A stretch of 64,000 nt of DNA, taken from contig JACZJN010000162.1 in assembly GCA_014860565.1 (NCBI GenBank), positions 14,739 through 78,738 on the forward strand, written 5' to 3'. The notes beneath the pieces were generated by a model, which was given only the letters and a program-made list of their open reading frames with translations, was not told where the DNA came from and searched no databases. The position numbers and the translations under genes were made by a program. Positions 1 to 64,000 of the stretch are shown here, piece after piece; the stretch's first letter is position 1, and each line of letters begins with the position of its first letter. This DNA comes from Bacteroidota bacterium (GTDB lineage Bacteria; Bacteroidota; Ignavibacteria; SZUA-365).

Positions 1-1177
1 GGGTCATGGCGATGTCTTTGCGTATCGTGTTGTTCTTCGAGTCGGCGGGCACTTCAAAGCGATCGGAATAAAAAAGGTAGCCCGGGGATTCCGCTGTAAT
101 TACATACGTTCTTCCCGGCTGCAGGACGACAATATAATCGCCGTTGACCGCGTCGCTCTGGAAGCTGCTGAGGATTTCATTGTTCTGAATATCTCGGACT
201 GTCAGCGTGGCGCCGATTGGAATTTTTGATTGCGAATCGGTCACCGTTCCCACAACCGTCGTGATCGAACCAGGGGGAAGAGGATTGGGAATGGCGAGAT
301 AAATATCCAGATCTCCGCTACCGCCAGTGCGATTCGACGAGAAATACAGATCCTCACTGTTGAGCTTCAGGCTGCAGAAATAGTCGTCGTACTCGCTGTT
401 TATCGGCGTACCCAGATGCTGCGGTGACGACCACCCACTGCCGGTGTTTTTCGACCGGTACACATCCTGTCCGCCGATTCCAGGGAGCATATCGCTGGAG
501 AAATAGAGCGTTTTATTGTCTGCCGCGATATAAGGAGCGAACTCGTCTCCGATGGTGTTGATCGTACGGCCTAGATTGACGGCGGGTTTCCACTCGCCGC
601 CGTAGCTGCGGGAGCTCATCCAGATATCCGTTCCGCCGGACCCTCCCGGACGCTCCGAGATGAAAAACAGCATTAGTCCATCGGGTGAAATGCTCGCTTG
701 TGAATCCCAGAAGGGGGAGTTCACGTTCGTACCGAGGTTCCTGACGTTGCGCCAGCTTCCTCCGATATATTCAGCGATGTAGAGGTCACAGTCGCCGAGT
801 CCGTCCTCACGGTCGCATGCGGTGAACACCATCCAGTGTCCGTCAGGGGTAATGGTGGGGGCGCCTTCGTCGCCGGAACTGTTCAGAGCGGGACCGACCT
901 CCTGCACCTGTTCCCAATTCCCGGCTCCCTGCACCGCCGAATAGATATTCTGATCGCCGTCGCGGTCGGAAGTGAAATACATGACGCGGCCGTTGCCGAG
1001 AAGCAGCGGCGCGAAATCATTGTCGGATGAGTTGACGGGACTGATCGAGCGGATGGATACATCGTAGCGCTCGGGAGTGATCGAGGGTCGAACGGGTTTT
1101 TCGTCCTGTGCCCAAGCCGGAAGACTCAGTAGAAGTACCGGCAGCAGCAACGTCGCAATGTGTGCAAGCTTTTTCAT
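1..1177 (-). CDS. PD40/WD40-like β-propeller repeat protein (TolB-like periplasmic repeats). Only the N-terminal part is in the window; the C-terminus lies beyond position 1 and is possibly OmpA-family.
   Basis: ATG at 1177 is preceded by a GGAGGA RBS. The N-terminus MKKLAHIATLLLPVLLLSLPAWAQ is a signal peptide. It is followed by repeated PD40-like motifs (FAPLLLGNGRVMYFTSDRDG, APTITPDGHWMVFTA, ISPDGLMLFFISERPGG, FAPYIAADNKTLYFSSD, DLYFSSNRTGGSGDLDIYLA). The ORF is open to the window edge. Confidence 0.7.
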   Translation of the reverse strand, partial: MKKLAHIATLLLPVLLLSLPAWAQDEKPVRPSITPERYDVSIRSISPVNSSDNDFAPLLLGNGRVMYFTSDRDGDQNIYSAVQGAGNWEQVQEVGPALNSSGDEGAPTITPDGHWMVFTACDREDGLGDCDLYIAEYIGGSWRNVRNLGTNVNSPFWDSQASISPDGLMLFFISERPGGSGGTDIWMSSRSYGGEWKPAVNLGRTINTIGDEFAPYIAADNKTLYFSSDMLPGIGGQDVYRSKNTGSGWSSPQHLGTPINSEYDDYFCSLKLNSEDLYFSSNRTGGSGDLDIYLAIPNPLPPGSITTVVGTVTDSQSKIPIGATLTVRDIQNNEILSSFQSDAVNGDYIVVLQPGRTYVITAESPGYLFYSDRFEVPADSKNNTIRKDIAMT

Positions 1178-1191
1178 GGTACTTTCCTCCT

Positions 1192-2151
1192 CTATGAGCC
1201 CATCCGCCAGCGAAGGCCGAGGGTGAAGAAAACGGTGATCATATTGAAGTCATTGTTGTTTTCCACGATAGGCAGGCCGGTTTCGCCACTGAGCCAATGG
1301 AACACGCCCGCGGATTCAAGTCCGGGTGTGAAATCCTTGTCGACGAAACTGCTCAGGGGATATGCCAGTGTCAACTCCGGCACAAGCTGCAGGCCTTCAT
1401 TCAGCTCGAAACGCCATCCGAATCCGGCCTTCAAGTCAACGCGCGTTCCGAGAAAACCGGCCACTTCTTCAGTGGATGAGGCGGTACGGTAGAAATTCAC
1501 GATGTCATCAATACCGTTGATGTCCTCCACGTAATAAAGGTCACTGGGCTGAATCAGTTCCTGGTCAAGGGTCGCTGAATTGCTGGATAAGGAACCAAAG
1601 GAAGGGCCGATCATGAAATAGGCCGACTCGTTGATATCGAAGCGAAGGAGCAGGTCGAACCCGAGATAGGTGAAGGTCCAGTCCGTCTGGTTACGGATCA
1701 CGGTAGTCAAGCCTGTCGTCGTTTGCGGATCCACTTCTCCGACATCGAGGGTCTCATCAAAGACGCCCATGCGAGTGTGGTAATTTGCCTTCAGCATGAT
1801 TCCCACCCAATCGGATACGGGGAAATCCGCGGTCGCGCCAAGGTAAAATCCAAGTCCGTTCCCCTCGTTCACATGTCCAGGACGGGGATACTTCGGATTG
1901 TAGGGATTGCTGGTGTAATAGGCGAGGGGGCCGTTCTGAAACATCGAGTATGTCAGCCCAGCATCCAGTCCAAGATACCAGTGATACGCGCCCGAAGAAC
2001 GTTCGGGACGAAGAACATCGCCGCCGTCGCTTGCCAGCCAGGAGGTCTTGACCTTCCCGGGGTCATGGGCAGCGGCGTGCAGAGGCAGTGCGAGTGCCAG
2101 CATGCCAAAAAGCATACAAAAGCACAACAGATTGCGTGTCGATTGTCGCAT
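1192..2151 (-). CDS. Outer-membrane β-barrel protein (OmpA-like or porin-like barrel family).
   Basis: 319 aa with a signal peptide (MLFGMLALALPLHAAA). It shows alternating amphipathic β-strand segments rich in aromatic residues and Gly (YLGLDAGLTYSMF, GFYLGATADF, AGFGWRFEL). It lies immediately upstream of, and co-oriented with, the PD40 repeat protein. Confidence 0.55.
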   Translation of the reverse strand: MRQSTRNLLCFCMLFGMLALALPLHAAAHDPGKVKTSWLASDGGDVLRPERSSGAYHWYLGLDAGLTYSMFQNGPLAYYTSNPYNPKYPRPGHVNEGNGLGFYLGATADFPVSDWVGIMLKANYHTRMGVFDETLDVGEVDPQTTTGLTTVIRNQTDWTFTYLGFDLLLRFDINESAYFMIGPSFGSLSSNSATLDQELIQPSDLYYVEDINGIDDIVNFYRTASSTEEVAGFLGTRVDLKAGFGWRFELNEGLQLVPELTLAYPLSSFVDKDFTPGLESAGVFHWLSGETGLPIVENNNDFNMITVFFTLGLRWRMGS

Positions 2152-2308
2152 TTCCTTGATTCCTCTGTGAGACAGAAATTGGCTCGTCGTTGAGTATGAG
2201 CTGTCACATGATTGGACGCGCTCGATACAACTATGATGGATATGCGGCTAGTATAGCGGAATCTTCACAGAGACGCAACCCTTTGGGTAAAATGGAAGCA
2301 GAATCCGA

Positions 2309-2743
2309 TTAATCGTTCGGGTGGGGATCCGTTGCGGGGGAATGCAGGAAATCTGAATTGAACGGTTCAGGAAGAAGATTGGTGAGTGTGAGCATGCGAT
2401 GCTCGTTGCCGCTGCCTGCGAGAATCACCGGAAGTGCTGGCGCGAATTCGGAGAGGACCTGCCTGCAGGCACCGCAGGGAGGAACAGACACCCCGTCGGC
2501 CGCGACGGCGATGGCAAGAAAAGACTGCACGCCGGCGGTCACCGCCGTATAGACGGCCGTGCGTTCCGCGCAGCATGTGAGACCATAGGAACTGTTTTCA
2601 ACATTGCAGCCGGTGAAGATCTCTCCGTCATCTGACAGGAGGGCTGCACCGACACGGAAGCCGGAATACGGGGCGTAGGCAGACTCTCGGGCTTCACGCG
2701 CAGTGGCGACTAGCTGTTCGATGATTTCTTCGTGAAGGGGCAT
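2309..2743 (-). CDS. cdd: Cytidine deaminase.
   Basis: 144 aa. Zinc-binding motifs CAER(TAV) and PCGACRQ are present, spaced as in Cdd. An RBS GAGGAG precedes the ATG. Confidence 0.9.
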   Translation of the reverse strand: MPLHEEIIEQLVATAREARESAYAPYSGFRVGAALLSDDGEIFTGCNVENSSYGLTCCAERTAVYTAVTAGVQSFLAIAVAADGVSVPPCGACRQVLSEFAPALPVILAGSGNEHRMLTLTNLLPEPFNSDFLHSPATDPHPND

Positions 2744-2754
2744 GGTTTCTCCTC

Positions 2755-2790
2755 GGTAAAAAAGAAAAGGTCTGAAAAATCAGACCTTTG
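2755..2790 (-). terminator. Rho-independent terminator directly 3' of tRNA-Ala on the minus strand.
   Basis: On the minus strand a 9-bp stem (AAAGGUCUG/CAGACCUUU) with a 6-nt loop is followed by UUUUCUUUUUUU. Confidence 0.6.
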
Positions 2791-2863
<73 letters not shown>

Positions 2864-2907
2864 GAAGGGTTTACAAATGTAAGGGGAAAACGAGATAAAT
2901 GCAACCA

Positions 2908-3546
2908 TCAAAGCATCGGTGTGAAGTAGTCCGTTTTCTCATGCGTGTGAATTGCGATGGCTCCGGCACGGATCAACCGCACAAGAAGCCGTGATGCGCG
3001 CCGGTCGGAAACGTTGATCAATTTGGCGTACTCCTTTACCGTGATGCGGTCGTTTTTCTCAAACCAGGCGAACAGTCGTTTCTCTGCTTCACCGAACACC
3101 AACCGTACCGGTTCGGAAGCGCCGAATTGATGACGCATCACGCGGATCATCTCCCGACTGGCCTGCACGCTGTGTTCGCCGACACGGACATAAGACCTCT
3201 TGTCATCTGTTTCTTCGCGCAGATAATGCGGCTTTCGCTCGCTCTCGGGAATTTCGATGCAGATGACATCGCGGTTGTTCACATTGAAAATGGTGACCGT
3301 GTGCGCGATGGGGGGATCGCAAAGATACTCGGCAGCATACGAGATATCGCCCAGCTCCGCTTTCTCACTGACGACGCCAACAATGGTTTTGTCATCGTCA
3401 ACGCCGAAAATGATGACTCCTCCGCGCGTGTTCGCGAAAGCGATCATTTCCTTCGCGATTTTTTCTCCCGTGGACACGCGCCGTTTGAACTCGGTCGTCA
3501 GACCTTCGCCCTCATCGATTTTATCCATCAGTTGGTGATAGCGCAT
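2908..3546 (-). CDS. Putative transcriptional regulator with an AlbA_2 / Schlafen-like divergent-ATPase N-terminal domain and a C-terminal HTH.
   Basis: Translation from ATG 3546 reads MRYHQLMDKIDEGEGLTTEFKRRVS...GGVIIFGVDD, matching the AlbA_2 pattern (ExxxxEFK...GG.IIxGV.D). The C-terminal segment ITVKEYAKLINVSDRRASRLLVRLIRAGAI resembles a helix-turn-helix. In-frame ATGs further upstream at 3615 and 3660 lack Shine-Dalgarno sequences. Confidence 0.55.
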   Translation of the reverse strand: MRYHQLMDKIDEGEGLTTEFKRRVSTGEKIAKEMIAFANTRGGVIIFGVDDDKTIVGVVSEKAELGDISYAAEYLCDPPIAHTVTIFNVNNRDVICIEIPESERKPHYLREETDDKRSYVRVGEHSVQASREMIRVMRHQFGASEPVRLVFGEAEKRLFAWFEKNDRITVKEYAKLINVSDRRASRLLVRLIRAGAIAIHTHEKTDYFTPML

Positions 3547-3710
3547 GGGTATCGTTTCTTCGTGTATTCTGGAAGTATGAAAAAAAACTTCATGCCGGGC
3601 AATGCCGTTCTTCATCCGGGTCGCAAGGATATGAAGCCGTGGTTTCGTATCATTCCGCATGTCCTCTCAGCCAGATTCGATTGCACCGTTGTTTTGAAAG
3701 GTCCCGACGC

Positions 3711-4679
3711 ATGCCTTTGCTCTGTAATTACTATCTGACCTATCGCTGCAATGCGTACTGTGCATTCTGCCATTTCGGAGATCACGGTGCGTTTCGCGAT
3801 GCGAGGCATGCCCGCACCGAGGATGTGCTCAGGAACATTGCGGACCTGCGTACTCTGGGTGTGCGCTTCGTCGATCTGACCGGAGGGGAACCGCTGCTTC
3901 ATCCGGATATCGCCCGCATCGCTGCGGAAACACGGCGGCTTGGCATGAAGGCGAGCATCACAACCAATGCGCTGCTGTACCCGAAACATGCAGAGGCTCT
4001 GGCAGGGAATGTTGATCTGCTGCACTTTTCTCTCGACAGCGCGGATCCATTGCAGCATAACGCAATGCGTGGCGTGGATTGCTTCGATCACGTGCTCGAA
4101 AGCATTGTCATCGCAAAGGACCTCGGCGAGCGGCCTGATCTGCTCTTTACTGTCACGAATGAGAACGTCGATCAGATGGAGGGGGTGTACGAAATTGCGC
4201 GGCGGTACGGACTGATGTTGCTGTTGAATCCCGTCTTTCGATATTTTCGCGAGGAAGGGCTCAGCGATGAGGCCATAGCACAGACCGAGCGATTCTCCCG
4301 CAAACCCATGGTCTACCTCAATCCATCATTTCTCACACTGCGACGTAAAGGAGGGAACAGCATCGACGATCCCCTCTGCAAGGCAGTTTCCCGCGTGGTC
4401 GTGATTTCACCGGATAACGAAATTCTCCTGCCGTGCTACCACCTGCACTATGAAAAACTGCCCATCGGAGAAAGCCTGAAGCATGCATGGCAATCGGAGC
4501 GTGTCCGCTGGCATCAGAAGCACGAGGGGAGGCACGAATTCTGTGAGGGATGCACCATCAACTGTTATTTCGAACCGTCATTCGCATATCCGACGAATCT
4601 CCTTTCGCTGGCGTCAGTGCCGTCCAAGATCAAATACGGGTATTCGAAATACCTCGTGCAATCTCTCCGGAAACGGTAA
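3711..4679 (+). CDS. Radical SAM enzyme with a C-terminal Cys-rich auxiliary-cluster-like region (SPASM/twitch-like).
   Basis: MPLLCNYYLTYRCNAYCAFCHF contains the CX3CX2C radical-SAM motif. A GGEPLL glycine-rich SAM-binding motif follows. The C-terminus has Cys residues spaced ...PCYHLH...(30)...FCEGCTINCYF. The gene is divergent from the AlbA_2 regulator gene. Confidence 0.8.
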   Translation: MPLLCNYYLTYRCNAYCAFCHFGDHGAFRDARHARTEDVLRNIADLRTLGVRFVDLTGGEPLLHPDIARIAAETRRLGMKASITTNALLYPKHAEALAGNVDLLHFSLDSADPLQHNAMRGVDCFDHVLESIVIAKDLGERPDLLFTVTNENVDQMEGVYEIARRYGLMLLLNPVFRYFREEGLSDEAIAQTERFSRKPMVYLNPSFLTLRRKGGNSIDDPLCKAVSRVVVISPDNEILLPCYHLHYEKLPIGESLKHAWQSERVRWHQKHEGRHEFCEGCTINCYFEPSFAYPTNLLSLASVPSKIKYGYSKYLVQSLRKR

Positions 4680-4712
4680 CTCTCGATGAGATGCGGCTGC
4701 CCGTGCCATGAA

Positions 4713-4778
4713 TGCAGCGGGAACAATCACGCCGCCGCATCGGTCAGCAGCGGGAACAATCACGCCGCCGCGTCCGTC
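4713..4778. repeat. Two tandem 33-bp direct repeats: a perfect 25-bp core GCAGCGGGAACAATCACGCCGCCGC plus an 8-bp tail (ATCGGTCA / GTCCGTCA).
   Basis: Read directly from the sequence: copies at 4713-4745 and 4746-4778, 31/33 identical. They sit in the intergenic region between the radical SAM gene and moxR. Confidence 0.9.
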
Positions 4779-4976
4779 AAATGAGATTGTGCCGCCCGGA
4801 CACCCACCCGTAGCCCGCGAAAAGGATAGGGCGCTTTATTTGGGTTTGCGTGAGATTCCATTCGATGATTATTTTTCCCTGATAGTATTTTTTGCTGGGA
4901 TCTCCGATACGCGCGTATGCGATCCGGAAGCCCGCCCACAGTTTCGATCATCATCATTCGGACCATTGGAGTGCCA

Positions 4977-5966
4977 ATGCAAGTGAATATCCAGGAAATC
5001 AACGAACGCATCCAACAGGAAAGCGCATTTGTCGACGCCCTGAAAATGGAAATCGGTAAAGTCATCATCGGCCAGAAGGGAATGGTCGAACGGCTGCTGA
5101 TCGGCCTGCTCGGCGACGGCCACATTCTGCTCGAAGGCGTGCCGGGTCTGGCGAAGACCACGGCCATCAAAACGCTCGCCGCGTCGATGAAAGCCAGTTT
5201 CCACCGAATCCAGTTTACCCCCGATCTGCTCCCGGCCGATCTTGTGGGAACCATGATCTACAATCAGAAGAACGGCGAGTTCCAGACCAAGCAGGGACCG
5301 GTCTTCGCAAATTTCATCCTTGCCGATGAAATCAACCGTTCCCCCGCGAAAGTACAGAGCGCCCTTCTAGAGGCCATGCAGGAGCGGCAGGTGACGATTG
5401 GAGAACATACGTACCCGCTCCCGAAGCCGTTTCTCGTCATGGCAACGCAGAATCCTATTGAACAGGAAGGAACCTATCCGTTGCCCGAAGCGCAGGTAGA
5501 TCGTTTCATGCTGAAAATCAAAATCGATTACCCTTCGCGGGAAGAGGAGTTGGCCATCATGCGCCAGCAGATCTCGCAGGAAATTCCCGTTCCCAACCCC
5601 GTTGTTTCTGTTGACGATGTTATCCGTGCACGAGACGCCATGCACGCTGTGTATATGGATGAGAAAATCGAACGCTACATTCTTGACATCGTGGAAGCGA
5701 CCCGGCGGCCGCGCGATTTCAAGCTCGACCGCATCAGCAGCTACATCGCATACGGCGGCTCCCCGCGCGCGACCATCAACCTTGCTATCGCGGGAAAGGC
5801 GCATGCTTTCGTCAACCGGCGCGGGTACGTGATTCCTGAAGACATCCGCGCGATCTGTTTCGATGTCCTCCGCCATCGCGTCGCCGTCACCTATGAAGCC
5901 GAGGCAGAGGAAATGAACTCCGAAATGATCGTGCAGGAAATTCTCGACACCATCGAGGTTCCCTGA
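4977..5966 (+). CDS. MoxR-family AAA+ ATPase, first gene of the Bat-type operon.
   Basis: Walker A GVPGLAKT, Walker B ILADEINR, and the MoxR-typical N-terminal segment ...IIGQKGMVERLLIGLLGDGHILLEGVPG. Confidence 0.9.
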   Translation: MQVNIQEINERIQQESAFVDALKMEIGKVIIGQKGMVERLLIGLLGDGHILLEGVPGLAKTTAIKTLAASMKASFHRIQFTPDLLPADLVGTMIYNQKNGEFQTKQGPVFANFILADEINRSPAKVQSALLEAMQERQVTIGEHTYPLPKPFLVMATQNPIEQEGTYPLPEAQVDRFMLKIKIDYPSREEELAIMRQQISQEIPVPNPVVSVDDVIRARDAMHAVYMDEKIERYILDIVEATRRPRDFKLDRISSYIAYGGSPRATINLAIAGKAHAFVNRRGYVIPEDIRAICFDVLRHRVAVTYEAEAEEMNSEMIVQEILDTIEVP

Positions 5967-5968
5967 TC

Positions 5969-6844
5969 TTGGATACGAAACAGATTTTAAAAAATGTCCG
6001 GCAGATCGAGATCCGCACGCGCGGTCTGGTCAACCAGCTCTTCTCGGGTGAATACCATTCCGTCTTCAAGGGACGCGGGATGGAGTTCTCCGAGGTGCGC
6101 GAATACCAGTTCGGTGATGACGTACGCACAATTGACTGGAACGTATCGGCGCGATTCAATCGTCCTTTTGTGAAGGTGTTCGAGGAAGAGCGCGAACTGA
6201 CGGTCATGCTGCTCGTGGACATGAGCGGATCGCAGGATTACGGCACTTCGATCAAGTTCAAACGCGATACCGCGGCTGAACTCTGTGCCGTGCTCGCATT
6301 CAGTGCGATCAAGAACAACGACAAGGTCGGCATGATCATTTTCACCGATCACATCGAGAAGTTCATTCCGCCCAAGAAAGGACGATCCCACATTCTGCGC
6401 ATCATCCGTGACATCATTGCCTTCGAACCCGAGGGCAGTGGTACGGATATACGTGCAGCCCTCGAGTACTTCAACCACGTGACCAAGAAGCGCTCCATCG
6501 CATTTCTCGTTTCTGACTTCATGGACGAGGGGTATGACCGTCCATTGAAGATCGTCGCACGCAAACACGACCTTATTGCTGTCGAATTGTCCGATCCGAG
6601 GGAGAAAAATCTTCCGGATATTGGGTTGGTGAAGTTGCGCGATGCGGAGTCCGGTGCGGAAAAGTGGGTTGATACCTCGCGCTCCGCGGTGCGCGAAGCG
6701 TACCGGCGAAAATGGGAAGAGCGCGGTGCGGATCGCCGACGCCAATTCCTCCTGTCGAACGTCGATAGCATTTCCATCGATGTGCAGCAGGGCTACATCC
6801 AACCACTGGTTGAATTTTTCCGCATGAGGGAGAAACGCTACTGA
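5969..6844 (+). CDS. DUF58 family protein (MoxR partner with a VWA-like fold).
   Basis: A TTG start lies 2 nt after the moxR stop. Motifs GEYHSVFKGRGMEFSEVREYQFGDDVRTIDWNVSAR and LLVDMSGS match DUF58 hallmarks. The TGATG stop/start overlaps the next gene. Confidence 0.85.
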   Translation: MDTKQILKNVRQIEIRTRGLVNQLFSGEYHSVFKGRGMEFSEVREYQFGDDVRTIDWNVSARFNRPFVKVFEEERELTVMLLVDMSGSQDYGTSIKFKRDTAAELCAVLAFSAIKNNDKVGMIIFTDHIEKFIPPKKGRSHILRIIRDIIAFEPEGSGTDIRAALEYFNHVTKKRSIAFLVSDFMDEGYDRPLKIVARKHDLIAVELSDPREKNLPDIGLVKLRDAESGAEKWVDTSRSAVREAYRRKWEERGADRRRQFLLSNVDSISIDVQQGYIQPLVEFFRMREKRY

Positions 6845-7890
6845 TGAAACGCATTTTCTGGGCCATTCTGTTTTTCACAACTCTCCATTATGGCGGACAG
6901 GCACAGGACGTCAAGGTGTCGGCGACCGTGGATTCTCTCCGATATCAGATTGGAGATTGGATCACACTTCATCTCACCGTGGATGCACCTTCGACCTACA
7001 CCGTGCGCCTTCCGGCGACTGACGATGATTTCGAGGGCGGCGATTTCATTTCTGCCGGGAAAGCGGAAATGGAGACACACGGCAAGCGCAAGGAATATCG
7101 ACAGGATGTCGTCACGACCATTTTCGATACCGGAAGCATCGCACTTCGTGTACGTGTGCAATACACCATGCCTGGTGATACGGCGTCGTTCATATCTTTC
7201 AGTCCCCGGATCAATTTCGAGATCAGTACCGTCGCATTGGACACGGCGCAGAGCTTCAAGGACATCAAAGAAGTCATGCATGTTCCCTTGACCCTGTGGG
7301 ATTATCTGCTTTACGCAGCCGTCGTGCTGATGCTTGTCCTCGTTGGCTGGTTTGGGTATCGCTGGTATCAGAAGCGTAAGAACAGGCCGGAAGAAATACT
7401 CGAGGAAGCGGAACCGGAGATCCCGGCGTACGTGGTCGCTTTGGATGCGCTTCAGACGCTGCGCGAGCGCAAGCTCTGGCAAAGCGGCCAGCATAAGGCC
7501 TACCAGTCGCAGGTAACCGATATCCTCCGCGCGTACATCGAACGACGCTTCCGTCTCCCGGCAATGGAACAGACCACGTCTGAAATCATTCCCAGACTCG
7601 CGATGCTCGGGCTCTCCCCGCACCTCGTCGAACAAGTGGAGCAGGTCTTGCACACCGCGGATTTCACGAAATTCGCCAAGTACATACCGTCATCGATGCA
7701 GCATGAAGACTCCATGACGGTTTCGGTCCAGTTTGTAGAAAGCACCAAACCCATCGCGGATGCTGCGAACGCTCCGGCTGCCGGCCCTGCTACTCTACAG
7801 GCGGCTTCCACGCACGTTGCCACTGTGGACGAAACGGGCTCCGATCTCACTGATGCTCATGGTAGTGAAGGAGGGACACGCGATGTTTGA
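6844..7890 (+). CDS. Membrane protein with a signal peptide and a single central TM helix; third gene of Bat operons (DUF4381-like).
   Basis: MKRIFWAILFFTTLHYGGQAQ is a signal peptide. The central TM LWDYLLYAAVVLMLVLVGWFGYRWYQKRK is followed by a charged stretch. The gene's end overlaps the batA start by 8 nt. Confidence 0.55.
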   Translation: MKRIFWAILFFTTLHYGGQAQDVKVSATVDSLRYQIGDWITLHLTVDAPSTYTVRLPATDDDFEGGDFISAGKAEMETHGKRKEYRQDVVTTIFDTGSIALRVRVQYTMPGDTASFISFSPRINFEISTVALDTAQSFKDIKEVMHVPLTLWDYLLYAAVVLMLVLVGWFGYRWYQKRKNRPEEILEEAEPEIPAYVVALDALQTLRERKLWQSGQHKAYQSQVTDILRAYIERRFRLPAMEQTTSEIIPRLAMLGLSPHLVEQVEQVLHTADFTKFAKYIPSSMQHEDSMTVSVQFVESTKPIADAANAPAAGPATLQAASTHVATVDETGSDLTDAHGSEGGTRDV

Positions 7891-8881
7891 GCATATCACC
7901 CAATTCGCAAATCCTGCGTTGCTCTGGCTGTTGCTTCTGATTCCGATACTCGTCGCCTGGCATATCTGGAAACAGGGTCGACTTACTTCCGCGTTGCGCC
8001 ATTCATCCCTCGCATTGTTTTCAGGCCTGCCGTCGAGCTGGCGCGTGCGGCTTCGCTTCATTCCCTTTGCTCTGCGTATGCTTGCCCTGGCGCTGCTAAT
8101 TGTCGCATTCGCCCGACCGCAGTCCTCCGCACGCGGAGAAAAGGTGTATCGCGAGGGTATCGATATCACTATCGTGCTTGATATCTCGGGTTCGATGCTC
8201 GCCGAGGATTTTCGACCCAACCGGCTCGAAGCGGCCAAGGATGTGGGGGAGGATTTCATCCGCGCACGAATAAACGATCGCATCGGACTTGTGATCTTCT
8301 CCGGTGAGAGTTTTACTCAGTGTCCCTTGACTACCGATTACAGTGTGCTTATCGATCTGCTGAAAAAGGTGGAAACCGGATATCTGCAAGACGGAACCGC
8401 GATCGGGGAAGGCATCGCAAACGCGGTCAACCGTATGAAGGACAGCAAATCGAAGAGCAAGGTGATGATCCTTCTCACCGACGGCGTGAATAACATGGGT
8501 TCGATCGATCCGGCGACGGCAGCAGAAATTGCGCGCACCTTCGGCATCCGCATCTACACCATCGGTGTGGGAACGCGTGGAATGGCGCCGTATCCCTTTA
8601 AAACGGCGTACGGCATTCAATATCAACCTGTACCTGTCGAGATCGACGAAGACATGCTCCGTCAGGTGGCGCAGATCACTGGTGGAGAGTATTTCCGTGC
8701 AACGGGCAACAAAAAGCTCCAACAGATTTACGAGGATATAGACAAGCTGGAGCGGACCAAAATAGAAGTCACGGAATTCCATCGCTATACGGAATTGTTC
8801 TATGATTACCTTCTGGCAGCGATGGCGGTGCTTCTGTTCGAACTCGCGCTTTCTTTGTTTGTCTTCCGAAAGATTCCCTGA
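7883..8881 (+). CDS. batA: BatA-type von Willebrand factor A domain membrane protein.
   Basis: An RBS GGAGGG precedes the ATG. There are two N-terminal TM helices. The VWA MIDAS-type motifs DITIVLDISGSM and ILLTDGVNN are present, with a C-terminal TM. Confidence 0.85.
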   Translation: MFEHITQFANPALLWLLLLIPILVAWHIWKQGRLTSALRHSSLALFSGLPSSWRVRLRFIPFALRMLALALLIVAFARPQSSARGEKVYREGIDITIVLDISGSMLAEDFRPNRLEAAKDVGEDFIRARINDRIGLVIFSGESFTQCPLTTDYSVLIDLLKKVETGYLQDGTAIGEGIANAVNRMKDSKSKSKVMILLTDGVNNMGSIDPATAAEIARTFGIRIYTIGVGTRGMAPYPFKTAYGIQYQPVPVEIDEDMLRQVAQITGGEYFRATGNKKLQQIYEDIDKLERTKIEVTEFHRYTELFYDYLLAAMAVLLFELALSLFVFRKIP

Positions 8882-8905
8882 TTCACGCAGAGGCATACGC
8901 CAGCA

Positions 8906-9958
8906 ATGATTAAATTCGCACATCCGGAATATTTCATCTACATGTTGATCCTGCCTGCCATTGCAGCGGCATTGTGGTTCACCTGGTATCTGAAAAATCG
9001 CAGCATTCGCAGCTATGGCGATCAGCGCAGCGTGCTTTCACTCGTGGACAGGCGCAGCCGTGTTAAGTTTTGGCTTCGCGGAGGGATCGTGCTCCTTGCC
9101 TTTGCCGCGCTCGTCACCGCATATGCCAATCCGCTGATCGGAACCAAGTTCGAGGAAGTCACTCGCAGCGGTATCGATCTCATTGTGGCTATCGACGTCT
9201 CTGCCAGTATGCGTGCAGAAGATATTCAACCGAACCGCATCAGCGCTGCCCGCAAGGAGCTTCAGAATCTGATCAACAACCTCAAGGGTGATCGCATCGG
9301 CATTATCGTTTTTTCGGGTGATGCCTATACGCAACTGCCCCTGACGTCTGATTACAGCGCGGCACTGATGCTGACCGACGTCATAGATGCGGGCATGGCC
9401 CCGACGCCCGGTACCGCAATCGGGTCCGCCATCGAATTGGCACGAGAATCCTTTCGCAAGGAGGAAGGGAAGTACAAGGCGATGGTCATCATCACCGATG
9501 GTGAAAATCATGAGGACGACCCCGTCGCAGCTGCGGCGGAGGCTGCCAATGAGGGCATCGTCATTCATACGATCGGGATGGGATCGCTCGAAGGTGCGCC
9601 GATTCCGCTTTCCGCAAGAGGGGGAGAGCAGGGGTATAAAAAGGATAATGACGGTTCGATGCTGCTTTCCCGTCTTGATGCAGAAACGTTGAAGAAAGTC
9701 GCTGCCACCACCGGAGGCACATTCACCCAGGCGCTCAGTGGGAGAGACAACCTCGCAACCGTCTTCGATCAGATCGAGCGCATGGAAAAAAAGGAATTTG
9801 GCACGAAGCAATTCACCGATTATGAAGACCGCTTTCAGTATCTGGTTCTTTTGGGTCTGATTCTCCTGATATCCGAACTTTTCCTATCGGAAACACGCAA
9901 TCGCTTCCTGGCGCGTTTTTCGATCTTTTCGCCCAACGACGAACGGAGGAGATCCTGA
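8906..9958 (+). CDS. batB: BatB-type von Willebrand factor A domain membrane protein.
   Basis: N-terminal TMs. VWA motifs DLIVAIDVSASM and VIITDGENH are present, with a C-terminal TM (YLVLLGLILLISELFL). Confidence 0.85.
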   Translation: MIKFAHPEYFIYMLILPAIAAALWFTWYLKNRSIRSYGDQRSVLSLVDRRSRVKFWLRGGIVLLAFAALVTAYANPLIGTKFEEVTRSGIDLIVAIDVSASMRAEDIQPNRISAARKELQNLINNLKGDRIGIIVFSGDAYTQLPLTSDYSAALMLTDVIDAGMAPTPGTAIGSAIELARESFRKEEGKYKAMVIITDGENHEDDPVAAAAEAANEGIVIHTIGMGSLEGAPIPLSARGGEQGYKKDNDGSMLLSRLDAETLKKVAATTGGTFTQALSGRDNLATVFDQIERMEKKEFGTKQFTDYEDRFQYLVLLGLILLISELFLSETRNRFLARFSIFSPNDERRRS

Positions 9959-9959
9959 C

Positions 9960-10811
9960 ATGAAGCTGCGCAAGATGGTAATCACCGTTGCGTTATCCAT
10001 TCTCGCCGCTGGCGCGCATGCACAGTCGTATCGCAGTACCGTCAACGACGGGAACGATTTGTACCACAATAAGCAGTACGATCGAGCGCGAGAGAAATAC
10101 GAACAGGCAGCCATCGAGGAGCCGGAGCGTCCTGAAAGCTTTTTCAATGCCGGCAATGCCGCGTATCGCAATAACGATATCAAGGCCGCGCTGGATAAAT
10201 ATGAGAAGGCGGGGCTCCGCGTCAAGGACAAACAGACACTTGCACGTACGTTATACAATGCCGGAAATACCTTTCTGAACGCCGCGGAAAAAGGCGAAGA
10301 GAATCCCGCCCTGAAACAGGCGGCCGGGGAAGAGGCGGGGAATCTGCAGATGGAGGGCTACAAACAGGCGATCGAGATGTACAAGAAAGCCCTGAAACTC
10401 GATCCCAACGATCAGGATGCGAGGTATAATCTGACCTACGCTCGGAAGAAACTCGAGGATCTGCAGAAGCAGCAGCAAAACCAGAACAAGGATCAGAACA
10501 AGGATAAGAAGGATCAGAAGCAGGATAAACAGAAGGATCAGAAGAATCAGGACAAGAACAAGCAGGAAGAGCAGCAGAAGAAGGACAAGCAGGATCAGGA
10601 AAAGCAAAAGCAACAGAACCAGAAGGACAACGAACAAAAGGATAAGGCAAAGCAGGATCAGCAGCAGCAGCCCCAGCCGCAGAAGGAACAAAACATGTCG
10701 AAGCAGCAGGCCGAACAAATCCTGCGTGCACTTCAGAGAGATGAAAAAGAATTGCAGAAGAAGAAAAGGCAGCAGCAGGGACGCCGTATCAATGTCGAAA
10801 AAGACTGGTGA
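9960..10811 (+). CDS. batC: BatC-type TPR-repeat protein with a K/D/Q-rich low-complexity C-terminal region.
   Basis: Signal peptide, then TPR-like repeats (YNAGNAAYRNNDIKAALDKYEKA; YNAGNTFLNAA). The gene sits between the batB- and batD-type genes. Confidence 0.75.
   Translation: MKLRKMVITVALSILAAGAHAQSYRSTVNDGNDLYHNKQYDRAREKYEQAAIEEPERPESFFNAGNAAYRNNDIKAALDKYEKAGLRVKDKQTLARTLYNAGNTFLNAAEKGEENPALKQAAGEEAGNLQMEGYKQAIEMYKKALKLDPNDQDARYNLTYARKKLEDLQKQQQNQNKDQNKDKKDQKQDKQKDQKNQDKNKQEEQQKKDKQDQEKQKQQNQKDNEQKDKAKQDQQQQPQPQKEQNMSKQQAEQILRALQRDEKELQKKKRQQQGRRINVEKDW
10468..10700. repeat. Low-complexity purine-rich coding repeat (imperfect AAGGATCAGAA-like units) encoding the KDQ-rich tail of BatC.
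   Basis: Direct reading shows repeated cagaacaaggatcagaacaaggataagaaggatcagaagcaggataaacagaaggatcagaag... Confidence 0.8.
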
Positions 10812-10817
10812 CACAAC

Positions 10818-12659
10818 ATGATCCGGCGCACACTTCTATCGATTGTTATCGTCGCATTGTCGCTGCAGGTCCTGCACGCGCAGGAAACTCAGTTTTTCTG
10901 TAGTGTTGACCGCACCGAGGTGCCCGTCGGTCAGCAGTTTCAGGTAACCTATACGCTTTCTGGCGGGAGTTTGAGGCAATACAGCAATTTTCGGGCTCCC
11001 GATCTCAACCGGAATTTCATGACGCTCGCCGGCCCGTCGTCCTCACAGCAGATGCAGATTATCAACGGACGGGTTTCCGCGAGTATCTCATGGATTTACG
11101 TACTTCAGCCCCGCAATACGGGAACCTTCACCGTCCCTGCCGCGACGATCACCTACGACGGAAAATCCATGACGTCCAATACGGTGAGTATCAAGGTGAC
11201 ACGCGCGGTCCCGAATGCAGGGGGCGCGAATCAGCAGAAGCAGCAGGACAATACACCAGATGTGGATCTTGGCGATAACCTCTTTATTCGCGCGATTCCG
11301 AATCGGACGTCTGTCTATCTGGGTGAACCACTCACCGTCACCTATAAGCTTTATTCAAGGGTCGCATTTCAGCTCGATAATCCGATTAAACTTCCACGCA
11401 TGGTGGGATTCTGGTCGGAAGACATAGAAGCTCCCACGCAGTTGCAGCCTCGTGTCGAAGTCTATAACGGCCGTCAATATGAAACGTACATGCTTCGGAA
11501 AGTCCTCTATTTCCCCACGCAGTCAGGAAAGCTTACGATCGAGCCCTTTGAAATCGGCACAACGGTACGGGTACGGAAGCAGCGAAAAACAGGAAACGAT
11601 GCATTTGATCGCTTCTTCAGCGATCCACTGTTTGACAGCTATGATCATGTGAAAAAAAATCTCCTCACCCAGAAGGTGAACGTCACCGTGCGACCGCTTC
11701 CTGAAGACGGTCAGCCAAAGGGATTCTCCGGGGTAGTCGGTTCGTATGAGATGCGAGCGACGCTGGATCGCAACGCGATGAAAGCCAATGAAACCGCCAC
11801 TCTCAAAGTTGTCTTAACGGGGAAGGGCAATATTCGCCTTCTGGATGAACCGGTGATCACATTCCCGTCGGGCGTCGACCATTACGATCCGACCATCGAT
11901 GAGGACGCCAAGCCCCTTGACGGAACGCTTTCCGGCAGCAAGACATTCGAATACCTCCTTGTCCCTCGATACGCGGGGAAGGTCACCATACCGCCGGTTG
12001 TTTTCTCGTTTTTCGATCTCGACCTGAAGAAATATGTGACGCTTGAATCCCAGGCCTTTACTCTCGATATCGCCGAGGGAGACGTGCGTAAGAACGCAGG
12101 CGATCTCACTCAGAAATATGTCGATTACCTGTCCATGGATGTACGGGGAATACGTGAAGGCACCCCTCGTTTCGATAAAAACGTCTCGCACGGCATTCGG
12201 CCATTAATCATGTTGCTCTGCTATCTCATACCGGTAGTGCTGTTATTTGCCGCGCTCATGTGGAAGCAGCGATTCGACCGTTTGCATACCGATGTCGCCG
12301 GCATGAAGCGGCGGAAGGCGACGCGTGTTGCCGAACGTCGTTTGAGCGAATCGAAGAAGCATCTCGAGGCGGGGAACATCGATGCCTATTACCTGGAAAT
12401 CGCACGCGCGCTCTGGGGATATGTGCAGGACAAGCTTGATATTCCGACGTCCGAGACCGCAATCGATACCGTAATAGTACGTCTTCGAAATAGGAATGTG
12501 GATGAACTCGTCGCGGACAGGATGCGCAACGCCCTCGAAGCGGTTGAGTATGCACGGTTTTCACCGTCGAGGGCCAGTACCGACGAAATGCGCGCGTTGT
12601 ATGACCAGGCAAAAGAAGCCATTATCCAAACGGAGCAGGCGATGAGGTCCGTCGTATGA
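10818..12659 (+). CDS. batD: BatD-type protein (large secreted protein with a C-terminal TM anchor).
   Basis: 613 aa with a signal peptide and a TM near the C-terminus (LIMLLCYLIPVVLLFAALMW). It occupies the batD position, and its ATGA stop/start overlaps batE. Confidence 0.8.
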   Translation: MIRRTLLSIVIVALSLQVLHAQETQFFCSVDRTEVPVGQQFQVTYTLSGGSLRQYSNFRAPDLNRNFMTLAGPSSSQQMQIINGRVSASISWIYVLQPRNTGTFTVPAATITYDGKSMTSNTVSIKVTRAVPNAGGANQQKQQDNTPDVDLGDNLFIRAIPNRTSVYLGEPLTVTYKLYSRVAFQLDNPIKLPRMVGFWSEDIEAPTQLQPRVEVYNGRQYETYMLRKVLYFPTQSGKLTIEPFEIGTTVRVRKQRKTGNDAFDRFFSDPLFDSYDHVKKNLLTQKVNVTVRPLPEDGQPKGFSGVVGSYEMRATLDRNAMKANETATLKVVLTGKGNIRLLDEPVITFPSGVDHYDPTIDEDAKPLDGTLSGSKTFEYLLVPRYAGKVTIPPVVFSFFDLDLKKYVTLESQAFTLDIAEGDVRKNAGDLTQKYVDYLSMDVRGIREGTPRFDKNVSHGIRPLIMLLCYLIPVVLLFAALMWKQRFDRLHTDVAGMKRRKATRVAERRLSESKKHLEAGNIDAYYLEIARALWGYVQDKLDIPTSETAIDTVIVRLRNRNVDELVADRMRNALEAVEYARFSPSRASTDEMRALYDQAKEAIIQTEQAMRSVV

Positions 12660-13420
12660 AGATCATGATTCGCGTGTTGCTTCTGCTGATTGCCGCCACG
12701 GCACTCTCCTATGCGCAGTCTGCGACGCCACTGGAACGATACCGGGAGGCCGTCGCACACTATAAGAAAGCCGAATACCGTGAAGCCGTTCAAATTTTCA
12801 AGGAATTGATCGACGAGGGATACGTCAATTACGATCTTTACTACAACCTCGGAAACGCGGCCTATAAAAACGGTGATCTGGGTACCAGTGTTTTATCTTA
12901 TGAACGCGCGTTGACTCTCGACCCGGGGAATGAAAATGTAACGCATAATCTCAATGTCGTGCGTGCACGCCTGCGCGACCGAGTCGAGCCAATGCCCCTG
13001 CTCTTTTTCGTGAAGTGGTGGAATGACATCAAGGACTCCCATTCTCCCAACATCTTCTTTTCCTGGTCGCTCGTCTTTTTATTCCTCCTCGCCGCAGCCG
13101 TTTTTGTGTTCTTCGGCTATCGACAGCTCATACTCCGTCGGATAGCACTGATTGCCGGGATTCTATTCTTCACCGTGTTTGCTTCGGCGCTGACGCTCAC
13201 GATTACCAGAACCGAAGAACTCGATGCCCATCGATCTGCGGTGATCATGACGACGGAAGTGACAGTGCGGAGCACCCCGGATGCCACTGGGGTCGAAAGT
13301 TTCATCGTTCATGAAGGATTGAAAGTCGTCATTCTGGAATCGAAAAACGAGTTCTATAGGATACGGCTGGCGGACGGGAAGAGCGGTTGGGTGGAGAGGA
13401 CGGCGCTTGCCCGAATCTGA
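12656..13420 (+). CDS. batE: BatE-type TPR / TM / SH3b-like protein.
   Basis: Signal peptide, then TPR repeats (YNLGNAAYKNGDLGTSVLSYERALTLDP), two TM helices, and a C-terminal SH3-like segment (YRIRLADGKSGWVERTAL). Confidence 0.75.
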   Translation: MKIMIRVLLLLIAATALSYAQSATPLERYREAVAHYKKAEYREAVQIFKELIDEGYVNYDLYYNLGNAAYKNGDLGTSVLSYERALTLDPGNENVTHNLNVVRARLRDRVEPMPLLFFVKWWNDIKDSHSPNIFFSWSLVFLFLLAAAVFVFFGYRQLILRRIALIAGILFFTVFASALTLTITRTEELDAHRSAVIMTTEVTVRSTPDATGVESFIVHEGLKVVILESKNEFYRIRLADGKSGWVERTALARI

Positions 13421-13474
13421 TCGGTTGTATCTTTCTCGAGACCGTTGTAATATGCCTTTTGTGCAATTCACCTG

Positions 13475-14257
13475 ATGGCCTTCATGCGAAAGAGTATCCT
13501 TATTCTCTGTTTTCTCGTCCTGCCGGCCTTGGCATTTGCCGGTCGGCCTCCAGGCGGCGAGGATGACATCTTGCGTCCGGTTCCCTGGAGTATGCATGTC
13601 GGTCCTTACGCTGGTGGCGCGTGGATACTCAGCCAGGGGAACTTCAACACGCTGTGCGATTGCGAATACGGGAGCGGGAGCGGCGTGGGGTTTCAACTCG
13701 GTGCCTTTGCCGACTATCCATTGACGAATGACGTTTCTCTCTTCGCCACCCTGGGATACCGCATGCTAAATGCCGTCTATGAAAAGTCTCAGCAGAGGTT
13801 GGAGTACGTCCCTGTTTCTGGTGGTGGCGATTTCATGTGGGTGGATTTCGACCTCGAAACCCGGCTTTCGATCTCATTGATGGATATCAGTCTCGCAGCA
13901 AAATGGGATCTTCCCGTGAAGGGACTCTACCTGGCGGCCGGACCTGAATTCGGCCTTTCTCTCCTCGATAATATCGAAGAGACCGAAACTATTACCACGC
14001 CCGGACTGACCTACGACTCAAACGGGCAGGGGAAACAGACATTCATGGACGATAACCTGGACAGGTACTATTCCGATGCCGCGTCGTTCCGACTCGGTTT
14101 TGCAGCTCGTCTGGGATATATCCTCCCGATACATGAACGACTGGCTATTGCACCCGAACTGAGTATGTCGCTGCCGCTGACTCCTGTTGCATCCGACTAC
14201 GGCAGTTGGAGGCTCATGGCCTGGCAATTCAACGTATACCTCCGCTTCGCAATTTAA
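13475..14257 (+). CDS. Small outer-membrane β-barrel protein, paralog A, with a CDCEY motif.
   Basis: 260 aa with a signal peptide and amphipathic β-strands. It shares blocks with the next ORF: GLYL..G..FG, E.ITTPG, and the C-terminal PEL....PLT.V. Confidence 0.6.
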   Translation: MAFMRKSILILCFLVLPALAFAGRPPGGEDDILRPVPWSMHVGPYAGGAWILSQGNFNTLCDCEYGSGSGVGFQLGAFADYPLTNDVSLFATLGYRMLNAVYEKSQQRLEYVPVSGGGDFMWVDFDLETRLSISLMDISLAAKWDLPVKGLYLAAGPEFGLSLLDNIEETETITTPGLTYDSNGQGKQTFMDDNLDRYYSDAASFRLGFAARLGYILPIHERLAIAPELSMSLPLTPVASDYGSWRLMAWQFNVYLRFAI

Positions 14258-14279
14258 CACTCCATAAACCGGGGATCTC

Positions 14280-15062
14280 ATGGTATCCACTTCCTCGATA
14301 GTAAAACGCTGTGCGTCGCTGCTTGTCCTTCTGACCGTGCTGTTCGCAACCGATGGCAGTGCGCAGCGTCTGCAGAACTATCACGGATTCCAGCAAACCT
14401 ATCCCGGCGCAATAGCGATCGGTGTTCAGACTGGCCCGAATTTCAATTTTGCCGCCAGTGGCCCTTACGCAGATTGCGACTGTACTTTTGATGGCGGAAG
14501 CGGTATCGGATACCATGCGGGACTACATTTGGATATCCTCGTAAACCATTGGTTTGGTATACGTTTGCAGGGTTTATATGAAGACCATTCCACCGTATAC
14601 GTCAAGGATTTCGCCGGTAGCACCTTTGGTGATGACGGTGCGCCCGCTGCCGTCAACATCCAGCGAAGGGCGGAGGTTGGAATCCGATACCTAAGCACGT
14701 CTTTCATGCTCACCTGGGTCACCGGCCCGCAAGGGCTCTACCTTCTCTCCGGAGCCTCCTTTGGCTTTTTTCTTGATGGAACCCTCAAGGACGAGGAGTA
14801 TATCACCACGCCGGGCTATGTGTATCCTGGAACAAGTACAAGCCGCACGGTCTTTGCAGACGAGGGACTTGACGCGGCGCAGGATCTTCCGATGCGGGGT
14901 GGAATTGTCATCGGCGTCGGGTACGATCTTCCTCTTGCAAGAGGAATTTCCCTGGGTCCTGAGTTGCAGTTCGATTATCCACTTACCGCAGTGGTTGACG
15001 GCAATGCCGATTGGAATATCCCTTCACTCCGGGCCTCGGTTGCTTTGCGATTCGGACTTTGA
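14280..15062 (+). CDS. Small outer-membrane β-barrel protein, paralog B, with a CDCTF motif.
   Basis: 260 aa with a signal peptide. It is collinear with paralog A (QGLYLLSGASFGFFLDGTLKDEEYITTPG versus KGLYLAAGPEFGLSLLDNIEETETITTPG). Confidence 0.6.
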   Translation: MVSTSSIVKRCASLLVLLTVLFATDGSAQRLQNYHGFQQTYPGAIAIGVQTGPNFNFAASGPYADCDCTFDGGSGIGYHAGLHLDILVNHWFGIRLQGLYEDHSTVYVKDFAGSTFGDDGAPAAVNIQRRAEVGIRYLSTSFMLTWVTGPQGLYLLSGASFGFFLDGTLKDEEYITTPGYVYPGTSTSRTVFADEGLDAAQDLPMRGGIVIGVGYDLPLARGISLGPELQFDYPLTAVVDGNADWNIPSLRASVALRFGL

Positions 15063-15090
15063 CGCATATTCCGTAGAGATTTACGCTTGA

Positions 15091-15765
15091 ATGAAAACAC
15101 AGCAGATTGATACCACACTAGCAGCGATGATTGACCATACGCTGCTGAAGCCGGACGCGGGAGAGAACGATATTCTGCGCCTTTGCGATGAATCGCGTGT
15201 CTATGGTTTTGCATCGGTCTGCGTCAATCCAAGCTGGGTACGTCTCTGCAGCAACGTGCTTCGGGAATCCACGAGCAGCGTTTGTACGGTGATCGGATTT
15301 CCCCTCGGCAGCAATCGTACCGAGGTGAAAGTACGTGAAGCGGAAATGGCTATCCAGGATGGTGCGGTGGAATTCGACATGGTGCTCCACGTAGGGCGTC
15401 TCAAACAGGGAGACGCGGCCTACGTTGAGCACGACATCGCGGCTGTCACCGAAGCCGTGAAGGCTGCCTCGGAGAAATATATCGTCAAGGTAATACTCGA
15501 GACCTGCCTTCTTTCAGCAGATGAGATTCGCAACGCCAGCGCGATTGTCCGGAATACCGGGGCCGATTTCGTTAAAACCTCAACCGGCTTCAGCAGCGGC
15601 GGCGCCACGGTCGATTCGGTGCGGCTGATGCGTGCTGTCGTTGGAGAAGGATTCGGAGTGAAAGCAAGCGGCGGCATCCGGAATCGCCAGACAGCGATTC
15701 AAATGATCGAAGCAGGAGCAAACCGCATCGGTGCAAGTTCGAGTATAGAAATTGTCAGTACGTGA
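15091..15765 (+). CDS. deoC: Deoxyribose-phosphate aldolase.
   Basis: IDHTLLKP, VCVNP, and the Schiff-base lysine region VKASGGIR followed by a C-terminal AGANRIGASS. Confidence 0.9.
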   Translation: MKTQQIDTTLAAMIDHTLLKPDAGENDILRLCDESRVYGFASVCVNPSWVRLCSNVLRESTSSVCTVIGFPLGSNRTEVKVREAEMAIQDGAVEFDMVLHVGRLKQGDAAYVEHDIAAVTEAVKAASEKYIVKVILETCLLSADEIRNASAIVRNTGADFVKTSTGFSSGGATVDSVRLMRAVVGEGFGVKASGGIRNRQTAIQMIEAGANRIGASSSIEIVST

Positions 15766-15782
15766 TGATAGACGGAGGAATT

Positions 15783-16370
15783 ATGTCCATTGGCACATTC
15801 ATGAAGAGATTTTCGCTGTTTCTTATTTCTGCCTTCCTCCTGGGATGCAGTTCCAGCGATGAACTTGGCAAAACGGATCAGCAAAAACCGGACGAAAACG
15901 GCGCGTTTCAACGCGTCGACAAGGAAGAGCCCATTATTCCTGAGACCGATGAGCCTGTGACGCTCGAGGCTGTCGAGGATGAAGATGTCCCCACGAGTGA
16001 GACTCCCGTCCCAATGAAGGCTGCTTCCACAAAAGAGACACCTCCAACCGAGGCCGCACCTCCTTCACGTCAGGAATCTGTTCCCGTGCAGGCTGCTCCC
16101 TCAGCTTCGCCAACATCGGTTCCGCGCTCGGGCAGTATGATGTGGAGCGTGCAGCTTGGTGCCTTTAAAAGCGAGGCGGGCGCCTTCCAACTGATCGAGG
16201 AAGTCAAACAGAAATTCAATCAGCCGGTTTACAAGCGCTACGATCCGGTGACCGGGTACTATAAGGTAACGTTGGGTTCTTATCAGACGCGGGAGCAGGC
16301 TGCTGAATTCAAACTGGAAGTCCAGTCTCGCGGTTATCCGGATGCATTTACCGTGGAGGTGGCGCGTTAA
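15783..16370 (+). CDS. SPOR-domain lipoprotein.
   Basis: An RBS GGAGGA is present and the lipobox is LLGCSSS. A Pro/Thr/Glu-rich linker precedes a C-terminal SPOR-like fold (WSVQLGAFKSEAGAFQLIEEVK...YKVTLGSYQTREQAAEF). An in-frame GTG at 15762 is an alternative start. Confidence 0.7.
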   Translation: MSIGTFMKRFSLFLISAFLLGCSSSDELGKTDQQKPDENGAFQRVDKEEPIIPETDEPVTLEAVEDEDVPTSETPVPMKAASTKETPPTEAAPPSRQESVPVQAAPSASPTSVPRSGSMMWSVQLGAFKSEAGAFQLIEEVKQKFNQPVYKRYDPVTGYYKVTLGSYQTREQAAEFKLEVQSRGYPDAFTVEVAR

Positions 16371-16397
16371 TTTCTGTGATGGCTGCCGTTTGATGTA

Positions 16398-16913
16398 ATG
16401 AACATTCCCAGGTGGACATATTGCTTTTTGGTCGTAGGCGGAGCCTTGATTTTCTCCGCCTGTTCATCCAGTGAAGAAACTGCGAAAGATGCTCCCGGGA
16501 AATCAATCCGGGAGCATGAAGGGAACTTTGATCCGACGGAGTACCGTCGGAAGCCAGCAGAGCCGAAAGAGAATGCAGGGGAAGGGGAGATAAAAGCAAA
16601 GCCGGTGGAGCCCGCCTGGGTGGAGCGGACGGAAAAGTCTATGGGCTTTCGTGTCCAGCTCTACTCCACAACCAATATTGACGACGCCAAAGCCGTGCTC
16701 GAGCAAATGCGCTCGCGAATAGATTCACTGCACATCGAGGCGGGGAGGCTGGATATGAGTTTCGATGCCCCTTACTATAAAATTCGCGCAGGAGATTTTC
16801 TGGTGAGGGCGAAGGCCGATACGCTTCGTGAGCAATTACGTTCCGCAGGGCTCTCCGAGGCCTGGGTTGTCAGGGATAACGTGTTCCGAGTGATTCGGGA
16901 ACGGAAGAAATGA
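16398..16913 (+). CDS. SPOR-domain lipoprotein, second copy.
   Basis: Lipobox IFSACSS. The C-terminal SPOR-like fold reads GFRVQLYSTTNIDDAKAVLEQMRS...YYKIRAGDFLVRAKADTLREQL. Confidence 0.7.
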   Translation: MNIPRWTYCFLVVGGALIFSACSSSEETAKDAPGKSIREHEGNFDPTEYRRKPAEPKENAGEGEIKAKPVEPAWVERTEKSMGFRVQLYSTTNIDDAKAVLEQMRSRIDSLHIEAGRLDMSFDAPYYKIRAGDFLVRAKADTLREQLRSAGLSEAWVVRDNVFRVIRERKK

Positions 16914-16914
16914 A

Positions 16915-16946
16915 GAACGCGCTCCGTTTGGGAGCGCGTTCTTTTT
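16915..16946. terminator. Strong intrinsic terminator that could act in both directions, ending the long plus-strand cluster and also serving the minus-strand gene at 16965.
   Basis: A perfect 11-bp stem GAACGCGCTCC/GGAGCGCGTTC with loop GTTTG, followed by TTTTT. Confidence 0.8.
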
Positions 16947-16964
16947 AGAACGGATGATTTCGAT

Positions 16965-17411
16965 TCAGTCTTTGCTGACGAGAAGCTTCTGTTCAAGCTG
17001 CTTGGCAACCATAGTGAAGAATCCGTTCATGTCGTTCGTTGCCGTTGCAAGTTTTGGATCTATTAATCGTGGGGAGGAAAAAACCGTGCTCGCCAGGGAT
17101 GCCTTGTAGCGAATGCAGTGCGTGCGGCCATCCTTCACAAGATCGTCGATGGCGGTCTCCAGTGCTGCGAACTCCTGTTCCGGATATGCGATACGAAGAT
17201 GGAGGGCGTAGTACAAGCTGGATTCGACCAGGCCGTTATTTTCCGAGCTGAGCCCTGCGGTATAATTGGCTTCCGCCTCGGCAAGTCTGTCGATACGGGT
17301 TATTCCGAGTCCCGGGACTCCCTCGATAGCATCATTGTTCGGCTGTGCCCTGAGTACGGACATTCCTGCGATGGTCAGCAGGACGATCAAGATAGTGTGG
17401 ATGGTTTTCAT
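16965..17411 (-). CDS. Hypothetical small secreted protein.
   Basis: 148 aa. Signal peptide MKTIHTILIVLLTIAGMSVLRAQ. No recognisable motif. Confidence 0.45.
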   Translation of the reverse strand: MKTIHTILIVLLTIAGMSVLRAQPNNDAIEGVPGLGITRIDRLAEAEANYTAGLSSENNGLVESSLYYALHLRIAYPEQEFAALETAIDDLVKDGRTHCIRYKASLASTVFSSPRLIDPKLATATNDMNGFFTMVAKQLEQKLLVSKD

Positions 17412-17597
17412 GACTTCCTCTCTTTATGCGTTGCGTTTCGGTTCATCTGAAATCACATGGATGAATCTACGCGTTTCCCGTATCCGGGTTGTTTCGCAAG
17501 GGTCAGAAGTTGTCAAGAAATGTCATCGCGCAGGCGCGCGGGAAGGGGCAATCAGGTCAGGATACTTGCTACGCGACGTATACTCCGCAGCCGTCCG

Positions 17598-19301
17598 CTA
17601 TTCTGAGGACGTCTTTACAGGGATGACGATACCGTTGGTCTCCCAGCGAGCGCGGACTCGCAGGGTGTCGCGTATAGCCCCATAGGGTTCGGGTTTTGTC
17701 CAGGGGAAAGCTTTCCCGAAATCATAGCGGTTGTTCGCATTACTGTCGATATAGGCGTCGAGCAGATACTGCCCCTCGCGCAATCCATCCAATCGGAACG
17801 CGCGAGAGGTGTCGGCGCGAGTTGTCTGAATTTTTGGTTGCCGGGAAAGTAGGCGTGCACGAACTGTCACTGCGCCTGAGGAGTCATCGGTTCGGATGCT
17901 GCCGGAGAGCGTCCCGCTCTGATCAGCTGCACCCGTAGTAAAACGGATGCATTCTACGCTGTCTCCGACGCTGCGTTCGTTAAGTGAATCGCGCAGTTCC
18001 CGCAGGTCTGCACAAATTGTGTACGCAGCTTCCGGCATGAGCGGTGGATGGAGCAGAACAATCTCCGTAGCCGAAACCCGCACCGTCGTCAGTGCGACAG
18101 GGACATCGGTTGAATCACGCAACTCGAAGGCGTTCCCGATAATCAGCGGTCGATTGAAGGAGTACTGGAAACTACTGTCAGGTTCGATATTCTTTGCGCG
18201 ATCCGTGGGAACCGTCCCAACGATGGCGGGACGGCCGGTGTCGGGCAGAACAGAGCCTGGGAAGACTTCCGCCACGTTATTCATGGAAATGAAATTCCCT
18301 GCGCCATCCTCCAGTGAATCGATGATAACCAGATATGGTTCTTCACGCAGCCTATCCCCGAGTTGGAAGTCCCATGCGAATCGCTCAGCGGCGGGTGAAA
18401 CCGCGGAAACGACCAGAAGAGAGTGACCAGTGGCGGAATCGGAAATCTGAATGTGACGCAGCGGAAGGGGTTGAGGGTATACTGTTTCGTTGAACTTGAT
18501 ACGAACGGTGCGCTCATTGATGGCTTCTATCCGTTGTATGGACGGACGCGTAGTGTCCTCCGCATGCATATAAAAACGAAGGGGTGGGGAAGGAGAAAGA
18601 GAGTCTTCCACGATGACATCATGCCCGGGAATCCCGATTTCTTCCACTTCGGCGTTGTACCGCATGTCATTGCTTTTATCCCTTACCGCGAATATCCGAT
18701 AGCTGCCTGGCGCAACGTTGTAGAAATGGAACGCACCGTCATCGGATGACTGCACGGCGTACTCCGGCCTGTCTTTCGCAGGGTTGAGCGTATCTGCACG
18801 ACCCGGAGGCAGGGCATAGGCGAACAGACTGACGCCCGACGGTGGATCACCGAAGACTGTTCCAGTGAAGCTCCCATTATCCAGACTGTCGCCTGTCGAA
18901 AAAGCGAGGTGCATCGTCTCCTTCATCATGTTTCCCCCTCGAAGGTCGCGGACCTTTGTGCCAACCGTTATCACATACGTCCGGTCTTCCAGCAGCGGTT
19001 CGGGAAAGACAATGGTGACCGTACGTCCAGACCATTCGTACGTGGGAGTCTTCTCAAGAAGGGGGGAAATGTGCACGGACTCCTGGAACGACTGGCGCTG
19101 CACATGTTCGCTGAATTCGAGCACGACCTCCTGTCCCGTAAACTTCACTGTGCCATTGGCGGGAATGGTTTCGACGATGAACGGCGCTTCAATATCGGGA
19201 GGACCGCCATCCGGGGGACGTTGCGAGGCGCAGGCCCCGAGGAAAATGAGCAGAGCCACCTGGAGTAGGAAGAGAGCATATTTTGTCGTGATGCTGCTCA
19301 T
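17598..19301 (-). CDS. Large lipoprotein with predicted Ig-like (Big/SbsA-like) β-sandwich domains.
   Basis: Start ATG 19301 lies 1 nt from the mltG stop. Lipobox LGACAS. There are repeated about 100-aa segments rich in V, T and G and lacking Cys. An upstream in-frame ATG at 19340 would overlap mltG. Confidence 0.5.
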   Translation of the reverse strand: MSSITTKYALFLLQVALLIFLGACASQRPPDGGPPDIEAPFIVETIPANGTVKFTGQEVVLEFSEHVQRQSFQESVHISPLLEKTPTYEWSGRTVTIVFPEPLLEDRTYVITVGTKVRDLRGGNMMKETMHLAFSTGDSLDNGSFTGTVFGDPPSGVSLFAYALPPGRADTLNPAKDRPEYAVQSSDDGAFHFYNVAPGSYRIFAVRDKSNDMRYNAEVEEIGIPGHDVIVEDSLSPSPPLRFYMHAEDTTRPSIQRIEAINERTVRIKFNETVYPQPLPLRHIQISDSATGHSLLVVSAVSPAAERFAWDFQLGDRLREEPYLVIIDSLEDGAGNFISMNNVAEVFPGSVLPDTGRPAIVGTVPTDRAKNIEPDSSFQYSFNRPLIIGNAFELRDSTDVPVALTTVRVSATEIVLLHPPLMPEAAYTICADLRELRDSLNERSVGDSVECIRFTTGAADQSGTLSGSIRTDDSSGAVTVRARLLSRQPKIQTTRADTSRAFRLDGLREGQYLLDAYIDSNANNRYDFGKAFPWTKPEPYGAIRDTLRVRARWETNGIVIPVKTSSE

Positions 19302-19302
19302 G

Positions 19303-20298
19303 TTATTTCCGCCTGGCTTTGCGATACGCAGCGACGGCACGGTTGTGTTCTTCTACGTTGCGGGAGAATGTATGGCCGCCATGCCCGTCCGCCACGAAAT
19401 ATAAGAAATCGTGAGTCTCGGGAGCGAGGGCGGCGAGAATGGATTCCTTTCCAGGATTGTTGACCGGCCCAGGCGGGAGACCTGGATACATGTATGTGTT
19501 GTAAGGACTGTTTATCGACAAATCCCTGTACATCAGACGGCGTGGACCATCCGGGATGATGTACTGGATCGTAGGATCGGCCTGTAGCAGCATGCCGCGG
19601 CGAAGGCGGTTGTAATACACACCTGCGACACGTGGGCGTTCATCCGCTTGGCGTGTTTCACCTTCCACAAGGGAAGCCATGATGAGGATTTCCTGCTTGG
19701 TTCTTCTCAGAGTGCGCATGCGTTGATATGCTTCTTCGGTGAAGAGACGCTCCTGATCATGGACCGCTCGTCGCAGGAGGGCGCGCGGAGTTTCGTCGTA
19801 GCGCACACGATAGGTCTCCGGCAGCAGATATCCTTCCAGCGAAGGGGCGGTCACTCCCAGTTCATGAAGGAAGGCAGGGTCACGGGAAAGCTTCAAAATG
19901 GTATCCGCCGCGAAACCGGTTTTCCTTTCGACCTCATGCGCGATCTGTCGGAGGGTTAATCCCTCACGAATCGTCACGTCATGAAATGCCTGATGGCTTC
20001 CTTCGGATAGAATGGTGAGGACATCCATCATCGAAAGATGGGGCGGGAAAAGATAGAGCCCGCTTTGGAGGTGTCGCCCTTTGTCCGATAATTTCGCCGC
20101 GACGATGAAAAGCAGATCGTTGGAAACGATATCTTGTTCCTCGAGTATCGCGGCGATGCTTCGCAGCGGTGTCCCTCGCGGTATCTCGACGGGTGTTGTT
20201 GTCCGATGTGCGCGTGGAACATGTACGGCATAGAATCCCGCTGCTATGGCGAGGGAGAAGACGGCCGCCATGGCGAGGAGTGTGTTACGAATGCGCAT
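19303..20298 (-). CDS. mltG: Endolytic murein transglycosylase MltG (YceG-like).
   Basis: N-terminal TM (LLAMAAVFSLAIAAGFYAV). The YceG-like catalytic region reads LASLVEGETR...RPRVAGVYYNRLRRGMLLQADPTIQY. The start overlaps the tsaD stop. Confidence 0.85.
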   Translation of the reverse strand: MRIRNTLLAMAAVFSLAIAAGFYAVHVPRAHRTTTPVEIPRGTPLRSIAAILEEQDIVSNDLLFIVAAKLSDKGRHLQSGLYLFPPHLSMMDVLTILSEGSHQAFHDVTIREGLTLRQIAHEVERKTGFAADTILKLSRDPAFLHELGVTAPSLEGYLLPETYRVRYDETPRALLRRAVHDQERLFTEEAYQRMRTLRRTKQEILIMASLVEGETRQADERPRVAGVYYNRLRRGMLLQADPTIQYIIPDGPRRLMYRDLSINSPYNTYMYPGLPPGPVNNPGKESILAALAPETHDFLYFVADGHGGHTFSRNVEEHNRAVAAYRKARRK

Positions 20299-21313
20299 CG
20301 AACAGTGTGTCTCCGATTCGAGCAAACGCCGGCGCGTGCAGCGTGCCCTTTCCCTCCAGGTCACATTGCAGCGATGCGAGACGTGCGACCATGGCGGCAT
20401 TATCAGTGGAGTAAATCATGTCGGGGATGAATACGCGGACGGAATGGTCCGATCCTGCCGCCCGCAGTCGACGTTGAAGCTCGCTATTGGCGGATACACC
20501 GCCGACAAGTGCGATATCCCGGATACCATTATCCGTTGCAGCGCGAATGGCCTTGCCGATGAGCACATCCACCACGGCGCGCTGGAAGCTCGCGCAGATG
20601 TCGTTTCGTTCGTTGTCGGTGAGGGAGAGTGCGCCAGCAGTCGCCAGGCGACGAAGGTGGTAGAGGACAGCGGTTTTCAGTCCGGAAAAACTGAAGCGAA
20701 AATCATTGCTGTCAAGCAGCGGACGAGGGAAGGAGTGGGCAGTTGCATTCCCGAGCGCCGCACAACGATCTATCGCTGGACCACCTGGGAAACCCAGGTC
20801 CATCATTTTTGCAACCTTGTCGAAGGCTTCTCCCGCCGCGTCGTCAATAGTGCTGCCGAGCAACGCATACTCACCTATGGCGTCGACACGTACGAGCAGC
20901 GTGTGTCCGCCAGAAACGACAAGTCCGAGAAAAGGAAATTCCGGATGCGGATCCTGGAGAAACGTCGAAAACAGATGCGCTTCAATATGATGCACCGGGA
21001 GAAAGGGAATGTCCAGACTGACGGACAAAGACTTGCCCACATTGAGTCCTACGAGAAGAGAGCCGATCAGACCAGGGCCCTGGGTGGCGGCAACGGCATC
21101 AAGCTCGGATACCCCGATCCGCGCTTCACGGAGAGCCTCGCGCACGATGGGCAGCACTGCGCGAAGATGAGCGCGGGATGCGAGTTCAGGAACGACGCCC
21201 CCATACTCACTATGGAAATATTGGGACGAGATAATGTTGGATAGAAGCACGCCATCTCTGACCACAGCGGCGGATGTTTCATCGCAGGAGGATTCAATGC
21301 CGAGAATGGTCAC
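20285..21313 (-). CDS. tsaD: tRNA N6-adenosine threonylcarbamoyltransferase (Kae1/TsaD).
   Basis: MTILGIESSCDETSAAVV, the metal-binding HHIEAH motif, and GGVSANSELQ. Confidence 0.9.
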   Translation of the reverse strand: MTILGIESSCDETSAAVVRDGVLLSNIISSQYFHSEYGGVVPELASRAHLRAVLPIVREALREARIGVSELDAVAATQGPGLIGSLLVGLNVGKSLSVSLDIPFLPVHHIEAHLFSTFLQDPHPEFPFLGLVVSGGHTLLVRVDAIGEYALLGSTIDDAAGEAFDKVAKMMDLGFPGGPAIDRCAALGNATAHSFPRPLLDSNDFRFSFSGLKTAVLYHLRRLATAGALSLTDNERNDICASFQRAVVDVLIGKAIRAATDNGIRDIALVGGVSANSELQRRLRAAGSDHSVRVFIPDMIYSTDNAAMVARLASLQCDLEGKGTLHAPAFARIGDTLFDAHS

Positions 21314-21316
21314 GCG

Positions 21317-22615
21317 TCAGGTTGTCTTGTAGTAGTGGAGAGGATTCGGCAGAAGATGACATTCCTCCGCGATGCGAATCGTGGAGGCGATGCGGCCCGC
21401 GCTGCGAAGAATATACATTTGTGGCACGATTTTGTCGCGAAGACCAACTGGGGTTATCGGATTAATGAAAATATTCGTCCCGCCTTCGAACCCTGCTGGA
21501 GTGTTGATGCGCAGTTTGATGAACACATGCCAGGGGATTTTGAAAATGCTGTCCATCGGTGTGTGATGCCATTCTTCGTTCACCGATGTATCTCCGCTGA
21601 CGGCTGCGTGCACGGCGCGGACAAGATCGCTCATCCCGCGAACTTCGAGATCGGTGTGATCGCCTGGCCTGGCATTGATGCTTTTGGAAAAAATCTCGAT
21701 GGTGGGATAGCGATGGCCGATGCCGACAAACGCAAGTGCGTAGTCGTTTTCAGCAAACACAAGATTGTTATGTCCTGCGAAATTCGGTCCGTACGCGTTG
21801 TAAACATTTTTATCCTGCACCACCATCTTGATCTGCCGTTCCATCGATTCGCCCCACTCGTCGATGGCGACAATCTGTGTGTGCAGGTGATCAAAGGTCG
21901 CGCCAGCAGGCCGCAGCCAGTTTTTGAAGACACTGATGGAGCGGACGTAGCGATTGTTGCTCGCAATATCCTCCATCGCATCGATGATGAAGGTGTAGTA
22001 CTGGAAATGCTCCTCATCCGACATGTCTGCCGTGGAAAACAGTGCGGTGGGGCGGCCTTCTCCCAGTTTGAAATGCGGTGCCACAGTGATCATCTCATGA
22101 CCTCCGCCGAAGAAGGCATCCGCGAACAGGAATTTCTCTTCTGCCGTTATAGCGGCGATTTCCTCATCCGATTTTCCTGTTCTCCGCAGCTTGTAGTCGA
22201 GCAGATCCATCACGTGCTTCAAGCCGACTTCTTGAGCCAGATAATCTTCCTTCCATCGAAGATTGCGTGCAGAAAGCTTGTAATTATAGTTTCTTCGCCA
22301 GTAATCGACGGAGAGAATCTCGAAGAGGTTGGAAATCCGACGGAAAACGGGAGTCGTGGAGTAGTAGTCGGCGGGAGAGACTCTGTGCAGGGTTTGATAC
22401 CGGCCGGAATCCAGAATCACCCTGGCTTTTTCAGGGGCAGTTTCGAAATAGCGCGCACGACAAAACGCGCAATACGACTCCGGATCCTGCCTCTCAACGG
22501 AGTAAGATTCAGGAGATCGAAGTGTATCGCTCAGCGGCTTGTTTCCACGTCCCGATACAGACCAGACCTCGACACCCGAAAACGGGTTGACCTGTTTGAC
22601 TGTGCCGTCGGCCAT
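21317..22615 (-). CDS. GalT-like HIT-superfamily nucleotidyltransferase (DUF4921-like; galactose-1-phosphate uridylyltransferase family).
   Basis: The N-terminus VNPFSGVEVWSVSGRGNKP resembles the GalT NPxSGxW..VSP.R..RP block. A Zn-site-like CAFC is present, and a His-x-His-x-Gln motif FDHLHTQIVAI. A TTG at 22654 is an alternative start. Confidence 0.6.
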   Translation of the reverse strand: MADGTVKQVNPFSGVEVWSVSGRGNKPLSDTLRSPESYSVERQDPESYCAFCRARYFETAPEKARVILDSGRYQTLHRVSPADYYSTTPVFRRISNLFEILSVDYWRRNYNYKLSARNLRWKEDYLAQEVGLKHVMDLLDYKLRRTGKSDEEIAAITAEEKFLFADAFFGGGHEMITVAPHFKLGEGRPTALFSTADMSDEEHFQYYTFIIDAMEDIASNNRYVRSISVFKNWLRPAGATFDHLHTQIVAIDEWGESMERQIKMVVQDKNVYNAYGPNFAGHNNLVFAENDYALAFVGIGHRYPTIEIFSKSINARPGDHTDLEVRGMSDLVRAVHAAVSGDTSVNEEWHHTPMDSIFKIPWHVFIKLRINTPAGFEGGTNIFINPITPVGLRDKIVPQMYILRSAGRIASTIRIAEECHLLPNPLHYYKTT

Positions 22616-22734
22616 GGTGTGGTAGTAGAAATGATAGTCCAAAACCGCATCCAATACCGGGTGTGAAAGGGACAGTGTTTTATGTTTCGGATGGGCGGAC
22701 TAGCCGCCACAATCCTCCCAGAACAGCGTCAGTT

Positions 22735-22926
22735 TCAGGATTCGTCGGAGGTGCGCTTGGCGCGGCGGACGGCCTTCTGCTTTTTCATTCGCTTCTTGAT
22801 GGAAGGCTTGGTATAATAAGTCCGCTTCTTGAATTCTTTCAGAATGCCCGAACGCTCGTACTTTTTCTTGAAGCGCTTGATAGCGCGGTCGATGGGTTCG
22901 TTTTCCTGGACGATGATGCCGATCAA
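22735..22926 (-). CDS. rpsU: 30S ribosomal protein S21.
   Basis: 63 aa from a TTG start with an AGGAG RBS. The basic S21 signature reads IDRAIKRFKKKYERSGILKEFKKRTYYTKPSIKKRMKKQKAVRRAKR. Confidence 0.85.
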   Translation of the reverse strand: MIGIIVQENEPIDRAIKRFKKKYERSGILKEFKKRTYYTKPSIKKRMKKQKAVRRAKRTSDES

Positions 22927-23092
22927 GTAGTGTCTCCTAGCTAACTGGTTATAAGTCAGTCAATTATCATTCAGAATTGAAAAATAACACGAGGAGATTT
23001 CATAGTCAAGTGAAACCGGCATCGGATATCCATCTGATCGAAAATTCTCCTCAGACCGAACTATGCTTCCGCATACCTGTGTTGTAGAATAA

Positions 23093-24307
23093 ATGATACA
23101 TTTCAAGAGAATCCAACGTATTACGGAAGAGTCCCGGCAGACAGCATTACTGGCGCTGCTCGGTTTCGCCAGCACCCTGTCCACCGCCGTGGTATTCCCG
23201 AACATCGGAACGTTTGTGCGAGACCGCTTTGTACTCTCAGATACCGCGGCATCGCTTTTTGCTGTCTCCTATCTGGTGCCGCACATTATTTTCGCGTTTG
23301 TATGGGGAGCCGTGGCCGATCGGTCTGGACGAAAGCGTGAAATGCTGGTGCTCGGATATGTTATCACCGCGATATTCCATTTTGCTCTCCCGTTCGTCAA
23401 TAATTATCCTTTCCTCCTGCTGCTTCGATTTGGTGAGGGAGCGATGAGCATCCTCGGTTTCTCCATTGTTATGGCGCTGGCAGTGGATATCGCGAAGAAG
23501 GGACACTATGGACGCGTCATGGGAACCCTGGGGGGAGCAATCGCGCTGGGGACGACGCTCGCCTTTCCACTCGGAGGAGCGCTTGGTGTAAGATCGATGG
23601 TGCTCCTCTGCAGTGTCGGTGCGCTGATACTTCTTCTCTGTGCCGTTCTCGGATATCGCTACCTCGATGTCAGTGCTTCGGGAAGGGCACGTTCTCTACG
23701 CGATGCGTTCCTTGTCTTGCGCGAGCGGCCGATACTCTCCATCCCGTATGCCTTCACATTCGTCGACCGCTTCACCGTCGGCTTTTTTGCCGTTACCTTC
23801 CCTTTGTACGCTTCGTCGGTGTTCGGAATGAATGCCGCGGAGAGTGGACGTCTGCTTGCAGGGTATCTGCTGCCATTCTCACTGCTGACGATGCCCGTCG
23901 GCCGCCTGGTTGATCGAATCGGGGGCGTTCGGCTTATGCTCGCTGGATCGGTTTTCTACGGTGGGGCTGTCATGCTCGTTGGATTTGTGCCAGGCTGGGC
24001 TTTGCTGCCTCTGATGGTTGTCTGTGGTATTCTCGCCTCGGTGATGTATGCACCGAGCTTATGGCTCGCTGCCGCGAATGCGCCCGAGAAGAAGAGAGCC
24101 TCGACGATGGGTGGCTTCAATGCAGCAGGCTCCATCGGATTTGCGCTTGGGCCGATAGCGGGGGCTTTGATCAGTGACGCATTCAGCTATTCTGCGGCGT
24201 TTCTTGCGGCAGGAATTACGGAGATTCTGTGTGTCGCCATTCTGTATCCGATCCTGCGAAAGGTACTGCGAACACCAATGCCATCGATCGTGGAGCAGAC
24301 AGCATAA
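23093..24307 (+). CDS. MFS transporter.
   Basis: 404 aa with about 12 predicted TM helices. The MFS loop-2/3 motif GAVADRSGRKREMLVLG is present. Confidence 0.8.
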   Translation: MIHFKRIQRITEESRQTALLALLGFASTLSTAVVFPNIGTFVRDRFVLSDTAASLFAVSYLVPHIIFAFVWGAVADRSGRKREMLVLGYVITAIFHFALPFVNNYPFLLLLRFGEGAMSILGFSIVMALAVDIAKKGHYGRVMGTLGGAIALGTTLAFPLGGALGVRSMVLLCSVGALILLLCAVLGYRYLDVSASGRARSLRDAFLVLRERPILSIPYAFTFVDRFTVGFFAVTFPLYASSVFGMNAAESGRLLAGYLLPFSLLTMPVGRLVDRIGGVRLMLAGSVFYGGAVMLVGFVPGWALLPLMVVCGILASVMYAPSLWLAAANAPEKKRASTMGGFNAAGSIGFALGPIAGALISDAFSYSAAFLAAGITEILCVAILYPILRKVLRTPMPSIVEQTA

Positions 24308-24334
24308 AAAAAGAGGCATGGAAGCCTCTTTTTA
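24305..24334. terminator. Intrinsic terminator that could act in both directions, between the convergent MFS gene and the mgl-like gene.
   Basis: AAAAAAGAGGC-ATGGAA-GCCTCTTTTTAT: a 7-bp GC stem flanked by A-runs and T-runs. Confidence 0.75.
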
Positions 24335-24356
24335 TCACAGAATGGAATAAACGAAA

Positions 24357-25541
24357 TCAGCAGAGCTGAAGCGCCGCATCCAGGTCAGCAATAATTTCAT
24401 CGACATCCTCAATCCCGACAGAAAGCCGCACCAGCCCATCGGTAATCGCTGCCTGCTCACGCTGCTCCTTTCCCATGCTCGCATGCGTCATGGAAGCCGG
24501 ATGCTGGATCAGGCTTTCGACCCCGCCCAGACTTACTGCCAACTGGCATAGATGCATGTTGTTCATGAGCGTTATTCCCGATTCGAGTCCACCCGCCAAT
24601 TCGAACGCGATCATTGCTCCGTGTCCGCTCATCTGTTTGAGACCGATTTCATACTGCGGATGGCTGGGGAGACCGGGATAGCGCACCCATTCCACCTTCG
24701 GATGCTGCTCGAGGAAACGTGCCACATGCATGGCGCTTTCGCTCGCACGCTGCACACGCAAGGCGAGCGTCTTCAGTCCACGGTGCACGAGGAAGGAATT
24801 GAACGGATCGATGACACCGCCGATCTGATTGAGTGTCTTCCGGAATTGGGGGTACATCTCTTCGTCCTTGACGACGACGACACCACCGACGACGTCGGCA
24901 TGTCCATTGAGAGATTTCGTCAAACTGTGGACAATCACATCAGTTCCGTGCTCAAACGGGCGCTGCATCGCCGGTCCCATAAATGTGTTATCCACCACGA
25001 GCAGAGCGCCATTCGCATGTGCAATCTTGGAGATGGCGTCCAGGTCACTGATAACAAGCGTCGGATTGCCTGGTGTTTCCACGTAAATCACTTTTGTGTT
25101 CGGGGTAACTGCCTTCTTGACCGCCTCGAGGTTAGAGGTATCGACAAAGGTTGAATCCACGCCGAAACCCTGCATGACGGTTTTCAGAAGGGTCGAGGTT
25201 GGACCGTAAACAGATTCACTGCAGACTACATGATCCCCGCATTTGAGAATGGCTGCAAAGGCAGTATGAACGGCAGCCATACCGCTACCGCATCCGAGTG
25301 CACGCGCTCCGCCTTCAAGGATTGCAATCGCGTCTTCCATTGCTTCGACAGTTGGATTACGCATTCGTGTGTAGATGTACCCTTCTTCGACACCCGAGAA
25401 GAGATTCGCACCATGCTGGACATCCCTGAATTTGAAAGTGGATGTCTGATAAATCGGTGTGACCACGGCGCCATGCTCGTTTTCTTTCGTGCCGGCATGG
25501 ACAGCCTGTGTTTCAAATTTCTTGTTCCGGATTTCTTTCAC
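24357..25541 (-). CDS. PLP-dependent Cys/Met-metabolism enzyme, most like methionine γ-lyase.
   Basis: The N-terminus FETQAVHAG matches the family. The PLP-lysine region reads DVIVHSLTKSLNGHADVVGGVVVV, and the C-terminus has VRLSVGIEDVDEIIADLDAAL. Confidence 0.8.
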   Translation of the reverse strand: MKEIRNKKFETQAVHAGTKENEHGAVVTPIYQTSTFKFRDVQHGANLFSGVEEGYIYTRMRNPTVEAMEDAIAILEGGARALGCGSGMAAVHTAFAAILKCGDHVVCSESVYGPTSTLLKTVMQGFGVDSTFVDTSNLEAVKKAVTPNTKVIYVETPGNPTLVISDLDAISKIAHANGALLVVDNTFMGPAMQRPFEHGTDVIVHSLTKSLNGHADVVGGVVVVKDEEMYPQFRKTLNQIGGVIDPFNSFLVHRGLKTLALRVQRASESAMHVARFLEQHPKVEWVRYPGLPSHPQYEIGLKQMSGHGAMIAFELAGGLESGITLMNNMHLCQLAVSLGGVESLIQHPASMTHASMGKEQREQAAITDGLVRLSVGIEDVDEIIADLDAALQLC

Positions 25542-25548
25542 TTGGTTC

Positions 25549-25578
25549 CTCCAGAAATAATGCGTCTGCGTCAGACGC
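25549..25578 (-). terminator. Candidate terminator or attenuator hairpin downstream of the β-barrel operon and just upstream of the mgl-like RBS.
   Basis: Minus strand GCGUCUG-ACG-CAGACGC followed by AUUAUUUCU and then GGAGG-ATG of the next gene. Confidence 0.4.
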
Positions 25579-25643
25579 TGAATGTGATTTGTTATGCGGG
25601 TGATGATACGGTCTGAACCCTGCGCGTTGCTGATGCATAGGGG

Positions 25644-27755
25644 TCAATCAAAAAATACCCAGTCTACGCCAAGCCTGAAAGCCCGGTCGAACATGGGATA
25701 AAACTCCGTTGTTATGTATTGATCGTCAAAAACATTGTACAGGACGAGATGAAGTGTCGCACGCTCTTTGATGGTCGCGAAAAGGAAAATATCGATCCGT
25801 TTCATGTCCGTATAAGTGCGTGGAGCCTGATCATTGGAAATGGTCCTTAGAAAGAGCCCCGTTTCGGGGTGATACAGAAGCGGTGTAAACTGATCCGCGT
25901 ATGCGAAACGGGCACCTGCGCGAAGATCCAGTGTCCCTTCGATGAGCACACCCCTGAAATAAAGCTCGGCGGAGTAGGAAAACGGTGGTGCAAGCAGTTC
26001 CGTGACGTTGCCGTCTGATGTCACGACAGAACCTTGCTGGTCGAGATGGAAGCGCCAGACAGTAAGACGCGCGTCCGCGCTCCCGCCGTACAGACCGCGC
26101 TGAAGCCCCCCCGGAAGCTCTGTCACTTCCAGACGGTAACGGCCAAGATATGAATCTGTAAATGCTGCGGCACGAATGTCGAGATAGCGTGTCTGGTGAC
26201 GGGCAAAGCCACGTAAATCAAGCGTGAGCCAATCGGTGTTTAGACGTATACCAGCTTCGCCGATGACAGATTTATCCAGGTTCGGTGTGCGGTCTCCATC
26301 GACCGAAACGCGCTGGCCCACATACAGACGCTCTACAAGAGAACGGGGGCGTGCAGAGAACGACGCACCGCCCCAGAGACTGACCTGCCCAATCGGCAGC
26401 TCGGCCCCGGCGCCAAAGGCAATGGTGCTGCTTCCGAATTGCTGGTCCAGTCTTCCGTATCCGGAAAGAGAGACCGGACCAAATAGAAGGCTGAGTTTCC
26501 CGCGGGCATGCGCCAGGATATCCGCATCATCAAGCGTTTCACCACCCATTTCTGCTCCGTAGCGCCCGACCATTCCCTGGAGTTCCATACGCGCCCAGGA
26601 CAAACTCGTCTGATGATCCAGCACGGCCTTGAACAGGGACCAGTGATCCGTCAGATTCAATATCCCGTCAGCATTCGTGTATTCAGGATACAATGCAAGA
26701 ATATTATCCCGAAAGCGCCGGACGTCGGAATCGAAACCAATGCGCAGCTGCGTCACTTGCGCCGAGTCCTCGCTCCACTGAACGCGGGCGCCGGCTTCAG
26801 CCAGATAATGCTGTCCTTCGGTCAGCATGGTCGTGTTCACAAGTTCAGCGCTTACCGGATCAAATGCGGTCGCGGCGAAAACTCCTTCAGCTTCATTCTC
26901 GAAAAAATAGGACTGGGGAGCCGTCGAAAGAAATGTGCCGCGTATTCCACCGTTCAGCAATGTGAGATGCTCGTCGTATTGGAGACGCGTCAACAGTGAA
27001 ACAGCATCGCCAAGCTTCTTGCGATAGCGCAGTCGCACATTCCAGCTTTCATAACGGTTGTTTGCATACCGTGCAGAGTTATTGCTGCTCGAGGAACCGA
27101 TGCTCGATCTTGTAAGTCCGAAATAGATGTTGTCTTTCTCACCCGTATTGAGCGTGAACATCGCATCCGTGTAGAGGTATTCATTGGCCGCTTCGGTATG
27201 ACGCATGCGCGTGATGGGGCGGGGGGCATCCCAATATTTCTCCTCTACGCTCATCACCATGACATCACCGGGCCCCCCATACCAGAACGCCTGGTATTGG
27301 GGATAGATCGTGAATGTGCTTGCATCCTCGGTTGAGTAGCGATAGAGGTCTGGCAGCGTATTCAGAAGATTATCGGCGCTAAGCCCGTTAATGGTCACGG
27401 ATGACTGGAGCGGGGTGGATCCGCCCATTCCCAGCCAGGCGGGTTGTCCGTAATTTCCCAGGGAGAACAACGTGGCTGCCGGGTGGTTTTGTGCGATTTC
27501 ACCGATGTGGTGGTAATCGATCAGCGCAATCGAATCTTTGTCCCATAACCACACAGCCGATGAGGTGTTTGTTTGGCTGCGCAGGGGAAGAAGGCGGTCA
27601 GAGACGCCGTCGAGACTGTCGTCCGGCGCTGTCGGGAGAGCCCTGCGAAGTGCTGCCGACGAGGAACCCGACACGGTCGCACTGCTGTCAATGCCTGTCA
27701 CCTGTGCCCTCACCAGCGCACTGCAAAAGAAGAGGAGAAGCAGCGTCGATCTCAT
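25644..27755 (-). CDS. Large (about 700 aa) outer-membrane β-barrel protein (TonB-dependent-receptor-like or large porin-like).
   Basis: ATG at 27755 with signal peptide MRSTLLLLFFCSALVRAQ. The protein is rich in alternating aromatic-Gly β-strand patterns throughout. The C-terminus reads FRLGVDWVFFD. Its start overlaps the FemAB-like gene's stop by 4 nt. Confidence 0.5.
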   Translation of the reverse strand: MRSTLLLLFFCSALVRAQVTGIDSSATVSGSSSAALRRALPTAPDDSLDGVSDRLLPLRSQTNTSSAVWLWDKDSIALIDYHHIGEIAQNHPAATLFSLGNYGQPAWLGMGGSTPLQSSVTINGLSADNLLNTLPDLYRYSTEDASTFTIYPQYQAFWYGGPGDVMVMSVEEKYWDAPRPITRMRHTEAANEYLYTDAMFTLNTGEKDNIYFGLTRSSIGSSSSNNSARYANNRYESWNVRLRYRKKLGDAVSLLTRLQYDEHLTLLNGGIRGTFLSTAPQSYFFENEAEGVFAATAFDPVSAELVNTTMLTEGQHYLAEAGARVQWSEDSAQVTQLRIGFDSDVRRFRDNILALYPEYTNADGILNLTDHWSLFKAVLDHQTSLSWARMELQGMVGRYGAEMGGETLDDADILAHARGKLSLLFGPVSLSGYGRLDQQFGSSTIAFGAGAELPIGQVSLWGGASFSARPRSLVERLYVGQRVSVDGDRTPNLDKSVIGEAGIRLNTDWLTLDLRGFARHQTRYLDIRAAAFTDSYLGRYRLEVTELPGGLQRGLYGGSADARLTVWRFHLDQQGSVVTSDGNVTELLAPPFSYSAELYFRGVLIEGTLDLRAGARFAYADQFTPLLYHPETGLFLRTISNDQAPRTYTDMKRIDIFLFATIKERATLHLVLYNVFDDQYITTEFYPMFDRAFRLGVDWVFFD

Positions 27756-28735
27756 CGGAATCCTCTCTTGAATCGCAGCCGCTTGATGCGCGCGGCATTC
27801 AGATGTCGCACAAAGGCGGGACGGTACCATTCCGCCTCATGATACTCGAAGATATCACCTCCGAAACTGCGTTTGAAATCCGTGACCCCGGGAGTATTCG
27901 CGCCCATGAAATCGAACAGCGTACAACCCGACTCGCTATAATGTTGCAGGAGGGCGTGTACCAGCCAATGCGAGGAGGAAGGGGAGACGGAAGGATCGGC
28001 GCCAGCCATCCAATCGTAGAGAACGCTTCGACTTCTGATAACGACGCGTACAGCAGCATACCGGCCGTCTGCGAGCCGGGCGGCGAAGCATTGCGCAATT
28101 CCTGCCTGGCGCAATGAACTTAGCCACCGACCCATGGTTGCACCGGGAATGGGCGGAAGCTTGCCATGCCTTCGATAGCTTTGTTCGAACATGCGAACGA
28201 CAAGACTGACCGGAGGATCGTTGTCAAGCAGGAAGCCTCCCTCTGATGCGCGCCGCAACTTCCGGCGCAGCGACTGGTTGTATCCATTCCAGACATTCTC
28301 CATATCAAGGAGCGAAATTCTGATCGTTTCCTGCTTACGTAGTTGCCATCCTCGAGATCGCATCAATAACGCGTCTTCAAGTCTCGTCACCGTACTCAAC
28401 GCGATGAAGTTGAATTTCCGCTCCACCGCATCGAACAGCATTTCAAGAGAAGGAATCCGAGAATCACCATGCAGCAACCCCGCGTATAGCGTGATGGGAA
28501 GAGGGGAGGAAACGCGAAGCGGGCCGCGACGGTGCAGCAGGAGAGGAATCCCGGCGACAGGTGCACCGTCACAGGTCAGCACAAATCCGAGAGGGGGGCG
28601 CTCGAACGCCCGCCCCATAAGCGTCAACCACTTGGTGCTGCTGAAGATGGAGGCATCGGCGGATGTGTCGTGGAGACTGTCCCAGAGCCCGGGCTGTTCA
28701 TCCAACGAAACGGTATGCACGGAGCAGTTCTGCAT
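27752..28735 (-). CDS. FemAB-like / BioF2-like GNAT acyltransferase (Acetyltransf_6 family).
   Basis: The C-terminal block CTLFDFMGANTPGVTDFKRSFGG is typical of FemAB-related acyl/aminoacyl transferases. Confidence 0.6.
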   Translation of the reverse strand: MQNCSVHTVSLDEQPGLWDSLHDTSADASIFSSTKWLTLMGRAFERPPLGFVLTCDGAPVAGIPLLLHRRGPLRVSSPLPITLYAGLLHGDSRIPSLEMLFDAVERKFNFIALSTVTRLEDALLMRSRGWQLRKQETIRISLLDMENVWNGYNQSLRRKLRRASEGGFLLDNDPPVSLVVRMFEQSYRRHGKLPPIPGATMGRWLSSLRQAGIAQCFAARLADGRYAAVRVVIRSRSVLYDWMAGADPSVSPSSSHWLVHALLQHYSESGCTLFDFMGANTPGVTDFKRSFGGDIFEYHEAEWYRPAFVRHLNAARIKRLRFKRGFR

Positions 28736-28745
28736 GTTCGCAGGC

Positions 28746-29657
28746 TCAGAGGGTGAGATTCACTGTATGCTGTGCGATCAGATACGAAATCAGAAAAAGA
28801 TATTTGACGGCAATGCCCATCTGTATCCCCACGTTCGTTGCCTCCGCGCTGTCGAGGGAAACTCCGTTATTGAGTTCGCCGATCTGGTCGCCGGCCTTGG
28901 GATCGATCGACAAAAGCCATAACTGCGAAACCTCGAATGTGCGAAACATACCATTGATAAAAAGATCTTCCTGCTTTTTAGCAACGCGCACACCTTGTCG
29001 ATATTGTCGGTCAATCTGTTCGAACGCCTTTTCATATCGCTTCTCGGTGTCGATATCCCTGATGATCATGGAGGAGAGGGCATAGCAGGCCTCCGCGATG
29101 GCAGCAGCTGCTTCCACTGCGGGCGCATCGGGCCGCAAGGCCTCTATTGTTTCATCGTGTATCTGTTGAATTTCTTTCTGCTTGTCTGCCTGGCCCACGA
29201 ATTTCATCTTCGCGAGCAACGCATACATGCTGTATGTGCCTGACATCCCGTTCATGATTTTGCCCGCTTCCTCCTTACGCTGATCGTCGCCAGTTCTGAG
29301 GCGGTGGAGCTCCGTGTCGATTTCGGATGCGAACAGTCCATCCCTGTCGAGGGCGTATGCTGTCACGCCGAGGATCTGGGTAAGGCTGTATAATTCCGTG
29401 ATCAGAGTCTGAATATCGGTTGAACGATTTCCCTCGAGGTTCGATTTCCTGATTGCCTCAATATCTCCCACGAGTTTCTTCTTCTTTTCCGGATTTCCCC
29501 GGAATCCTTGAGATTCCGGTAACGAAGGAGGCTGCGACTCGAGAAAGGGAGTTTGTGCCGGAGTTTCAGGCGCGGGGCCCGGCTCCTTTTTTCGATCCGT
29601 ACTACAAGCAGTCATTCCAAAAAACAGGAAGAAGAGAAGAAAAGCGCGGAGAGACAT
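28746..29657 (-). CDS. Hypothetical lipoprotein, α-helical.
   Basis: Lipobox FFGMTACS, then a Pro/Glu-rich linker and predicted helical repeats. Its ATGA start overlaps the upstream lipoprotein gene's stop. Confidence 0.5.
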   Translation of the reverse strand: MSLRAFLLFFLFFGMTACSTDRKKEPGPAPETPAQTPFLESQPPSLPESQGFRGNPEKKKKLVGDIEAIRKSNLEGNRSTDIQTLITELYSLTQILGVTAYALDRDGLFASEIDTELHRLRTGDDQRKEEAGKIMNGMSGTYSMYALLAKMKFVGQADKQKEIQQIHDETIEALRPDAPAVEAAAAIAEACYALSSMIIRDIDTEKRYEKAFEQIDRQYRQGVRVAKKQEDLFINGMFRTFEVSQLWLLSIDPKAGDQIGELNNGVSLDSAEATNVGIQMGIAVKYLFLISYLIAQHTVNLTL

Positions 29658-30673
29658 CAGGGCAGTACCTCATTGGTGGTAAGTATCGATTTACGGATTG
29701 CCAGGAATGTGTCGGAAAAATTCTCGTAGCTCACATGAGATGCATCGACCGCGGAATAGAAAAGCAGATAGCGATTGTGCGCCGCATCCGCAATCCATTG
29801 CAGCTCGCCTCGGACAGCAAGGCCATTGTCATTTGTCACACGCTCGGTACGAAGTAATCGCAGCGGAGTGCTCGCGAGGGAATCTGGATTCCCCTTCAAT
29901 GAATCCGGAAGAGGCATGGGGAGCGCGGCCACGCGCACAAATGCTACAGGCGTAAGACTGGTCGGATCGATGTATTGAAGAGCGACGCCAGGCAGCGATG
30001 ATGATTGTGTCGGCACCGTCGTACGATGGAGACTGACGACATCCCAAGCCAAGGGGTATTTCATGAACAGAGAGAGCGTATCCGAAGCGATGCGGGAGAG
30101 GCCTTCTTCGCTCATTCGCATGGCGAACTGCTTCTCTTTCTGCCACCAGCTCGATTCGTAGTTCCCGGATTCCGCAAAGGGAATTACCCACGCGCCTCGT
30201 TCTCTTCGTAAAATGAAAGTCCCCACGCTCTCGAACGTGCTCTGATGGAGATGAACAAGGAATGTCGCAGTCACGAGCACTCGCATGGTATCCTGAAGCT
30301 CGATGTCCAGGACGTCAAATCGAGTGAATGTATAGGAGAATGGCGTCTTTCCAGCATCGGCCTGTTGGTCGAACCACACGCCGAACGAACCGCCGTCAGT
30401 GACGCCGGACGCTCGCAGGGCGCGGCGGCTCGCAGCACTGAGCAGATTGTAGGCACCCGAAGCATCATGCTCCGGTGCGAATGCTTCCACCCAGCGAAGA
30501 AATGTGTCTCGTGCTTCCCTGAAAAGGAGCATATCCGGTGGAAGTGTATTCGGTTCGCCGGTCTCTTCCTTAGGGATCGCGTGCTGCTCATTGCCACAGG
30601 ATGATAAAGAAAGCAGGGCAATGAGGAGGGTGATCCCAAGCTGTGCGTATTGGTGTCGAGTGAAACTCATCAT
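29657..30673 (-). CDS. Hypothetical lipoprotein.
   Basis: Lipobox LLSLSSCGN. 338 aa. It is the first gene of the four-gene minus-strand operon. Confidence 0.5.
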   Translation of the reverse strand: MMSFTRHQYAQLGITLLIALLSLSSCGNEQHAIPKEETGEPNTLPPDMLLFREARDTFLRWVEAFAPEHDASGAYNLLSAASRRALRASGVTDGGSFGVWFDQQADAGKTPFSYTFTRFDVLDIELQDTMRVLVTATFLVHLHQSTFESVGTFILRRERGAWVIPFAESGNYESSWWQKEKQFAMRMSEEGLSRIASDTLSLFMKYPLAWDVVSLHRTTVPTQSSSLPGVALQYIDPTSLTPVAFVRVAALPMPLPDSLKGNPDSLASTPLRLLRTERVTNDNGLAVRGELQWIADAAHNRYLLFYSAVDASHVSYENFSDTFLAIRKSILTTNEVLP

Positions 30674-30907
30674 AGTCTTAAAAGATACGGAATTCCCTCG
30701 GGTCAGGAAACAGAAAGAGGTGCACCCTTGATGGAAAGGCAGCCTCGTTTGGAAGCAATACTTGAGGAACTGGTACTAACACGCAAAGAATCAACCATTT
30801 CGAACGGCAATACCGGCATGTCGCAGCTTGACTTTATTTTGCTTCCTGCCTAACTTGTGGTTTGTGTTTCATTTTACAATCACTCTAGACGTTACACAGC
30901 ATACCAT

Positions 30908-31468
30908 ATGGGTTCAACAACTGATTTTCGGAACGGATTGATCATTCGTTTTAACGGCGATCTTCATCTGATCGTCGAATGGCGTCATCACAAACCCGGG
31001 AAGGGCGGTGCGATGGTGCAGACCAAGCTGCGCAATATGCGCAGTGGTTCCACGTTTGAGCAGCGCTTCCGACCAGGCGAAAACGTTGATGTCGTGCGCG
31101 TCGAACGTCGCAAGTACCAGTACCTCTATCCCGAGGGAGACTATCTGTGCTTCATGGATCAGGAAACCTACGATCAGATACATGTTATGGGATCTGCATT
31201 CGGAGATTCTGTCAAATTCCTCAAGGAAGGTGAAGTCTGCGAGATCTTGATGGATGGCGACACGCCTATCAGCGGTGAACTCCCGATCAATGTGGAACTC
31301 ACGGTCACCGAAACAGAACCTGGCGTTCGAGGCGACACCGCCCAAGGCGGCAGTAAACGCGCGGTTGTGGAAACCGGTGCGACGGTAAACGTCCCACTCT
31401 TTATCGAAGAGGGCGAAGTACTCAGAATCGACACTCGCAGCGGCGCGTATCTCGAACGCGTCAAATAA
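30908..31468 (+). CDS. efp: Elongation factor P.
   Basis: MGSTTDFRNGLIIRFNGDLHLIVEWRHHKPGKGGAMVQTKLRNMRSG. The conserved KPGKG loop is present. Confidence 0.9.
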   Translation: MGSTTDFRNGLIIRFNGDLHLIVEWRHHKPGKGGAMVQTKLRNMRSGSTFEQRFRPGENVDVVRVERRKYQYLYPEGDYLCFMDQETYDQIHVMGSAFGDSVKFLKEGEVCEILMDGDTPISGELPINVELTVTETEPGVRGDTAQGGSKRAVVETGATVNVPLFIEEGEVLRIDTRSGAYLERVK

Positions 31469-31498
31469 TTGCTGCCACACTCATCAAGCGGAGCTGCA

Positions 31499-31969
31499 AT
31501 GGATTTACAGTTCGTAAGGAAATGTATCAAGATCGTCAACGATGCACAGATCGCTGAGCTGGAGATAGAAGAGGATGGGAAGCGGCTGCGGATCACACGT
31601 TCTTTCGCTAACGAGACGCATGTCATGAGCATGCCGTATCCCGCCGCTCAACAGCCGGTGGCAGCACAGGTGCCTGCTGCTCCTGCGGCGCCGACCGCAG
31701 CGATGGAAACGGCCCCTGCCGGAGAGAAGCATCACGAAGTGCATTCTCCCATCGTGGGTACATTTTACCGATCATCTTCCCCTGATGCCGATCCGTATAT
31801 TCAGGTTGGCGATACCGTCGGCAAGGGACAGGTACTGTGCATTATCGAAGCGATGAAGATCATGAACGAGATCGAGTCGGATGCTTCCGGCCGAATTGTC
31901 AAGGTCCTCGTTGAGAACGGACAACCTGTCGAGTACAATCAGCCCCTCTTTCTCATCGATCCTGCCTGA
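31499..31969 (+). CDS. accB: Biotin carboxyl carrier protein of acetyl-CoA carboxylase.
   Basis: The biotinyl-lysine motif EAMKIMNEI is present, preceded by a Pro/Ala-rich linker. A GGAG RBS precedes the ATG. Confidence 0.85.
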
Positions 31970-32010
31970 TCGTCCGCGATCAGGTAGGTGACCCTACCAG
32001 AGGAGTCCAT

Positions 32011-33345
32011 TTGTTTTCGAAAATACTGATTGCCAATAGAGGCGAGATCGCCTTGCGTGTCATTCGGACGTGCAGGGTGATGGGCATCAAAACCGTGGCG
32101 GTCTATTCGACTGCCGACGAGCACTCATTGCACGTGCGTTTTGCGGACGAGGCGGTGTGTATAGGTCCACCTGCTGGCCGGGAAAGCTACCTTAATATTC
32201 CTCGGATTCTGGCAGCAGCGGAAATAACCGGTGCAGATGCCATCCACCCGGGCTATGGTTTTCTTGCCGAGAATGCCTCGTTCTCAGAAATCTGTCATGA
32301 ATCCGGTATCAAGTTCATCGGCCCCTCTCCCGACATGATTCATCGCATGGGTAACAAGTCCCTTGCCAAGGAAACGGTGCGCGCATCCCACGTGCCTACC
32401 GTGCCAGGAAGCGACGGCCTCGTTGAAAATTTGGAAGTGGGCCTCGACATCATTCAGGATATCGAATTCCCCGTCATTCTTAAAGCGTCGGCCGGGGGTG
32501 GTGGCAAGGGCATGCGTATTGTGCGCAACCGAGAGGAATTCGAGAAGCAGTTCCGTATGGCGAAGGCCGAAGCGGAATCTTCATTCAATAACGGTGATCT
32601 GTATCTTGAGAAATATATCGAGAAGCCACGGCATGTGGAGATCCAGATCGTTGGAGATCAGCATGGGAACGTGTATCACCTCGGCGAGCGCGATTGCTCT
32701 GTTCAGCGTCGGCATCAGAAGCTGATCGAAGAGTCTCCCTCTCCGGCGGTCACTCCCGATCTGCGCTTGCGCATGGGTGACGCCGCGGTAGCCGCCGCGA
32801 AGAGTATCAACTATGAAGGGGCCGGGACAATCGAATTCCTTCTTGACAAAAACAAGAATTTCTATTTTATGGAGATGAACACGCGGATTCAAGTGGAGCA
32901 TCCCGTGACAGAAGAGGTGACGGGGGTTGATCTGATTCGCGAACAAATCCGAGCCGCCGCCGGTGAATTTCTTCCTGAAGGAGGATATCCGCTTCCATTC
33001 GGACACGCGATCGAGTGCCGGATCAACGCGGAAGACCCTTCAAAAGATTTCCGCCCCTCGCCCGGTGTCATCACCACGTGGCATCAGCCCAGCGGTTTCG
33101 GCGTCCGCGTTGATTCGCATGCCTACCAGGGCTACGCTATTCCGCCTTATTACGATTCTATGATTGCGAAGCTGATCGTGCATGGACACACGCGCGAGGA
33201 AGCTCTCGACCGCATGATGCAAGCGCTGGACGAATTCGTTATTGAAGGCATATCCACGACCCTGCCGTTCCATAAAAAGGTCATGCAGCATCCCGCATTT
33301 CGCGAAGGTGATTTCGACACTCATTTTCTCGAGACGTTTTCATAA
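32011..33345 (+). CDS. accC: Biotin carboxylase.
   Basis: [22 protein letters not shown], the ATP-grasp core, [14 protein letters not shown]. Confidence 0.95.
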
Positions 33346-33383
33346 TACGGATTAAATCCCAACAGAATTTCAGGAGTGTTCCC

Positions 33384-33761
33384 ATGAATTTCCCGGAAGA
33401 TCTCAAGTACACCGATACCCACGAATGGGTGAAATTGGATGGCGATGTTGTTACGATCGGTATCACAGAATTTGCCGCAGGCGAACTCGGTGATGTTGTT
33501 TTCGTCGATATTCCGGAAGCACGCGCGGTTGCAACGGGCGAGTCGTTTGGTTCCATAGAGGCGGTGAAAACGGTTTCCGATCTTATCGCCCCGGTCGCCG
33601 GGACCATTACCGAGATCAATCCCGACCTGGAAGGAAGCCCTGAGCTCGTCAATTCAGATCCTTACGGGCAGGGATGGATGGTGAAGATGGCCATTGACGG
33701 AGTCGGAGAGTTGGATAACTTGATGGACGCAGCTCAGTACAAGCAGCTCATCGGAAAATAG
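33384..33761 (+). CDS. gcvH: Glycine cleavage system H protein.
   Basis: YTDTHEWVK and the lipoyl-lysine motif ESVKTVSDL (here SIEAVKTVSDLIAPVAG). Confidence 0.9.
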   Translation: MNFPEDLKYTDTHEWVKLDGDVVTIGITEFAAGELGDVVFVDIPEARAVATGESFGSIEAVKTVSDLIAPVAGTITEINPDLEGSPELVNSDPYGQGWMVKMAIDGVGELDNLMDAAQYKQLIGK

Positions 33762-33842
33762 TAGTTCCATTGTTAATCGTAATGACCGGACGGCCGCGCG
33801 CAGGCCGCCCGGTCAGTGTATTTTTCATCCTCCGGAAAACCC

Positions 33843-35384
33843 ATGATTCATGCAGAATGGATATGTATCGTTGATTTTGGATCCCAGTACACGCAGTTGA
33901 TCGCGCGCCGCATCCGAGAACTTGGTGTGTATTGCGAGATCCACCCCTTTCATCTTGCTCTCGATGTCATGCGAGCGAATCTGCCCGTCGGAATAATTCT
34001 TTCCGGAGGGCCCAGCAGTGTGTATGAGACAGACGCTCCCCACATTGACGGTTCCGTATTCGAGCTTGGCGTACCGCTGCTCGGAATCTGTTACGGTTTG
34101 CAGCTCATTGCCTTGCACCATCATGGCGCAGTTGATCCGGCTGCACACCGTGAATATGGAAAAGCAGAGCTTCGACTCGATAACCAGGCTGACCTGTTCA
34201 ATGGTGTTTCTCAGGATACAACTGTCTGGATGAGCCACGGTGATTCACTTTCTCGCATTCCGGATAACTTCGAGGTGATCGCGCATACGCCAAATGCACC
34301 GATATGCGCAATTCGAAACGCAGGGAAGAAGCAATATGGTGTGCAATTCCACCCCGAAGTCGTCCATTCCGTCGAAGGGAAGACGATACTTTCAAATTTC
34401 ATCTACGGTATCTGCAGAGCGCAGGGAGGGTGGAACCCACGTTCTTTCATTGAGCAGGCCATTGAGGAGATACGAGAGACCGTCGGATCGGAGCGCGTTA
34501 TCTGCGCACTGAGCGGAGGTGTTGATTCCGCAGTCGCGGCGGTTCTGCTGCACGAAGCGATAGGTGCACAGCTTCAGTGTATCCATATCGACAACGGAGT
34601 GATGCGAAAAAACGAGAGTGCACAGGTTGTCGAGACGTTCAGGGATGAGTTCCATATCCCTCTGAAGTTCGTCGATGCCACGGATCTTTTCCTTGACAGG
34701 TTGGCCGGGATCTCCGATCCGGAGCAGAAAAGAAAAATCATCGGGGCGACCTTTATCGACGTCTTCGAAAAAGAGGCTTCGGAATTTCGCGATGCAGCAT
34801 TTCTCGCGCAGGGCACACTCTACCCGGATGTTATCGAATCCGTCAATTTCAAAGGCCCCTCCGCTACGATCAAGTCGCATCACAATGTCGGTGGTCTTCC
34901 TGAACGCATGAATTTCCGGCTTATCGAACCCTTCCGTGAACTTTTCAAAGACGAGGTTCGGAATGTGGGAAGGGAATTGGGTATGCCTGCACATATACTT
35001 GATCGCCATCCATTTCCGGGCCCGGGGCTTGCCATTCGTGTACTCGGAGATATTGATCGTCCGCGGCTCGACCTTCTTCGCGATGTCGATGAAGTCTATC
35101 TCGATGAAATCCGGAAAGCAGGAGAATATGACAATATCTGGCAGGCGTTTGCCGTTCTTCTGCCCGTGAAATCAGTGGGTGTGATGGGTGACGCCCGTAC
35201 ATATGAATTTACAGTCGCGCTCCGTGCGGTCACCAGTATCGACGGAATGACCGCAGACTGGGCACGTGTCCCGTACAATGTGCTCGAGCGCATTTCAAAC
35301 CGCATTATCAACGAGGTGCGCGGTGTAAACCGCGTAGTATACGATATCAGCTCGAAACCGCCTTCGACGATTGAGTGGGAATAG
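33843..35384 (+). CDS. guaA: GMP synthase (glutamine-hydrolysing).
   Basis: The GATase catalytic motif GICYGLQL is present, followed by SGGVDSAV (the PP-loop) and the C-terminal dimerisation domain. Confidence 0.95.
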
Positions 35385-35385
35385 G

Positions 35386-36270
35386 ATGGTGAACGAGCAT
35401 CGCATATCGCAGCTGCTCGAGGAGGCGGTCTATTTCGAAAATCATCGCATGTGGCTTCATGCGATTCAGATCTACCAGAGACTGATCCACGACGTCCCCG
35501 AGGAGTGGAATTACCGTGTAAGACTTGGGACAGTGTATCTCGAAATGGGGAATCTGCAGGCCGCTGAACAGGTACTTCTGCAGGCACTCCGGTACGACAA
35601 GGAAAACCCCGATGTGCTTTATGCGCTGGGGCTTGCCTGCTATCAAAGCGGAGATCTAGATCGGGCACTCTTTTATCTCCAGCAACTGGCGGGGAAAAGT
35701 CTTGCGAAGGTCCATTATTCCCTCGGTCTGGTCTACTGGCGACGCTCGGAATTCGGAAGCGCCGAACGGCATTTCCGTATCGCCCTTGATCTGCAGTCCG
35801 ATCATGTCGATTCTGCCGTCGCACTCGGAGAAACCTGCCTGCGCATCGGAAAAACGCGGGAGGCGGTCGAGGCGCTTCGACGCGCGGCCATGCTCTCTCC
35901 GGGCGACGATATGATTGAGCTTACTCTTGGACAATCCCTGGTTGCGGACGGACAGTGGGATTCAGCAGCCAGCGTTTTCGAAACAATGCTTTCCCGTTCA
36001 CCCGATAATGATGATTGCGCGCATGCGCTCGCTGGCGCATGGATATCCCTGAAGCGCTTAGACGAAGCGGAGCAGCTGCTGAAGAGCCTACTGCTCCGCT
36101 TGCCGCAGCAGGCTCGTACATTGGTTATGCTCGGTCGCCTTGCTCTTCTCAAATCCAACCGCGGCAGGGCAGAATCGTACTTCAGCAGTGCTCTCGCCAT
36201 TGACCCGGAAAACGAGGAAGCGCTTGAACAGATCAGGTATTTCACTCCTCATGGCAATACTTCGGCATAG
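35386..36270 (+). CDS. TPR-repeat protein, apparently cytoplasmic.
   Basis: Multiple 34-aa TPR units (YALGLACYQSGDLDRALFYLQQ; YSLGLVYWRRSEFGSAERHFRIALDL). No signal peptide is evident. Confidence 0.6.
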   Translation: MVNEHRISQLLEEAVYFENHRMWLHAIQIYQRLIHDVPEEWNYRVRLGTVYLEMGNLQAAEQVLLQALRYDKENPDVLYALGLACYQSGDLDRALFYLQQLAGKSLAKVHYSLGLVYWRRSEFGSAERHFRIALDLQSDHVDSAVALGETCLRIGKTREAVEALRRAAMLSPGDDMIELTLGQSLVADGQWDSAASVFETMLSRSPDNDDCAHALAGAWISLKRLDEAEQLLKSLLLRLPQQARTLVMLGRLALLKSNRGRAESYFSSALAIDPENEEALEQIRYFTPHGNTSA

Positions 36271-37906
36271 CGTATGGCTTCTGGCAGTACTTCTCCTGTA
36301 CGGCACCGCATTGGCGCAGCAGGATGCCCCTTTTCTGGAGCAGGCTCAGAAGAAGTTTGATTATGGACTTCTTCAATTCGACCTCGAGCATTGGCAATCA
36401 GCGGCACAGACCTTTGAGGACGTAGCGCGGAAATACCCGACCAATCATCGAACGACTGCTGCTTTCGTCATGGCTGCGCGCGCGTATCTTCTGTATGGCA
36501 AGCCATCATACAGTTTGCGGCTCATAGAGGATCTGCAGCGCCGTTTCCCCAACAGTACCTACCTCGCCGAAGCCTATCTGATCGCAGGCGATGCAGCAAT
36601 CGCCGCGGGAACGCCAAGTACCGCTCTTCGATGGTATGTGCAGTCCTGGTTTGCGGAAGGGGCAGATCGAGTAGCGATCTCCCGAAAGATTCAGGATGTG
36701 CATCCCGCCGAAATACCAGTGGGGGAAAGAAGATTCGTCAAGGATTTCCTTGCGACGATGCCGCTCGATAACGATCTACGGACGATTCTACGATGGGACA
36801 CACCGGGGCCGGGTGGGACGATGCCGCTGGCCAACACCAATAAAGAGGAAACGAGCGAACCGGTGCGCATCGCGGTTGCTCTGCCAATGCATGAGAAAGA
36901 TGCGAGACGCTCAGGCGCAGTCCGGGATCTGCGTGACGGGATGCTGGCGGCACTGGATATGCACAGGACGAAGAAGAAAACTCCTGTAATAATGGAGTTG
37001 CTGGATAGCGGGAATGAGGATTCTCTGCGCAATGCGATGAGAAGGCTCGACATGGACGAGCGCGCTATGGTACTTCTTGCGGGTGCCTTCAGTGACGATG
37101 CCGAACGGGTGTGCCGCATCGCAGGGGAGCTCGGCCCGCTCGTTCTCATTCCTACTGCAACTGCGGAGGAATTGACAACCTATGGATCCAATATATTTCA
37201 ACTCAATACACCGATTCTTCATCGCGCGCGACTCCTCGCCGATTTTTGCTACTTGGAACTTGATGCGCATGAAGCGATCGTTCTCGCTCCTGATCATTCC
37301 TACGCGCATGCAATGGCGGATGCATTCATGGATAGATGCCGAATCTTGAAGATTCCGGTTCAGCTCGCTGGATCATACGGGAAGAACGAGGAGGAGGTGA
37401 AGCAGATTTGCCATAAGATAGCGTCGATGAATGGGGTAAAAAATGGTATCCTCTTTGCTCCTGTCCAGAGCAGAGACGATATTGTTGCAGTTCTCAATGG
37501 GATTCACGAGGCTGGCCTTACGTTACCTGTAGTTGGAGGTGGAAACTGGAATCACCCCGATCTTCTTGCTCGATATGGGAAAGGTCTGACCCTGTATTTC
37601 GAATCGGACGTGGTCGAGGATACTTCATCTGTCGAATACAAAAATCTGCGCGAGACCTTTTCAAATCGCAGTTCACGGGCTCTGTCACGTGAAGCGCTTT
37701 TCGGCTTTGACGCAATGAACATTGCACTTTCCCTGATCGACAACGTCGGGAGCAGCAGGAAATCAGTACGTGAAGGAATAAAGGATGTATTCGAGGGTCT
37801 GCGGGCGCCTGTCAATTTTCAGCAGCAGCGCGTGAATGCAGCAATGAATATCCTCATGTCCCGCAATGGCAGCGTCCGACGTCTTGAGGCGTTCCATGCC
37901 AAATAG
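36251..37906 (+). CDS. Periplasmic protein with N-terminal TPR-like helices and a C-terminal type-I periplasmic-binding-protein-like domain (LpoA-like architecture).
   Basis: ATG 36251 gives signal peptide MAILRHSVWLLAVLLLYGTALAQQ. TPR-like helices follow (EQAQKKFDYGLLQFDLEHWQSAAQTFEDV). After that, an α/β region resembles Leu/Ile/Val-binding or ANF-receptor folds. The gene overlaps the end of the TPR gene by 20 nt. Confidence 0.45.
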   Translation: MAILRHSVWLLAVLLLYGTALAQQDAPFLEQAQKKFDYGLLQFDLEHWQSAAQTFEDVARKYPTNHRTTAAFVMAARAYLLYGKPSYSLRLIEDLQRRFPNSTYLAEAYLIAGDAAIAAGTPSTALRWYVQSWFAEGADRVAISRKIQDVHPAEIPVGERRFVKDFLATMPLDNDLRTILRWDTPGPGGTMPLANTNKEETSEPVRIAVALPMHEKDARRSGAVRDLRDGMLAALDMHRTKKKTPVIMELLDSGNEDSLRNAMRRLDMDERAMVLLAGAFSDDAERVCRIAGELGPLVLIPTATAEELTTYGSNIFQLNTPILHRARLLADFCYLELDAHEAIVLAPDHSYAHAMADAFMDRCRILKIPVQLAGSYGKNEEEVKQICHKIASMNGVKNGILFAPVQSRDDIVAVLNGIHEAGLTLPVVGGGNWNHPDLLARYGKGLTLYFESDVVEDTSSVEYKNLRETFSNRSSRALSREALFGFDAMNIALSLIDNVGSSRKSVREGIKDVFEGLRAPVNFQQQRVNAAMNILMSRNGSVRRLEAFHAK

Positions 37907-37950
37907 ATCCATTTAAGAAACAATTCTGCACACAAAAAGGGAGCATCAGT

Positions 37951-38670
37951 ATGCAGGAACAGAAGCATCCGAGCGGCGAACGCTTGCAGGGAATCAAGGA
38001 TTGGCCTGAAGGTGATCGACCACGCGAGAAACTTGTTTCACGCGGAGCAGAAGCACTGACGGACGCGGAACTACTTGCGATAATCATAAACGCCGGAACT
38101 GGGAAATTATCGGCGCTCGATATCGCCCGGAGCCTCCTTTCACGACATGGGGACCTACGAGCGCTCTCGCTGCGACCTGTCACAGAACTGTGTCGATTTA
38201 AGGGTGTCGGGACCGCCAGAGCAGTTGCCATGCTGGCCGCATTCGAACTTGGCCGTCGGCATGCCTCGATTGCTGACAAGGAGGATGTTGCAATCGTCTC
38301 ACCCGAGGATGTCGCTCATCGATATATTCCAAGGATGCGTGATTTACAGCACGAACGATTCATGGTGCTGCTGCTTAATAACGCGGGATGTATCATCAGG
38401 GAATGTGTGGTTTCAGAAGGGATTGTGAATGCGAGTCTTGTGCATCCCCGGGAGGTCTTCAGGGCGGCTGTCACGGAACTGGCCTCATCGGTGATCCTTC
38501 TGCACAATCATCCAAGCGGCGTGAGGGAGGCCAGTAGAGAAGACCACCTTATTACGAAACAACTCGTGCAAGCGGGACGAATGATGGATATTCCGGTCCA
38601 TGACCATATTATTATCTGCGGAAGCAATTACGTGAGTTTCGCTGAGAATGGCTGGCTGGACGCTCAGTAG
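37951..38670 (+). CDS. radC: RadC-like JAMM-family protein (UPF0758).
   Basis: An N-terminal helix-hairpin-helix and the JAMM motif HNHPSG with an upstream Glu; ends with GWLD. Confidence 0.85.
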   Translation: MQEQKHPSGERLQGIKDWPEGDRPREKLVSRGAEALTDAELLAIIINAGTGKLSALDIARSLLSRHGDLRALSLRPVTELCRFKGVGTARAVAMLAAFELGRRHASIADKEDVAIVSPEDVAHRYIPRMRDLQHERFMVLLLNNAGCIIRECVVSEGIVNASLVHPREVFRAAVTELASSVILLHNHPSGVREASREDHLITKQLVQAGRMMDIPVHDHIIICGSNYVSFAENGWLDAQ

Positions 38671-39962
38671 GAACGGCGTTTCCAGAGATGACGAAGCTGC
38701 TCGATGATGCGGAACTCCCGTCCTTGCGCCGTCGGACGGTAGTACTGCTTCTGCATCAGTTCTTTCGGAAGGTAGTCCTGTTCGGCGAAATGACCTGGAA
38801 AATCGTGCACATACTTGTATCCGGAGCCATAGCCCTGAGTTTTCATCAGCCCAGTAGCGGCATTACGCAGATGCAGCGGCACATCATATGGAGGAAGCGA
38901 AGCGCTATCAGCCATCGCGGAATTGATCGCCTTGTACGCGGCGTTGCTTTTCGGAGCAGCCGCCAGATAGGTGGCGGTCTGTGAGAGCACTATTCGGGCC
39001 TCGGGCATCCCGATCGCATGTACTGCCTGATAACACGCCGTAGCCAGCAGAAGCGCGTTAGGTTCCGCGTTACCAATGTCTTCCGAAGCGAGGATGATCA
39101 AACGACGGGCAATAAACAGAGGGTCCTCACCGCCCTGCAGCATACGAGCCATCCAATAGACGGCAGCGTCAGGATCGCTGCCTCGCACAGACTTGATGAA
39201 GGCGGAAATGATGTTGTAATGTTCCTCACCGCCCTTGTCATATTTCGCAAATGCGCGTTGAAATGCCTCCTCCAGAACGGTTTGCGAAATCAGGACTTTC
39301 CCGTCTTCCTCGGCGAGCAGGCAGCACATTTCAAGACCATTTAACAAGCTGCGGGCGTCGCCCCCGCTGTAGGCGATGAGCATGTCACGGTCATCAAACT
39401 GAATTTCTATCCTGCGCAAGTATTCGTCGGTTTCAATAGCGCGGACCAACAGCAGAGTGAGGTCCTCAATGGTCAGCGGATTGAGAATGTAGGTGCGTGC
39501 ACGGGAGCGGAGAGGGGGGATGATTTCGAACGACGGATTCTCTGTAGTAGCTCCGATAAGGATAATGTCACCCTGCTCAACCGCTTGCAGCAGCGCATCT
39601 TGCTGTGCTTTATTGAAGCGATGTATCTCATCGATAAAAAGCACGGTCTGAAGCTGCTCCAGTTCCATTCTTCGCTTGCGGGCAGATTCAATTATTTGAC
39701 GGACATCCTTCACGCCGGAGGAGACCGCCGAAATCTGTTCAAAGTGTGCGTGAACACGGGAACTGAGAAGGCGAGCAAGAGTGGTTTTACCGGAACCGGG
39801 TGGTCCCCAGAATACCATGCTGAAAAGCACCCCTTTTGCAAGCATCTGATAAATGGGTTTGCCTTCACCTATCAAGTGCCGCTGGCCCACGTAATCGTCA
39901 AGAATGCGTGGGCGCATCCGTTCCGCGAGCGGAATTTCCGGCAACCGAACATCCATGCTCAT
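38664..39962 (-). CDS. rarA: Replication-associated recombination protein A (MgsA/RarA AAA+ ATPase).
   Basis: Walker [10 protein letters not shown], Walker [12 protein letters not shown], and the C-terminal MgsA helical domain. Confidence 0.9.
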
Positions 39963-40738
39963 TAGCGGGAATCATTCAGCGGTTTGGCGGGAGTGTCCTT
40001 CTGCAGGCGCCGCAAGGAGTCAAGTCGTCTGAGCGAATCAGAAATTGTGCTGTCTTTGAAAGCAAGCCCACTTTCATCTTCGAAGAACCCCCGGGTGCGA
40101 AACTCCGTTTTTTGCTTTGATTCGGAAGGGATCACTTTTGCGGGGGCGGGGGTGACGGTACTGCGCCCTGTCTGACGCACGGTCTTCTCCAAATCCGTCG
40201 GGGTAGGAGATTGAGCAGGCGCTGAAGGGGGGATATTTTCATTCGCCTTGTCAAAATTACTTGTGCCTTGCTGCACGGCATCTACTTCGCGGGATTGCGG
40301 CGGGGTTGGCGGAGAAACGTGCCGTTGCTCCTCGGTAGGCTTGGAATCCTCAGGGAATCCACCGGGTGTTTCAATGCTCTGGCGCTGCGGTTGACCAGAA
40401 GGGCCCGGCTGATCAAGCTGCTGCTGTATTTCTCTCTGAAAATCCGTTACAGATATGACATACACTGATATCACCATGACAACCATCGCAGCCGCTGCCC
40501 CATAGGCATACGCCGGAATGCGGAAGCCTCCGTCAGCGGCGGGGAGGAAAAAACGCTTCCACCAGGGCAGCGCAGATTCCGCATCGAAAGCATCAATTGC
40601 GTCCGACAGATGGTACGAGAAGTCCATCGGCGCAGATACCTTGGGAAGTGACTTCAGGTCCTTAAGGAGACGCGCGGGTTCGAAAAGGGCGTCGCCTTCA
40701 TTCAATCTGGTATCATTCGGTTCAGACATGGCAGACAC
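39962..40738 (-). CDS. Putative anti-sigma factor (single TM, Pro-rich periplasmic tail).
   Basis: Directly downstream of the ECF sigma gene with an 8-nt gap. Central TM AAAAMVVMVISVYVISV. It has a low-complexity P/S/T/Q-rich C-terminus. The start is GTG at 40738 or ATG at 40729. Confidence 0.45.
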   Translation of the reverse strand: MSAMSEPNDTRLNEGDALFEPARLLKDLKSLPKVSAPMDFSYHLSDAIDAFDAESALPWWKRFFLPAADGGFRIPAYAYGAAAAMVVMVISVYVISVTDFQREIQQQLDQPGPSGQPQRQSIETPGGFPEDSKPTEEQRHVSPPTPPQSREVDAVQQGTSNFDKANENIPPSAPAQSPTPTDLEKTVRQTGRSTVTPAPAKVIPSESKQKTEFRTRGFFEDESGLAFKDSTISDSLRRLDSLRRLQKDTPAKPLNDSR

Positions 40739-40746
40739 TGGAGCAA

Positions 40747-41397
40747 TTATTCATAAATGTCTTTCAGTAATTCCTGAAGCTGGAGGCGTCCGCGGCTGAT
40801 GCGGGACTTCACCGTTCCGATGGGCATACCGACGATTTCGGCGATTTCTTCGTAACTCAATTCCTGCACATCGCGCAGAATAACCGCTTCACGGAACACA
40901 TCCGGCAACTCGAGCAGGGCCTCTTGTATGCGGTCATAGACAATACTGCTGTCAGCGCTGCGATCGGGTAACGGATCATTATCGATCAAGGGAATCGAAT
41001 ACTCTTCATCATCGTTTTTTTTACGATCGATCGGCGTCAGATACTTGCGATGGCCTCTTCGCAATTCACTTTTCGCGAGATTGCCGGCGATAGTATAGAT
41101 CCAAGTCGAAACGCGTGCGATTGTCCGGTACAGATGCTTTTTCCGGTACACTCGGATGAAGGTGTCCTGGAGAATATCCGCGGCGTCTTCGTTGTTGCCG
41201 GTGAAGCGGAATATATAGTTCATCAGGGGATTTTGATATCGCTCCACCAGGATGTCGAACGCAAGCCGTACATCGCGTTGAAACAGCAGCATGAGTTCTT
41301 CATCGGACAGCGAATCGAGGGTGACACGATCCAGCTTTTTCACCTCGATAAGCTTTTCTACCCTCTGTTCCAGGGAAAGTTCCTGGGTTTGATCCAT
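40747..41397 (-). CDS. RNA polymerase ECF-type sigma-70 factor.
   Basis: Region 2 (DILQDTFIRVYRK, TWIYTIAGNLA) and region 4 (LSYEEIAEIVGMPIGTVKSRISRGR) are both present. Confidence 0.85.
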   Translation of the reverse strand: MDQTQELSLEQRVEKLIEVKKLDRVTLDSLSDEELMLLFQRDVRLAFDILVERYQNPLMNYIFRFTGNNEDAADILQDTFIRVYRKKHLYRTIARVSTWIYTIAGNLAKSELRRGHRKYLTPIDRKKNDDEEYSIPLIDNDPLPDRSADSSIVYDRIQEALLELPDVFREAVILRDVQELSYEEIAEIVGMPIGTVKSRISRGRLQLQELLKDIYE

Positions 41398-41414
41398 GGA
41401 GTGACTGCGATGGT

Positions 41415-42464
41415 TTAGTGTGGCGAAACGGATGTCAATTGGACAACAAGCCGCGTAACGGCGACGGACGGATCAATGGGTTGGGATTTGATTGCGATGT
41501 CTGTGTCCAGAATATATTCAAAACAGCGGTCAAAATACGAGGAATCAGGAAAATATTTCACATACTTGCGGATGTTTTCAATTTGCCAGGCCCAGATCAA
41601 ACCGAGGTTTCTTGCGTCTTCGTCGGTAGTGCGCCCGCCGAATCGGTAGCCACGGACACGCCACATCAACAGAAGCTGTCGGAAAAGCATGTTGACGATC
41701 ATCAGCGGGTCTTCTGTTGAAAGCAGATGCTGAACGATTTCCTGTGCCCTGCGTCCGTTCCTCTCGAAGACGGCAGTACTGAGTTCAAAAACGTTGTACT
41801 GCCGTGACGCTCCGAGATTTTCATACACATCTTCAACTTCGATTGTCGCTTTTTCCGGTAACGCGAGCAGCATCTTTTCGATTTCAGATGAAAGCTCGCG
41901 TGTCGCGTTTCCTTTCAATGCATGGAATACCGTGCACGCTTCGGGGGTGATCGCCTTTCCTCCTTGTTCGAATTCGTGCACGATCCATTGTTGGGCAGCG
42001 GCATCTTTCAGTGACTTGAATTCCACGGCGCATCCGACCGGCGTCTTGATTTTTTCCTGTCCGAGAAGGAAAACAAGGATATCGACTGCGGACGCGGTCT
42101 TTTTCGCACGGGAACGGCCTGGTTTCAGCTCACCCCCGCAGAGGATCAGAACCGTATCGCGGGATGGATTTTGCACATACTGAGCGAGGGAAGGTTGCTT
42201 CAGCAGGCCATCACTTTCCCTCACAAAGACGACACGTTTGTCTCCCATGAAAGGGAAGGCATTCGCCGCGATTGTGATCTCCTCCGCTTTTTGTTCGCTT
42301 CCGCGGAACAGATCGAGATTGAAAGACGGATCGTTATCCCCGAGTGCCGCGGAAAGCAGCTTCTTTGCCGTACGCTCGATTAAAAACTCTTCCTCCCCGT
42401 AAAGCAAGTAAACGGGGAGGAAGGTCTTATTTTTGATGTGCTGCTGTAGATCTCTGTCCGTCAC
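41415..42464 (-). CDS. holA: DNA polymerase III δ subunit.
   Basis: GTG start. The N-terminus YLLYGEEEFLIERTAKKL matches the δ-subunit fold signature. The length is appropriate. Confidence 0.75.
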   Translation of the reverse strand: MTDRDLQQHIKNKTFLPVYLLYGEEEFLIERTAKKLLSAALGDNDPSFNLDLFRGSEQKAEEITIAANAFPFMGDKRVVFVRESDGLLKQPSLAQYVQNPSRDTVLILCGGELKPGRSRAKKTASAVDILVFLLGQEKIKTPVGCAVEFKSLKDAAAQQWIVHEFEQGGKAITPEACTVFHALKGNATRELSSEIEKMLLALPEKATIEVEDVYENLGASRQYNVFELSTAVFERNGRRAQEIVQHLLSTEDPLMIVNMLFRQLLLMWRVRGYRFGGRTTDEDARNLGLIWAWQIENIRKYVKYFPDSSYFDRCFEYILDTDIAIKSQPIDPSVAVTRLVVQLTSVSPH

Positions 42465-42494
42465 TCTATTGTCGTACCTGAAGAATGATGATTC

Positions 42495-43082
42495 TTACTT
42501 TACATGAACTTTTTTCATGATCATTTTTTCAACCGGGCGATCCCCGGAACCCGTTTTGGTCGTCGCAATTTTGTCGACAGTGTCCATGCCCTCTACGACC
42601 TTTCCAAAAATTGTGTAATTGGGCGGGAGGACGATGTCCTTGTGGCAGATGAAAAATTGACTGCCATTGGTATTCGGACCTGCATTGGCCATGGCCACGA
42701 CGCCTCTCTTGTATCCGGTTTTGTAGAGCGGGGAGTTTGCGTCGGTCTCATCCTCGAATTTTTTTCCATAGATGCTCTCGCCGCCGCTTCCGGTTCCCGT
42801 GGGATCTCCGCCCTGGATGACGAATCCATTGATGACGCGATGAAAGATGATTCCGTCATAATAGCCCTTCTTCGCGAGCTGGACAAAGTTTTCAACGGTC
42901 TTGGGGGCTTCAGCACGATACATCTCTATTTCGATGTTTCCCATGTTGGTCTCAATGACGACGATTTCCTTCTCCACCTTCTTCTCCTTTTTGTTGGATG
43001 TATTGGCATTCTGGGCGCTGGCAAGGGATGTGCCCAAAGTGAGCGCTACGATGAGCGCAGTCAACATACGGACAGTTCGCAT
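42495..43082 (-). CDS. Peptidyl-prolyl cis-trans isomerase, cyclophilin type, secreted.
   Basis: An RBS AGGAG precedes the ATG. A signal peptide is present. Cyclophilin motifs YDGIIFHRVINGFVIQGGDPTGTGSGGESIYG and GAVAMANAGPNTNGSQFFI. Confidence 0.9.
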   Translation of the reverse strand: MRTVRMLTALIVALTLGTSLASAQNANTSNKKEKKVEKEIVVIETNMGNIEIEMYRAEAPKTVENFVQLAKKGYYDGIIFHRVINGFVIQGGDPTGTGSGGESIYGKKFEDETDANSPLYKTGYKRGVVAMANAGPNTNGSQFFICHKDIVLPPNYTIFGKVVEGMDTVDKIATTKTGSGDRPVEKMIMKKVHVK

Positions 43083-43095
43083 ATCGGATCTCCTG

Positions 43096-43917
43096 TTATG
43101 GTTTGACAAAATCCATGGATATCATGAGTAGGATACCGGCACCAAGAATGATCCGGTATATGATAAAAAGCCATGTGCTATGGGAGCGAAGGTAGCGCAG
43201 AAGGAAACCAATCGAAAGGTATCCGACGACTCCGGATACCACAACTGCGACAAGCAAGGCAGCACCCAATTCCCCTGCGAGCAAGGAGCGGAGCTGGTAC
43301 AACTGATACAGTCCGCTGAGGGTGATCGCGGGAATACTCAGCAGAAAAGAAAAGCGGGCGGCATCCTCCCGGTTCAGATCGAGAAGCAATCCGGCGGTAA
43401 TCGTCGTGCCTGAACGGGATGCTCCCGGAATAAGTGCGACAGCTTGTGCGAGTCCGATCAGTTGTGTATCGAGCAGAGTCATTTGGGAGAGTGTGCGACG
43501 CCTCTTCCCAACCTTCTCAGCGAGAGTCAATAACAGGGCAAGGATGATGAGGGACAACGCTATCACCGTGAGCGAGCGAAATTCTGTTTCAATCAAATCC
43601 TTGAAGAGTAAGCCGAAAATGCCAATAGGGATAGTACCGAAGAGAATCCACCACGCCATGCTGGATTCCTTCGTTCCGAACGGCTTCAACGCCACAACGG
43701 ATCGCAGAAAGGCAGTGAAAAGGGAGACGATATCTTTCCAGAAATAGACAAAGACCGCGATAAGGGTCCCAATCTGCGTGACTGCAGTGAACGCTGCGCC
43801 AGGATCGTTCCAACCAAGAAATGCTGGTACAATCCGTAGGTGCGCTGTACTGCTCACAGGAAGAAATTCTGTCAGGCCCTGAACGATACCAAGGACTATG
43901 GCCTCCAACAGGTTCAT
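43096..43917 (-). CDS. uppP: Undecaprenyl-diphosphate phosphatase (BacA/UppP).
   Basis: LLEAIVLGIVQGLTEFLPVSSTAHL and SRSGTTITAGLL. Eight TM helices. Confidence 0.9.
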   Translation of the reverse strand: MNLLEAIVLGIVQGLTEFLPVSSTAHLRIVPAFLGWNDPGAAFTAVTQIGTLIAVFVYFWKDIVSLFTAFLRSVVALKPFGTKESSMAWWILFGTIPIGIFGLLFKDLIETEFRSLTVIALSLIILALLLTLAEKVGKRRRTLSQMTLLDTQLIGLAQAVALIPGASRSGTTITAGLLLDLNREDAARFSFLLSIPAITLSGLYQLYQLRSLLAGELGAALLVAVVVSGVVGYLSIGFLLRYLRSHSTWLFIIYRIILGAGILLMISMDFVKP

Positions 43918-43944
43918 GCGCACCTCATCGACTGATTCGATTCA

Positions 43945-46131
43945 TCAAAGCGCAACAACTTCCTTCCTGTTTAGTGCTTCAAGAATGCGGTACGTGGCGC
44001 GGGAAGTCGCCAGGATGCTCTCGAGTGGGATCACGGGATTGGATTTTTTTCGAATGGCATTCATGAATGCGACCACTTCGTTGTGGTGGCCTTTGTCTCC
44101 GTCGCCTTTCTTGCGGTTCTGTTTTCCATCACGGGCGAGGGTGAGGGTCTGGAAGTTGTCCATGACCGCCGTCGCGTTGCCGCAGCTCATGGTGATGCGC
44201 TCTTTCGGGATGGACGAATCACCGTTCGCGACATACGTGATGATGCCGATCGAGCCGTCGGTCATCCTCATCGTGATGTTTACGCTGTCGAAATTTGTCA
44301 CTGCATCATTCTCTGAAGCGATGGATTCGGCGCTGATCCGTTGCGGGAGGGCTCCGGTAAGGAACTGAATTGTATCGACGAAATGGCATACTTCACCAAT
44401 GATGCGACCGCCTCCGTCCGTAGGATGCTGTGTCCAATGATCCTTTGGGAGGAAACCCGCATTTACGTAGTAATGCACGACAGCGGGTTCACGATATTCA
44501 GCAAAAAAGGTCTGCATATCCATGACAAGGGGAGCAAAGCGGCGATTGTATCCGACCATAAGCTGTACTTTCCCGGTCAATTCCGGATGGGTCAACAGCA
44601 GAGATTCAATGGGTGCCAGCTCTTCTTCATTCAAGGCGAGTGGCTTTTCAACAAACACATGTTTTCCATGGCGCAGAGCTTCATACGCAAAGGGTGCGTG
44701 TTGGCCGTGCCGCGTTGCTATAAACACCGTCCCAATAACCTCGTCAGAAAGCACATCCGCGGGATTTGTACTTGAACGGCGGAAACCAAATTTCCCGCGC
44801 ATGTCCGCGCCGGTCAGCCCGCTGCGATTACACACGCATTCAAGTGTGACATCATCCATGGCCTTAAGGTGAGGAAGAAGGTAGCCGGAGGCGAAGCTGC
44901 CTGCGCCAACGAACCCGATCGAGAGAGAACTCCTCCTGGGAGAAATCACCGGCGCAGCCGGGATGGATGCATCCTGCGCAAGGGATTTCAAAGCTTCGGC
45001 ATCCATATCATCATAGGCCAGAACAATGCCGACGTAGGGCTCAGTCTTTTCCCCTTCGATCAGAGCGTACGCTTCGAGAGCCTCGTCGACACCGAAGCGA
45101 TGCGTTGTCAGCACATCGGTATTGATGCGTCCCTGCGCAAGCAGCTGCAGATAGGCCTGCATGTTGCGATTCTCTGTCCATCGCACGTATCCGATGGGGT
45201 AATCAAGGCCCTCTTCCTCATAATGCTTGTCGTAGCGACCGGGTCCGTAGGAACGGGAAATGCGTATGTCGATTTCCTTCATGTAGTATGGACCACGCGG
45301 AATGTTCATGGAGGCAGCGCCAACAATGACCACCCGGCCACGTTCGCGTGTAATTTTTCCCGCCAGATCAATCGGATCGTTGCTCGAAGTCCCGGCGGTG
45401 ATGATCACGGCGTCAGCTCCGTAACCCCCGCTCATGGACTGTACGACGCTCACAACAGGATCGTCATGCCGGTGCAGCGCGGCGTCGGCACCGGAACGGA
45501 TGGCCATTTGCACAGCAAGAGGATCGAGGTCCACGCCGATGACCTTGCAGCCGTTGGCCTTGAGAAACTGTACTGTAAATTGGCCCAGAAGTCCCAAACC
45601 GATGACGACGATGGTTTCCCCCAGCAGCGGTTCAGTCTGGCGAACGCCCTGCAGGGCAATGGATGCGATGGTCGTGTAGGCGGCGGACTCGGTGGATACG
45701 CCATCGGGAATGCGCGCCACGAGATTGCGTGGGACGGCAACCAGATCGCTATGGAACGCATACTCCGCTCCGGCGCAGGCAACACGGTCTCCGATCTCCA
45801 GGTCGTGAACACTTTCCTCAACTGCCACCACGACCCCAGCGGTACTGTACCCGAGCCCGGCGTACGAATCGAGTTTCCCCATGATGCGCTTGTAGGTGCG
45901 AGTCAGGCCGTTTTTCTTCACTTCATCGATCACTTTCCGAACTTCCTCGGGCTGACTTTTTGCACGCTGCAGCAGGGAAGATTTGCGGGAATCAACCGAC
46001 GTTTTCTCTGTCCCCGCGCTGATCACGGAGAAATAATTTTTCACGAGCACCATGCCGCTGCCGATGGCCGGAGTGGGGACATCGGATACTTTCATGGCGC
46101 CGGTTTTGATGTGTTGTGCGATCTGTTTCAT
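43945..46131 (-). CDS. Bi-domain oxidoreductase: an N-terminal zinc-type alcohol dehydrogenase (MDR) domain fused to a C-terminal Gfo/Idh/MocA NAD(P)-binding domain.
   Basis: An MDR Rossmann motif VIGLGLLGQ and, in the second half, a Gfo/Idh/MocA-type IGFVGAGSFASGY. Total length is about 730 aa. Confidence 0.75.
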   Translation of the reverse strand: MKQIAQHIKTGAMKVSDVPTPAIGSGMVLVKNYFSVISAGTEKTSVDSRKSSLLQRAKSQPEEVRKVIDEVKKNGLTRTYKRIMGKLDSYAGLGYSTAGVVVAVEESVHDLEIGDRVACAGAEYAFHSDLVAVPRNLVARIPDGVSTESAAYTTIASIALQGVRQTEPLLGETIVVIGLGLLGQFTVQFLKANGCKVIGVDLDPLAVQMAIRSGADAALHRHDDPVVSVVQSMSGGYGADAVIITAGTSSNDPIDLAGKITRERGRVVIVGAASMNIPRGPYYMKEIDIRISRSYGPGRYDKHYEEEGLDYPIGYVRWTENRNMQAYLQLLAQGRINTDVLTTHRFGVDEALEAYALIEGEKTEPYVGIVLAYDDMDAEALKSLAQDASIPAAPVISPRRSSLSIGFVGAGSFASGYLLPHLKAMDDVTLECVCNRSGLTGADMRGKFGFRRSSTNPADVLSDEVIGTVFIATRHGQHAPFAYEALRHGKHVFVEKPLALNEEELAPIESLLLTHPELTGKVQLMVGYNRRFAPLVMDMQTFFAEYREPAVVHYYVNAGFLPKDHWTQHPTDGGGRIIGEVCHFVDTIQFLTGALPQRISAESIASENDAVTNFDSVNITMRMTDGSIGIITYVANGDSSIPKERITMSCGNATAVMDNFQTLTLARDGKQNRKKGDGDKGHHNEVVAFMNAIRKKSNPVIPLESILATSRATYRILEALNRKEVVAL

Positions 46132-46172
46132 TCCCAAAAAGTAAGCTTTTACCCCGTTTTTTCCTATACAAT

Positions 46173-46194
46173 AACGGCTCCCGCAGGAGCCGTT
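46173..46194 (-). terminator. Hairpin terminator after the Spy-like gene.
   Basis: A perfect 9-bp stem AACGGCTCC/GGAGCCGTT with a 4-nt loop, followed on the minus strand by AUUGUAU. Confidence 0.45.
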
Positions 46195-46215
46195 GAATGC
46201 GATTTGGCCAGGATA

Positions 46216-46683
46216 TCAGCGACGCGGTGGCCGCCCGGCATTTTCGAGCAGGCGTCTGACTTCCTGACGGAAATGCTGTTCAAAAAGGACGATTTTTGCT
46301 ATTTGCTGCATGCTGAGAAAATCGTTCAGAGAAAGAAGAAACGTGTGTTTTTCATGGGCAATTTGTGCATCGATTTCGTCCAGATGCACAAGCTGATTTC
46401 GCAGAGCACTGTCGTCTGCCTTCTCCTCGATCAGTCCATGCAATCCCTTGATAATGCCTTTCCGCTTTTCAAGGAGCGCTCGCTCGCCCTCACGGAATTC
46501 CTTCTCGCGAACGGAGAGACGGAGCGCCTGCTCCTCATTGAGATCCAGCGCATCGATCATTTTAATGCGCCTCAACTGCTCGAGTCTCTCACGTCCTTTA
46601 CCCTCGGGCAGAGGATCGTCTTGCGCGTATGCGGCAGTAAATAGAAAAATGGTCATCGATAGCAGGAGCAGTGTGGTTTTCAT
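46216..46683 (-). CDS. Periplasmic Spy/CpxP-like LTxxQ-motif protein.
   Basis: Signal peptide. Helical, with LNEEQALRL and LSMQQIAKI motifs. It is the third gene of the ECF σ / anti-σ cluster. Confidence 0.5.
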   Translation of the reverse strand: MKTTLLLLSMTIFLFTAAYAQDDPLPEGKGRERLEQLRRIKMIDALDLNEEQALRLSVREKEFREGERALLEKRKGIIKGLHGLIEEKADDSALRNQLVHLDEIDAQIAHEKHTFLLSLNDFLSMQQIAKIVLFEQHFRQEVRRLLENAGRPPRR

Positions 46684-46690
46684 GGTCGCC

Positions 46691-47389
46691 TCACAGAATC
46701 CTTATCTTTTGTTGTTCAAGTTCCCGGACAATGCTTTCTGCTTCCGCATCGCTGAGTTTTTCAAGTACATCTTCTTGCGATAAGTAATTGAGGCTCGCGG
46801 AGACGACCGCAGAATAGGGAACATCGTCGAGTAATGTCAGATCAATTGCGGTATTCAGACTTGATGCATCGCTGGCGGAGGACGCTTCCTCGGAGATGAG
46901 TTCTCTATTGGCTGATTGCTCAAAAATCATGATATCGTCCAGCATGGGCGTAGTGGGGGATAGGTCAGCGATCCCAAGCAGATCGTTTTCATTGAACAAT
47001 CCAGAGAACAGTGCCTCCTGAGAATCCAACGTTTCCACCGATGGGAAAAGGACTATCGCGGCAATAATCAGAAGGACCGCTGTAGAAAACAAGGGGACAA
47101 AAAGAGCTGGACGGCCGATGTGGCGCAGTACAGGCCTGTAACCCCTTGCGTTTCGATCGATGCCAGCGTTTACGCCAACAAGAAAACGGCCGGGATCGGA
47201 AATACCTTCGCCAGGAATATCGCGAGTGAGAATACCGGAAAAGAACTCTCGTAGCTCACGTTCCTCAGCAGCACATGAAGAAGAGGTTGACAGATGCTCG
47301 CGCATCATACGGCTCTCCTCCGCATCGAGTTTCCCGTCGACGTAATCGGGCAGACGCCCGTCGCAGATTTTACATTCGCGTTTTGACAT
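46691..47389 (-). CDS. Anti-sigma factor with an N-terminal zinc finger (zf-HC2-like) and one TM.
   Basis: MSKRECKICDGRLPDYVDGKL...H...C matches the zf-HC2 pattern. TM ALFVPLFSTAVLLIIAAIVLF. The gene overlaps the end of the sigma gene by 20 nt. Confidence 0.65.
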   Translation of the reverse strand: MSKRECKICDGRLPDYVDGKLDAEESRMMREHLSTSSSCAAEERELREFFSGILTRDIPGEGISDPGRFLVGVNAGIDRNARGYRPVLRHIGRPALFVPLFSTAVLLIIAAIVLFPSVETLDSQEALFSGLFNENDLLGIADLSPTTPMLDDIMIFEQSANRELISEEASSASDASSLNTAIDLTLLDDVPYSAVVSASLNYLSQEDVLEKLSDAEAESIVRELEQQKIRIL

Positions 47390-47918
47390 ATTCTTCAATT
47401 TTCTTGGTGGCGTGATGATAATTTGCCTTGAGTCCACCAACCGAGGTCTTCAGTATTGTGGCAATCTCGTCGTACGAAAGTTCCTCATAATAACGGAGAA
47501 TGAACACCGCTTTCTGTTTTTCTGGTAGATGATCGACCCCGTCCCGCACGAGACGTCGCAGTTCTTCCTGTTCGAAGCTCACGGATGGAGAGGGAGAGGT
47601 GTCCTGAATCTGATGATGATCGTCGCTCATACTGAAAAACGTGCGCAAACGCCCTTTCCGTATATGGTTGAGACTGAGATTGACAGCGATGCGGTAAAGC
47701 CAGGTGAAAACCTGTGCGTCGCCGCGAAACTCGGCCACTTTCTCGTACGCCTTGATAAATACTTCCTGCGCGATATCGCGCGCGTCGTCCTGGTCGGCAA
47801 CCATTCGATGCACGACCTGGAACACGCGGTCCTGGTATTTTCGCACCAACAGGTTGAATGCGGCGCGATCTCCCTGTCGGCAGGCGTCGAGTATGTCCGT
47901 TTCGCGCGGTGGTTGCAT
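47370..47918 (-). CDS. RNA polymerase ECF-type sigma-70 factor.
   Basis: Region 2 (DIAQEVFIKAYEK, TWLYRIAVNLS) and region 4 (LSYDEIATILKTSVGGLKANYHHATKK). Confidence 0.85.
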   Translation of the reverse strand: MQPPRETDILDACRQGDRAAFNLLVRKYQDRVFQVVHRMVADQDDARDIAQEVFIKAYEKVAEFRGDAQVFTWLYRIAVNLSLNHIRKGRLRTFFSMSDDHHQIQDTSPSPSVSFEQEELRRLVRDGVDHLPEKQKAVFILRYYEELSYDEIATILKTSVGGLKANYHHATKKIEEYVKTRM

Positions 47919-47986
47919 GGATGTCGAAAAGTACGAACTGCATGATTCTGTTCCGATATGTGATTGATCACGGAACATCGGTGCTA

Positions 47987-48307
47987 TTAGAAACGTGCTC
48001 CACCGCGACGGTTTGGCATGTTGCCACCTTTTCCGCGAAACTCTTCTCTCGCCGAGAGGAATTCCTCCAACGTCACATAGCCGTCGCTGTCCTTGTCCAT
48101 ACGCTGGAAGCGGTCTTCCGGGGCGCCTCTGCGTGAGGGCATATCGCGGAATTCGTCCCAGGAAATCCGTCCGTCCCCATCCTTATCCATCCGTATGAAG
48201 AATGCTTGCGGGTCGCCTTCCGGTGGACGATCCGGCTCGGATGACGAGCACGATGCCGCAAGTACTGTAACGGGCAGTAAGAGCATGAAAAGGAAAGGAG
48301 GGCGCAT
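47987..48307 (-). CDS. EF-hand calcium-binding lipoprotein.
   Basis: Lipobox LAASCSS. Two canonical EF-hand loops, DKDGDGRISWDEF and DKDSDGYVTLEEF. Confidence 0.7.
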   Translation of the reverse strand: MRPPFLFMLLLPVTVLAASCSSSEPDRPPEGDPQAFFIRMDKDGDGRISWDEFRDMPSRRGAPEDRFQRMDKDSDGYVTLEEFLSAREEFRGKGGNMPNRRGGARF

Positions 48308-48380
48308 AGCGGTTGTTTCCTGAAATGAGCATGAACGAACACTCGGATTTGACACGAGGATCGCCTGCTGGTTTAATTCG

Positions 48381-48398
48381 AGGAAGGAAGGAAGGAAG
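48381..48398. repeat. (GGAA)4 microsatellite in the divergent intergenic region.
   Basis: Direct reading: aggaaggaaggaaggaag. Confidence 0.9.
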
Positions 48399-48531
48399 TT
48401 CCAACTGCCGGTACAGACGCCGTCGTTGTGCTCCAGTATTGCTCAAGCAGGCTGAATTGCATATTATACCTTCTTCCAAGCGCACAAATGTGAGCGCAGT
48501 GCATCAAATCTTGATCTGGTAAGCCGAGTTC

Positions 48532-50571
48532 ATGAACAACAATCGTATTCTCGTTACATCGGCGCTTCCGTATGCGAACGGCGCCATTCATTTTGGCCAT
48601 CTCGCGGGCGCGTACTTGCCTGCTGACATGTTTGTCCGCTATCAGCGGCTCATGAAAAGAGACGTGCTTTTCATTTGCGGATCGGACGAGCACGGGGTCA
48701 GCATTCTGATTTCGGCACGCAAGGAAGGTGTCGAACCACAGGTCATTATCGATCGCTACCACAATCTCAACCGGACAGCCTTCGAACGGATCGGCATGAG
48801 TTTCGACAATTATTCGCGAACCTCTCTGCCCGTGCATCATGAAACCGCGCGTGAATGGTTTGTGGAATTCCGCGACAAAGGTGTTCTGACGCAGAGCGTT
48901 GAGAAGCAGTTGTATGATCCCGAAGCGCGGATGTTTTTACCGGACCGCTTCGTCATCGGCACATGCCCGCACTGCGGATATGAGCGCGCATACGGGGATC
49001 AGTGTGAAAATTGCAGTAAATACTACGATCAGACCGAGCTGCTCAATCCGAAGAGCCTCCTCAGCGATGCCGTCCCTGAAATTCGCGAAGCACGACACTG
49101 GCATTTTCCGCTCGGGGACTATCAACAGCGGCTGGAGGAATACATTGAAAAGAATGCCGGTCGCTGGAAGGAGAACGTGCTTCAACAAGTGCGCTCCTGG
49201 TTGAAGAGCGGGTTGAGTGACCGTCCTATCTCACGCGATATGGACTGGGGTATCAAAGTACCTGGCGAGGAAGATGAGGGAAAAGTGATTTACGTATGGT
49301 TCGAAGCCGTGCTTGGATACATCTCTTCGAGCAAGGAATGGGCCGCTCGAATCGGCGAACCGGAGAAGTGGAAAGAGTACTGGTGCAGTGAGGACACGCG
49401 CTATGTGCCCTTCATCGGCAAGGATAATATCGTCTTCCATTGCCTGATGTTTCCCGCGATGCTCATGGAGAAGGGCGGTTACGTGCTCCCGGATAACGTT
49501 CCCGCAAACGAGTTTCTGAATCTTGAGGGAAAGAAATTCAGCAAGAGTATGAACTGGTCGATCGAGCTCAATGAGTTTCTCGACACATACCCCGCTGATC
49601 CGCTCCGCTACACCCTCGCGATGAACATGCCCGAAACGCGTGACAGCGACTTTTTCTGGAAGGATTTTCAGGCGAGGAACAACAATGAACTTGCGGACAT
49701 CCTCGGAAACTTCGTGAACCGAACGGTGCACTTCGCGCATAAGAATTTCGGCGGAAAGGTGCCGGCGGCTGCGGAGCTCGATGAGGAAGACCGCCTCTTT
49801 CTTGAACAATTTTCGACGATCGCGGATCAGGTCGGGGACTGCTATGAGCGCTACCGCTTCAGGGATGCCGTGACGGCCACCATGAATCTTGCCCGTGCCG
49901 CAAACAAATACTTCAACGACAGGGAACCGTGGAAGTCCATCAAAACAGACGCTCAAAAATGCGCAAATACAGTCAACTGTAGTCTGCAGGCGGTGTACGC
50001 TCTCTCCATTCTCATTGAACCGGTGCTTCCGTTTACCGCGCAGAAGCTGCGGCAACTGCTTAGCGTGAGCGATCCCAAGGCCTTGGCCTGGGACGCTGTC
50101 AAGAGCTGGCGTCTGCCGGATGGACATCCCATCGGAGAACGTGTCATCCTCTTTGATAAAATCGAGGACGCGACGATAGACGATGAAACGGCGAAGCTGG
50201 GAAAACTTACCGAGCTGCCGGAGCGTCACTTCCCGCCACTCAAGGAACAGATCACGATCGACGACTTCATGAAAATTGATCTGAGGGTCGGGAAAATACT
50301 TGAAGCGGAGAATGTGCCCAAGTCGAACAAGCTGCTCAAACTGAAAGTGGATATCGGTTCGGAGCATCGGCAGCTCGTTGCCGGGATTGCTGCGCAGTAT
50401 ACGCCAGAGGATCTGATTGGCAAGCACATTGTCATTGTTGCGAACCTGAAACCTGCCAAATTATTCGGCATAGAATCGCAGGGAATGATATTGGCGGCAT
50501 CAACTGAAGAGGATGGCCCTGTTGTGCTTACTCCCGCCGTGTTGATCCCCGAAGGAGCCATCGTCAAGTGA
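48532..50571 (+). CDS. metG: Methionine--tRNA ligase with a C-terminal EMAP-like tRNA-binding domain.
   Basis: The HIGH motif region reads ALPYANGAIHFGHL. Zn-knuckle CPHCGYERAYGDQCENC. KMSKS-type loop KFSKSMNW. Confidence 0.95.
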   Translation: MNNNRILVTSALPYANGAIHFGHLAGAYLPADMFVRYQRLMKRDVLFICGSDEHGVSILISARKEGVEPQVIIDRYHNLNRTAFERIGMSFDNYSRTSLPVHHETAREWFVEFRDKGVLTQSVEKQLYDPEARMFLPDRFVIGTCPHCGYERAYGDQCENCSKYYDQTELLNPKSLLSDAVPEIREARHWHFPLGDYQQRLEEYIEKNAGRWKENVLQQVRSWLKSGLSDRPISRDMDWGIKVPGEEDEGKVIYVWFEAVLGYISSSKEWAARIGEPEKWKEYWCSEDTRYVPFIGKDNIVFHCLMFPAMLMEKGGYVLPDNVPANEFLNLEGKKFSKSMNWSIELNEFLDTYPADPLRYTLAMNMPETRDSDFFWKDFQARNNNELADILGNFVNRTVHFAHKNFGGKVPAAAELDEEDRLFLEQFSTIADQVGDCYERYRFRDAVTATMNLARAANKYFNDREPWKSIKTDAQKCANTVNCSLQAVYALSILIEPVLPFTAQKLRQLLSVSDPKALAWDAVKSWRLPDGHPIGERVILFDKIEDATIDDETAKLGKLTELPERHFPPLKEQITIDDFMKIDLRVGKILEAENVPKSNKLLKLKVDIGSEHRQLVAGIAAQYTPEDLIGKHIVIVANLKPAKLFGIESQGMILAASTEEDGPVVLTPAVLIPEGAIVK

Positions 50572-51089
50572 CATTCCGTCGTCATATCGCTCACGCCATT
50601 CCGCTCTTGTTTCCAATGCTTGCTGCCTTCGCCGTAACCCTGTATCTCAGCGCCTGCGACGATCACGGGCTCTCCCCGGTAAGCGCGGTCGAGACCCCGG
50701 GGTTCAGCGGAACGATCACGGTGCGCAGCACGTGGCCGCCGCAAGACAGTGTTATGGATCTCCGCATCGCAGCCTTCCGGAACTATCCACCGAAGGATAT
50801 CCTCTCCGAAATAATAAATGGGTCAGCTGTCTTTAGTGATGAACTGCCCTACGGAGTGGATACCCTCAACTACCGCGTGCAAGGCGCTGAGCTGAACGGG
50901 CCATTCGCATACGTCGTAGTTGCACAGAATTATGGTCCGGATCCATTCATGCAATGGAGGGCCGTCGGCGTATACACGCTCCTGGGTGACGTCGCTTCGC
51001 CGAGCCCCATTGATCTCGGATCGGGCCGTTTCATCAGAGGCATTGACGTTGAGGTAGATTTTATCAATCTTCCTCCGCAGCCCTTTTAA
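50568..51089 (+). CDS. Hypothetical lipoprotein.
   Basis: GTG start overlaps the metG stop. Lipobox LYLSAC. 173 aa with no recognisable motif. Confidence 0.45.
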   Translation: MTFRRHIAHAIPLLFPMLAAFAVTLYLSACDDHGLSPVSAVETPGFSGTITVRSTWPPQDSVMDLRIAAFRNYPPKDILSEIINGSAVFSDELPYGVDTLNYRVQGAELNGPFAYVVVAQNYGPDPFMQWRAVGVYTLLGDVASPSPIDLGSGRFIRGIDVEVDFINLPPQPF

Positions 51090-51191
51090 TCCAAAACTCA
51101 CACATCTCGGGATGTGGCTCTCTTGCACGCAGGAGGGCATTTTCGTAGTTTCCGTAAACCTGCATTCCTTGTCCATCAAATCAAGAATACT

Positions 51192-53711
51192 ATGAAAGCT
51201 GTCATCATGGCAGGCGGATTCGGCACTCGGTTACGTCCGCTCACCTGCAACATTCCCAAACCCATGGTACCGATGGTAAACCGGCCCATGATGCTCCACA
51301 TTGTGGACCTGTTGAAGAAACACGGATTCTCCGACATCATCTCCCTGCTCTTCTACCATCCGAACGTGATCAGAAATTTCTTTGGTGAAGGGAAAGAGTT
51401 CGGCATCAACATGCATTACACCCATGCGGAAGCCGATTTCGGAACGGCTGGAAGTGTACGCAATGCCTCCGACAAGATAGGAAAGGACCGCGTCCTCATT
51501 ATAAGTGGTGACGTGCTTACTGATTTTGATCTGGGCGAAGCCATCCGTTTCCATGAAGAAAAGGGCGCGGACGCCACGATCGTACTTACGCGTGTGCCAA
51601 ACCCACTGCAATTTGGCGTGGTGATCGTTGATGACGAGGGAAACATCACTCGGTTTCTCGAGAAGCCCTCTTGGGGCGAGGTGTTCAGTGACACGATCAA
51701 CACAGGGATTTACATTTTAGAAAACAGCGTTCTCGAGATGATTCCCTACAAGGAGGATTACGACTTCAGCAAGAACCTCTTTCCGCTCATGATGCAGGAA
51801 GGGAAGAAGCTGTGCGGCTACATCTCGGAAGGGTACTGGAGAGACGTGGGGAACCTTGGGGAGTATCACGAAGCCAGCATGGATTGCCTGACCGGAGCTG
51901 TCGACGTTGTGATCGACGGGACAAAGGAGGGCGAAGTGTACGTCGGTGAGGGGAGCACCGTTCCTGTCGAACGGCCGCATTGGAGCGGACGCGTCGTGAT
52001 TGGACGCAATGCGCGCGTTGCAGACTCGGCAAAGCTAATAAACAGCGTCATCGGCGATAATGTGACGATTCATGACGGTGCCGTGATCTTGAATTCCGTG
52101 ATCTGGGATGGCTGCACGCTCGAGCAATCGGTGCAGATTTCAAATTCCGTCGTTGGTTTCGATTCGATCCTGCACGCTGGAGCAACAGTAGCGGATAATG
52201 TTTTCATCAGTGATCGATGCAGTATCGGCAAGGATGCCTCTCTGCTTTCCAATATCAAGCTGTGGCCCGAGAAGGTGGTGCAGGAGGGAGCGGTACTGAC
52301 CAAGTCTCTTGTCTGGGAGGACAAATGGCTTCGCGAGCTGTTCGCTGACGCCCGTATCACGGGGACTTCGAACATTGAGATCAATCCGGAATTCGGGGCC
52401 AAGCTGGGAGCCTGCCTGGGCGCAGTGCTTGGGGTAGGCAGCCAGGTGCTGGCCTCTCGTGATCCTGATAATGCCTCGCGCATGATCAAGCGTGCGATAG
52501 CCTGTGGACTGATGTCTTCAGGTGTTAACGTGCATGATATGCAGACGACAGCCATCCCCATGCTCCGGCAGGTCTTGCGTAGCGGCAAGTATATGGCCGG
52601 CTTTCATGTCCGTAAATCCCCATTTGACAAGCGGTCGATGGATATTATCTTCTTCGATGCTGACGGGCAGGATCTTTCGAGCAAGCGGACCAAGGCGATC
52701 GAACGCCAGTTTTTCTCCGAAGATTTCCAGCGCGCCGATTATGATACAATCGGGTCGTTGTACTTCCCGGAGCGTACGACGGAAGCTTACCGCGAACGCT
52801 TCCTTTCAACACTGAACCATGAGCTTGTTTCAAGCAAATCGTTCAACATCGTCATTGATTATTCCTACGGCATCGCTTCGTCGATTTTCCCGAATATTCT
52901 CGGGAAGCTCGGAGCAGAAGTAATTTCACTCAACGCATACATCGACCGGACGCGGCTGACCCGCTCTCGAGAAGAATTTTCTGCCGCGTGCCAACACGTA
53001 TCCGGCATCGTGCGTTCACTGAGCAACGTGCTCGGGATTCTTCTCGATGCAGGGGCGGAGAAAGTTTTTCTCGCAGATGAGACCGGAAACTTCCTCGATG
53101 AGGATCGAGTGGCAACTGTCATCACCAAGCTCTTCCTCGAAGCACGCCGGCTGCAAGAGCACCCCGTCAGGAAAATGGCCTGTCCTATCGTGGCCTCCGC
53201 CGAGATGGATGTACTGGCCGAGGAGTATGGCGTTACGCTGGTGCGAACACCGAACACTCACGGGGGCATGATGAATGCCGTCCTCGCTGATCCGGAGCTG
53301 GATTTCGTTGCAGGAACAAGAGGCGGTTTCATTTTCCCGGAATTCCTCTTTGCTACCGATGCCATGTACAGTGTGGCAAAGATTCTGGAAATGATGGCAA
53401 TCACAGGGTGGCGCATCGGCGAAGTCGACCGCAGCTTGCTGCGCCTCTGCCGCGCATCGCGCACGATCAACTGTCCATGGCAGGCCAAGGGGCGTGTCAT
53501 GCGCTTCGCGATGAATGCCTCCGAGCAACACGAGCGTCAGCTGATCGACGGGATCAAGATTCTGTTCGCCCGCCATACATGGGTTCTCCTCGTCCCCAGC
53601 AAAGAGCACGAGGTTTTCATGGTTTATACCGAGGCGACCACACAGGAAGAAGCCGATCGATTGGCATCCGAGTATGAGGAAAAAGTTGTTCAATGGCGCG
53701 ATAATGCGTAA
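51192..53711 (+). CDS. Bifunctional sugar-1-phosphate nucleotidyltransferase (mannose-1-P guanylyltransferase-like, with a left-handed β-helix) fused to a phosphomannomutase/phosphoglucomutase domain.
   Basis: The N-terminus MKAVIMAGGFGTRLRPLT is the NTP-transferase G-loop. The middle shows hexapeptide repeats. The C-terminal half has the α-D-phosphohexomutase fold, but the canonical phosphoserine loop is not clearly seen. Confidence 0.75.
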   Translation: MKAVIMAGGFGTRLRPLTCNIPKPMVPMVNRPMMLHIVDLLKKHGFSDIISLLFYHPNVIRNFFGEGKEFGINMHYTHAEADFGTAGSVRNASDKIGKDRVLIISGDVLTDFDLGEAIRFHEEKGADATIVLTRVPNPLQFGVVIVDDEGNITRFLEKPSWGEVFSDTINTGIYILENSVLEMIPYKEDYDFSKNLFPLMMQEGKKLCGYISEGYWRDVGNLGEYHEASMDCLTGAVDVVIDGTKEGEVYVGEGSTVPVERPHWSGRVVIGRNARVADSAKLINSVIGDNVTIHDGAVILNSVIWDGCTLEQSVQISNSVVGFDSILHAGATVADNVFISDRCSIGKDASLLSNIKLWPEKVVQEGAVLTKSLVWEDKWLRELFADARITGTSNIEINPEFGAKLGACLGAVLGVGSQVLASRDPDNASRMIKRAIACGLMSSGVNVHDMQTTAIPMLRQVLRSGKYMAGFHVRKSPFDKRSMDIIFFDADGQDLSSKRTKAIERQFFSEDFQRADYDTIGSLYFPERTTEAYRERFLSTLNHELVSSKSFNIVIDYSYGIASSIFPNILGKLGAEVISLNAYIDRTRLTRSREEFSAACQHVSGIVRSLSNVLGILLDAGAEKVFLADETGNFLDEDRVATVITKLFLEARRLQEHPVRKMACPIVASAEMDVLAEEYGVTLVRTPNTHGGMMNAVLADPELDFVAGTRGGFIFPEFLFATDAMYSVAKILEMMAITGWRIGEVDRSLLRLCRASRTINCPWQAKGRVMRFAMNASEQHERQLIDGIKILFARHTWVLLVPSKEHEVFMVYTEATTQEEADRLASEYEEKVVQWRDNA

Positions 53712-53756
53712 ATTTGAAGGACATATCTCGTCACCGAACAACAGACCCCCTTTTCT

Positions 53757-54227
53757 ATGAAAATTACCAGCATTCTGACGGAAGACCTGATTCAGGTCAA
53801 TATTCCCGGGGAGACCAAAGACGATGTCATTAATGCCATCATCGATCTCGCCATGAAATCTCAGAAGATCAAGGATATCGATAAAGTTCGTCAGGCAATT
53901 TTCGAGAGGGAAAAGATCATGTCGACGGGAGTGGGCAAGGGATTCGCCATTCCGCACGGAAAGACGGATGCCGTGTCTGACATCGTTGCCGCGTTCGGTG
54001 TCACCCAGAAACCGATCGATTATCAGTCCCTCGATCACGAACCTGTCCGCCTGTTGTTTCTTCTGATAGGGAAAGACAGCCTTGTCGGCGCGCATATCAA
54101 GCTCCTCAGCCGTATTTCAAGACTGATGAACAAGGAAGAGTTGCGCACTCGGCTCATGCATGCGGAGTCCTCAACTGAAATCCTTGAAATCCTCCGTGAG
54201 GAGGAATTGAATTATCTGGACGTGTAA
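53757..54227 (+). CDS. ptsN: PTS EIIA type-2 (EIIA-Ntr / PtsN-like) regulatory protein.
   Basis: 156 aa. The active-site region GKGFAIPHGK contains the phosphorylatable His. Confidence 0.7.
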   Translation: MKITSILTEDLIQVNIPGETKDDVINAIIDLAMKSQKIKDIDKVRQAIFEREKIMSTGVGKGFAIPHGKTDAVSDIVAAFGVTQKPIDYQSLDHEPVRLLFLLIGKDSLVGAHIKLLSRISRLMNKEELRTRLMHAESSTEILEILREEELNYLDV

Positions 54228-54266
54228 TCCCTGCACAGCAGTGTCGCGTTCAATGTTATCGAAATG

Positions 54267-54296
54267 AAGGCATGCCCCTGGCGTGCCTTTTTGTTA
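54267..54296 (+). terminator. Intrinsic terminator after ptsN.
   Basis: GGCATGCC-CCT-GGCGTGCC stem with one G·U pair, followed by TTTTTG. Confidence 0.55.
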
Positions 54297-54324
54297 CCTC
54301 CGAACATTGTATCTGGAATGAGAC

Positions 54325-55590
54325 ATGGCCTACAAGTCGGTTAAAGGAACAAAAGATTTACTCCCGCAGGATACTCTTGCCTGGCAGCACGTGGAACAGG
54401 TGATCCGGACGGTGATGGAGTCGTACCGATACGGAGAAATCCGAACTCCCATTTTCGAAGAAACTGCTGTCTTTGCCCGCGGCATCGGCGAGGAAACAGA
54501 TATCGTCGGAAAGGAAATGTACACGTTTGTCGACAAGGGCGGGAGCAGTCTCACACTACGGCCCGAAATGACGGCGCCGGTTATTCGGTCGTATATTCAG
54601 CACAGCATGGGTGAGCAATCATCCCTCAACAAGCTGTATTATATCGGACCGATGTTCCGGCAGGAACGCCCCCAGGCGGGACGCTTCCGTCAATTTCACC
54701 AGTTTGGCTTCGAGTGCATCGGGCAACAGGCTCCTGAATGCGATGCGGAAATAATTGCGATCGCCGCGAGTATCTACCAGCGTCTTGGCATATCCTATTC
54801 ACTGAAATTGAATTCTGTAGGGGATCCCTTCTGTCGCCCGAGATACAAAGAAGCGCTGCAGGACTTCCTGCGCGGCGTCTACGACCACCTTTCGCCGGAA
54901 AGTCAGCGCAGGACGGATACCAACCCCATGCGTGTGCTCGACTCGAAGGATGAGCGGGACCAGGTAGCGACGGCCAATGCACCGGTCATTCTCGATTACC
55001 TCTCGGATGAATCCCGCGCACATTTCGACAGGACGTGCGCGTTGCTCGACGAGCTCGGGATATCCTACACCCTCGATCCGAGACTGGTCCGAGGACTCGA
55101 TTATTATACCATGACTGCGTTTGAATTCGTCAGCACGGATCTCGGATCGCAGGACGCACTTGGGGGTGGAGGTCGTTACGACGGACTCGTGGAACAGCTT
55201 GGCGGGAAGCATACGCCTGCGGTTGGGTTCGCGGCGGGGATGGAGCGGTTGCTTATCGTGATGGAGAAAAATGGTTACGTCTTCCCGTCTTCAGCCCCGT
55301 CGGTCTACCTGGTGGGTATGGATGATGCCTCACGCGCTTGGGCGTTCCGTTCAGCGATTGATTTGCGTACGAAAGGTATCGCAACGGAACTTGACTACGC
55401 CGGTCGCAGTCTCAAGGCACAGATGCGCGAAGCGAATAAACTGGCGTGCACGTTCGTCGCCATCGTAGGAGAGAGCGAAATGGCTGCCGGGCAAGCGCAA
55501 GTGAAGGACATGCGAAAGGGCACTCAGGAGTCCGTTGAGTTTTCCCGTCTCGCTGACTACTTTACCAAAGATACTGAAAACGCATTCTGA
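54325..55590 (+). CDS. hisS: Histidine--tRNA ligase.
   Basis: Class II motifs are present (motif 2 FRQERPQAGRFRQFHQFGFE). Motif 3 reads GGGRYDGL. The C-terminal anticodon-binding domain is also present. Confidence 0.95.
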   Translation: MAYKSVKGTKDLLPQDTLAWQHVEQVIRTVMESYRYGEIRTPIFEETAVFARGIGEETDIVGKEMYTFVDKGGSSLTLRPEMTAPVIRSYIQHSMGEQSSLNKLYYIGPMFRQERPQAGRFRQFHQFGFECIGQQAPECDAEIIAIAASIYQRLGISYSLKLNSVGDPFCRPRYKEALQDFLRGVYDHLSPESQRRTDTNPMRVLDSKDERDQVATANAPVILDYLSDESRAHFDRTCALLDELGISYTLDPRLVRGLDYYTMTAFEFVSTDLGSQDALGGGGRYDGLVEQLGGKHTPAVGFAAGMERLLIVMEKNGYVFPSSAPSVYLVGMDDASRAWAFRSAIDLRTKGIATELDYAGRSLKAQMREANKLACTFVAIVGESEMAAGQAQVKDMRKGTQESVEFSRLADYFTKDTENAF

Positions 55591-55604
55591 AATACGGAGG
55601 AACG

Positions 55605-56006
55605 ATGTTTCCGCGCATAGACAAGGGACCGATAGAATATTCCGTGGAAGTGTTCCCTGCGTACAGTGTGGAGAAGCAACGTGATTGCATCAGGTTTCGA
55701 TTTCGTACAACGGAAGAGTTCAATCATTTCCAGTATCATATCGCCATCGAAAACAAGCACGAAAAAGGACGGCTCGTCTTTGCACTCAGGGGGCTTAAGG
55801 CGAAAGGGTTGCTCCCAAGTGTCGGAGTCGCTGAAACATCGGTGGACCTGTTCGATCTATCGGGAAGCTACGATGTTTCCGTCATCAAGCCGGGTGATAT
55901 CACCAACAGTTTCCGGATAAGCGTCGGAGAAAATGGCCCTCGCCTGTTGAAGGAACTAGGCGAAGGCGATCAATTTCTACAAGTCTTCATTAGTAACGAT
56001 AAATAA
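55605..56006 (+). CDS. Hypothetical protein.
   Basis: 133 aa with no signal peptide or motif. Its stop overlaps the start of the M16-like gene by 1 nt. Confidence 0.4.
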   Translation: MFPRIDKGPIEYSVEVFPAYSVEKQRDCIRFRFRTTEEFNHFQYHIAIENKHEKGRLVFALRGLKAKGLLPSVGVAETSVDLFDLSGSYDVSVIKPGDITNSFRISVGENGPRLLKELGEGDQFLQVFISNDK

Positions 56007-57475
56007 TGGCACGGATGACAACGCAGCGCTCGATTTTCCCCAATCACCTCCTTTTTCCGGCTCTCGTAATCTCTTTTGTGCTTCTCGGTGCCATGGACTG
56101 TCAGTATGCGCTTGCACAAACTGCATCAGCATCGATTCCACCTGCCTCTGGGTCTGTGCAGCGTTGGGTTCCGGAAGTGCTGCATGACAGCCTACCGAAC
56201 GGCCTCCAGATATATTTCACAAGAGTCAACGATCTGCCTCTTGCGGAAATCAATGTGATCGTCGATGCTGGCATAATGGTAGAAGAGAACGATGAACATG
56301 GTGTTGCCTACGGCGTGAATCAACTGCTTCTTGCTGGGAGCAGCAATCGTACCGGCGCCATGATCAGCAATTATCTCGCCCAGCTCGGGAGCATTGTCTT
56401 ACCATACACCCACTACGATTATTCCCAGCTCTATGCGAAAACGCTGTCAAAGAATTTCTCTGCTACACTTGGTGTCATTGCCGACGCGGTCTCCACGCCC
56501 AAATTTCCCGAACAGGAGCTTCTGAGGCTCCAGCGGGACGCAGCCCTGCGTTTATTCCGACATAGTTCAAGCGGCGAGAAGGCAACAATCGCGGCGGTTC
56601 AGAGTCTCTGCGGAGAGAGTTCTGCAATGTCCCGTACCCTGCTCCCTACGGAAGAGGAAGTGCAGGCGCTTACGCTTGACCAACTTCATGCATTTCATTC
56701 TGCATGGTATCAGCCGCAACGTACAACCGTGATTATCACGGGGAATCTCGACTACCGTTTTATCCGTACCGCGCTCATCGAAGCATTCGGAAAGTGGGAA
56801 CGCGGCACAGCAACATCGCAGGAGCAGAGTTTTCACGGAACCATGCCTCTCGGCACGAATAAACCTGTGTTATTGCTCGCTGATACTACGACCCCCCGCG
56901 GTTTGGCTTATTTTCGAATGGGATGCCGCATCGGCGCGAGGAATGGCAGGGACTTTGCAGCTCTCATGCTGCTCAACAGTATTCTCGGCGACGGCGCTGA
57001 ATCCATGCTGCGAAAAACGCTGTGGGGAAATCATCTCATATCCCCGAATTTCTCGACGACAGTGGCGTATTCCCGCGACTGCAGTTATTTCATGATTTCG
57101 GGTTCTTCTTCTCCAATGATGACGGACAGCGTCCTTCAATCGGTGGACGATATGCTCGTTGATATCGCGCGTCACGGAGTGGGAGAGGGAGCGCTTAGTG
57201 CGGCGCGCGAAGCGATGCTTGCTCAGGATGCGATTACATTCGCCTCCAACCGCAATCTGCAGAGTCTTCTCAAGGAAGCCGTCGTATATGGCATACCTGT
57301 CCAGGTGCAGTTTGCTGTCAATGAGACGATCAGAAAAGTCTCCGTGGACGATATTCAAAGGGTTGCGCGGGAGATACTTCAGCCGGATAAAATGGAGACC
57401 GTGATTCTCGGCGATGCGGAAAGAATAAAACCACTTATCGATGCAACGGGAAGGACGGCTTTGGTCAGGCACTAG
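56006..57475 (+). CDS. M16 (pitrilysin) family peptidase-like protein, secreted; apparently the non-catalytic type.
   Basis: Signal peptide. It has the M16 fold pattern (LPNGLQIYFTRVNDLPLAEINVIVDAGIMVEENDEHG...), but no HxxEH zinc motif: GVAYGVNQLLLAG replaces the usual GLAHFLEHMLF. Confidence 0.65.
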   Translation: MARMTTQRSIFPNHLLFPALVISFVLLGAMDCQYALAQTASASIPPASGSVQRWVPEVLHDSLPNGLQIYFTRVNDLPLAEINVIVDAGIMVEENDEHGVAYGVNQLLLAGSSNRTGAMISNYLAQLGSIVLPYTHYDYSQLYAKTLSKNFSATLGVIADAVSTPKFPEQELLRLQRDAALRLFRHSSSGEKATIAAVQSLCGESSAMSRTLLPTEEEVQALTLDQLHAFHSAWYQPQRTTVIITGNLDYRFIRTALIEAFGKWERGTATSQEQSFHGTMPLGTNKPVLLLADTTTPRGLAYFRMGCRIGARNGRDFAALMLLNSILGDGAESMLRKTLWGNHLISPNFSTTVAYSRDCSYFMISGSSSPMMTDSVLQSVDDMLVDIARHGVGEGALSAAREAMLAQDAITFASNRNLQSLLKEAVVYGIPVQVQFAVNETIRKVSVDDIQRVAREILQPDKMETVILGDAERIKPLIDATGRTALVRH

Positions 57476-57507
57476 TTGATTGCCCGGAGGATTCCCGGCC
57501 CCCGTCA

Positions 57508-57903
57508 CTATTGCTCTATGAAGACGCGCACTGAGTCACTGACGTCACCGTGATCCTTGACCACGAGTTTCGCACATATCAGATGTTCGCCGCTCTGCCC
57601 GGTGATATTCCAGTCGTAATAGTAAAACGGTTGATAGTGGGAGTAGAGATGAACGCCGTCGATATAGAACTCAACGTGGGCATTGCAGCCACATTGTGAC
57701 GATGTTTCCGTGAGGATGCGCAGCACCGTACCGCTTACGATCTGACTGTCCGCTGGTTGTGTGATTTCGATGCTAATTGGTTCTTCAGGAGTATTGGAAT
57801 CTTCGCAAGCGAACAAAACGAATCCTGCAAGGACAAGAACGACCATCGGGAGTACTGAAAGGCGGAGCGTGTGTGAGACGGTGGAAGAAGGGGGGGCACT
57901 CAT
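57508..57903 (-). CDS. Hypothetical small lipoprotein with a β-sandwich.
   Basis: Lipobox LFACED. 131 aa containing a CGC motif. The gene overlaps the GT9 gene's stop by 4 nt. Confidence 0.45.
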   Translation of the reverse strand: MSAPPSSTVSHTLRLSVLPMVVLVLAGFVLFACEDSNTPEEPISIEITQPADSQIVSGTVLRILTETSSQCGCNAHVEFYIDGVHLYSHYQPFYYYDWNITGQSGEHLICAKLVVKDHGDVSDSVRVFIEQ

Positions 57904-58958
57904 TTGACCGATCCGGATAATTTCAGAAAAGCGTTATATACGGTTTCGACTTCGAGGTCGCGCATGCAGATATTCCCGATTTCACATCGTGTGAGATTAC
58001 AGCCGAGACAGTCGAGGCCATCAAGGCGAACCCAGATACTCTCCTTTTGAAACGGGCCCTGCAAATCAGGATTTGTCGGACCAAAGATGCCAAGCGTGGG
58101 GGTATTGACAGCGGCGGAGATATGCATCGGCCCCGAGTCGTTGCTGATCGTAAAGTCACACTGAGCCAGCAGAGCCCCCAACTCTCCGATGCTTGTCAGC
58201 GGGGCAGGGAGGGCCGCATGTCGCATGCACGCCTGAATCGCTGCAACGTCCTCTTTTTCTTGCGGTCCCCAAAGTAAGAGCACATTTGCATCGAGGCGCT
58301 CGATCAGCATGTCCGCGAGACGGGCAAAATGTTCCAATCCCCAGCGTTTGGTTTCCCATGTCCCGCTTGAATTCATCGCGATAAGTGGGCCTTTCCGTGT
58401 ACGGAACTCCCTCGTGAGATTCACAAAACGCCGAACGCGGTCGTCTGGAAGCGGAAAGCACAGGCGTCGTTCAACAATAGGAATTTCCAGATGGGCAAGT
58501 GCATCGAGATTGAACTCTGTATTGTGGACGCGGTCGGCGCGTGTCTCTACGTGAATATTGTAGGCCCAGGCACGACCGCGAAAAGGATATCCGACGCGGA
58601 GCGGCGCGCCGGAGGCATATGTCATCTGAGCGGAGCGGGGGTTGCAAAATAAATCGAAGACAAGGTCGAAGCGAGAGCGGCGGAGCCGCAGGAGCAGTTT
58701 AAGGTAATTGTCAGAAGCGGCATCGAAGACGATGGCTTCATCTACGAATGAATTATCCCGTATGATATCGGCAGCGGGTTTCTCGGTCAGAAACGCAAGA
58801 GAAGCCTCAGGGAAGGCGGATCGAAGGTTTGGGAGGACAACAGTACTTAAAAGCACATCCCCGATCGCACGGGGTTTGATGACCAGAATTGAGCGAACGG
58901 GACGCACAAGAAGTGCCGGGTAGAGATACTGTTCCGGTGCCGACATTGTGCGTCCCAT
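57900..58958 (-). CDS. Glycosyltransferase family 9 (LPS heptosyltransferase-like).
   Basis: ILVIKPRAIGDVLLSTVVLPNLR is the GT9 N-terminal motif. ISNDSGPMHISAAVNTPTLGIFGPT is the GT9 C-terminal motif. Confidence 0.8.
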   Translation of the reverse strand: MGRTMSAPEQYLYPALLVRPVRSILVIKPRAIGDVLLSTVVLPNLRSAFPEASLAFLTEKPAADIIRDNSFVDEAIVFDAASDNYLKLLLRLRRSRFDLVFDLFCNPRSAQMTYASGAPLRVGYPFRGRAWAYNIHVETRADRVHNTEFNLDALAHLEIPIVERRLCFPLPDDRVRRFVNLTREFRTRKGPLIAMNSSGTWETKRWGLEHFARLADMLIERLDANVLLLWGPQEKEDVAAIQACMRHAALPAPLTSIGELGALLAQCDFTISNDSGPMHISAAVNTPTLGIFGPTNPDLQGPFQKESIWVRLDGLDCLGCNLTRCEIGNICMRDLEVETVYNAFLKLSGSVK

Positions 58959-58971
58959 ATTGCCGATGTGA

Positions 58972-60228
58972 TTATTCTACAGGATCGAGGACGTGGTTTT
59001 TCTTCATGTTACGCATCGACGGTGGCACCTGACCGTTGACTATCGCCATGGTATCGAGGGCGATAACGAGTTCTTCGTTTGTCGGAACGATACCGACGAC
59101 CGTTGGTGACCCTTCTGAAGTGATGAGCCGCTCCTTCGGACCGCTGTTGTTAAGCGCGGCATCAAAATTGACACCCATGAAGGCGAGCTGTCCGCATACC
59201 GCCTCACGCACTTTCGTGCTGTTTTCGCCGATACCACCGGTAAAGACGATCGCGTCGACGCCGCCCATTGCGGCGGTGTAGCCTCCGATATACTTGGTGA
59301 CCCTGTAGCAGAACATGTTGAAAGCTATCTTTGAGCGATCATGACCCTTATCCGCCTCCTCCTCGATCTCACGCATATCGCTGCTGACTCCGGAAATGCC
59401 CATCAGTCCACTATGCTTGTTGAGAAGTGTCGTCGCTTCAGCGAGAGAGAGACCCTCCTTGCCCATAATGTAGAGAATCAACTGAGGATCGAGATCCCCG
59501 CTGCGGGTTCCCATGAGTAAGCCTTCAAGGGGTGTGAAGCCCATACTGGTGTCGATGGACTGTCCGTACTTCACCGCTGCCATACTGCATCCGTTGCCGA
59601 GATGGCAGGTGATGATCCGCAGATCCTGAATCGATTTTCCGAGAATCTCGGCCATTCGATTCGAGACGAAAAAATGGGATGTCCCATGAAAACCGTATCG
59701 ACGTATCTTGTATTTCTTGTAGAACACGTAAGGGATGCCGTAGAGGAACGCGCCCGGTTCCATGGACTGATGGAAGGCCGTATCGAACACGCCCACCTGA
59801 GGTACCTCCGGAAGATGCTGTCGACAAGCAACGATACCGCGAATATTATGCGGATTATGAAGCGGAGCTAACTCGATATTGTCGCGCAGTGACTGCAGGA
59901 CCGCATCTGTAATCAAAACGGACCCTGCAAAATCTTCCGCTCCGTGGACGACGCGGTGCCCGACGGCGTGGATTTCCGACTTATCCTTAATGACACCATG
60001 GTTTTTGCTGAGGAGCACGGCGAGTACGTATTCGATGGCCATACCGTGATCCAGAATTTCACCTGTCAGTTTGATCGTATCGTCATCATGGCGTGTGTTT
60101 GTAAGGACAGCACCGCTCATCCCGATGCGTTCGACCAGGCCTTTCGCCAATCTTGTATTCGTTTCCGCTTCAATGAACTGATATTTAATGGAGGAACTGC
60201 CGCAATTAACGACCAGAATATTCATCAT
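58972..60228 (-). CDS. ackA: Acetate kinase.
   Basis: An RBS AGGAGC precedes the ATG. ILVVNCGSSSIKYQ, VGHRVVHGA, and RYGFHGTSH are all present. Confidence 0.95.
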   Translation of the reverse strand: MMNILVVNCGSSSIKYQFIEAETNTRLAKGLVERIGMSGAVLTNTRHDDDTIKLTGEILDHGMAIEYVLAVLLSKNHGVIKDKSEIHAVGHRVVHGAEDFAGSVLITDAVLQSLRDNIELAPLHNPHNIRGIVACRQHLPEVPQVGVFDTAFHQSMEPGAFLYGIPYVFYKKYKIRRYGFHGTSHFFVSNRMAEILGKSIQDLRIITCHLGNGCSMAAVKYGQSIDTSMGFTPLEGLLMGTRSGDLDPQLILYIMGKEGLSLAEATTLLNKHSGLMGISGVSSDMREIEEEADKGHDRSKIAFNMFCYRVTKYIGGYTAAMGGVDAIVFTGGIGENSTKVREAVCGQLAFMGVNFDAALNNSGPKERLITSEGSPTVVGIVPTNEELVIALDTMAIVNGQVPPSMRNMKKNHVLDPVE

Positions 60229-60246
60229 GATAAGGTGCTCCTGTTC

Positions 60247-61191
60247 TTAGTTCTCTGTGATTCGTTTCCCGGACTCATCATAGCGGAAGAAACCCTCTCC
60301 GCTCTTCTTCCCGTACTTCTGCTCGCGGACTTTTCGGCGCAGCAGGGGACAGGGACGGTATTTCGAATCACCGAGTTCCCGGAACATGGATTCCATCCAG
60401 GCGAGCAGCTCTTCGAGACCCATGGAATCCGCGAGTTCAAGTGGTCCCATCGGCATATTGTAGGCGAGACGCATTGCGGTGTCGATATCGTCGGTCGATG
60501 CAACCCCTTCCATCAGCACATTCATTGCTTCGTTGAGCATCGGGATGATCACACGCGTCGTGATAAAACCCGGATACTCATAGACCTCCACCGTGGTTTT
60601 TCCAATACTCTGAATAAACTCACGCGTACGTTTGAACGTTGCATCGCTGGTATGGAACGCGCGGACGATTTCGCAAAGCGGTGTTTTAGGCACCGGGTTG
60701 GCGAAGTGAAGCCCGATGATGCGATCGGGGGTCTGCACCGGCTTCGCGATTTTTGTGAGGCTGAGCGTCGATGTGTTCGATGCGATAATGGTGGTCTTGG
60801 GGCAGAGACGATCGAGTTTGACGAGCAGATCCTGTTTTAGTTCAAACTGCTCGTCGACGACTTCCATGACGAAATCCGTGCCGGCGATTTCATTGATGTC
60901 TGTTATGACTTTGATGCGGCTGAGAAGGGCACGTTTTTCACCCTCGGTCATCGCCCAGCGTTGAATCTCTCGGTCCATATTTTCCGCGAGACCCGCGAGG
61001 CATTCTTGTGCCCGATCTTCGTTTTTCTCCACGAGAAGGACGTTGAGGCCATTGGATGAGAGTGTTTGCGCAAGTCCGCGCCCCATGACTCCACCACCAA
61101 CCAGACCGACGAATTCGATGCGGAAGTCTGATTGTGGGGCCATGGGCATTTCGTCTTCGAGTTCCTTGAGAGAGATAGGTTGATCTTGCAT
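60247..61191 (-). CDS. hbd: 3-hydroxybutyryl-CoA / 3-hydroxyacyl-CoA dehydrogenase.
   Basis: A GGAG RBS precedes ATG 61191. The NAD-binding motif VGLVGGGVMGRGLA is present, with a C-terminal 3HCDH domain. An upstream TTG at 61215 is an alternative start. Confidence 0.85.
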   Translation of the reverse strand: MQDQPISLKELEDEMPMAPQSDFRIEFVGLVGGGVMGRGLAQTLSSNGLNVLLVEKNEDRAQECLAGLAENMDREIQRWAMTEGEKRALLSRIKVITDINEIAGTDFVMEVVDEQFELKQDLLVKLDRLCPKTTIIASNTSTLSLTKIAKPVQTPDRIIGLHFANPVPKTPLCEIVRAFHTSDATFKRTREFIQSIGKTTVEVYEYPGFITTRVIIPMLNEAMNVLMEGVASTDDIDTAMRLAYNMPMGPLELADSMGLEELLAWMESMFRELGDSKYRPCPLLRRKVREQKYGKKSGEGFFRYDESGKRITEN

Positions 61192-61449
61192 GATAATTGC
61201 TCCAGTGATCGCCAAATATCTGGCGATTCTGATGTCCTAAATGTGCTATGAAAGGTTGTCTGTCATCGTTTCCGGCACAGGATCCGCCGCAGCGGCGTAT
61301 GTCTTCAGGCAGCGAGAGGGTGGATATCCTGTATGAGAAAATCCCCTGATTGCCATATCATTACAAAATTACCACAGGAAAACAGGATACACAAGCCCGT
61401 AATGTATGCACATGACGCCTTTGCTTCCACATGTGCCTGATTCCCCACG

Positions 61450-62685
61450 TTATTCGAACATTTCACGAGTCATCCAGGCATGGAGAACGATGCCGATAGC
61501 GAGCATGCTCGTAAGGAAAAACGATCCTCCATAGCTCATGAACGGCAGTGGGATGCCAATTACAGGCAGCAGTCCCAGAGTCATCCCAATGTTGATGAAA
61601 ACATGGAACAGGAAAAGTGAGGTGATGCCGATGACCACGAGGCTGGAGAAGCGAAATTCCAGGATTCTGGCGATCCGCAGACTTCGGAAAAGCAGGAGAG
61701 TGAACATAAGAAGAATGCTCATGCCTCCAATAAACCCGAATTCCTCGGCGGGAACACAGAAGATGAAGTCTGTCCATTGTTCAGGCACGAAGCGCAGTTG
61801 TGTCTGCGATCCCTGCAGATAGCCGCGGCCGGTCATACCGCCAGACCCGATGGCGACTTTCGACTGAATTACGTTCCATCCCGCACTGAGAGGGGCTTCG
61901 GTTGGGTCGATAAAAACCGCGATCCGATTTTTTTGATATTCAGGGAGATGGGAGAAAGTGTACTGCACCCCGAATCCGATGGAAAGATTCAGCGCCAGAA
62001 ACATCAGAGCGATACCGAGATTTCGCTTCATGACATAAAAGAGGGTAGACACGACAAATGCAGCAATCAGGAAATACCAGATACCGATGACGGATAGTAC
62101 GGAGATAATTACAGGGGAGAGCAATGTGAGAAGAAGTACCATCTCCGCGCCCGCCCAGAATATCATGGCGAGAAAAATCACCCAGAAAATGAGTCCCGTC
62201 CCGAAGTCCGGCTGAAGGAAAATGAGAACCCATGGCAAACCGACAATTCCGATTGCTTTCGTGAGGTCACGGAATGAGTGCATGCTGGTGGTGCTGTCGG
62301 AGAGGAAACGCCCGAGGGCCAACACGGTTGTGACCTTGGCAAATTCTGATGGCTGAATGCCGTACCCTCCGATTCCGAACCATCCCGCGTTACCACCGAT
62401 GGTTTTCCCGAAGACCAGCACGAGCAGCAGAAGAACGATGGCGACGCCGTAGGAAAGGTATGCGATGTAATGGTAGAAGCGGGGCGGGGCGAAGAGCACG
62501 AGCACCATGAGCAGTACCCCGAGAATTGCCCAGAAAACCTGCTTCTGAAACTTGATAAAAATATCCGCGTTGTGTGTGGCGCTGAAAATGGAGAGCAGCC
62601 CCGCTACAACAAGCACGACGACAGGAAGAAGGATCAGGAGATCCACTTTCCTCAGACTGAACGTCGGCAAAATGCGCGCCATCAA
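61450..62685 (-). CDS. rodA: SEDS-family peptidoglycan glycosyltransferase RodA.
   Basis: Ten TM helices. SEDS motifs FQPSEFAK and GGSF are present. It lies immediately downstream of mrdA with a 4-nt overlap. Confidence 0.85.
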   Translation of the reverse strand: MMARILPTFSLRKVDLLILLPVVVLVVAGLLSIFSATHNADIFIKFQKQVFWAILGVLLMVLVLFAPPRFYHYIAYLSYGVAIVLLLLVLVFGKTIGGNAGWFGIGGYGIQPSEFAKVTTVLALGRFLSDSTTSMHSFRDLTKAIGIVGLPWVLIFLQPDFGTGLIFWVIFLAMIFWAGAEMVLLLTLLSPVIISVLSVIGIWYFLIAAFVVSTLFYVMKRNLGIALMFLALNLSIGFGVQYTFSHLPEYQKNRIAVFIDPTEAPLSAGWNVIQSKVAIGSGGMTGRGYLQGSQTQLRFVPEQWTDFIFCVPAEEFGFIGGMSILLMFTLLLFRSLRIARILEFRFSSLVVIGITSLFLFHVFINIGMTLGLLPVIGIPLPFMSYGGSFFLTSMLAIGIVLHAWMTREMFE

Positions 62686-64000
62686 TCCTCCACGGCTGCG
62701 TCACGCAGCGGAACAACAGGAATGACGGGGTCGGGGACTTCGGTCGGTTCATGCTCTCCCTGAGGTGCATACTCTCCGAACAAGTACCTGCGGATCATAG
62801 CACCGGCGATAGGAGCGGCAACGGTGCCGCCGAAACCGCTGTTTTCCACTATTACCGCGATAGCGATTCTTGGATCTTCGAAGGGAGCATAACCAACGAA
62901 CCATGCATGATCAGGATTGGGAGGATTCTGGGCTGTCCCGGTCTTCCCGGCGACTTTTGTTCCTGATACGCGTGCGGCATAACCCGTTCCTGAACCGTTC
63001 ACTACGCGAAACATGCCGCGTTGGATCACAGCGAGTGCTTCCCTGGATATCGGGAGACGCTCAGGCTTGTTGTCCACCATGGTGGTTTTGTTTGAGACGC
63101 GATCCTTGATCTCCTTCACGGCATGTGGCCGATAGTAGGTTCCGCCATTTGCGAGTGTGGCGGTGTATGCAGCCATTTGCAGCGGAGTCGTATTTATTTC
63201 TCCCTGGCCGATGCCGAGGTTGACGAGATACCCGATATTCCATTTCGAACCGTAGCGCTTATCGTAGTATTCCCTCGAGGGCAACAATCCGGTATTCTCG
63301 TTGCTGATATCCATCCCCGTGAGACGACCGATATGAAACAGGTGTCCGTATTTTTGAAGATTGTCGAAGCCCAGCTTGAAAATAAGTTTGTAGAAGAACA
63401 CGTTGCACGAATGTTCGATTGCACTGACGACATTGATGTCGCCATGTGCACCATGACATCCAAATTCCTGCCCTGCGAGGAGATATGACCCCGGACAGTT
63501 GATGCGTGTATTGATATCGATGATGCCTTCCTGAAGTGCCGCGACAGCGACAAGCATTTTGAATGTTGATCCCGGAGGATAGGCAGCCATCGAACAGCGA
63601 TTGAACATAGGCGACGCCGGATCATCGCGCAGAGCGCTCCACACATCCACCGGAATGCGTCCGCTGAAATCACTCAAGTTGTAATCTGGCGAGCTGACGA
63701 ACGCCAGCACCTCACCGTTGGTAGGATCAAGGGCAACGATAGCGCCTCGCCTGCCATGCAAGATTTTTTCACCATATAACTGGAGGTCCATGTCGATAGT
63801 CAGGACAAGATCGCTGCCCTCCTCGGCAACAATGTCAGCGCGCCCGTGATCAAAACTCTCAATGACCTTCCCTCTCGAGTCCACGGAATGATACCCATAT
63901 CCCTTTGTTCCCCGGAGGATATCCTCGTAGTATGCCTCGATACCGTTGAAGCCTACGATGTCTCCGGGCTGATAGTAGGCGCCGAGACTTTTCAGGAGAC
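62682..64000 (-). CDS. mrdA: Penicillin-binding protein 2 (class B transpeptidase). The N-terminus lies beyond the window edge.
   Basis: The ORF is open to position 64000. The M at 63884 in the track is an internal GTG (Val). The upstream in-frame translation ...GIEAYYEDILRG... matches the PBP dimerisation domain. The catalytic Ser-x-x-Lys motif GSTFKM is present, as are SCN and KTGTA motifs. Confidence 0.85.
   Translation of the reverse strand, partial: LLKSLGAYYQPGDIVGFNGIEAYYEDILRGTKGYGYHSVDSRGKVIESFDHGRADIVAEEGSDLVLTIDMDLQLYGEKILHGRRGAIVALDPTNGEVLAFVSSPDYNLSDFSGRIPVDVWSALRDDPASPMFNRCSMAAYPPGSTFKMLVAVAALQEGIIDINTRINCPGSYLLAGQEFGCHGAHGDINVVSAIEHSCNVFFYKLIFKLGFDNLQKYGHLFHIGRLTGMDISNENTGLLPSREYYDKRYGSKWNIGYLVNLGIGQGEINTTPLQMAAYTATLANGGTYYRPHAVKEIKDRVSNKTTMVDNKPERLPISREALAVIQRGMFRVVNGSGTGYAARVSGTKVAGKTGTAQNPPNPDHAWFVGYAPFEDPRIAIAVIVENSGFGGTVAAPIAGAMIRRYLFGEYAPQGEHEPTEVPDPVIPVVPLRDAAVED

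Follow-up and report, generated by a model that had tools for sequence, protein, structure and literature searches.

A Conserved Operon Joining a Fem-Type Transferase, a Plug-and-Barrel Outer-Membrane Protein, and Two Novel Lipoproteins in Uncultured Bacteroidota-Related Bacteria

Nearly all that is known of the TonB-dependent-receptor superfamily concerns gated import, and in the phylum Bacteroidota TonB-dependent transporters normally come paired with lipoproteins. We know of no member of this superfamily that anchors or exports peptidoglycan or glycan, of no plug-barrel that exports lipid, and of no described transporter operon with a coupled Fem-type transferase. Likewise, to our knowledge, no Fem enzyme is coupled to an outer-membrane barrel and no known tether system includes one. 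The PF13480 or "BioF2-like" domain is fused to alpha-oxoamine synthases in some bacteria, and the N-terminal-amine type of peptidoglycan attachment is known from Brucella. Background papers on L,D-transpeptidase attachment of outer-membrane proteins to peptidoglycan include PMC12274547 and PMC12729407.

The window, that is, the whole 64-kb stretch of DNA analyzed here, carries four minus-strand open reading frames, read directly from its sequence, exactly where an earlier note on this DNA had placed them (Table 1). That note described the junctions as ATGA overlaps or a 10-nt gap, which holds for the GNAT and barrel genes (ATGA, a 4-nt overlap) and for LP2 and GNAT (10-nt gap), whereas LP1 and LP2 overlap by one nucleotide (TGATG). 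The longest reading frame of the barrel gene spans 25644-27830 (728 aa), and the conserved ATG at 27755 yields the 703-aa product, which begins MRSTLL. The four genes are real: each has 36-51 homologous clusters, and synteny of the unit extends over about 25 distinct loci, all in MAGs of uncultured Bacteroidota/Ignavibacteria-like organisms. The proposed translational coupling is conserved. Wherever both genes occur, the barrel gene starts at position -4 counted from the GNAT stop, with the exception of the L028 lineage (+4); in most loci LP1 and LP2 share 1 or 4 nt, and in the basal ones they are 1-12 nt apart. We read the unit as a cell-envelope operon passed on vertically in an uncultured lineage with ties to Bacteroidota and Ignavibacteria.

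Table 1. Features of the four-gene unit and its borders (positions in the window)
Feature	Position	Strand	Basis or remark
Promoter-like block, TTTC-N19-TATCTTTT	30680-30710	-	ends 6 nt ahead of LP1 ATG
LP1, 338-aa lipoprotein	29657-30673	-	ORF
LP2, 303-aa lipoprotein	28746-29657	-	ORF
GNAT, 327-aa Fem-type transferase	27752-28735	-	ORF and PF13480
Plug-and-barrel outer-membrane protein, 703 aa	25644-27755	-	PF14121 and BtuB1 profile match
Plug-like domain, barrel residues ~72-190	27186-27542	-	aligns with BtuB1/BtuB plug and L028 Plug
Hairpin GCGUCUG-ACG-CAGACGC	25562-25578	-	7-bp stem, 3-nt loop
Next gene, PLP-dependent Cys/Met-metabolism enzyme	24357-25541		

When 11 loci are aligned, the TTTC and TATCTT columns of the promoter-like block do not vary, and the block looks similar to the Bacteroidetes -33/-7 promoter type; its closeness to the LP1 start codon implies that the leader is very short or absent. 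At the other end, a hairpin was expected at about 25550-25580, closing the unit. It is present downstream of the barrel stop codon, ahead of a Shine-Dalgarno-like GGAGG that belongs to the next gene. Terminator-like sites in the region are no commoner than in shuffles (7 found versus 7.2 expected). However, hairpins are predicted at the equivalent position, ahead of the GGAGG of the next gene, in L008, L009, L015, and L010; L009 and L015 keep the GCGUC...GACGC core, and in L009 one base pair has changed from U-A to C-G on both sides. The hairpin may act as a weak terminator, or it may belong to the 5'-UTR of the PLP-enzyme gene.

The GNAT is a cytoplasmic protein lacking a signal peptide, in which the motifs QSLRRK(I/L)R and FDFMGANT...FK..FGG are invariant across the alignment. 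Its assignment to the Fem-like transferases is supported by PF13480 (7e-17) and by the L042 ortholog, which passes PF02388 (FemAB); among solved structures, profile comparison with the PDB places it closest to an aminoacyl-tRNA-dependent peptide synthase (9wqy/9wqw, E 1e-5). All 17 of 17 members also match TIGR03019, though far under its cut-off (33 bits for the window protein against 260). GNAT relatives that lack a linked barrel adjoin genes for GT9, GT2, Wzx flippases, DegT, hexapeptide acetyltransferase, DUF6798, and DUF7033, and these glycan and amino-sugar clusters indicate a biosynthetic role on envelope glycans. The modification of an envelope polymer suggested earlier fits this setting as a possible function.

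The conserved core of the operon is the GNAT-barrel pair, to which LP1 and LP2 are lineage-specific additions. The pair recurs, alone or beside unrelated genes, in a second deep lineage. It is kept in every related genome examined, including those with unrelated flanks (helicase, EngA, histidine kinase, and sdh in L028/L046-L048; Spt-like, ilvE, and rlpA in L042/L045), so these genomes do not show the unlinking that the earlier note named as a refutation. In six loci that branch basally in the GNAT tree (L001, L002, L023, L024, L025, and L058), the first gene of the operon encodes a YkuD L,D-transpeptidase with an intact active-site motif (H...SHGCIR) and an N-terminal transmembrane anchor, which among solved structures is closest to Ldtfm, an enzyme that cross-links peptidoglycan. 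The gene was apparently present in the ancestor and lost on the way to the crown group, which includes the window lineage, and it points to peptidoglycan peptides. The whole 64-kb window contains no YkuD gene, which makes the connection to peptidoglycan an indirect one here and counts against the reading that follows.

Tentatively, with a probability of about 0.35, we suggest that the Fem-type transferase modifies a cytoplasmic envelope precursor and that an outer-membrane complex of the plug-barrel and lipoproteins handles the same material. The GNAT would aminoacylate or acylate the precursor at a free amino group, most likely in the peptidoglycan stem peptide or, alternatively, on an amino sugar of a lipid-linked glycan, and an unlinked flippase would move the product outward. 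LP1 and LP2, ancestrally together with the L,D-transpeptidase, would engage it in the periplasm, and the two lipoproteins with the plug-barrel would form an outer-membrane complex that binds, anchors, or passes it. Substrate, transport direction, and complex formation are all inferred here. This reading is favored by the tight junctions, the unit in about 25 loci and the pair among unrelated flanks, by the Fem evidence (PF13480, PF02388, and the peptide synthase relative), by YkuD in first position in the basal loci, and by the glycan clusters of the barrel-less GNAT relatives. Against it counts that NJ trees give no support to one common origin for all GNATs linked to a barrel (5 of 100 bootstraps).

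The barrel was described earlier as an outer-membrane protein of about 700 aa; its size and location stand, but it is not an orphan porin or exporter, since it has a plug and falls in the TonB-dependent-receptor superfamily. Of the Pfam families proposed for it, PF14121 (Porin_10) matches at 3.5e-12, and neither PF00593 nor PF07715 does. It is a divergent member of the superfamily, in the Porin_10 subfamily. The barrel family profile finds Bacteroides BtuB1 in the PDB at 1e-7, spanning the plug and the C-terminal strand motif, and E. coli BtuB at 0.012. In the L028 ortholog, Pfam Plug matches residues 56-155, aligned to the plug-like domain of the window protein. The signal peptide (residues 1-18, cleaved between VRA and Q) is followed by a variable extension rich in Ser/Asp/Thr/Pro (residues ~19-68). 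Because the barrel signal peptides end in AQ, the mature N-terminus is probably a cyclised Gln (pyroglutamate), which would block peptidoglycan attachment through the N-terminal amine; this, and a superfamily known almost only for gated import, with no known anchor or exporter of peptidoglycan or glycan, count against the preferred reading.

A close rival, which we consider only slightly less likely, is TonB-dependent uptake of the Bacteroidota type, with the plug-barrel as an active transporter and LP1 and LP2 as ligand-capturing lipoproteins analogous to SusD/BtuG/HmuY-type partners. The GNAT would then process an imported compound in the cytoplasm or make a secreted one that is later re-imported. 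Possible cargoes are peptides or fragments of peptidoglycan, in which case the ancestral YkuD could have trimmed them in the periplasm. The plug homology to BtuB1/BtuB, the C-terminal NxxDxxY...P..(G/D)R motif, and the usual transporter-lipoprotein pairing of the phylum speak for uptake, as does Pfam Plug, found above the gathering score in 10 of 10 distant barrel relatives (PF00593 also in two of these); yet Plug is found in only 8 of 19 orthologs and is undetected in the window protein. Similarly, a semi-conserved D-S-(L/V/I/T) segment ~20-25 residues upstream of the first plug strand is TonB-box-like in some orthologs (DSTVVSA in L004, DSILTTA in L013, DTAIIQI in L024), but no conserved TonB box is evident across the family, whose N-terminal extension is variable and of low complexity. 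The standard TonB-dependent receptor that the earlier note named as a refutation agrees with the plug, but not with the lack of a recognisable TonB box and of a PF00593 match in the window protein. The four-gene unit contains no riboswitch, regulator gene, or inner-membrane importer gene, which favors the preferred reading over uptake, nor does it have a substrate-degrading enzyme. The GNAT relatives in biosynthetic glycan clusters also stand against uptake, as do the core-genome neighborhoods of the unit and of the wider barrel family. Distant Plug and Porin_10 barrels without the GNAT occur in housekeeping and LPS neighborhoods, not in nutrient-uptake loci (4 of 4 follow an ispE-like kinase, with kdsA, a kdsD-like gene, and lptC among the genes nearby), which again favors modification and handling of an envelope precursor.

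Both predicted lipoproteins have their lipoboxes, LSSC (Cys26) in LP1 and MTAC (Cys18) in LP2, and the Cys is invariant in alignments of 33 LP1 and 34 LP2 homologues; outside the latter, LP2 of L025 and L027 has a signal peptide without the Cys, and this loss of the lipid anchor argues for a periplasmic rather than surface location, contrary to uptake. The NCBI annotation of LP2 uses an internal start (206 aa) that removes the lipobox. LP1 consists of a disordered tether with the invariant motif IPKEETGEPNTLP, an NTF2-like domain (residues ~46-164), and a beta-rich second domain (~177-330) that is probably PsbP/Mog1-like. The NTF2-like fold is also fused to YkuD domains in Csd6, Pgp2, and Bd1075 and occurs at the N-terminus of PBP2a, but it is generic and lends the preferred reading weak support. 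LP2 continues from its Cys into a disordered linker (residues 19-55) that is low in complexity and differs in length between homologues, and then into five repeats in which a charged helix comes before a hydrophobic one. These five hairpins are predicted to close into a single-chain alpha-helical barrel; the sole strong structural match is a de novo design, and designed barrels of this kind have a central lumen. None of the four proteins contains the peptidoglycan-binding Pfam domains OmpA, LysM, or SPOR, which counts against the preferred reading.

It is improbable that the operon serves biogenesis and export of a lipid or glycoconjugate, with the GNAT N-acylating or aminoacylating an amino-lipid or lipid-linked glycan, the LP2 helical barrel and the LP1 NTF2-like cone ferrying hydrophobic cargo through the periplasm, and the plug-barrel working outward as the site of outer-membrane insertion or export. 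This is a more specific version of the modification-and-export system suggested in the earlier note. The hydrophobic inner helices of LP2 and its match to designed barrels agree with this, as do the kdsA, kdsD-like, and lptC neighbors of distant barrels and the tie of PF13480 to alpha-oxoamine synthases. In L042 and L045, a Spt-like alpha-oxoamine synthase (NF047600, 8e-149) is divergent from the GNAT-barrel pair and followed by an Acetyltransf_1 GNAT. However, these are two close loci of one lineage, and the adjacency is absent from the main clade and L028/L048; the unit has no flippase or Lpt-like gene, plug-barrels are not known to export lipid, and the ancestral YkuD is left without a role. 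Hits to known polysaccharide-export families (Wza/OPX, AlgE, PgaA, BcsC type) are absent, and given the importing habit of the barrel superfamily, the "export" proposed in the earlier note has no direct support. The outer-membrane components of bacterial sphingolipid transport are not yet known (bioRxiv 10.64898/2026.04.12.717747; PMC11087976), which leaves room for such a role.

One flank of the unit (efp-accBC-gcvH-guaA) and the other (PLP enzyme, MFS, S21, DUF4921, tsaD, yceG) are likewise syntenic throughout the main clade, so gene order there is partly inheritance, which counts against the preferred reading. Still, that the genes share no function and are neighbors through unchanged inheritance in a narrow lineage, with overlaps that merely reflect compact genomes, is highly improbable: the equally syntenic housekeeping flanks and the few protein clusters for GNAT, LP1, and LP2 (about 40-50) would agree, but the GNAT-barrel pair persists, overlapping by or separated by 4 nt, where all flanks differ (L028/L048, L042/L045), the pair is also kept at GNAT identities down to 24-28%, the unit is intact where left-side flanks change (L018, L019, L050), and YkuD was lost with the remaining gene order undisturbed.

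Compared with the BtuB type (E. coli BtuB; B. thetaiotaomicron BtuB1 with BtuG, PDB 8blw), the window protein has the same N-terminal plug followed by a barrel (~510 residues, large enough for 22 strands), shares the C-terminal strand motif N-x-x-D-x-x-Y...P-x-(G/D)-R, and, like BtuB1, is encoded with lipoprotein genes. Unlike BtuB, it lacks a PF00593/PF07715 match and a conserved TonB box, ends in Asp after the aromatic residue, has no cobalamin riboswitch in its operon, and is translationally coupled to a cytoplasmic Fem-type transferase. SusC/SusD complexes of the same phylum-level group also combine a plug-barrel with co-encoded lipoproteins, but neither Pfam family nor fold links LP1 and LP2 to SusD, SusE, or SusF, the barrel has no N-terminal extension domains of the SusC kind, and the locus has no glycoside hydrolases or regulators.

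The basal operons, with YkuD, barrel, and lipoproteins, recall L,D-transpeptidase tethering (E. coli Lpp with LdtA-C; Brucella/Coxiella barrels), and the flexible N-terminal extension of the barrel would face the periplasm, as the N-termini of TonB-dependent receptors do. In contrast to tethering systems, the window lacks YkuD, LP1 and LP2 lack a C-terminal Lys, and the probable pyroglutamate sets the mature barrel apart. With the FemABX/PF13480 group (CelD/BcsL; TIGR03019 PEP-CTERM FemAB; 9wqy) the GNAT shares double-GNAT size (~330 aa), FK..FGG near the C-terminus, and its place in the cytoplasm; CelD and PEP-CTERM FemAB lie in envelope glycan loci, as do the GNAT relatives, but the GNAT has no exosortase/PEP-CTERM or cellulose synthase context. 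For LP2, the de novo single-chain coiled-coil alpha-helical barrel sc-CC-5-24 (PDB 8qkd) is among the closest known systems. A Fem-type transferase, a plug-barrel, and two novel lipoproteins form a conserved, undescribed combination of known parts.

The genes of the two lipoproteins (LP1 and LP2), the Fem-type transferase (GNAT) and the outer-membrane plug-and-barrel protein (here, the barrel) form a conserved operon on the minus strand. At its centre stand the Fem-type transferase and the receptor-type plug-barrel, which are translationally coupled, and accessory proteins of the periplasm or outer membrane complete it. Their products are deposited as MBE0645078-81, from a MAG labelled "Bacteroidetes bacterium". 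The earlier note had proposed a four-gene operon joined by ATGA overlaps or a 10-nt gap. Its open reading frames and coordinates hold, and direct reading of the sequence gives ATGA at the GNAT/barrel junction and a 10-nt gap between LP2 and GNAT, as proposed; the LP1/LP2 junction is instead TGATG, a 1-nt overlap.

Coordinates of the unit and its flanking elements in the window
Feature	Position	Strand	Remarks
Promoter-like block TTTC-N19-TATCTTTT	30680-30710	minus	common to 11 loci; ends 6 nt before the LP1 ATG
LP1	29657-30673	minus	ORF of 338 aa
LP2	28746-29657	minus	ORF of 303 aa
GNAT	27752-28735	minus	ORF of 327 aa
Barrel, longest form of the ORF	25644-27830	minus	728 aa; 703 aa (MRSTLL...) from the conserved start, ATG at 27755
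Hairpin	25562-25578	minus	small; after the barrel stop codon and ahead of the GGAGG of the PLP-enzyme gene that follows

The in-frame ATG that opens the longest barrel frame, 79 nt upstream of the conserved start, was rejected as the true start, since the signal peptide is encoded from the -4 start onward. The latter lies 4 nt within the GNAT gene and yields the form of the protein present in public collections. The upstream ATG is found again in many loci, which is probably explained by its place in the conserved GNAT stretch EAEWYRP. In the public annotation of LP2 (MBE0645080.1, window 28746-29657) an internal start is used, and the 206 aa that it leaves lack signal peptide, lipobox and linker; it is the 303-aa form that is conserved.

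Among 5.8 billion proteins, homologous clusters number 51 for GNAT, 40 for LP1 and 36 for LP2, all from uncultured Bacteroidota or Ignavibacteria-type MAGs; the data include no cultured, studied representative of the unit's lineage. The order LP1-LP2-GNAT-barrel was recovered by locus retrieval in about 25 distinct loci. The barrel starts at -4, with ATG, GTG or TTG, in every locus except those of the L028 lineage (+4). In most loci, the LP1 and LP2 genes share 1 or 4 nt; in the basal loci, 1-12 nt lie between them. The gap between LP2 and GNAT is 7-19 nt long, with a 4-nt overlap in L002. In one main-clade locus, L050 (8001-8930), the GNAT region looks broken, a 146-aa ORF being left and the barrel ORF being extended upstream; this is either an assembly frameshift or a pseudogene.

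In the main clade, that is, the loci with the four-gene unit, synteny by itself proves little, since the whole neighbourhood is syntenic, with the divergent efp, accB, accC, gcvH, and guaA genes on one side and the genes for the PLP enzyme, MFS, S21, DUF4921, tsaD, and yceG on the other. In L028 and L046-L048, only GNAT and the barrel are present, among helicase, EngA, histidine kinase, and sdh genes. In L042 and L045, the two genes overlap by 4 nt and adjoin a divergent operon (2422-4752 and 1590-3928, respectively) encoding an Spt-like alpha-oxoamine synthase, an Acetyltransf_1 GNAT, ilvE, and rlpA. The L042 Fem-type GNAT is 28% identical to that of the window over its full length and shares its motifs. 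Since the pair persists in lineages with different flanks, GNAT and the barrel are the conserved core, to which LP1 and LP2 were added in the main clade. The same persistence, where all flanks differ, makes it improbable that the genes stay together by inherited synteny alone, with no joint function.

The transferase, called FemAB-like in the earlier note, matches PF13480 with 62.3 bits (E 7e-17; gathering cut-off 22 bits), and this family is annotated in 51 of 51 homologues. PF02388 (FemAB) is not matched by the window protein and reaches 33.5 bits in the L042 ortholog (cut-off 24). The best solved relative of the family profile is the aminoacyl-tRNA-dependent peptide synthase 9wqy/9wqw (E 1e-5). 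GNAT has no signal peptide and so should be cytoplasmic. Its sole NCBIfam match is TIGR03019 (PEP-CTERM FemAB), seen in all 17 members scanned (best E 4e-16). A PEP-CTERM/exosortase exopolysaccharide system was rejected, since the scores, 33.5 bits for the window GNAT and 55.9 for the L042 ortholog, are far below the equivalog cut-off of 260 and no exosortase occurs in any retrieved locus. A comparison with the plasmid collection gave only distant haloarchaeal and Azospirillum GNATs, and nothing useful was found in the literature on PF14121/Porin_10, PF13480, or the aminoacyl-tRNA-dependent peptide synthase.

Relatives of GNAT without a barrel are found in glycan contexts. In Rhodothermales, they follow hslU and precede DUF6798 and Wzx-type flippase genes; others stand after GT9 heptosyltransferase genes (in L029 also with a PMT_2 membrane transferase nearby) or after GT2, and one lies inside a cluster of DegT, hexapeptide acetyltransferase, DUF7033, and Wzx genes. 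The usual setting of the family is thus the biosynthesis of amino-sugar-containing envelope glycans. Among NCBIfam families, the Spt-like gene of L042 and L045 comes closest to the CFB-type serine palmitoyltransferase (8e-149, under its cut-off), and this row, present in one lineage only, may be a sphingolipid or amino-lipid operon. The gene is also the sole sign of a link to bacterial ceramide synthase (bCerS) and the sphingolipid pathway. The Spt-adjacent GNAT of L042, an Acetyltransf_1 protein, was rejected as a paralogue of the Fem-type transferase, to which hhalign detects no relation.

The sole Pfam match of the window barrel is PF14121 (Porin_10, "putative porin"), one of the families suggested for it beforehand, at 46.3 bits (E 3.5e-12; gathering cut-off 27 bits), and all 19 orthologs match it too. 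PF07715 (Plug) is not matched by the window protein at E<=1, and PF00593 (22-strand receptor barrel) is matched neither by this protein nor by the 19 orthologs, so that a standard TonB-dependent receptor, as recognized by direct Pfam match, was rejected. The plug is established by homology. Plug is matched in 8 of the 19 orthologs (best 3e-11), and in the distant L028 ortholog a clear Plug domain (3e-11) lies N-terminal to the Porin_10 match. Against the PDB, the 19-ortholog profile finds Bacteroides BtuB1 (E 1e-7), with alignment over the plug (positions 9-140) and over the strand at the C-terminus (N..D..Y...P..R), and more weakly E. coli BtuB (plug), another TonB-linked receptor, and TbpA. 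An exhaustive HMMER search returned 461 representative clusters, 215 of them at E<=1e-10; ten sampled full-length distant relatives (~25% identity) all score above gathering for Plug and pass Porin_10, and two also match PF00593. By this kinship, visible only via orthologs, the profile-to-PDB search and distant homologues, the barrel belongs to the TonB-dependent-receptor superfamily, though as a divergent member, and Porin_10 is a family of plug-barrels.

No TonB box is conserved or evident across the barrel family. The 50-90 residues after the signal peptide are of low complexity and variable, and the one element to recur there is a semi-conserved D-S-hydrophobic segment, placed 20-25 residues N-terminal to the plug. 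Some orthologs have a version that resembles a TonB box; that of the window protein is degenerate (DSLDGVS). Thus, of the standard TonB-dependent receptor that the earlier note had set against its own reading, the barrel has the plug, by homology, and shows no PF00593 match and no evident TonB box. Pfam and NCBIfam scans (E<=1) of the four unit proteins matched none of Wza/OPX, AlgE, PgaA, BcsC, and Wzi, and the only other barrel-type match among the 19 orthologs is a single weak one to OMP_b-brl (0.025). At the C-terminus (window 25644-25670), the aligned family ends in ...GVDW(V/I)F(F/L)D, with an Asp after the aromatic residue, whereas the usual outer-membrane β-signals have a terminal Phe or Trp. 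The signal peptides (window 27702-27755) mostly end in A-Q in the same alignment. By the Bacteroidetes 'Q-rule', the mature N-terminus is cyclised to pyroglutamate; the A-Q ends fit this rule, and pyroglutamate would block attachment to peptidoglycan through the N-terminal amine.

Distant barrels with Plug and Porin_10 and without GNAT follow an ispE-like GHMP kinase gene in four of four cases. Over the five contigs examined (L039, L040, L041, and two JGI contigs without DNA), the neighbours include kdsA in two, a LOG-family gene in three, and a SIS/CBS kdsD-like gene with lptC in one (L041). GNAT-less distant barrels also lie after rsmB or among T9SS cargo genes. All these settings are core genome, not nutrient-utilisation loci. 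The neighbourhoods on the five contigs hint that Porin_10 as a whole has a housekeeping role in the outer membrane.

The description of LP1 and LP2 as lipoproteins is borne out by their lipoboxes, LSS-C26 and MTA-C18, respectively, with the Cys invariant in both alignments (33 homologues of LP1 and 34 of LP2). LP2 of L025 and L027, which stand outside the alignment, has no lipid-anchor Cys, and this fits a periplasmic location better than a surface one. Neither lipoprotein has a sequence relative in Pfam, NCBIfam, or the PDB, and neither shows the fold or Pfam family of SusD (TPR-rich) or BtuG (β-propeller).

In L001, L002, L023, L024, L025, and L058, the operon is headed by a fifth gene, for an L,D-transpeptidase (YkuD), which overlaps or abuts LP1. 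The protein (311-323 aa) carries a membrane anchor at its N-terminus and keeps the active site H...SHGC(I/V)R intact, and its nearest solved relative is Ldtfm, a peptidoglycan cross-linking enzyme of E. faecium. In the neighbour-joining tree of GNAT, the main clade has weak support (58/100), and inside it these loci form a basal, paraphyletic set. This suggests an ancestral YkuD and a single loss, in the crown group that includes the window. By tblastn, no YkuD gene is found in the 64-kb window. A derivation of LP1 from the C-terminal part of YkuD, or a relation between them, was rejected, the hhalign probability being 0.1%.

The block 5' of LP1 resembles the Bacteroidetes -33/-7 promoter type. 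Its sequence and position suggest that transcription begins just 5' of LP1, from a Bacteroidetes-type promoter, to give a nearly leaderless mRNA. A sigma-70-type promoter scan gave fewer sites than in shuffles and was not informative. The hairpin said to close the unit is present at the place named, and terminator-like sites are not enriched in the operon region. A hairpin is predicted at the same position in four other loci (L008, L009, L015, and L010), with a paired U-A to C-G change in L009. The U-tail of the window hairpin is poor, so that this may not be a terminator but an element in the 5'-UTR of the PLP gene. Control by a cobalamin or other riboswitch, an idea taken from the similarity to BtuB, was rejected because the operon region has no Rfam match even at E<=1.

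Elsewhere in the 64 kb, the only Rfam gathering-level match is a single tRNA gene (2791-2863, minus strand). At 8906-13420 lies a candidate Bat-like (aerotolerance-type) row, identified by eye from translations and comprising a vWA protein, a TPR protein whose long tail is rich in Lys, Gln, and Asp, a BatD-like protein, and a second TPR protein. The low-complexity tail of the first TPR protein accounts for an AT-skew spike at 10-12 kb.

We tentatively propose, with a probability of about one in three, that the transferase on the one hand and the barrel and lipoproteins on the other work on the same modified envelope material. In the cytoplasm, the transferase would modify a stem peptide of peptidoglycan or, as the alternative, an amino sugar of a lipid-linked glycan; on the outer side, the modified material would be handled by the barrel and lipoproteins, and ancestrally by the L,D-transpeptidase as well. 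This is ranked first because peptidoglycan stem peptides are the common target of Fem and YkuD enzymes, because the relatives of GNAT are biosynthetic, because the unit and the wider barrel family lie in core-genome and LPS-related neighbourhoods, and because the unit has no regulator, riboswitch, or importer.

A close second, though itself doubtful, is uptake by a TonB-dependent system of the conventional kind, in which LP1 and LP2 would be novel capture lipoproteins. The protein family of the barrel provides overwhelming precedent for such a system, and peptidoglycan fragments are a plausible cargo. Rather unlikely, in third place, is the outward transport of a modified lipid or glycoconjugate, a sharpened form of the modification-and-export idea of the earlier note; the observations behind it are, in full, the Spt-like neighbour in one lineage, the hydrophobic barrel of LP2, and the lptC/kdsA contexts of the distant barrels. 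A more specific version, which we consider a long shot, has the transferase and the barrel forming an outward-acting pathway. The receptor-type barrel would have been re-used as the site where an aminoacylated or N-acylated envelope lipid or lipid-linked glycan is inserted into the outer membrane or exported, and LP2, a natural single-chain α-helical barrel in this version, would carry the hydrophobic cargo through the periplasm. In bacterial sphingolipid transport, the step at the outer membrane is still unknown (bioRxiv 10.64898/2026.04.12.717747; PMC11087976). If the barrel were so re-used, it would be a candidate for this missing step of bacterial amino-lipid or sphingolipid transport, and LP2, if a carrier, would give designed helical barrels their first counterpart in nature.

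Action on peptidoglycan peptides would make the unit a new means of connecting or servicing wall and outer membrane in diderm bacteria without Braun's lipoprotein, and action on lipids or glycans would place a plug-barrel at work in envelope biogenesis. The uncharacterised family Porin_10 gains a first functional handle, and is to be read as a receptor-like plug-barrel, not as a porin. All parts of the unit come from known superfamilies, and it is not categorically new. What is undescribed is the obligate coupling of GNAT and plug-barrel, the L,D-transpeptidase associated with it, and two lipoprotein families that carry no annotation; for one of these, the predicted fold is otherwise known from designed proteins alone. 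The GNAT-barrel pairing is kept in two deep lineages, with overlapping start and stop codons, and we know of no described system in which a cytoplasmic Fem-type transferase is obligately paired with an outer-membrane protein of the TonB-dependent-receptor type.

Follow-up and report, generated by a model that had tools for sequence, protein, structure and literature searches.

An EF-hand lipoprotein gene as the predicted first cistron of an ECF sigma factor module in a small Bacteroidota lineage

This analysis identified a four-gene module in the window, that is, the whole 64-kb stretch of Bacteroidota DNA under study, in which the minus strand carries, in order, the genes of an EF-hand lipoprotein, an ECF sigma factor, an overlapping zf-HC2 anti-sigma factor, and a Spy-like protein, followed by a terminator hairpin. 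The reading favored here, with moderate confidence, is that these genes form one operon running from a promoter, P1 (48376..48348), to the hairpin (46194..46173), and that the EF-hand protein couples the envelope Ca2+ status to this system. An earlier sequence-only reading had listed the gene content of the module, and every feature on that list was found at the coordinates it gave.

The EF-hand lipoprotein gene (47987..48307, minus strand), assigned by Pfam EF-hand_1 and the family alignment, encodes 106 aa followed by the stop codon. The protein is laid out as a signal peptide with a lipobox (Cys20), a short linker, an EF-hand pair (residues ~31–92), and a Gly/Arg-rich disordered tail. The Pfam matches to EF-hand_1 (1.4e-13, in two stretches) and EF-hand_7 (1e-11) were both above the cut-offs. 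Under the PF00036/PF13499 definition of an EF loop (12 residues with D1, D/N/S3, D/N/S5, G6, a hydrophobic residue at 8, and E12, with flanking helices), the loops DKDGDGRISWDE and DKDSDGYVTLEE are both canonical, which confirms by sequence and by Pfam the two loops proposed earlier, and each follows the pattern D-x-D-x-D-G ... E with Lys, not Pro, at position 2. The family alignment shows that some orthologues have K, R, or A at the sixth position of loop 1. The AlphaFold2 core of the protein (residues 31–92), in keeping with two helix-loop-helix units that pack into a single lobe, had a pLDDT of 75–90, and a Foldseek search with the EF-hand model returned centrin, calmodulin lobes, and polcalcin as the best matches, the top 50 all being EF-hand proteins, with a TM of ~0.6 on single-lobe targets and weak E-values (≥0.013). 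On these features, the protein is predicted to bind Ca2+.

A lipobox of the PROSITE PS51257 type comprises a positive n-region, a hydrophobic core, and [LIVMFWSTAG](2)-[LIVMFYSTAGCQ]-[AGS]-C, and the N-terminus of the window protein, MRPPFLFMLLLPVTVLAAS-C, fits this rule as MR...VLAAS-C20. Each of the nine full-length family members retains Cys20 with the SS(S/G)(E/D) stretch behind it, and the Cys, both loops, and WDEF/ERF are all conserved in the family alignment; the protein is accordingly annotated here as a putative lipidated protein. The composition of the gene is ordinary, and its dN/dS, where computable, was ~0.12–0.15, indicating purifying selection. An exhaustive search recovered at least six further 50%-identity clusters of the same lipoprotein family, and EF-hand proteins with a lipobox exist outside this family as well, which renders doubtful the earlier statement that bacterial EF-hand lipoproteins are rare.

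The second gene (47370..47918, minus strand) encodes an RpoE/AlgU-like ECF (group 4) sigma factor of 182 aa, identified through Pfam, NCBIfam, and its relatives in the PDB. As the definition of group 4 has it (~180–200 aa), only regions sigma-2 and sigma-4 are present, matching Sigma70_r2 (7e-17) and r4_2 (5e-14), and the score against TIGR02937 sigma70-ECF was 110.6 bits with a cut-off of 42.9. The best NCBIfam model was RpoE, at 136 bits and under the cut-off of that model, and the nearest solved structures were AlgU (6in7_B, 4e-32) and E. coli sigma-E (1or7, 6e-27). Although the reading frame can be followed from 47978, the true start, chosen by aligning the gene with its orthologues, is probably the ATG at 47918 (MQPPRETD); a 2-nt indel in the related locus L005 disrupts the frame of the 20-codon N-terminal extension.

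The anti-sigma gene (46691..47389, minus strand) overlaps the sigma gene by 20 nt (47389..47370), as had been noted correctly, and encodes a single-pass protein of 232 aa consisting of an N-terminal zf-HC2 domain (Pfam, 5.5e-9), a transmembrane segment at ~94–116, and, in the periplasm, an acidic C-terminal domain whose C-terminal helix is conserved; no sequence relative of it was found in the PDB. Its designation as a zf-HC2 anti-sigma factor holds as far as the Pfam match is concerned, but the canonical HxxxCxxC is replaced by H-x3-S-x2-C: alignment with the relatives shows C6-x2-C9 ... H31-x3-S35-x2-C38 in the window clade. The canonical HxxxCxxC is found in the anti-sigma factors of L006–L009. 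With Ser35, the window-clade protein departs from the defining ZAS motif (H-x3-C-x2-C plus an upstream H/C ligand), and zinc binding via C6, C9, H31, and C38 is possible.

The fourth gene (46216..46683, minus strand) encodes a secreted, all-helical protein of 155 aa belonging to the Spy/CpxP/ZraP/CnrX (LTXXQ / Metal_resist) superfamily, with a Sec signal that ends at AYA|QDD. The protein itself gave no Pfam match at E ≤ 0.1 and none in NCBIfam; among the 22 members of its family, nine match PF13801 (best E 1e-5) and eight match PF07813 LTXXQ, and the family profile matches STV (5ihf), an LTxxQ protein of solved structure, at E = 1.2e-3. The AlphaFold2 model (pLDDT 83) has helices at 29–46, 50–86, 91–121, and 125–149, and its best Foldseek folds were STV, CnrXs, and CpxP, with a TM of 0.6–0.67 on the target. 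These properties agree with those that define the superfamily (PF07813/PF13801), namely a secreted protein of ~100–150 aa with long bent helices and two LTxxQ-like motifs. The earlier description as a Spy/CpxP-like protein therefore stands by profile and by fold, but the motifs are actually LNEEQ and LSMQQ.

The triad of sigma factor, anti-sigma factor, and Spy-like protein is read as an ordinary envelope-stress module of a known type, which fits group ECF281 as published and has an experimental example in cirYZ-spy. In ECF281, the gene at +1 encodes a zinc-finger anti-sigma factor and that at +2 a PF13801 protein labeled "heavy-metal resistance" (PMC7826278). By this published description, the gene order is that of the window, and the zinc-finger anti-sigma factor at +1 has its counterpart in the zf-HC2 protein; the window protein at +2, however, reaches PF13801 only via its family, and an EF-hand or calcium protein at -1 is not mentioned in the main text of PMC7826278. 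In Phocaeicola vulgatus, cirY/cirZ are co-transcribed with spy and are strongly induced under envelope-damaging conditions (PMC13114119, 2026). As described, this system shares with the window a Bacteroidota ECF sigma/anti-sigma pair and a Spy-like gene just downstream, and differs in belonging to the class Bacteroidia and in that no EF-hand gene is described. Likeness to the E. coli sigma-E/RseA system lies in the RpoE-like sigma factor and in the CpxP/Spy fold of the +2 protein, whereas the window has no RseB/RseC, its anti-sigma factor is ZAS-like and not RseA-like, and CpxP and Spy are encoded outside the rpoE operon in E. coli.

The placement of the EF-hand gene at the head of this triad rests on P1, a putative ECF-type (autoregulated) promoter (48348..48376, minus strand) that ends 40 nt 5' of the EF-hand ATG and consists of a -35 element TTAAACC (48376..48370), a 15-nt spacer, and a -10 region TGTCAAA (48354..48348). 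A search of the 64 kb for TTAAACC-N15-TGTCAAA gave this single occurrence (0.03 expected), and TTAAAC(C)-N15/16-GTCnAA was found at all 11 of the 11 orthologous loci. In the window, L004, L032, and L038, the end of P1 lies 27–44 nt 5' of the EF-hand ATG; it lies 22–86 nt 5' of the sigma ATG in six loci that have no EF-hand gene (L005–L009, L036), and 220 nt 5' of the sigma ATG in L034, which also has none. The conservation of P1 upstream of sigma in such relatives extends down to 52% sigma identity. P1 would be recognized by the sigma factor of this module. The resemblance of its -10 region to the sigma-E consensus TCAAA is used here as a lead only.

At the other end, the intrinsic-terminator-like hairpin (46173..46194, minus strand; AACGGCTCC-TGCG-GGAGCCGTT) forms a stem of 9 bp capped by a 4-nt loop and is kept 3' of the orthologous gene in L004, L005, L032, and L034, with compensatory changes on both arms and then TTTTCG. 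This bears out the earlier proposal that the hairpin may terminate the unit, with a weaker T run in the window, where the T tract is interrupted (TTATTGT) and the hairpin was consequently not listed by a simple terminator scan. Between the EF-hand gene and sigma, the terminator scan found no terminator-like site, so the EF-hand gene has no terminator of its own there; such a terminator would have spoken against its membership of the unit. Since P1 is conserved upstream of the EF-hand gene and a terminator is absent before sigma, the EF-hand gene is read here as the first cistron, and its co-transcription with the sigma genes is predicted on this basis. The proposal that it heads the transcription unit is thus upheld by P1 upstream, the uninterrupted passage into sigma, and the conserved terminator after the fourth gene.

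The 68-nt spacer between the EF-hand gene and sigma contains a non-coding element (47919..47977, minus strand) whose DNA sequence is conserved among relatives, whether or not they carry the EF-hand gene, and in which an inverted repeat, TGTTCCG (47977..47971) / CGGAACA (47955..47949), is followed by CATGCAGTTCGTACTTTTCGACATCC. As a terminator this element was rejected, because its consensus hairpin reaches only -5 kcal/mol and has no U tract, nor was covariation found. It may serve in the leader or, alternatively, as a second (basal) promoter. The latter would allow P1 to serve the EF-hand gene only, with sigma, the anti-sigma factor, and the Spy-like gene transcribed separately from within the 59-nt element, where GGAAC ... 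CGTAC resembles ECF -35/-10 cores and which, as noted, persists where the EF-hand gene is missing. However, at 14 nt the distance from GGAAC to CGT falls short of the spacing in P1 and in typical ECF promoters, the element is restricted to the closest clade, and P1 is itself the motif conserved 5' of sigma in relatives that have no EF-hand gene. Furthermore, with no terminator after the EF-hand gene, read-through from P1 is expected even with a second promoter. A precedent for separate transcription is provided by Caulobacter, in which cabp and sigV were reported to be monocistronic, with the sigV promoter within cabp (PMC13171946); no conserved promoter-like motif was found inside the EF-hand ORF of the window. 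Separate transcription is therefore considered unlikely, and a single unit from P1 is retained as the preferred reading.

Comparison with related Bacteroidota loci showed that the EF-hand gene is linked to the sigma module in four related genomes, an exported EF-hand gene lying directly 5' of a co-oriented ECF sigma gene in the window, L004, L032, and L038. The same sigma, anti-sigma, and Spy-like genes occur with no EF-hand gene in L005, L034, L036, and L006–L009, and the EF-hand gene is missing from most related triads. It is thus an accessory gene, dispensable for the module. L034, which has no EF-hand gene, groups with the carrier L032 as its sister in all 500 bootstrap replicates, and the gene has been lost at least once, in L034, without disturbing the module. 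Since the entire neighborhood is syntenic in the closest relatives, synteny there is uninformative on its own. The linkage of the EF-hand gene to the ECF module, which the earlier reading had offered for checking in other genomes, is kept in four related genomes and recurs with unrelated flanks in Alphaproteobacteria, but the EF-hand gene proves to be dispensable.

The recurrence was observed in four metagenomic Alphaproteobacteria (L044, L045, L046, and L047), on the Phaeobacter sp. G2 plasmid CP104104.1, and on the Neorhizobium plasmid pNCHU2750c, where an EF-hand gene, an ECF sigma gene, a gene for a small membrane protein, and a PF13801 gene form a module, set among different flanking genes. 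An ECF-like motif, GCGACGGAwwy-N11-12-CCGTw, precedes the EF-hand gene in the alphaproteobacterial modules, and in L054 and L056, which have no EF-hand gene, it precedes sigma. As the alphaproteobacterial sigma factors share only 26–29% identity with the window sigma and their +1 proteins are not zf-HC2, the recurrence is one of architecture and not of orthology. Homology between the window Spy-like protein and the alphaproteobacterial PF13801 partners was not demonstrable by hhalign (E = 0.064).

The accessory status of the EF-hand gene raises the explanation that it landed in the leader of a sigma operon and is co-expressed there as a neutral passenger, with no role in sensing or in the stress response, as its absence from most related triads and its loss in L034 would allow. 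But its coding sequence is under purifying selection, the family is conserved across at least seven 50%-identity clusters, and the pairing arose with non-orthologous alphaproteobacterial sigma factors, exactly at -1 and 3' of a conserved promoter motif; moreover, the Caulobacter pair has phenotypes and reciprocal regulation. A neutral passenger is accordingly regarded as improbable. These data support the conclusion that the EF-hand/sigma linkage is not accidental, and the occurrence of the pairing in a distant phylum suggests a place for calcium among the inputs or outputs of such switches.

The closest described system is that of Caulobacter vibrioides, in which a periplasmic EF-hand protein, CaBP, and SigV affect the expression of each other in a Ca2+- and pH-responsive manner (PMC13171946, 2026). 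Compared by description, CaBP-SigV resembles the window in having a Sec-exported EF-hand gene directly 5' of an ECF sigma gene and an ECF-type promoter 5' of the EF-hand gene, and differs in its alphaproteobacterial host; further, three EF-hands make up CaBP, a soluble protein with an SPI signal, while the window protein has two loops and a lipobox. The paper makes no mention of a downstream anti-sigma factor or PF13801 partner (PMC13171946).

The metal handled by the EF-hand protein could also be one other than Ca2+, either a heavy metal, on the model of CnrYXH or ZraP, or a lanthanide, on that of lanmodulin. The superfamily of the +2 partner is annotated as "periplasmic heavy metal sensor", and the EF-hand and PF13801 partners in Alphaproteobacteria carry His-rich tails. 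In CnrYXH of Cupriavidus metallidurans, a periplasmic helical sensor of the same fold superfamily controls an ECF sigma factor by way of a membrane anti-sigma factor, but its gene order is cnrY, cnrX, cnrH, its anti-sigma factor is CnrY-type and not zf-HC2, and it is without an EF-hand partner. CnrX senses Ni/Co via His/Met ligands, which have no conserved counterpart in the window family: in the Spy-like family, invariance is limited to R, E, L, Q, A, and F residues, and with no invariant His, Cys, or Met for a CnrX-type site, assignment as a CnrX-type metal sensor was rejected. His-rich tails are also absent from the window-clade EF-hand lipoproteins in the family alignment. EfhP of Pseudomonas aeruginosa and lanmodulin, which report or bind a metal outside the cytoplasm, share with the window protein the character of exported EF-hand proteins. 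In lanmodulin, Pro occupies position 2 of the four EF loops. The window protein matches the NCBIfam lanmodulin model (NF053806) only weakly, at E = 0.015 and 15.3 bits against a cut-off of 135, and identity with lanmodulin was rejected, as its two loops carry Lys at position 2 and keep the canonical Ca2+ pattern. A metal other than Ca2+ is therefore very improbable. EfhP is not known to be encoded beside an ECF sigma factor.

Upstream of P1, the divergent region toward metG contains a (GGAA)4.5 / (TTCC) microsatellite (48381..48398, by TRF), with 4 nt between it and the P1 -35 element, and a candidate sigma-70-type promoter of metG (48439..48467, plus strand; TTGCTC-N17-TATTAT). The latter was not listed by the promoter scan; its hexamers and 17-nt spacing, read by eye, are kept in L004, L005, L032, and L034. 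The sequence-only reading had proposed that slippage of the GGAA tract could modulate expression, and in favor of slipped-strand changes switching the unit or metG, the tract is real, lies between two divergent promoters, and is the sole tetranucleotide array of at least four copies in the 64 kb, with 0.005 expected from shuffles. But the tract is absent in all relatives and lies outside the -35/-10 spacer of each promoter, so control by slippage is unsupported. In addition, an independent Logan assembly shows it at the same length, and 4.5 copies are short for an efficient contingency locus. Almost no weight is given to slippage for these reasons.

Returning to the preferred four-gene operon, the single-pass anti-sigma factor would retain the RpoE-like sigma factor at the membrane, and the sigma factor, once released, would activate P1 again. 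The secreted Spy/CpxP-like protein may provide a chaperone-type output in the periplasm, modulate the anti-sigma factor, or do both. Between P1 and sigma, a single small lineage of Bacteroidota carries the EF-hand gene, whose protein would therefore be produced whenever sigma is active. Most likely, this protein is exported by Sec/Lsp, anchored by lipid, and binds Ca2+ in the periplasm, where it would link the envelope Ca2+ status to the stress response. It would then be an induced Ca2+-binding output, which may feed back on the anti-sigma/Spy-like sensor; such feedback, and with it a signaling role, is suggested by analogy with Caulobacter CaBP-SigV.

The extracytoplasmic sensing of calcium in bacteria is poorly understood, and very few signaling proteins have been tied to it. 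In Caulobacter, the subject of the one experimental paper on an EF-hand/ECF sigma pair, the link between the periplasmic Ca2+-binding protein and sigma was stated to be unknown, and the authors proposed an unidentified anti-sigma factor as that link (PMC13171946). Candidates for it are a membrane anti-sigma factor and a Spy/CnrX-like protein, which, in four alphaproteobacterial lineages known from metagenomes and on the Phaeobacter and Neorhizobium plasmids, occur together with the EF-hand gene; a similar association, built from different parts, is seen in this Bacteroidota clade. A simple structural rule places the EF-hand gene between a conserved ECF-type promoter and sigma, from which sigma-dependent expression is predicted, along with possible feedback. 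The instance in the window is by itself a modest accessory gene, lost by close relatives. It is possible, rather than probable, that the combination of an EF-hand protein, a Spy/CnrX-like protein, and a membrane anti-sigma factor is a recurrent Ca2+-gated ECF input with positive feedback that was assembled at least twice, once in Alphaproteobacteria and once in this Bacteroidota lineage, by insertion of the EF-hand gene between an autoregulated promoter and sigma in each case. If so, the window would represent an independent, lipid-anchored version of a general extracytoplasmic calcium-sensing system, and, if this is confirmed, many "periplasmic heavy metal sensor" ECF modules may need rethinking as sensors of divalent cations or envelope integrity.

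Four co-oriented, closely packed genes occupy the minus strand at 48376-46173, and the arrangement proposed in the sequence-only reading, namely an EF-hand lipoprotein gene followed by the genes of an ECF sigma factor, a zf-HC2 anti-sigma factor and a Spy-like protein, was borne out with minor corrections. The identities of the four genes are direct observations. The first gene (48307..47987, minus strand) encodes a protein of 106 aa, in which Pfam EF-hand_1 was matched in two stretches (1.4e-13). Its N-terminus, MRPPFLFMLLLPVTVLAAS-C20, comprises a charged n-region, a hydrophobic core and the lipobox Cys, and is followed by the canonical EF-hand loops DKDGDGRISWDE and DKDSDGYVTLEE and then by a Gly/Arg-rich tail. 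In the AlphaFold2 model, the core is confident (residues 31-92, pLDDT 75-90) and both ends are disordered, and every Foldseek neighbour was an EF-hand lobe (centrin, calmodulin, polcalcin). Purifying selection acts on the gene, with a dN of 0.32-0.41, a saturated dS, and a dN/dS of approximately 0.12-0.15 where computable. Horizontal acquisition was considered on composition and rejected, since the GC content of 0.573 against 0.534 for the window represents no anomaly.

Concerning the wider lipoprotein family, a word-index protein search recovered four clusters only, and an exhaustive HMMER search added six further clusters at 50% identity (at least seven in all), one of which has a member, PLX22644.1, from an 'Ignavibacteria bacterium' MAG. 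These six share a common architecture consisting of the lipobox Cys, SS(S/G)(E/D), ...SWDE(F/Y)..., ...ERF..D..DGY...EF and the Gly/Arg tail. The C-terminal aromatic residue (GARF, GGGF, GGRY) was considered as a PDZ-protease signal and rejected, as it is not conserved across this wider family.

The sigma gene starts at ATG 47918 (minus strand), a start taken from the orthologues, and both Sigma70_r2 and r4_2 were found in its product. The best NCBIfam model was RpoE, with a score under the cut-off, and the nearest solved relatives were AlgU and E. coli sigma-E. A longer ORF from 47978, with a 20-codon extension, was rejected because a 2-nt indel in the related locus L005 breaks the frame of the extension, which is thus kept as DNA only and not as protein. 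The anti-sigma gene (47389..46691, minus strand; zf-HC2, 5.5e-9) overlaps the sigma gene by 20 nt and encodes a protein with a single TM segment and an acidic periplasmic domain spanning residues 117-232. Its motif is H-x3-S-x2-C in place of the canonical HxxxCxxC, which is retained in more distant orthologues, and an additional C-x2-C lies near the N-terminus. A second ECF sigma gene (216 aa; 40747-41397, minus strand) was observed on the same strand, approximately 6.5 kb further downstream. The gene after it codes for at least 255 aa, gave no Pfam match and may encode the anti-sigma of this second sigma; the arrangement is conserved in the related loci L001, L032, L034 and L036.

The fourth gene (46683..46216, minus strand) encodes a secreted, all-helical protein of 155 aa, which itself had no direct match in Pfam or NCBIfam. 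Its family is connected with the Spy/CpxP/ZraP/CnrX superfamily by the Pfam matches of its members (PF13801 in 9/22 and PF07813 in 8/22), by a profile match to the solved LTxxQ protein STV (E=1.2e-3), and by the fold of the model (pLDDT 83), whose best structural matches were STV, CnrXs and CpxP. Judging from the alignment, a CnrX-type metal site appears unlikely, because no His, Cys or Met is invariant in the family. Weak matches to the Spy-like family profile (E 1e-4 to 1e-8) were also observed beside less closely related homologues of sigma in Bacteroidota, Flavobacterium and Lutibacter among them (at +2 of sigma in L017, L018, L020, L010 and L022, and at -1 in L025), where the anti-sigmas are not zf-HC2; therefore, the sigma/Spy-like pairing reaches well past the clade of the window.

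The placement of the EF-hand gene was examined by comparing upstream regions among relatives gathered via the sigma protein (genome collection), the fourth protein and the EF-hand protein. The motif TTAAAC(C)-N15/16-GTCnAA was found in 11/11 orthologous loci, down to 52% sigma identity. In the window, this putative ECF-type promoter, P1, lies at 48376..48348 (minus strand) as TTAAACC-N15-TGTCAAA, the sole match in 64 kb against 0.03 expected. In the window and in L004, L032 and L038, all of which have the EF-hand gene, 27-44 nt separate the end of the motif from the EF-hand ATG downstream. In six loci without the gene (L005-L009 and L036), 22-86 nt separate the end of the motif from the sigma ATG downstream, and in L034, which also lacks the gene, 220 nt do so. 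The EF-hand gene is seen to be inserted downstream of a conserved promoter motif. The AAC core and the TCAAA-like -10 element presumably resemble those of RpoE-type promoters, a likeness that fits an RpoE-like sigma. ECF sigma factors autoregulate as a general rule, from which we infer that the sigma of the window would read P1. A search of the window for other P1-like sites as regulon members found none, with one match to the strict pattern and one to the relaxed pattern against 0.64 expected.

A 68-nt spacer separates the EF-hand stop from the sigma start and carries a conserved element of approximately 59 nt (47919-47977, minus strand), in which the 7-bp inverted repeat TGTTCCG/CGGAACA is followed by CATGC.GTTCGTAC.TTTC. 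A terminator scan of the spacer found nothing, as did an Rfam search of 45900-48700, and the spacer hairpin was rejected as a terminator or structured RNA, having only -5 kcal/mol, no covariation and no U tract. The suggestion that the 9-bp hairpin after the fourth gene (46194..46173, minus strand) terminates the unit was supported, since in relatives the hairpin recurs with compensatory changes and has TTTT after it. Read most simply, this layout would yield a single transcript driven by P1 and covering the four genes. Sigma may also have a promoter of its own: the element of approximately 59 nt is kept upstream of the sigma start in close relatives both with and without the EF-hand gene, and its role could be that of a basal promoter, a leader or a protein-binding site.

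In the closest relatives, the entire neighbourhood is syntenic, with metG at one flank and the ADH-GFO fusion gene, uppP, PPIase and holA at the other, so synteny with these relatives says little alone. The fusion gene (43945-46131, minus strand), which lies directly after the terminator, encodes 728 aa with a zinc-type alcohol dehydrogenase domain (ADH_zinc_N) and a Gfo/Idh/MocA oxidoreductase, and in relatives uppP (BacA), PPIase and holA come after it. The distribution of the EF-hand gene itself is visibly patchy: it is present in the window, L032 (=L001), L004 and L038, and absent from L005, L034 and L036, all with the same flanks, and from L006-L009. In a neighbour-joining tree of five concatenated proteins, L032, with the gene, pairs with L034, without it, and the window pairs with L004; every split had 500/500 bootstrap support and the carriers were never monophyletic. 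Therefore, the history of the EF-hand gene includes at least one loss or else two gains. In L034 (3540-3700), approximately 190 nt are left between P1 and the sigma leader, including a 31-codon ORF with a hydrophobic, signal-peptide-like start (MHKPSLFLLILTG...); this ORF could be a relic of the lost gene, and its homology to the EF-hand gene was not demonstrated by DNA alignment. The L005 contig (CAZWNO010000084.1) carries the label 'uncultured Chromatiales bacterium' in spite of its synteny with the Bacteroidota clade of the window and its 70% sigma identity; it is probably mis-binned or mislabelled.

On the divergent side, a candidate sigma-70-type promoter of metG (48439-48467, plus strand; TTGCTC-N17-TATTAT) keeps its hexamers and spacing in L004, L005, L032 and L034, which suggests that the lineage uses classical -35/-10 promoters and not Bacteroidia-type -33/-7 motifs. 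The GGAA tract of this region is real and improbable by chance. Control of expression by slippage in it, as had been proposed, was not upheld, because the tract lies between the metG candidate promoter and the P1 -35 element, inside neither spacer, is absent from all of the relatives, and is of identical length in a second assembly. A tandem duplication of approximately 47 nt (GGAATTGCT.CCGGCAGTCCGAGTGTTGGGTTTCGC) was observed in the metG/EF-hand intergenic region of L032 (3120-3270), upstream of P1.

The architecture is also seen to recur elsewhere. The contexts of more distant EF-hand matches were sampled, and four alphaproteobacterial lineages (L044, L045, L046 and L047/L048), with differing flanking genes, had an EF-hand protein followed in turn by an ECF sigma, a small single-pass protein and a PF13801 protein. 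The same EF-hand/sigma/PF13801-type module is carried by the Phaeobacter sp. G2 plasmid CP104104.1, where PGAP labels the genes 'EF-hand domain-containing protein / RNA polymerase sigma factor / hypothetical protein / periplasmic heavy metal sensor', and by Neorhizobium pNCHU2750c. Homologous sigma/anti-sigma/PF13801 triads without the EF-hand gene occur in Caballeronia, Burkholderia arboris and Ensifer; therefore, the EF-hand gene is accessory at -1 there too. In L044, L045, L047 and L049, the EF-hand gene is preceded by an ECF-like motif, GCGACGGAwwy-N11-12-CCGTw, and in L054 and L056, which have no EF-hand gene, sigma is preceded by it, so that the placement of this putative promoter follows the same rule as in the clade of the window. 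The parts of these modules are not orthologous to those of the window: the sigmas share 26-29% identity with the window sigma, no zf-HC2 was found in the +1 proteins, and the EF-hand proteins contain 3-4 hands, start with ordinary signal peptides and end in His-rich tails. The hhalign comparison of the Spy-like family with the PF13801 partners gave E=0.064, a score that provides no direct link. His-rich tails or inserts, such as HDYDDHDDDDHSGHYGHR and HGERHGERHG, were observed in both the EF-hand and PF13801 proteins of L044, L045, L046 and L047, and they hint at a possible extra metal-binding role that is not found in the window clade. Among the other distant EF-hand loci, L040, L043 and L050 had no adjoining sigma, and the contexts of L039 and L041 were cut by contig ends.

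The following data were found in the literature. The sigma/anti-sigma/Spy-like triad is of a known kind; in ECF classification 2.0, the +1 position of ECF281 is taken by a zinc-finger anti-sigma and the +2 position by a PF13801 protein, and the main text mentions neither EF-hand nor calcium (PMC7826278). In Phocaeicola vulgatus, the cirY/cirZ ECF pair and the co-transcribed spy were the most induced genes in colitis (PMC13114119). The EF-hand gene at -1 of an ECF sigma has one experimental precedent, in another phylum: the Caulobacter vibrioides CaBP is Sec-exported with three EF-hands, and its gene lies directly upstream of the ECF sigma gene sigV (PMC13171946). Mapping by 5'-RACE gave an ECF-like promoter for cabp (GGAAA-N13-CGTTCA), the sigV promoter is located within cabp, and the two genes influence one another's expression as Ca2+ and pH change; the authors considered the membrane link unknown and possibly an anti-sigma (PMC13171946). 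Our literature search found no other paper in which an EF-hand protein is tied to an ECF sigma factor in such a manner.

In the proposed mechanism, the anti-sigma would sequester the sigma until an envelope signal frees it, with the Spy/CpxP-like protein acting as a modulator, a chaperone output, or both. The freed sigma would transcribe P1 and raise the output of the four proteins. One of these, the lipid-anchored EF-hand protein, would bind periplasmic Ca2+ and either buffer or retain it at the membrane or report Ca2+ status to the anti-sigma complex. The earlier interpretation of the module was supported in part. We regard the overall operon and Ca2+ mechanism as moderately probable, and the feedback part taken alone, in which the EF-hand protein serves as an input, as tentative and rather doubtful. 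What is new in this study is the Bacteroidota lipoprotein version of the EF-hand/ECF sigma pairing, the rule that the EF-hand gene is placed after a conserved ECF-type promoter and before sigma, and the observation that the alphaproteobacterial EF-hand gene is accompanied by an anti-sigma-like protein and a PF13801 protein.
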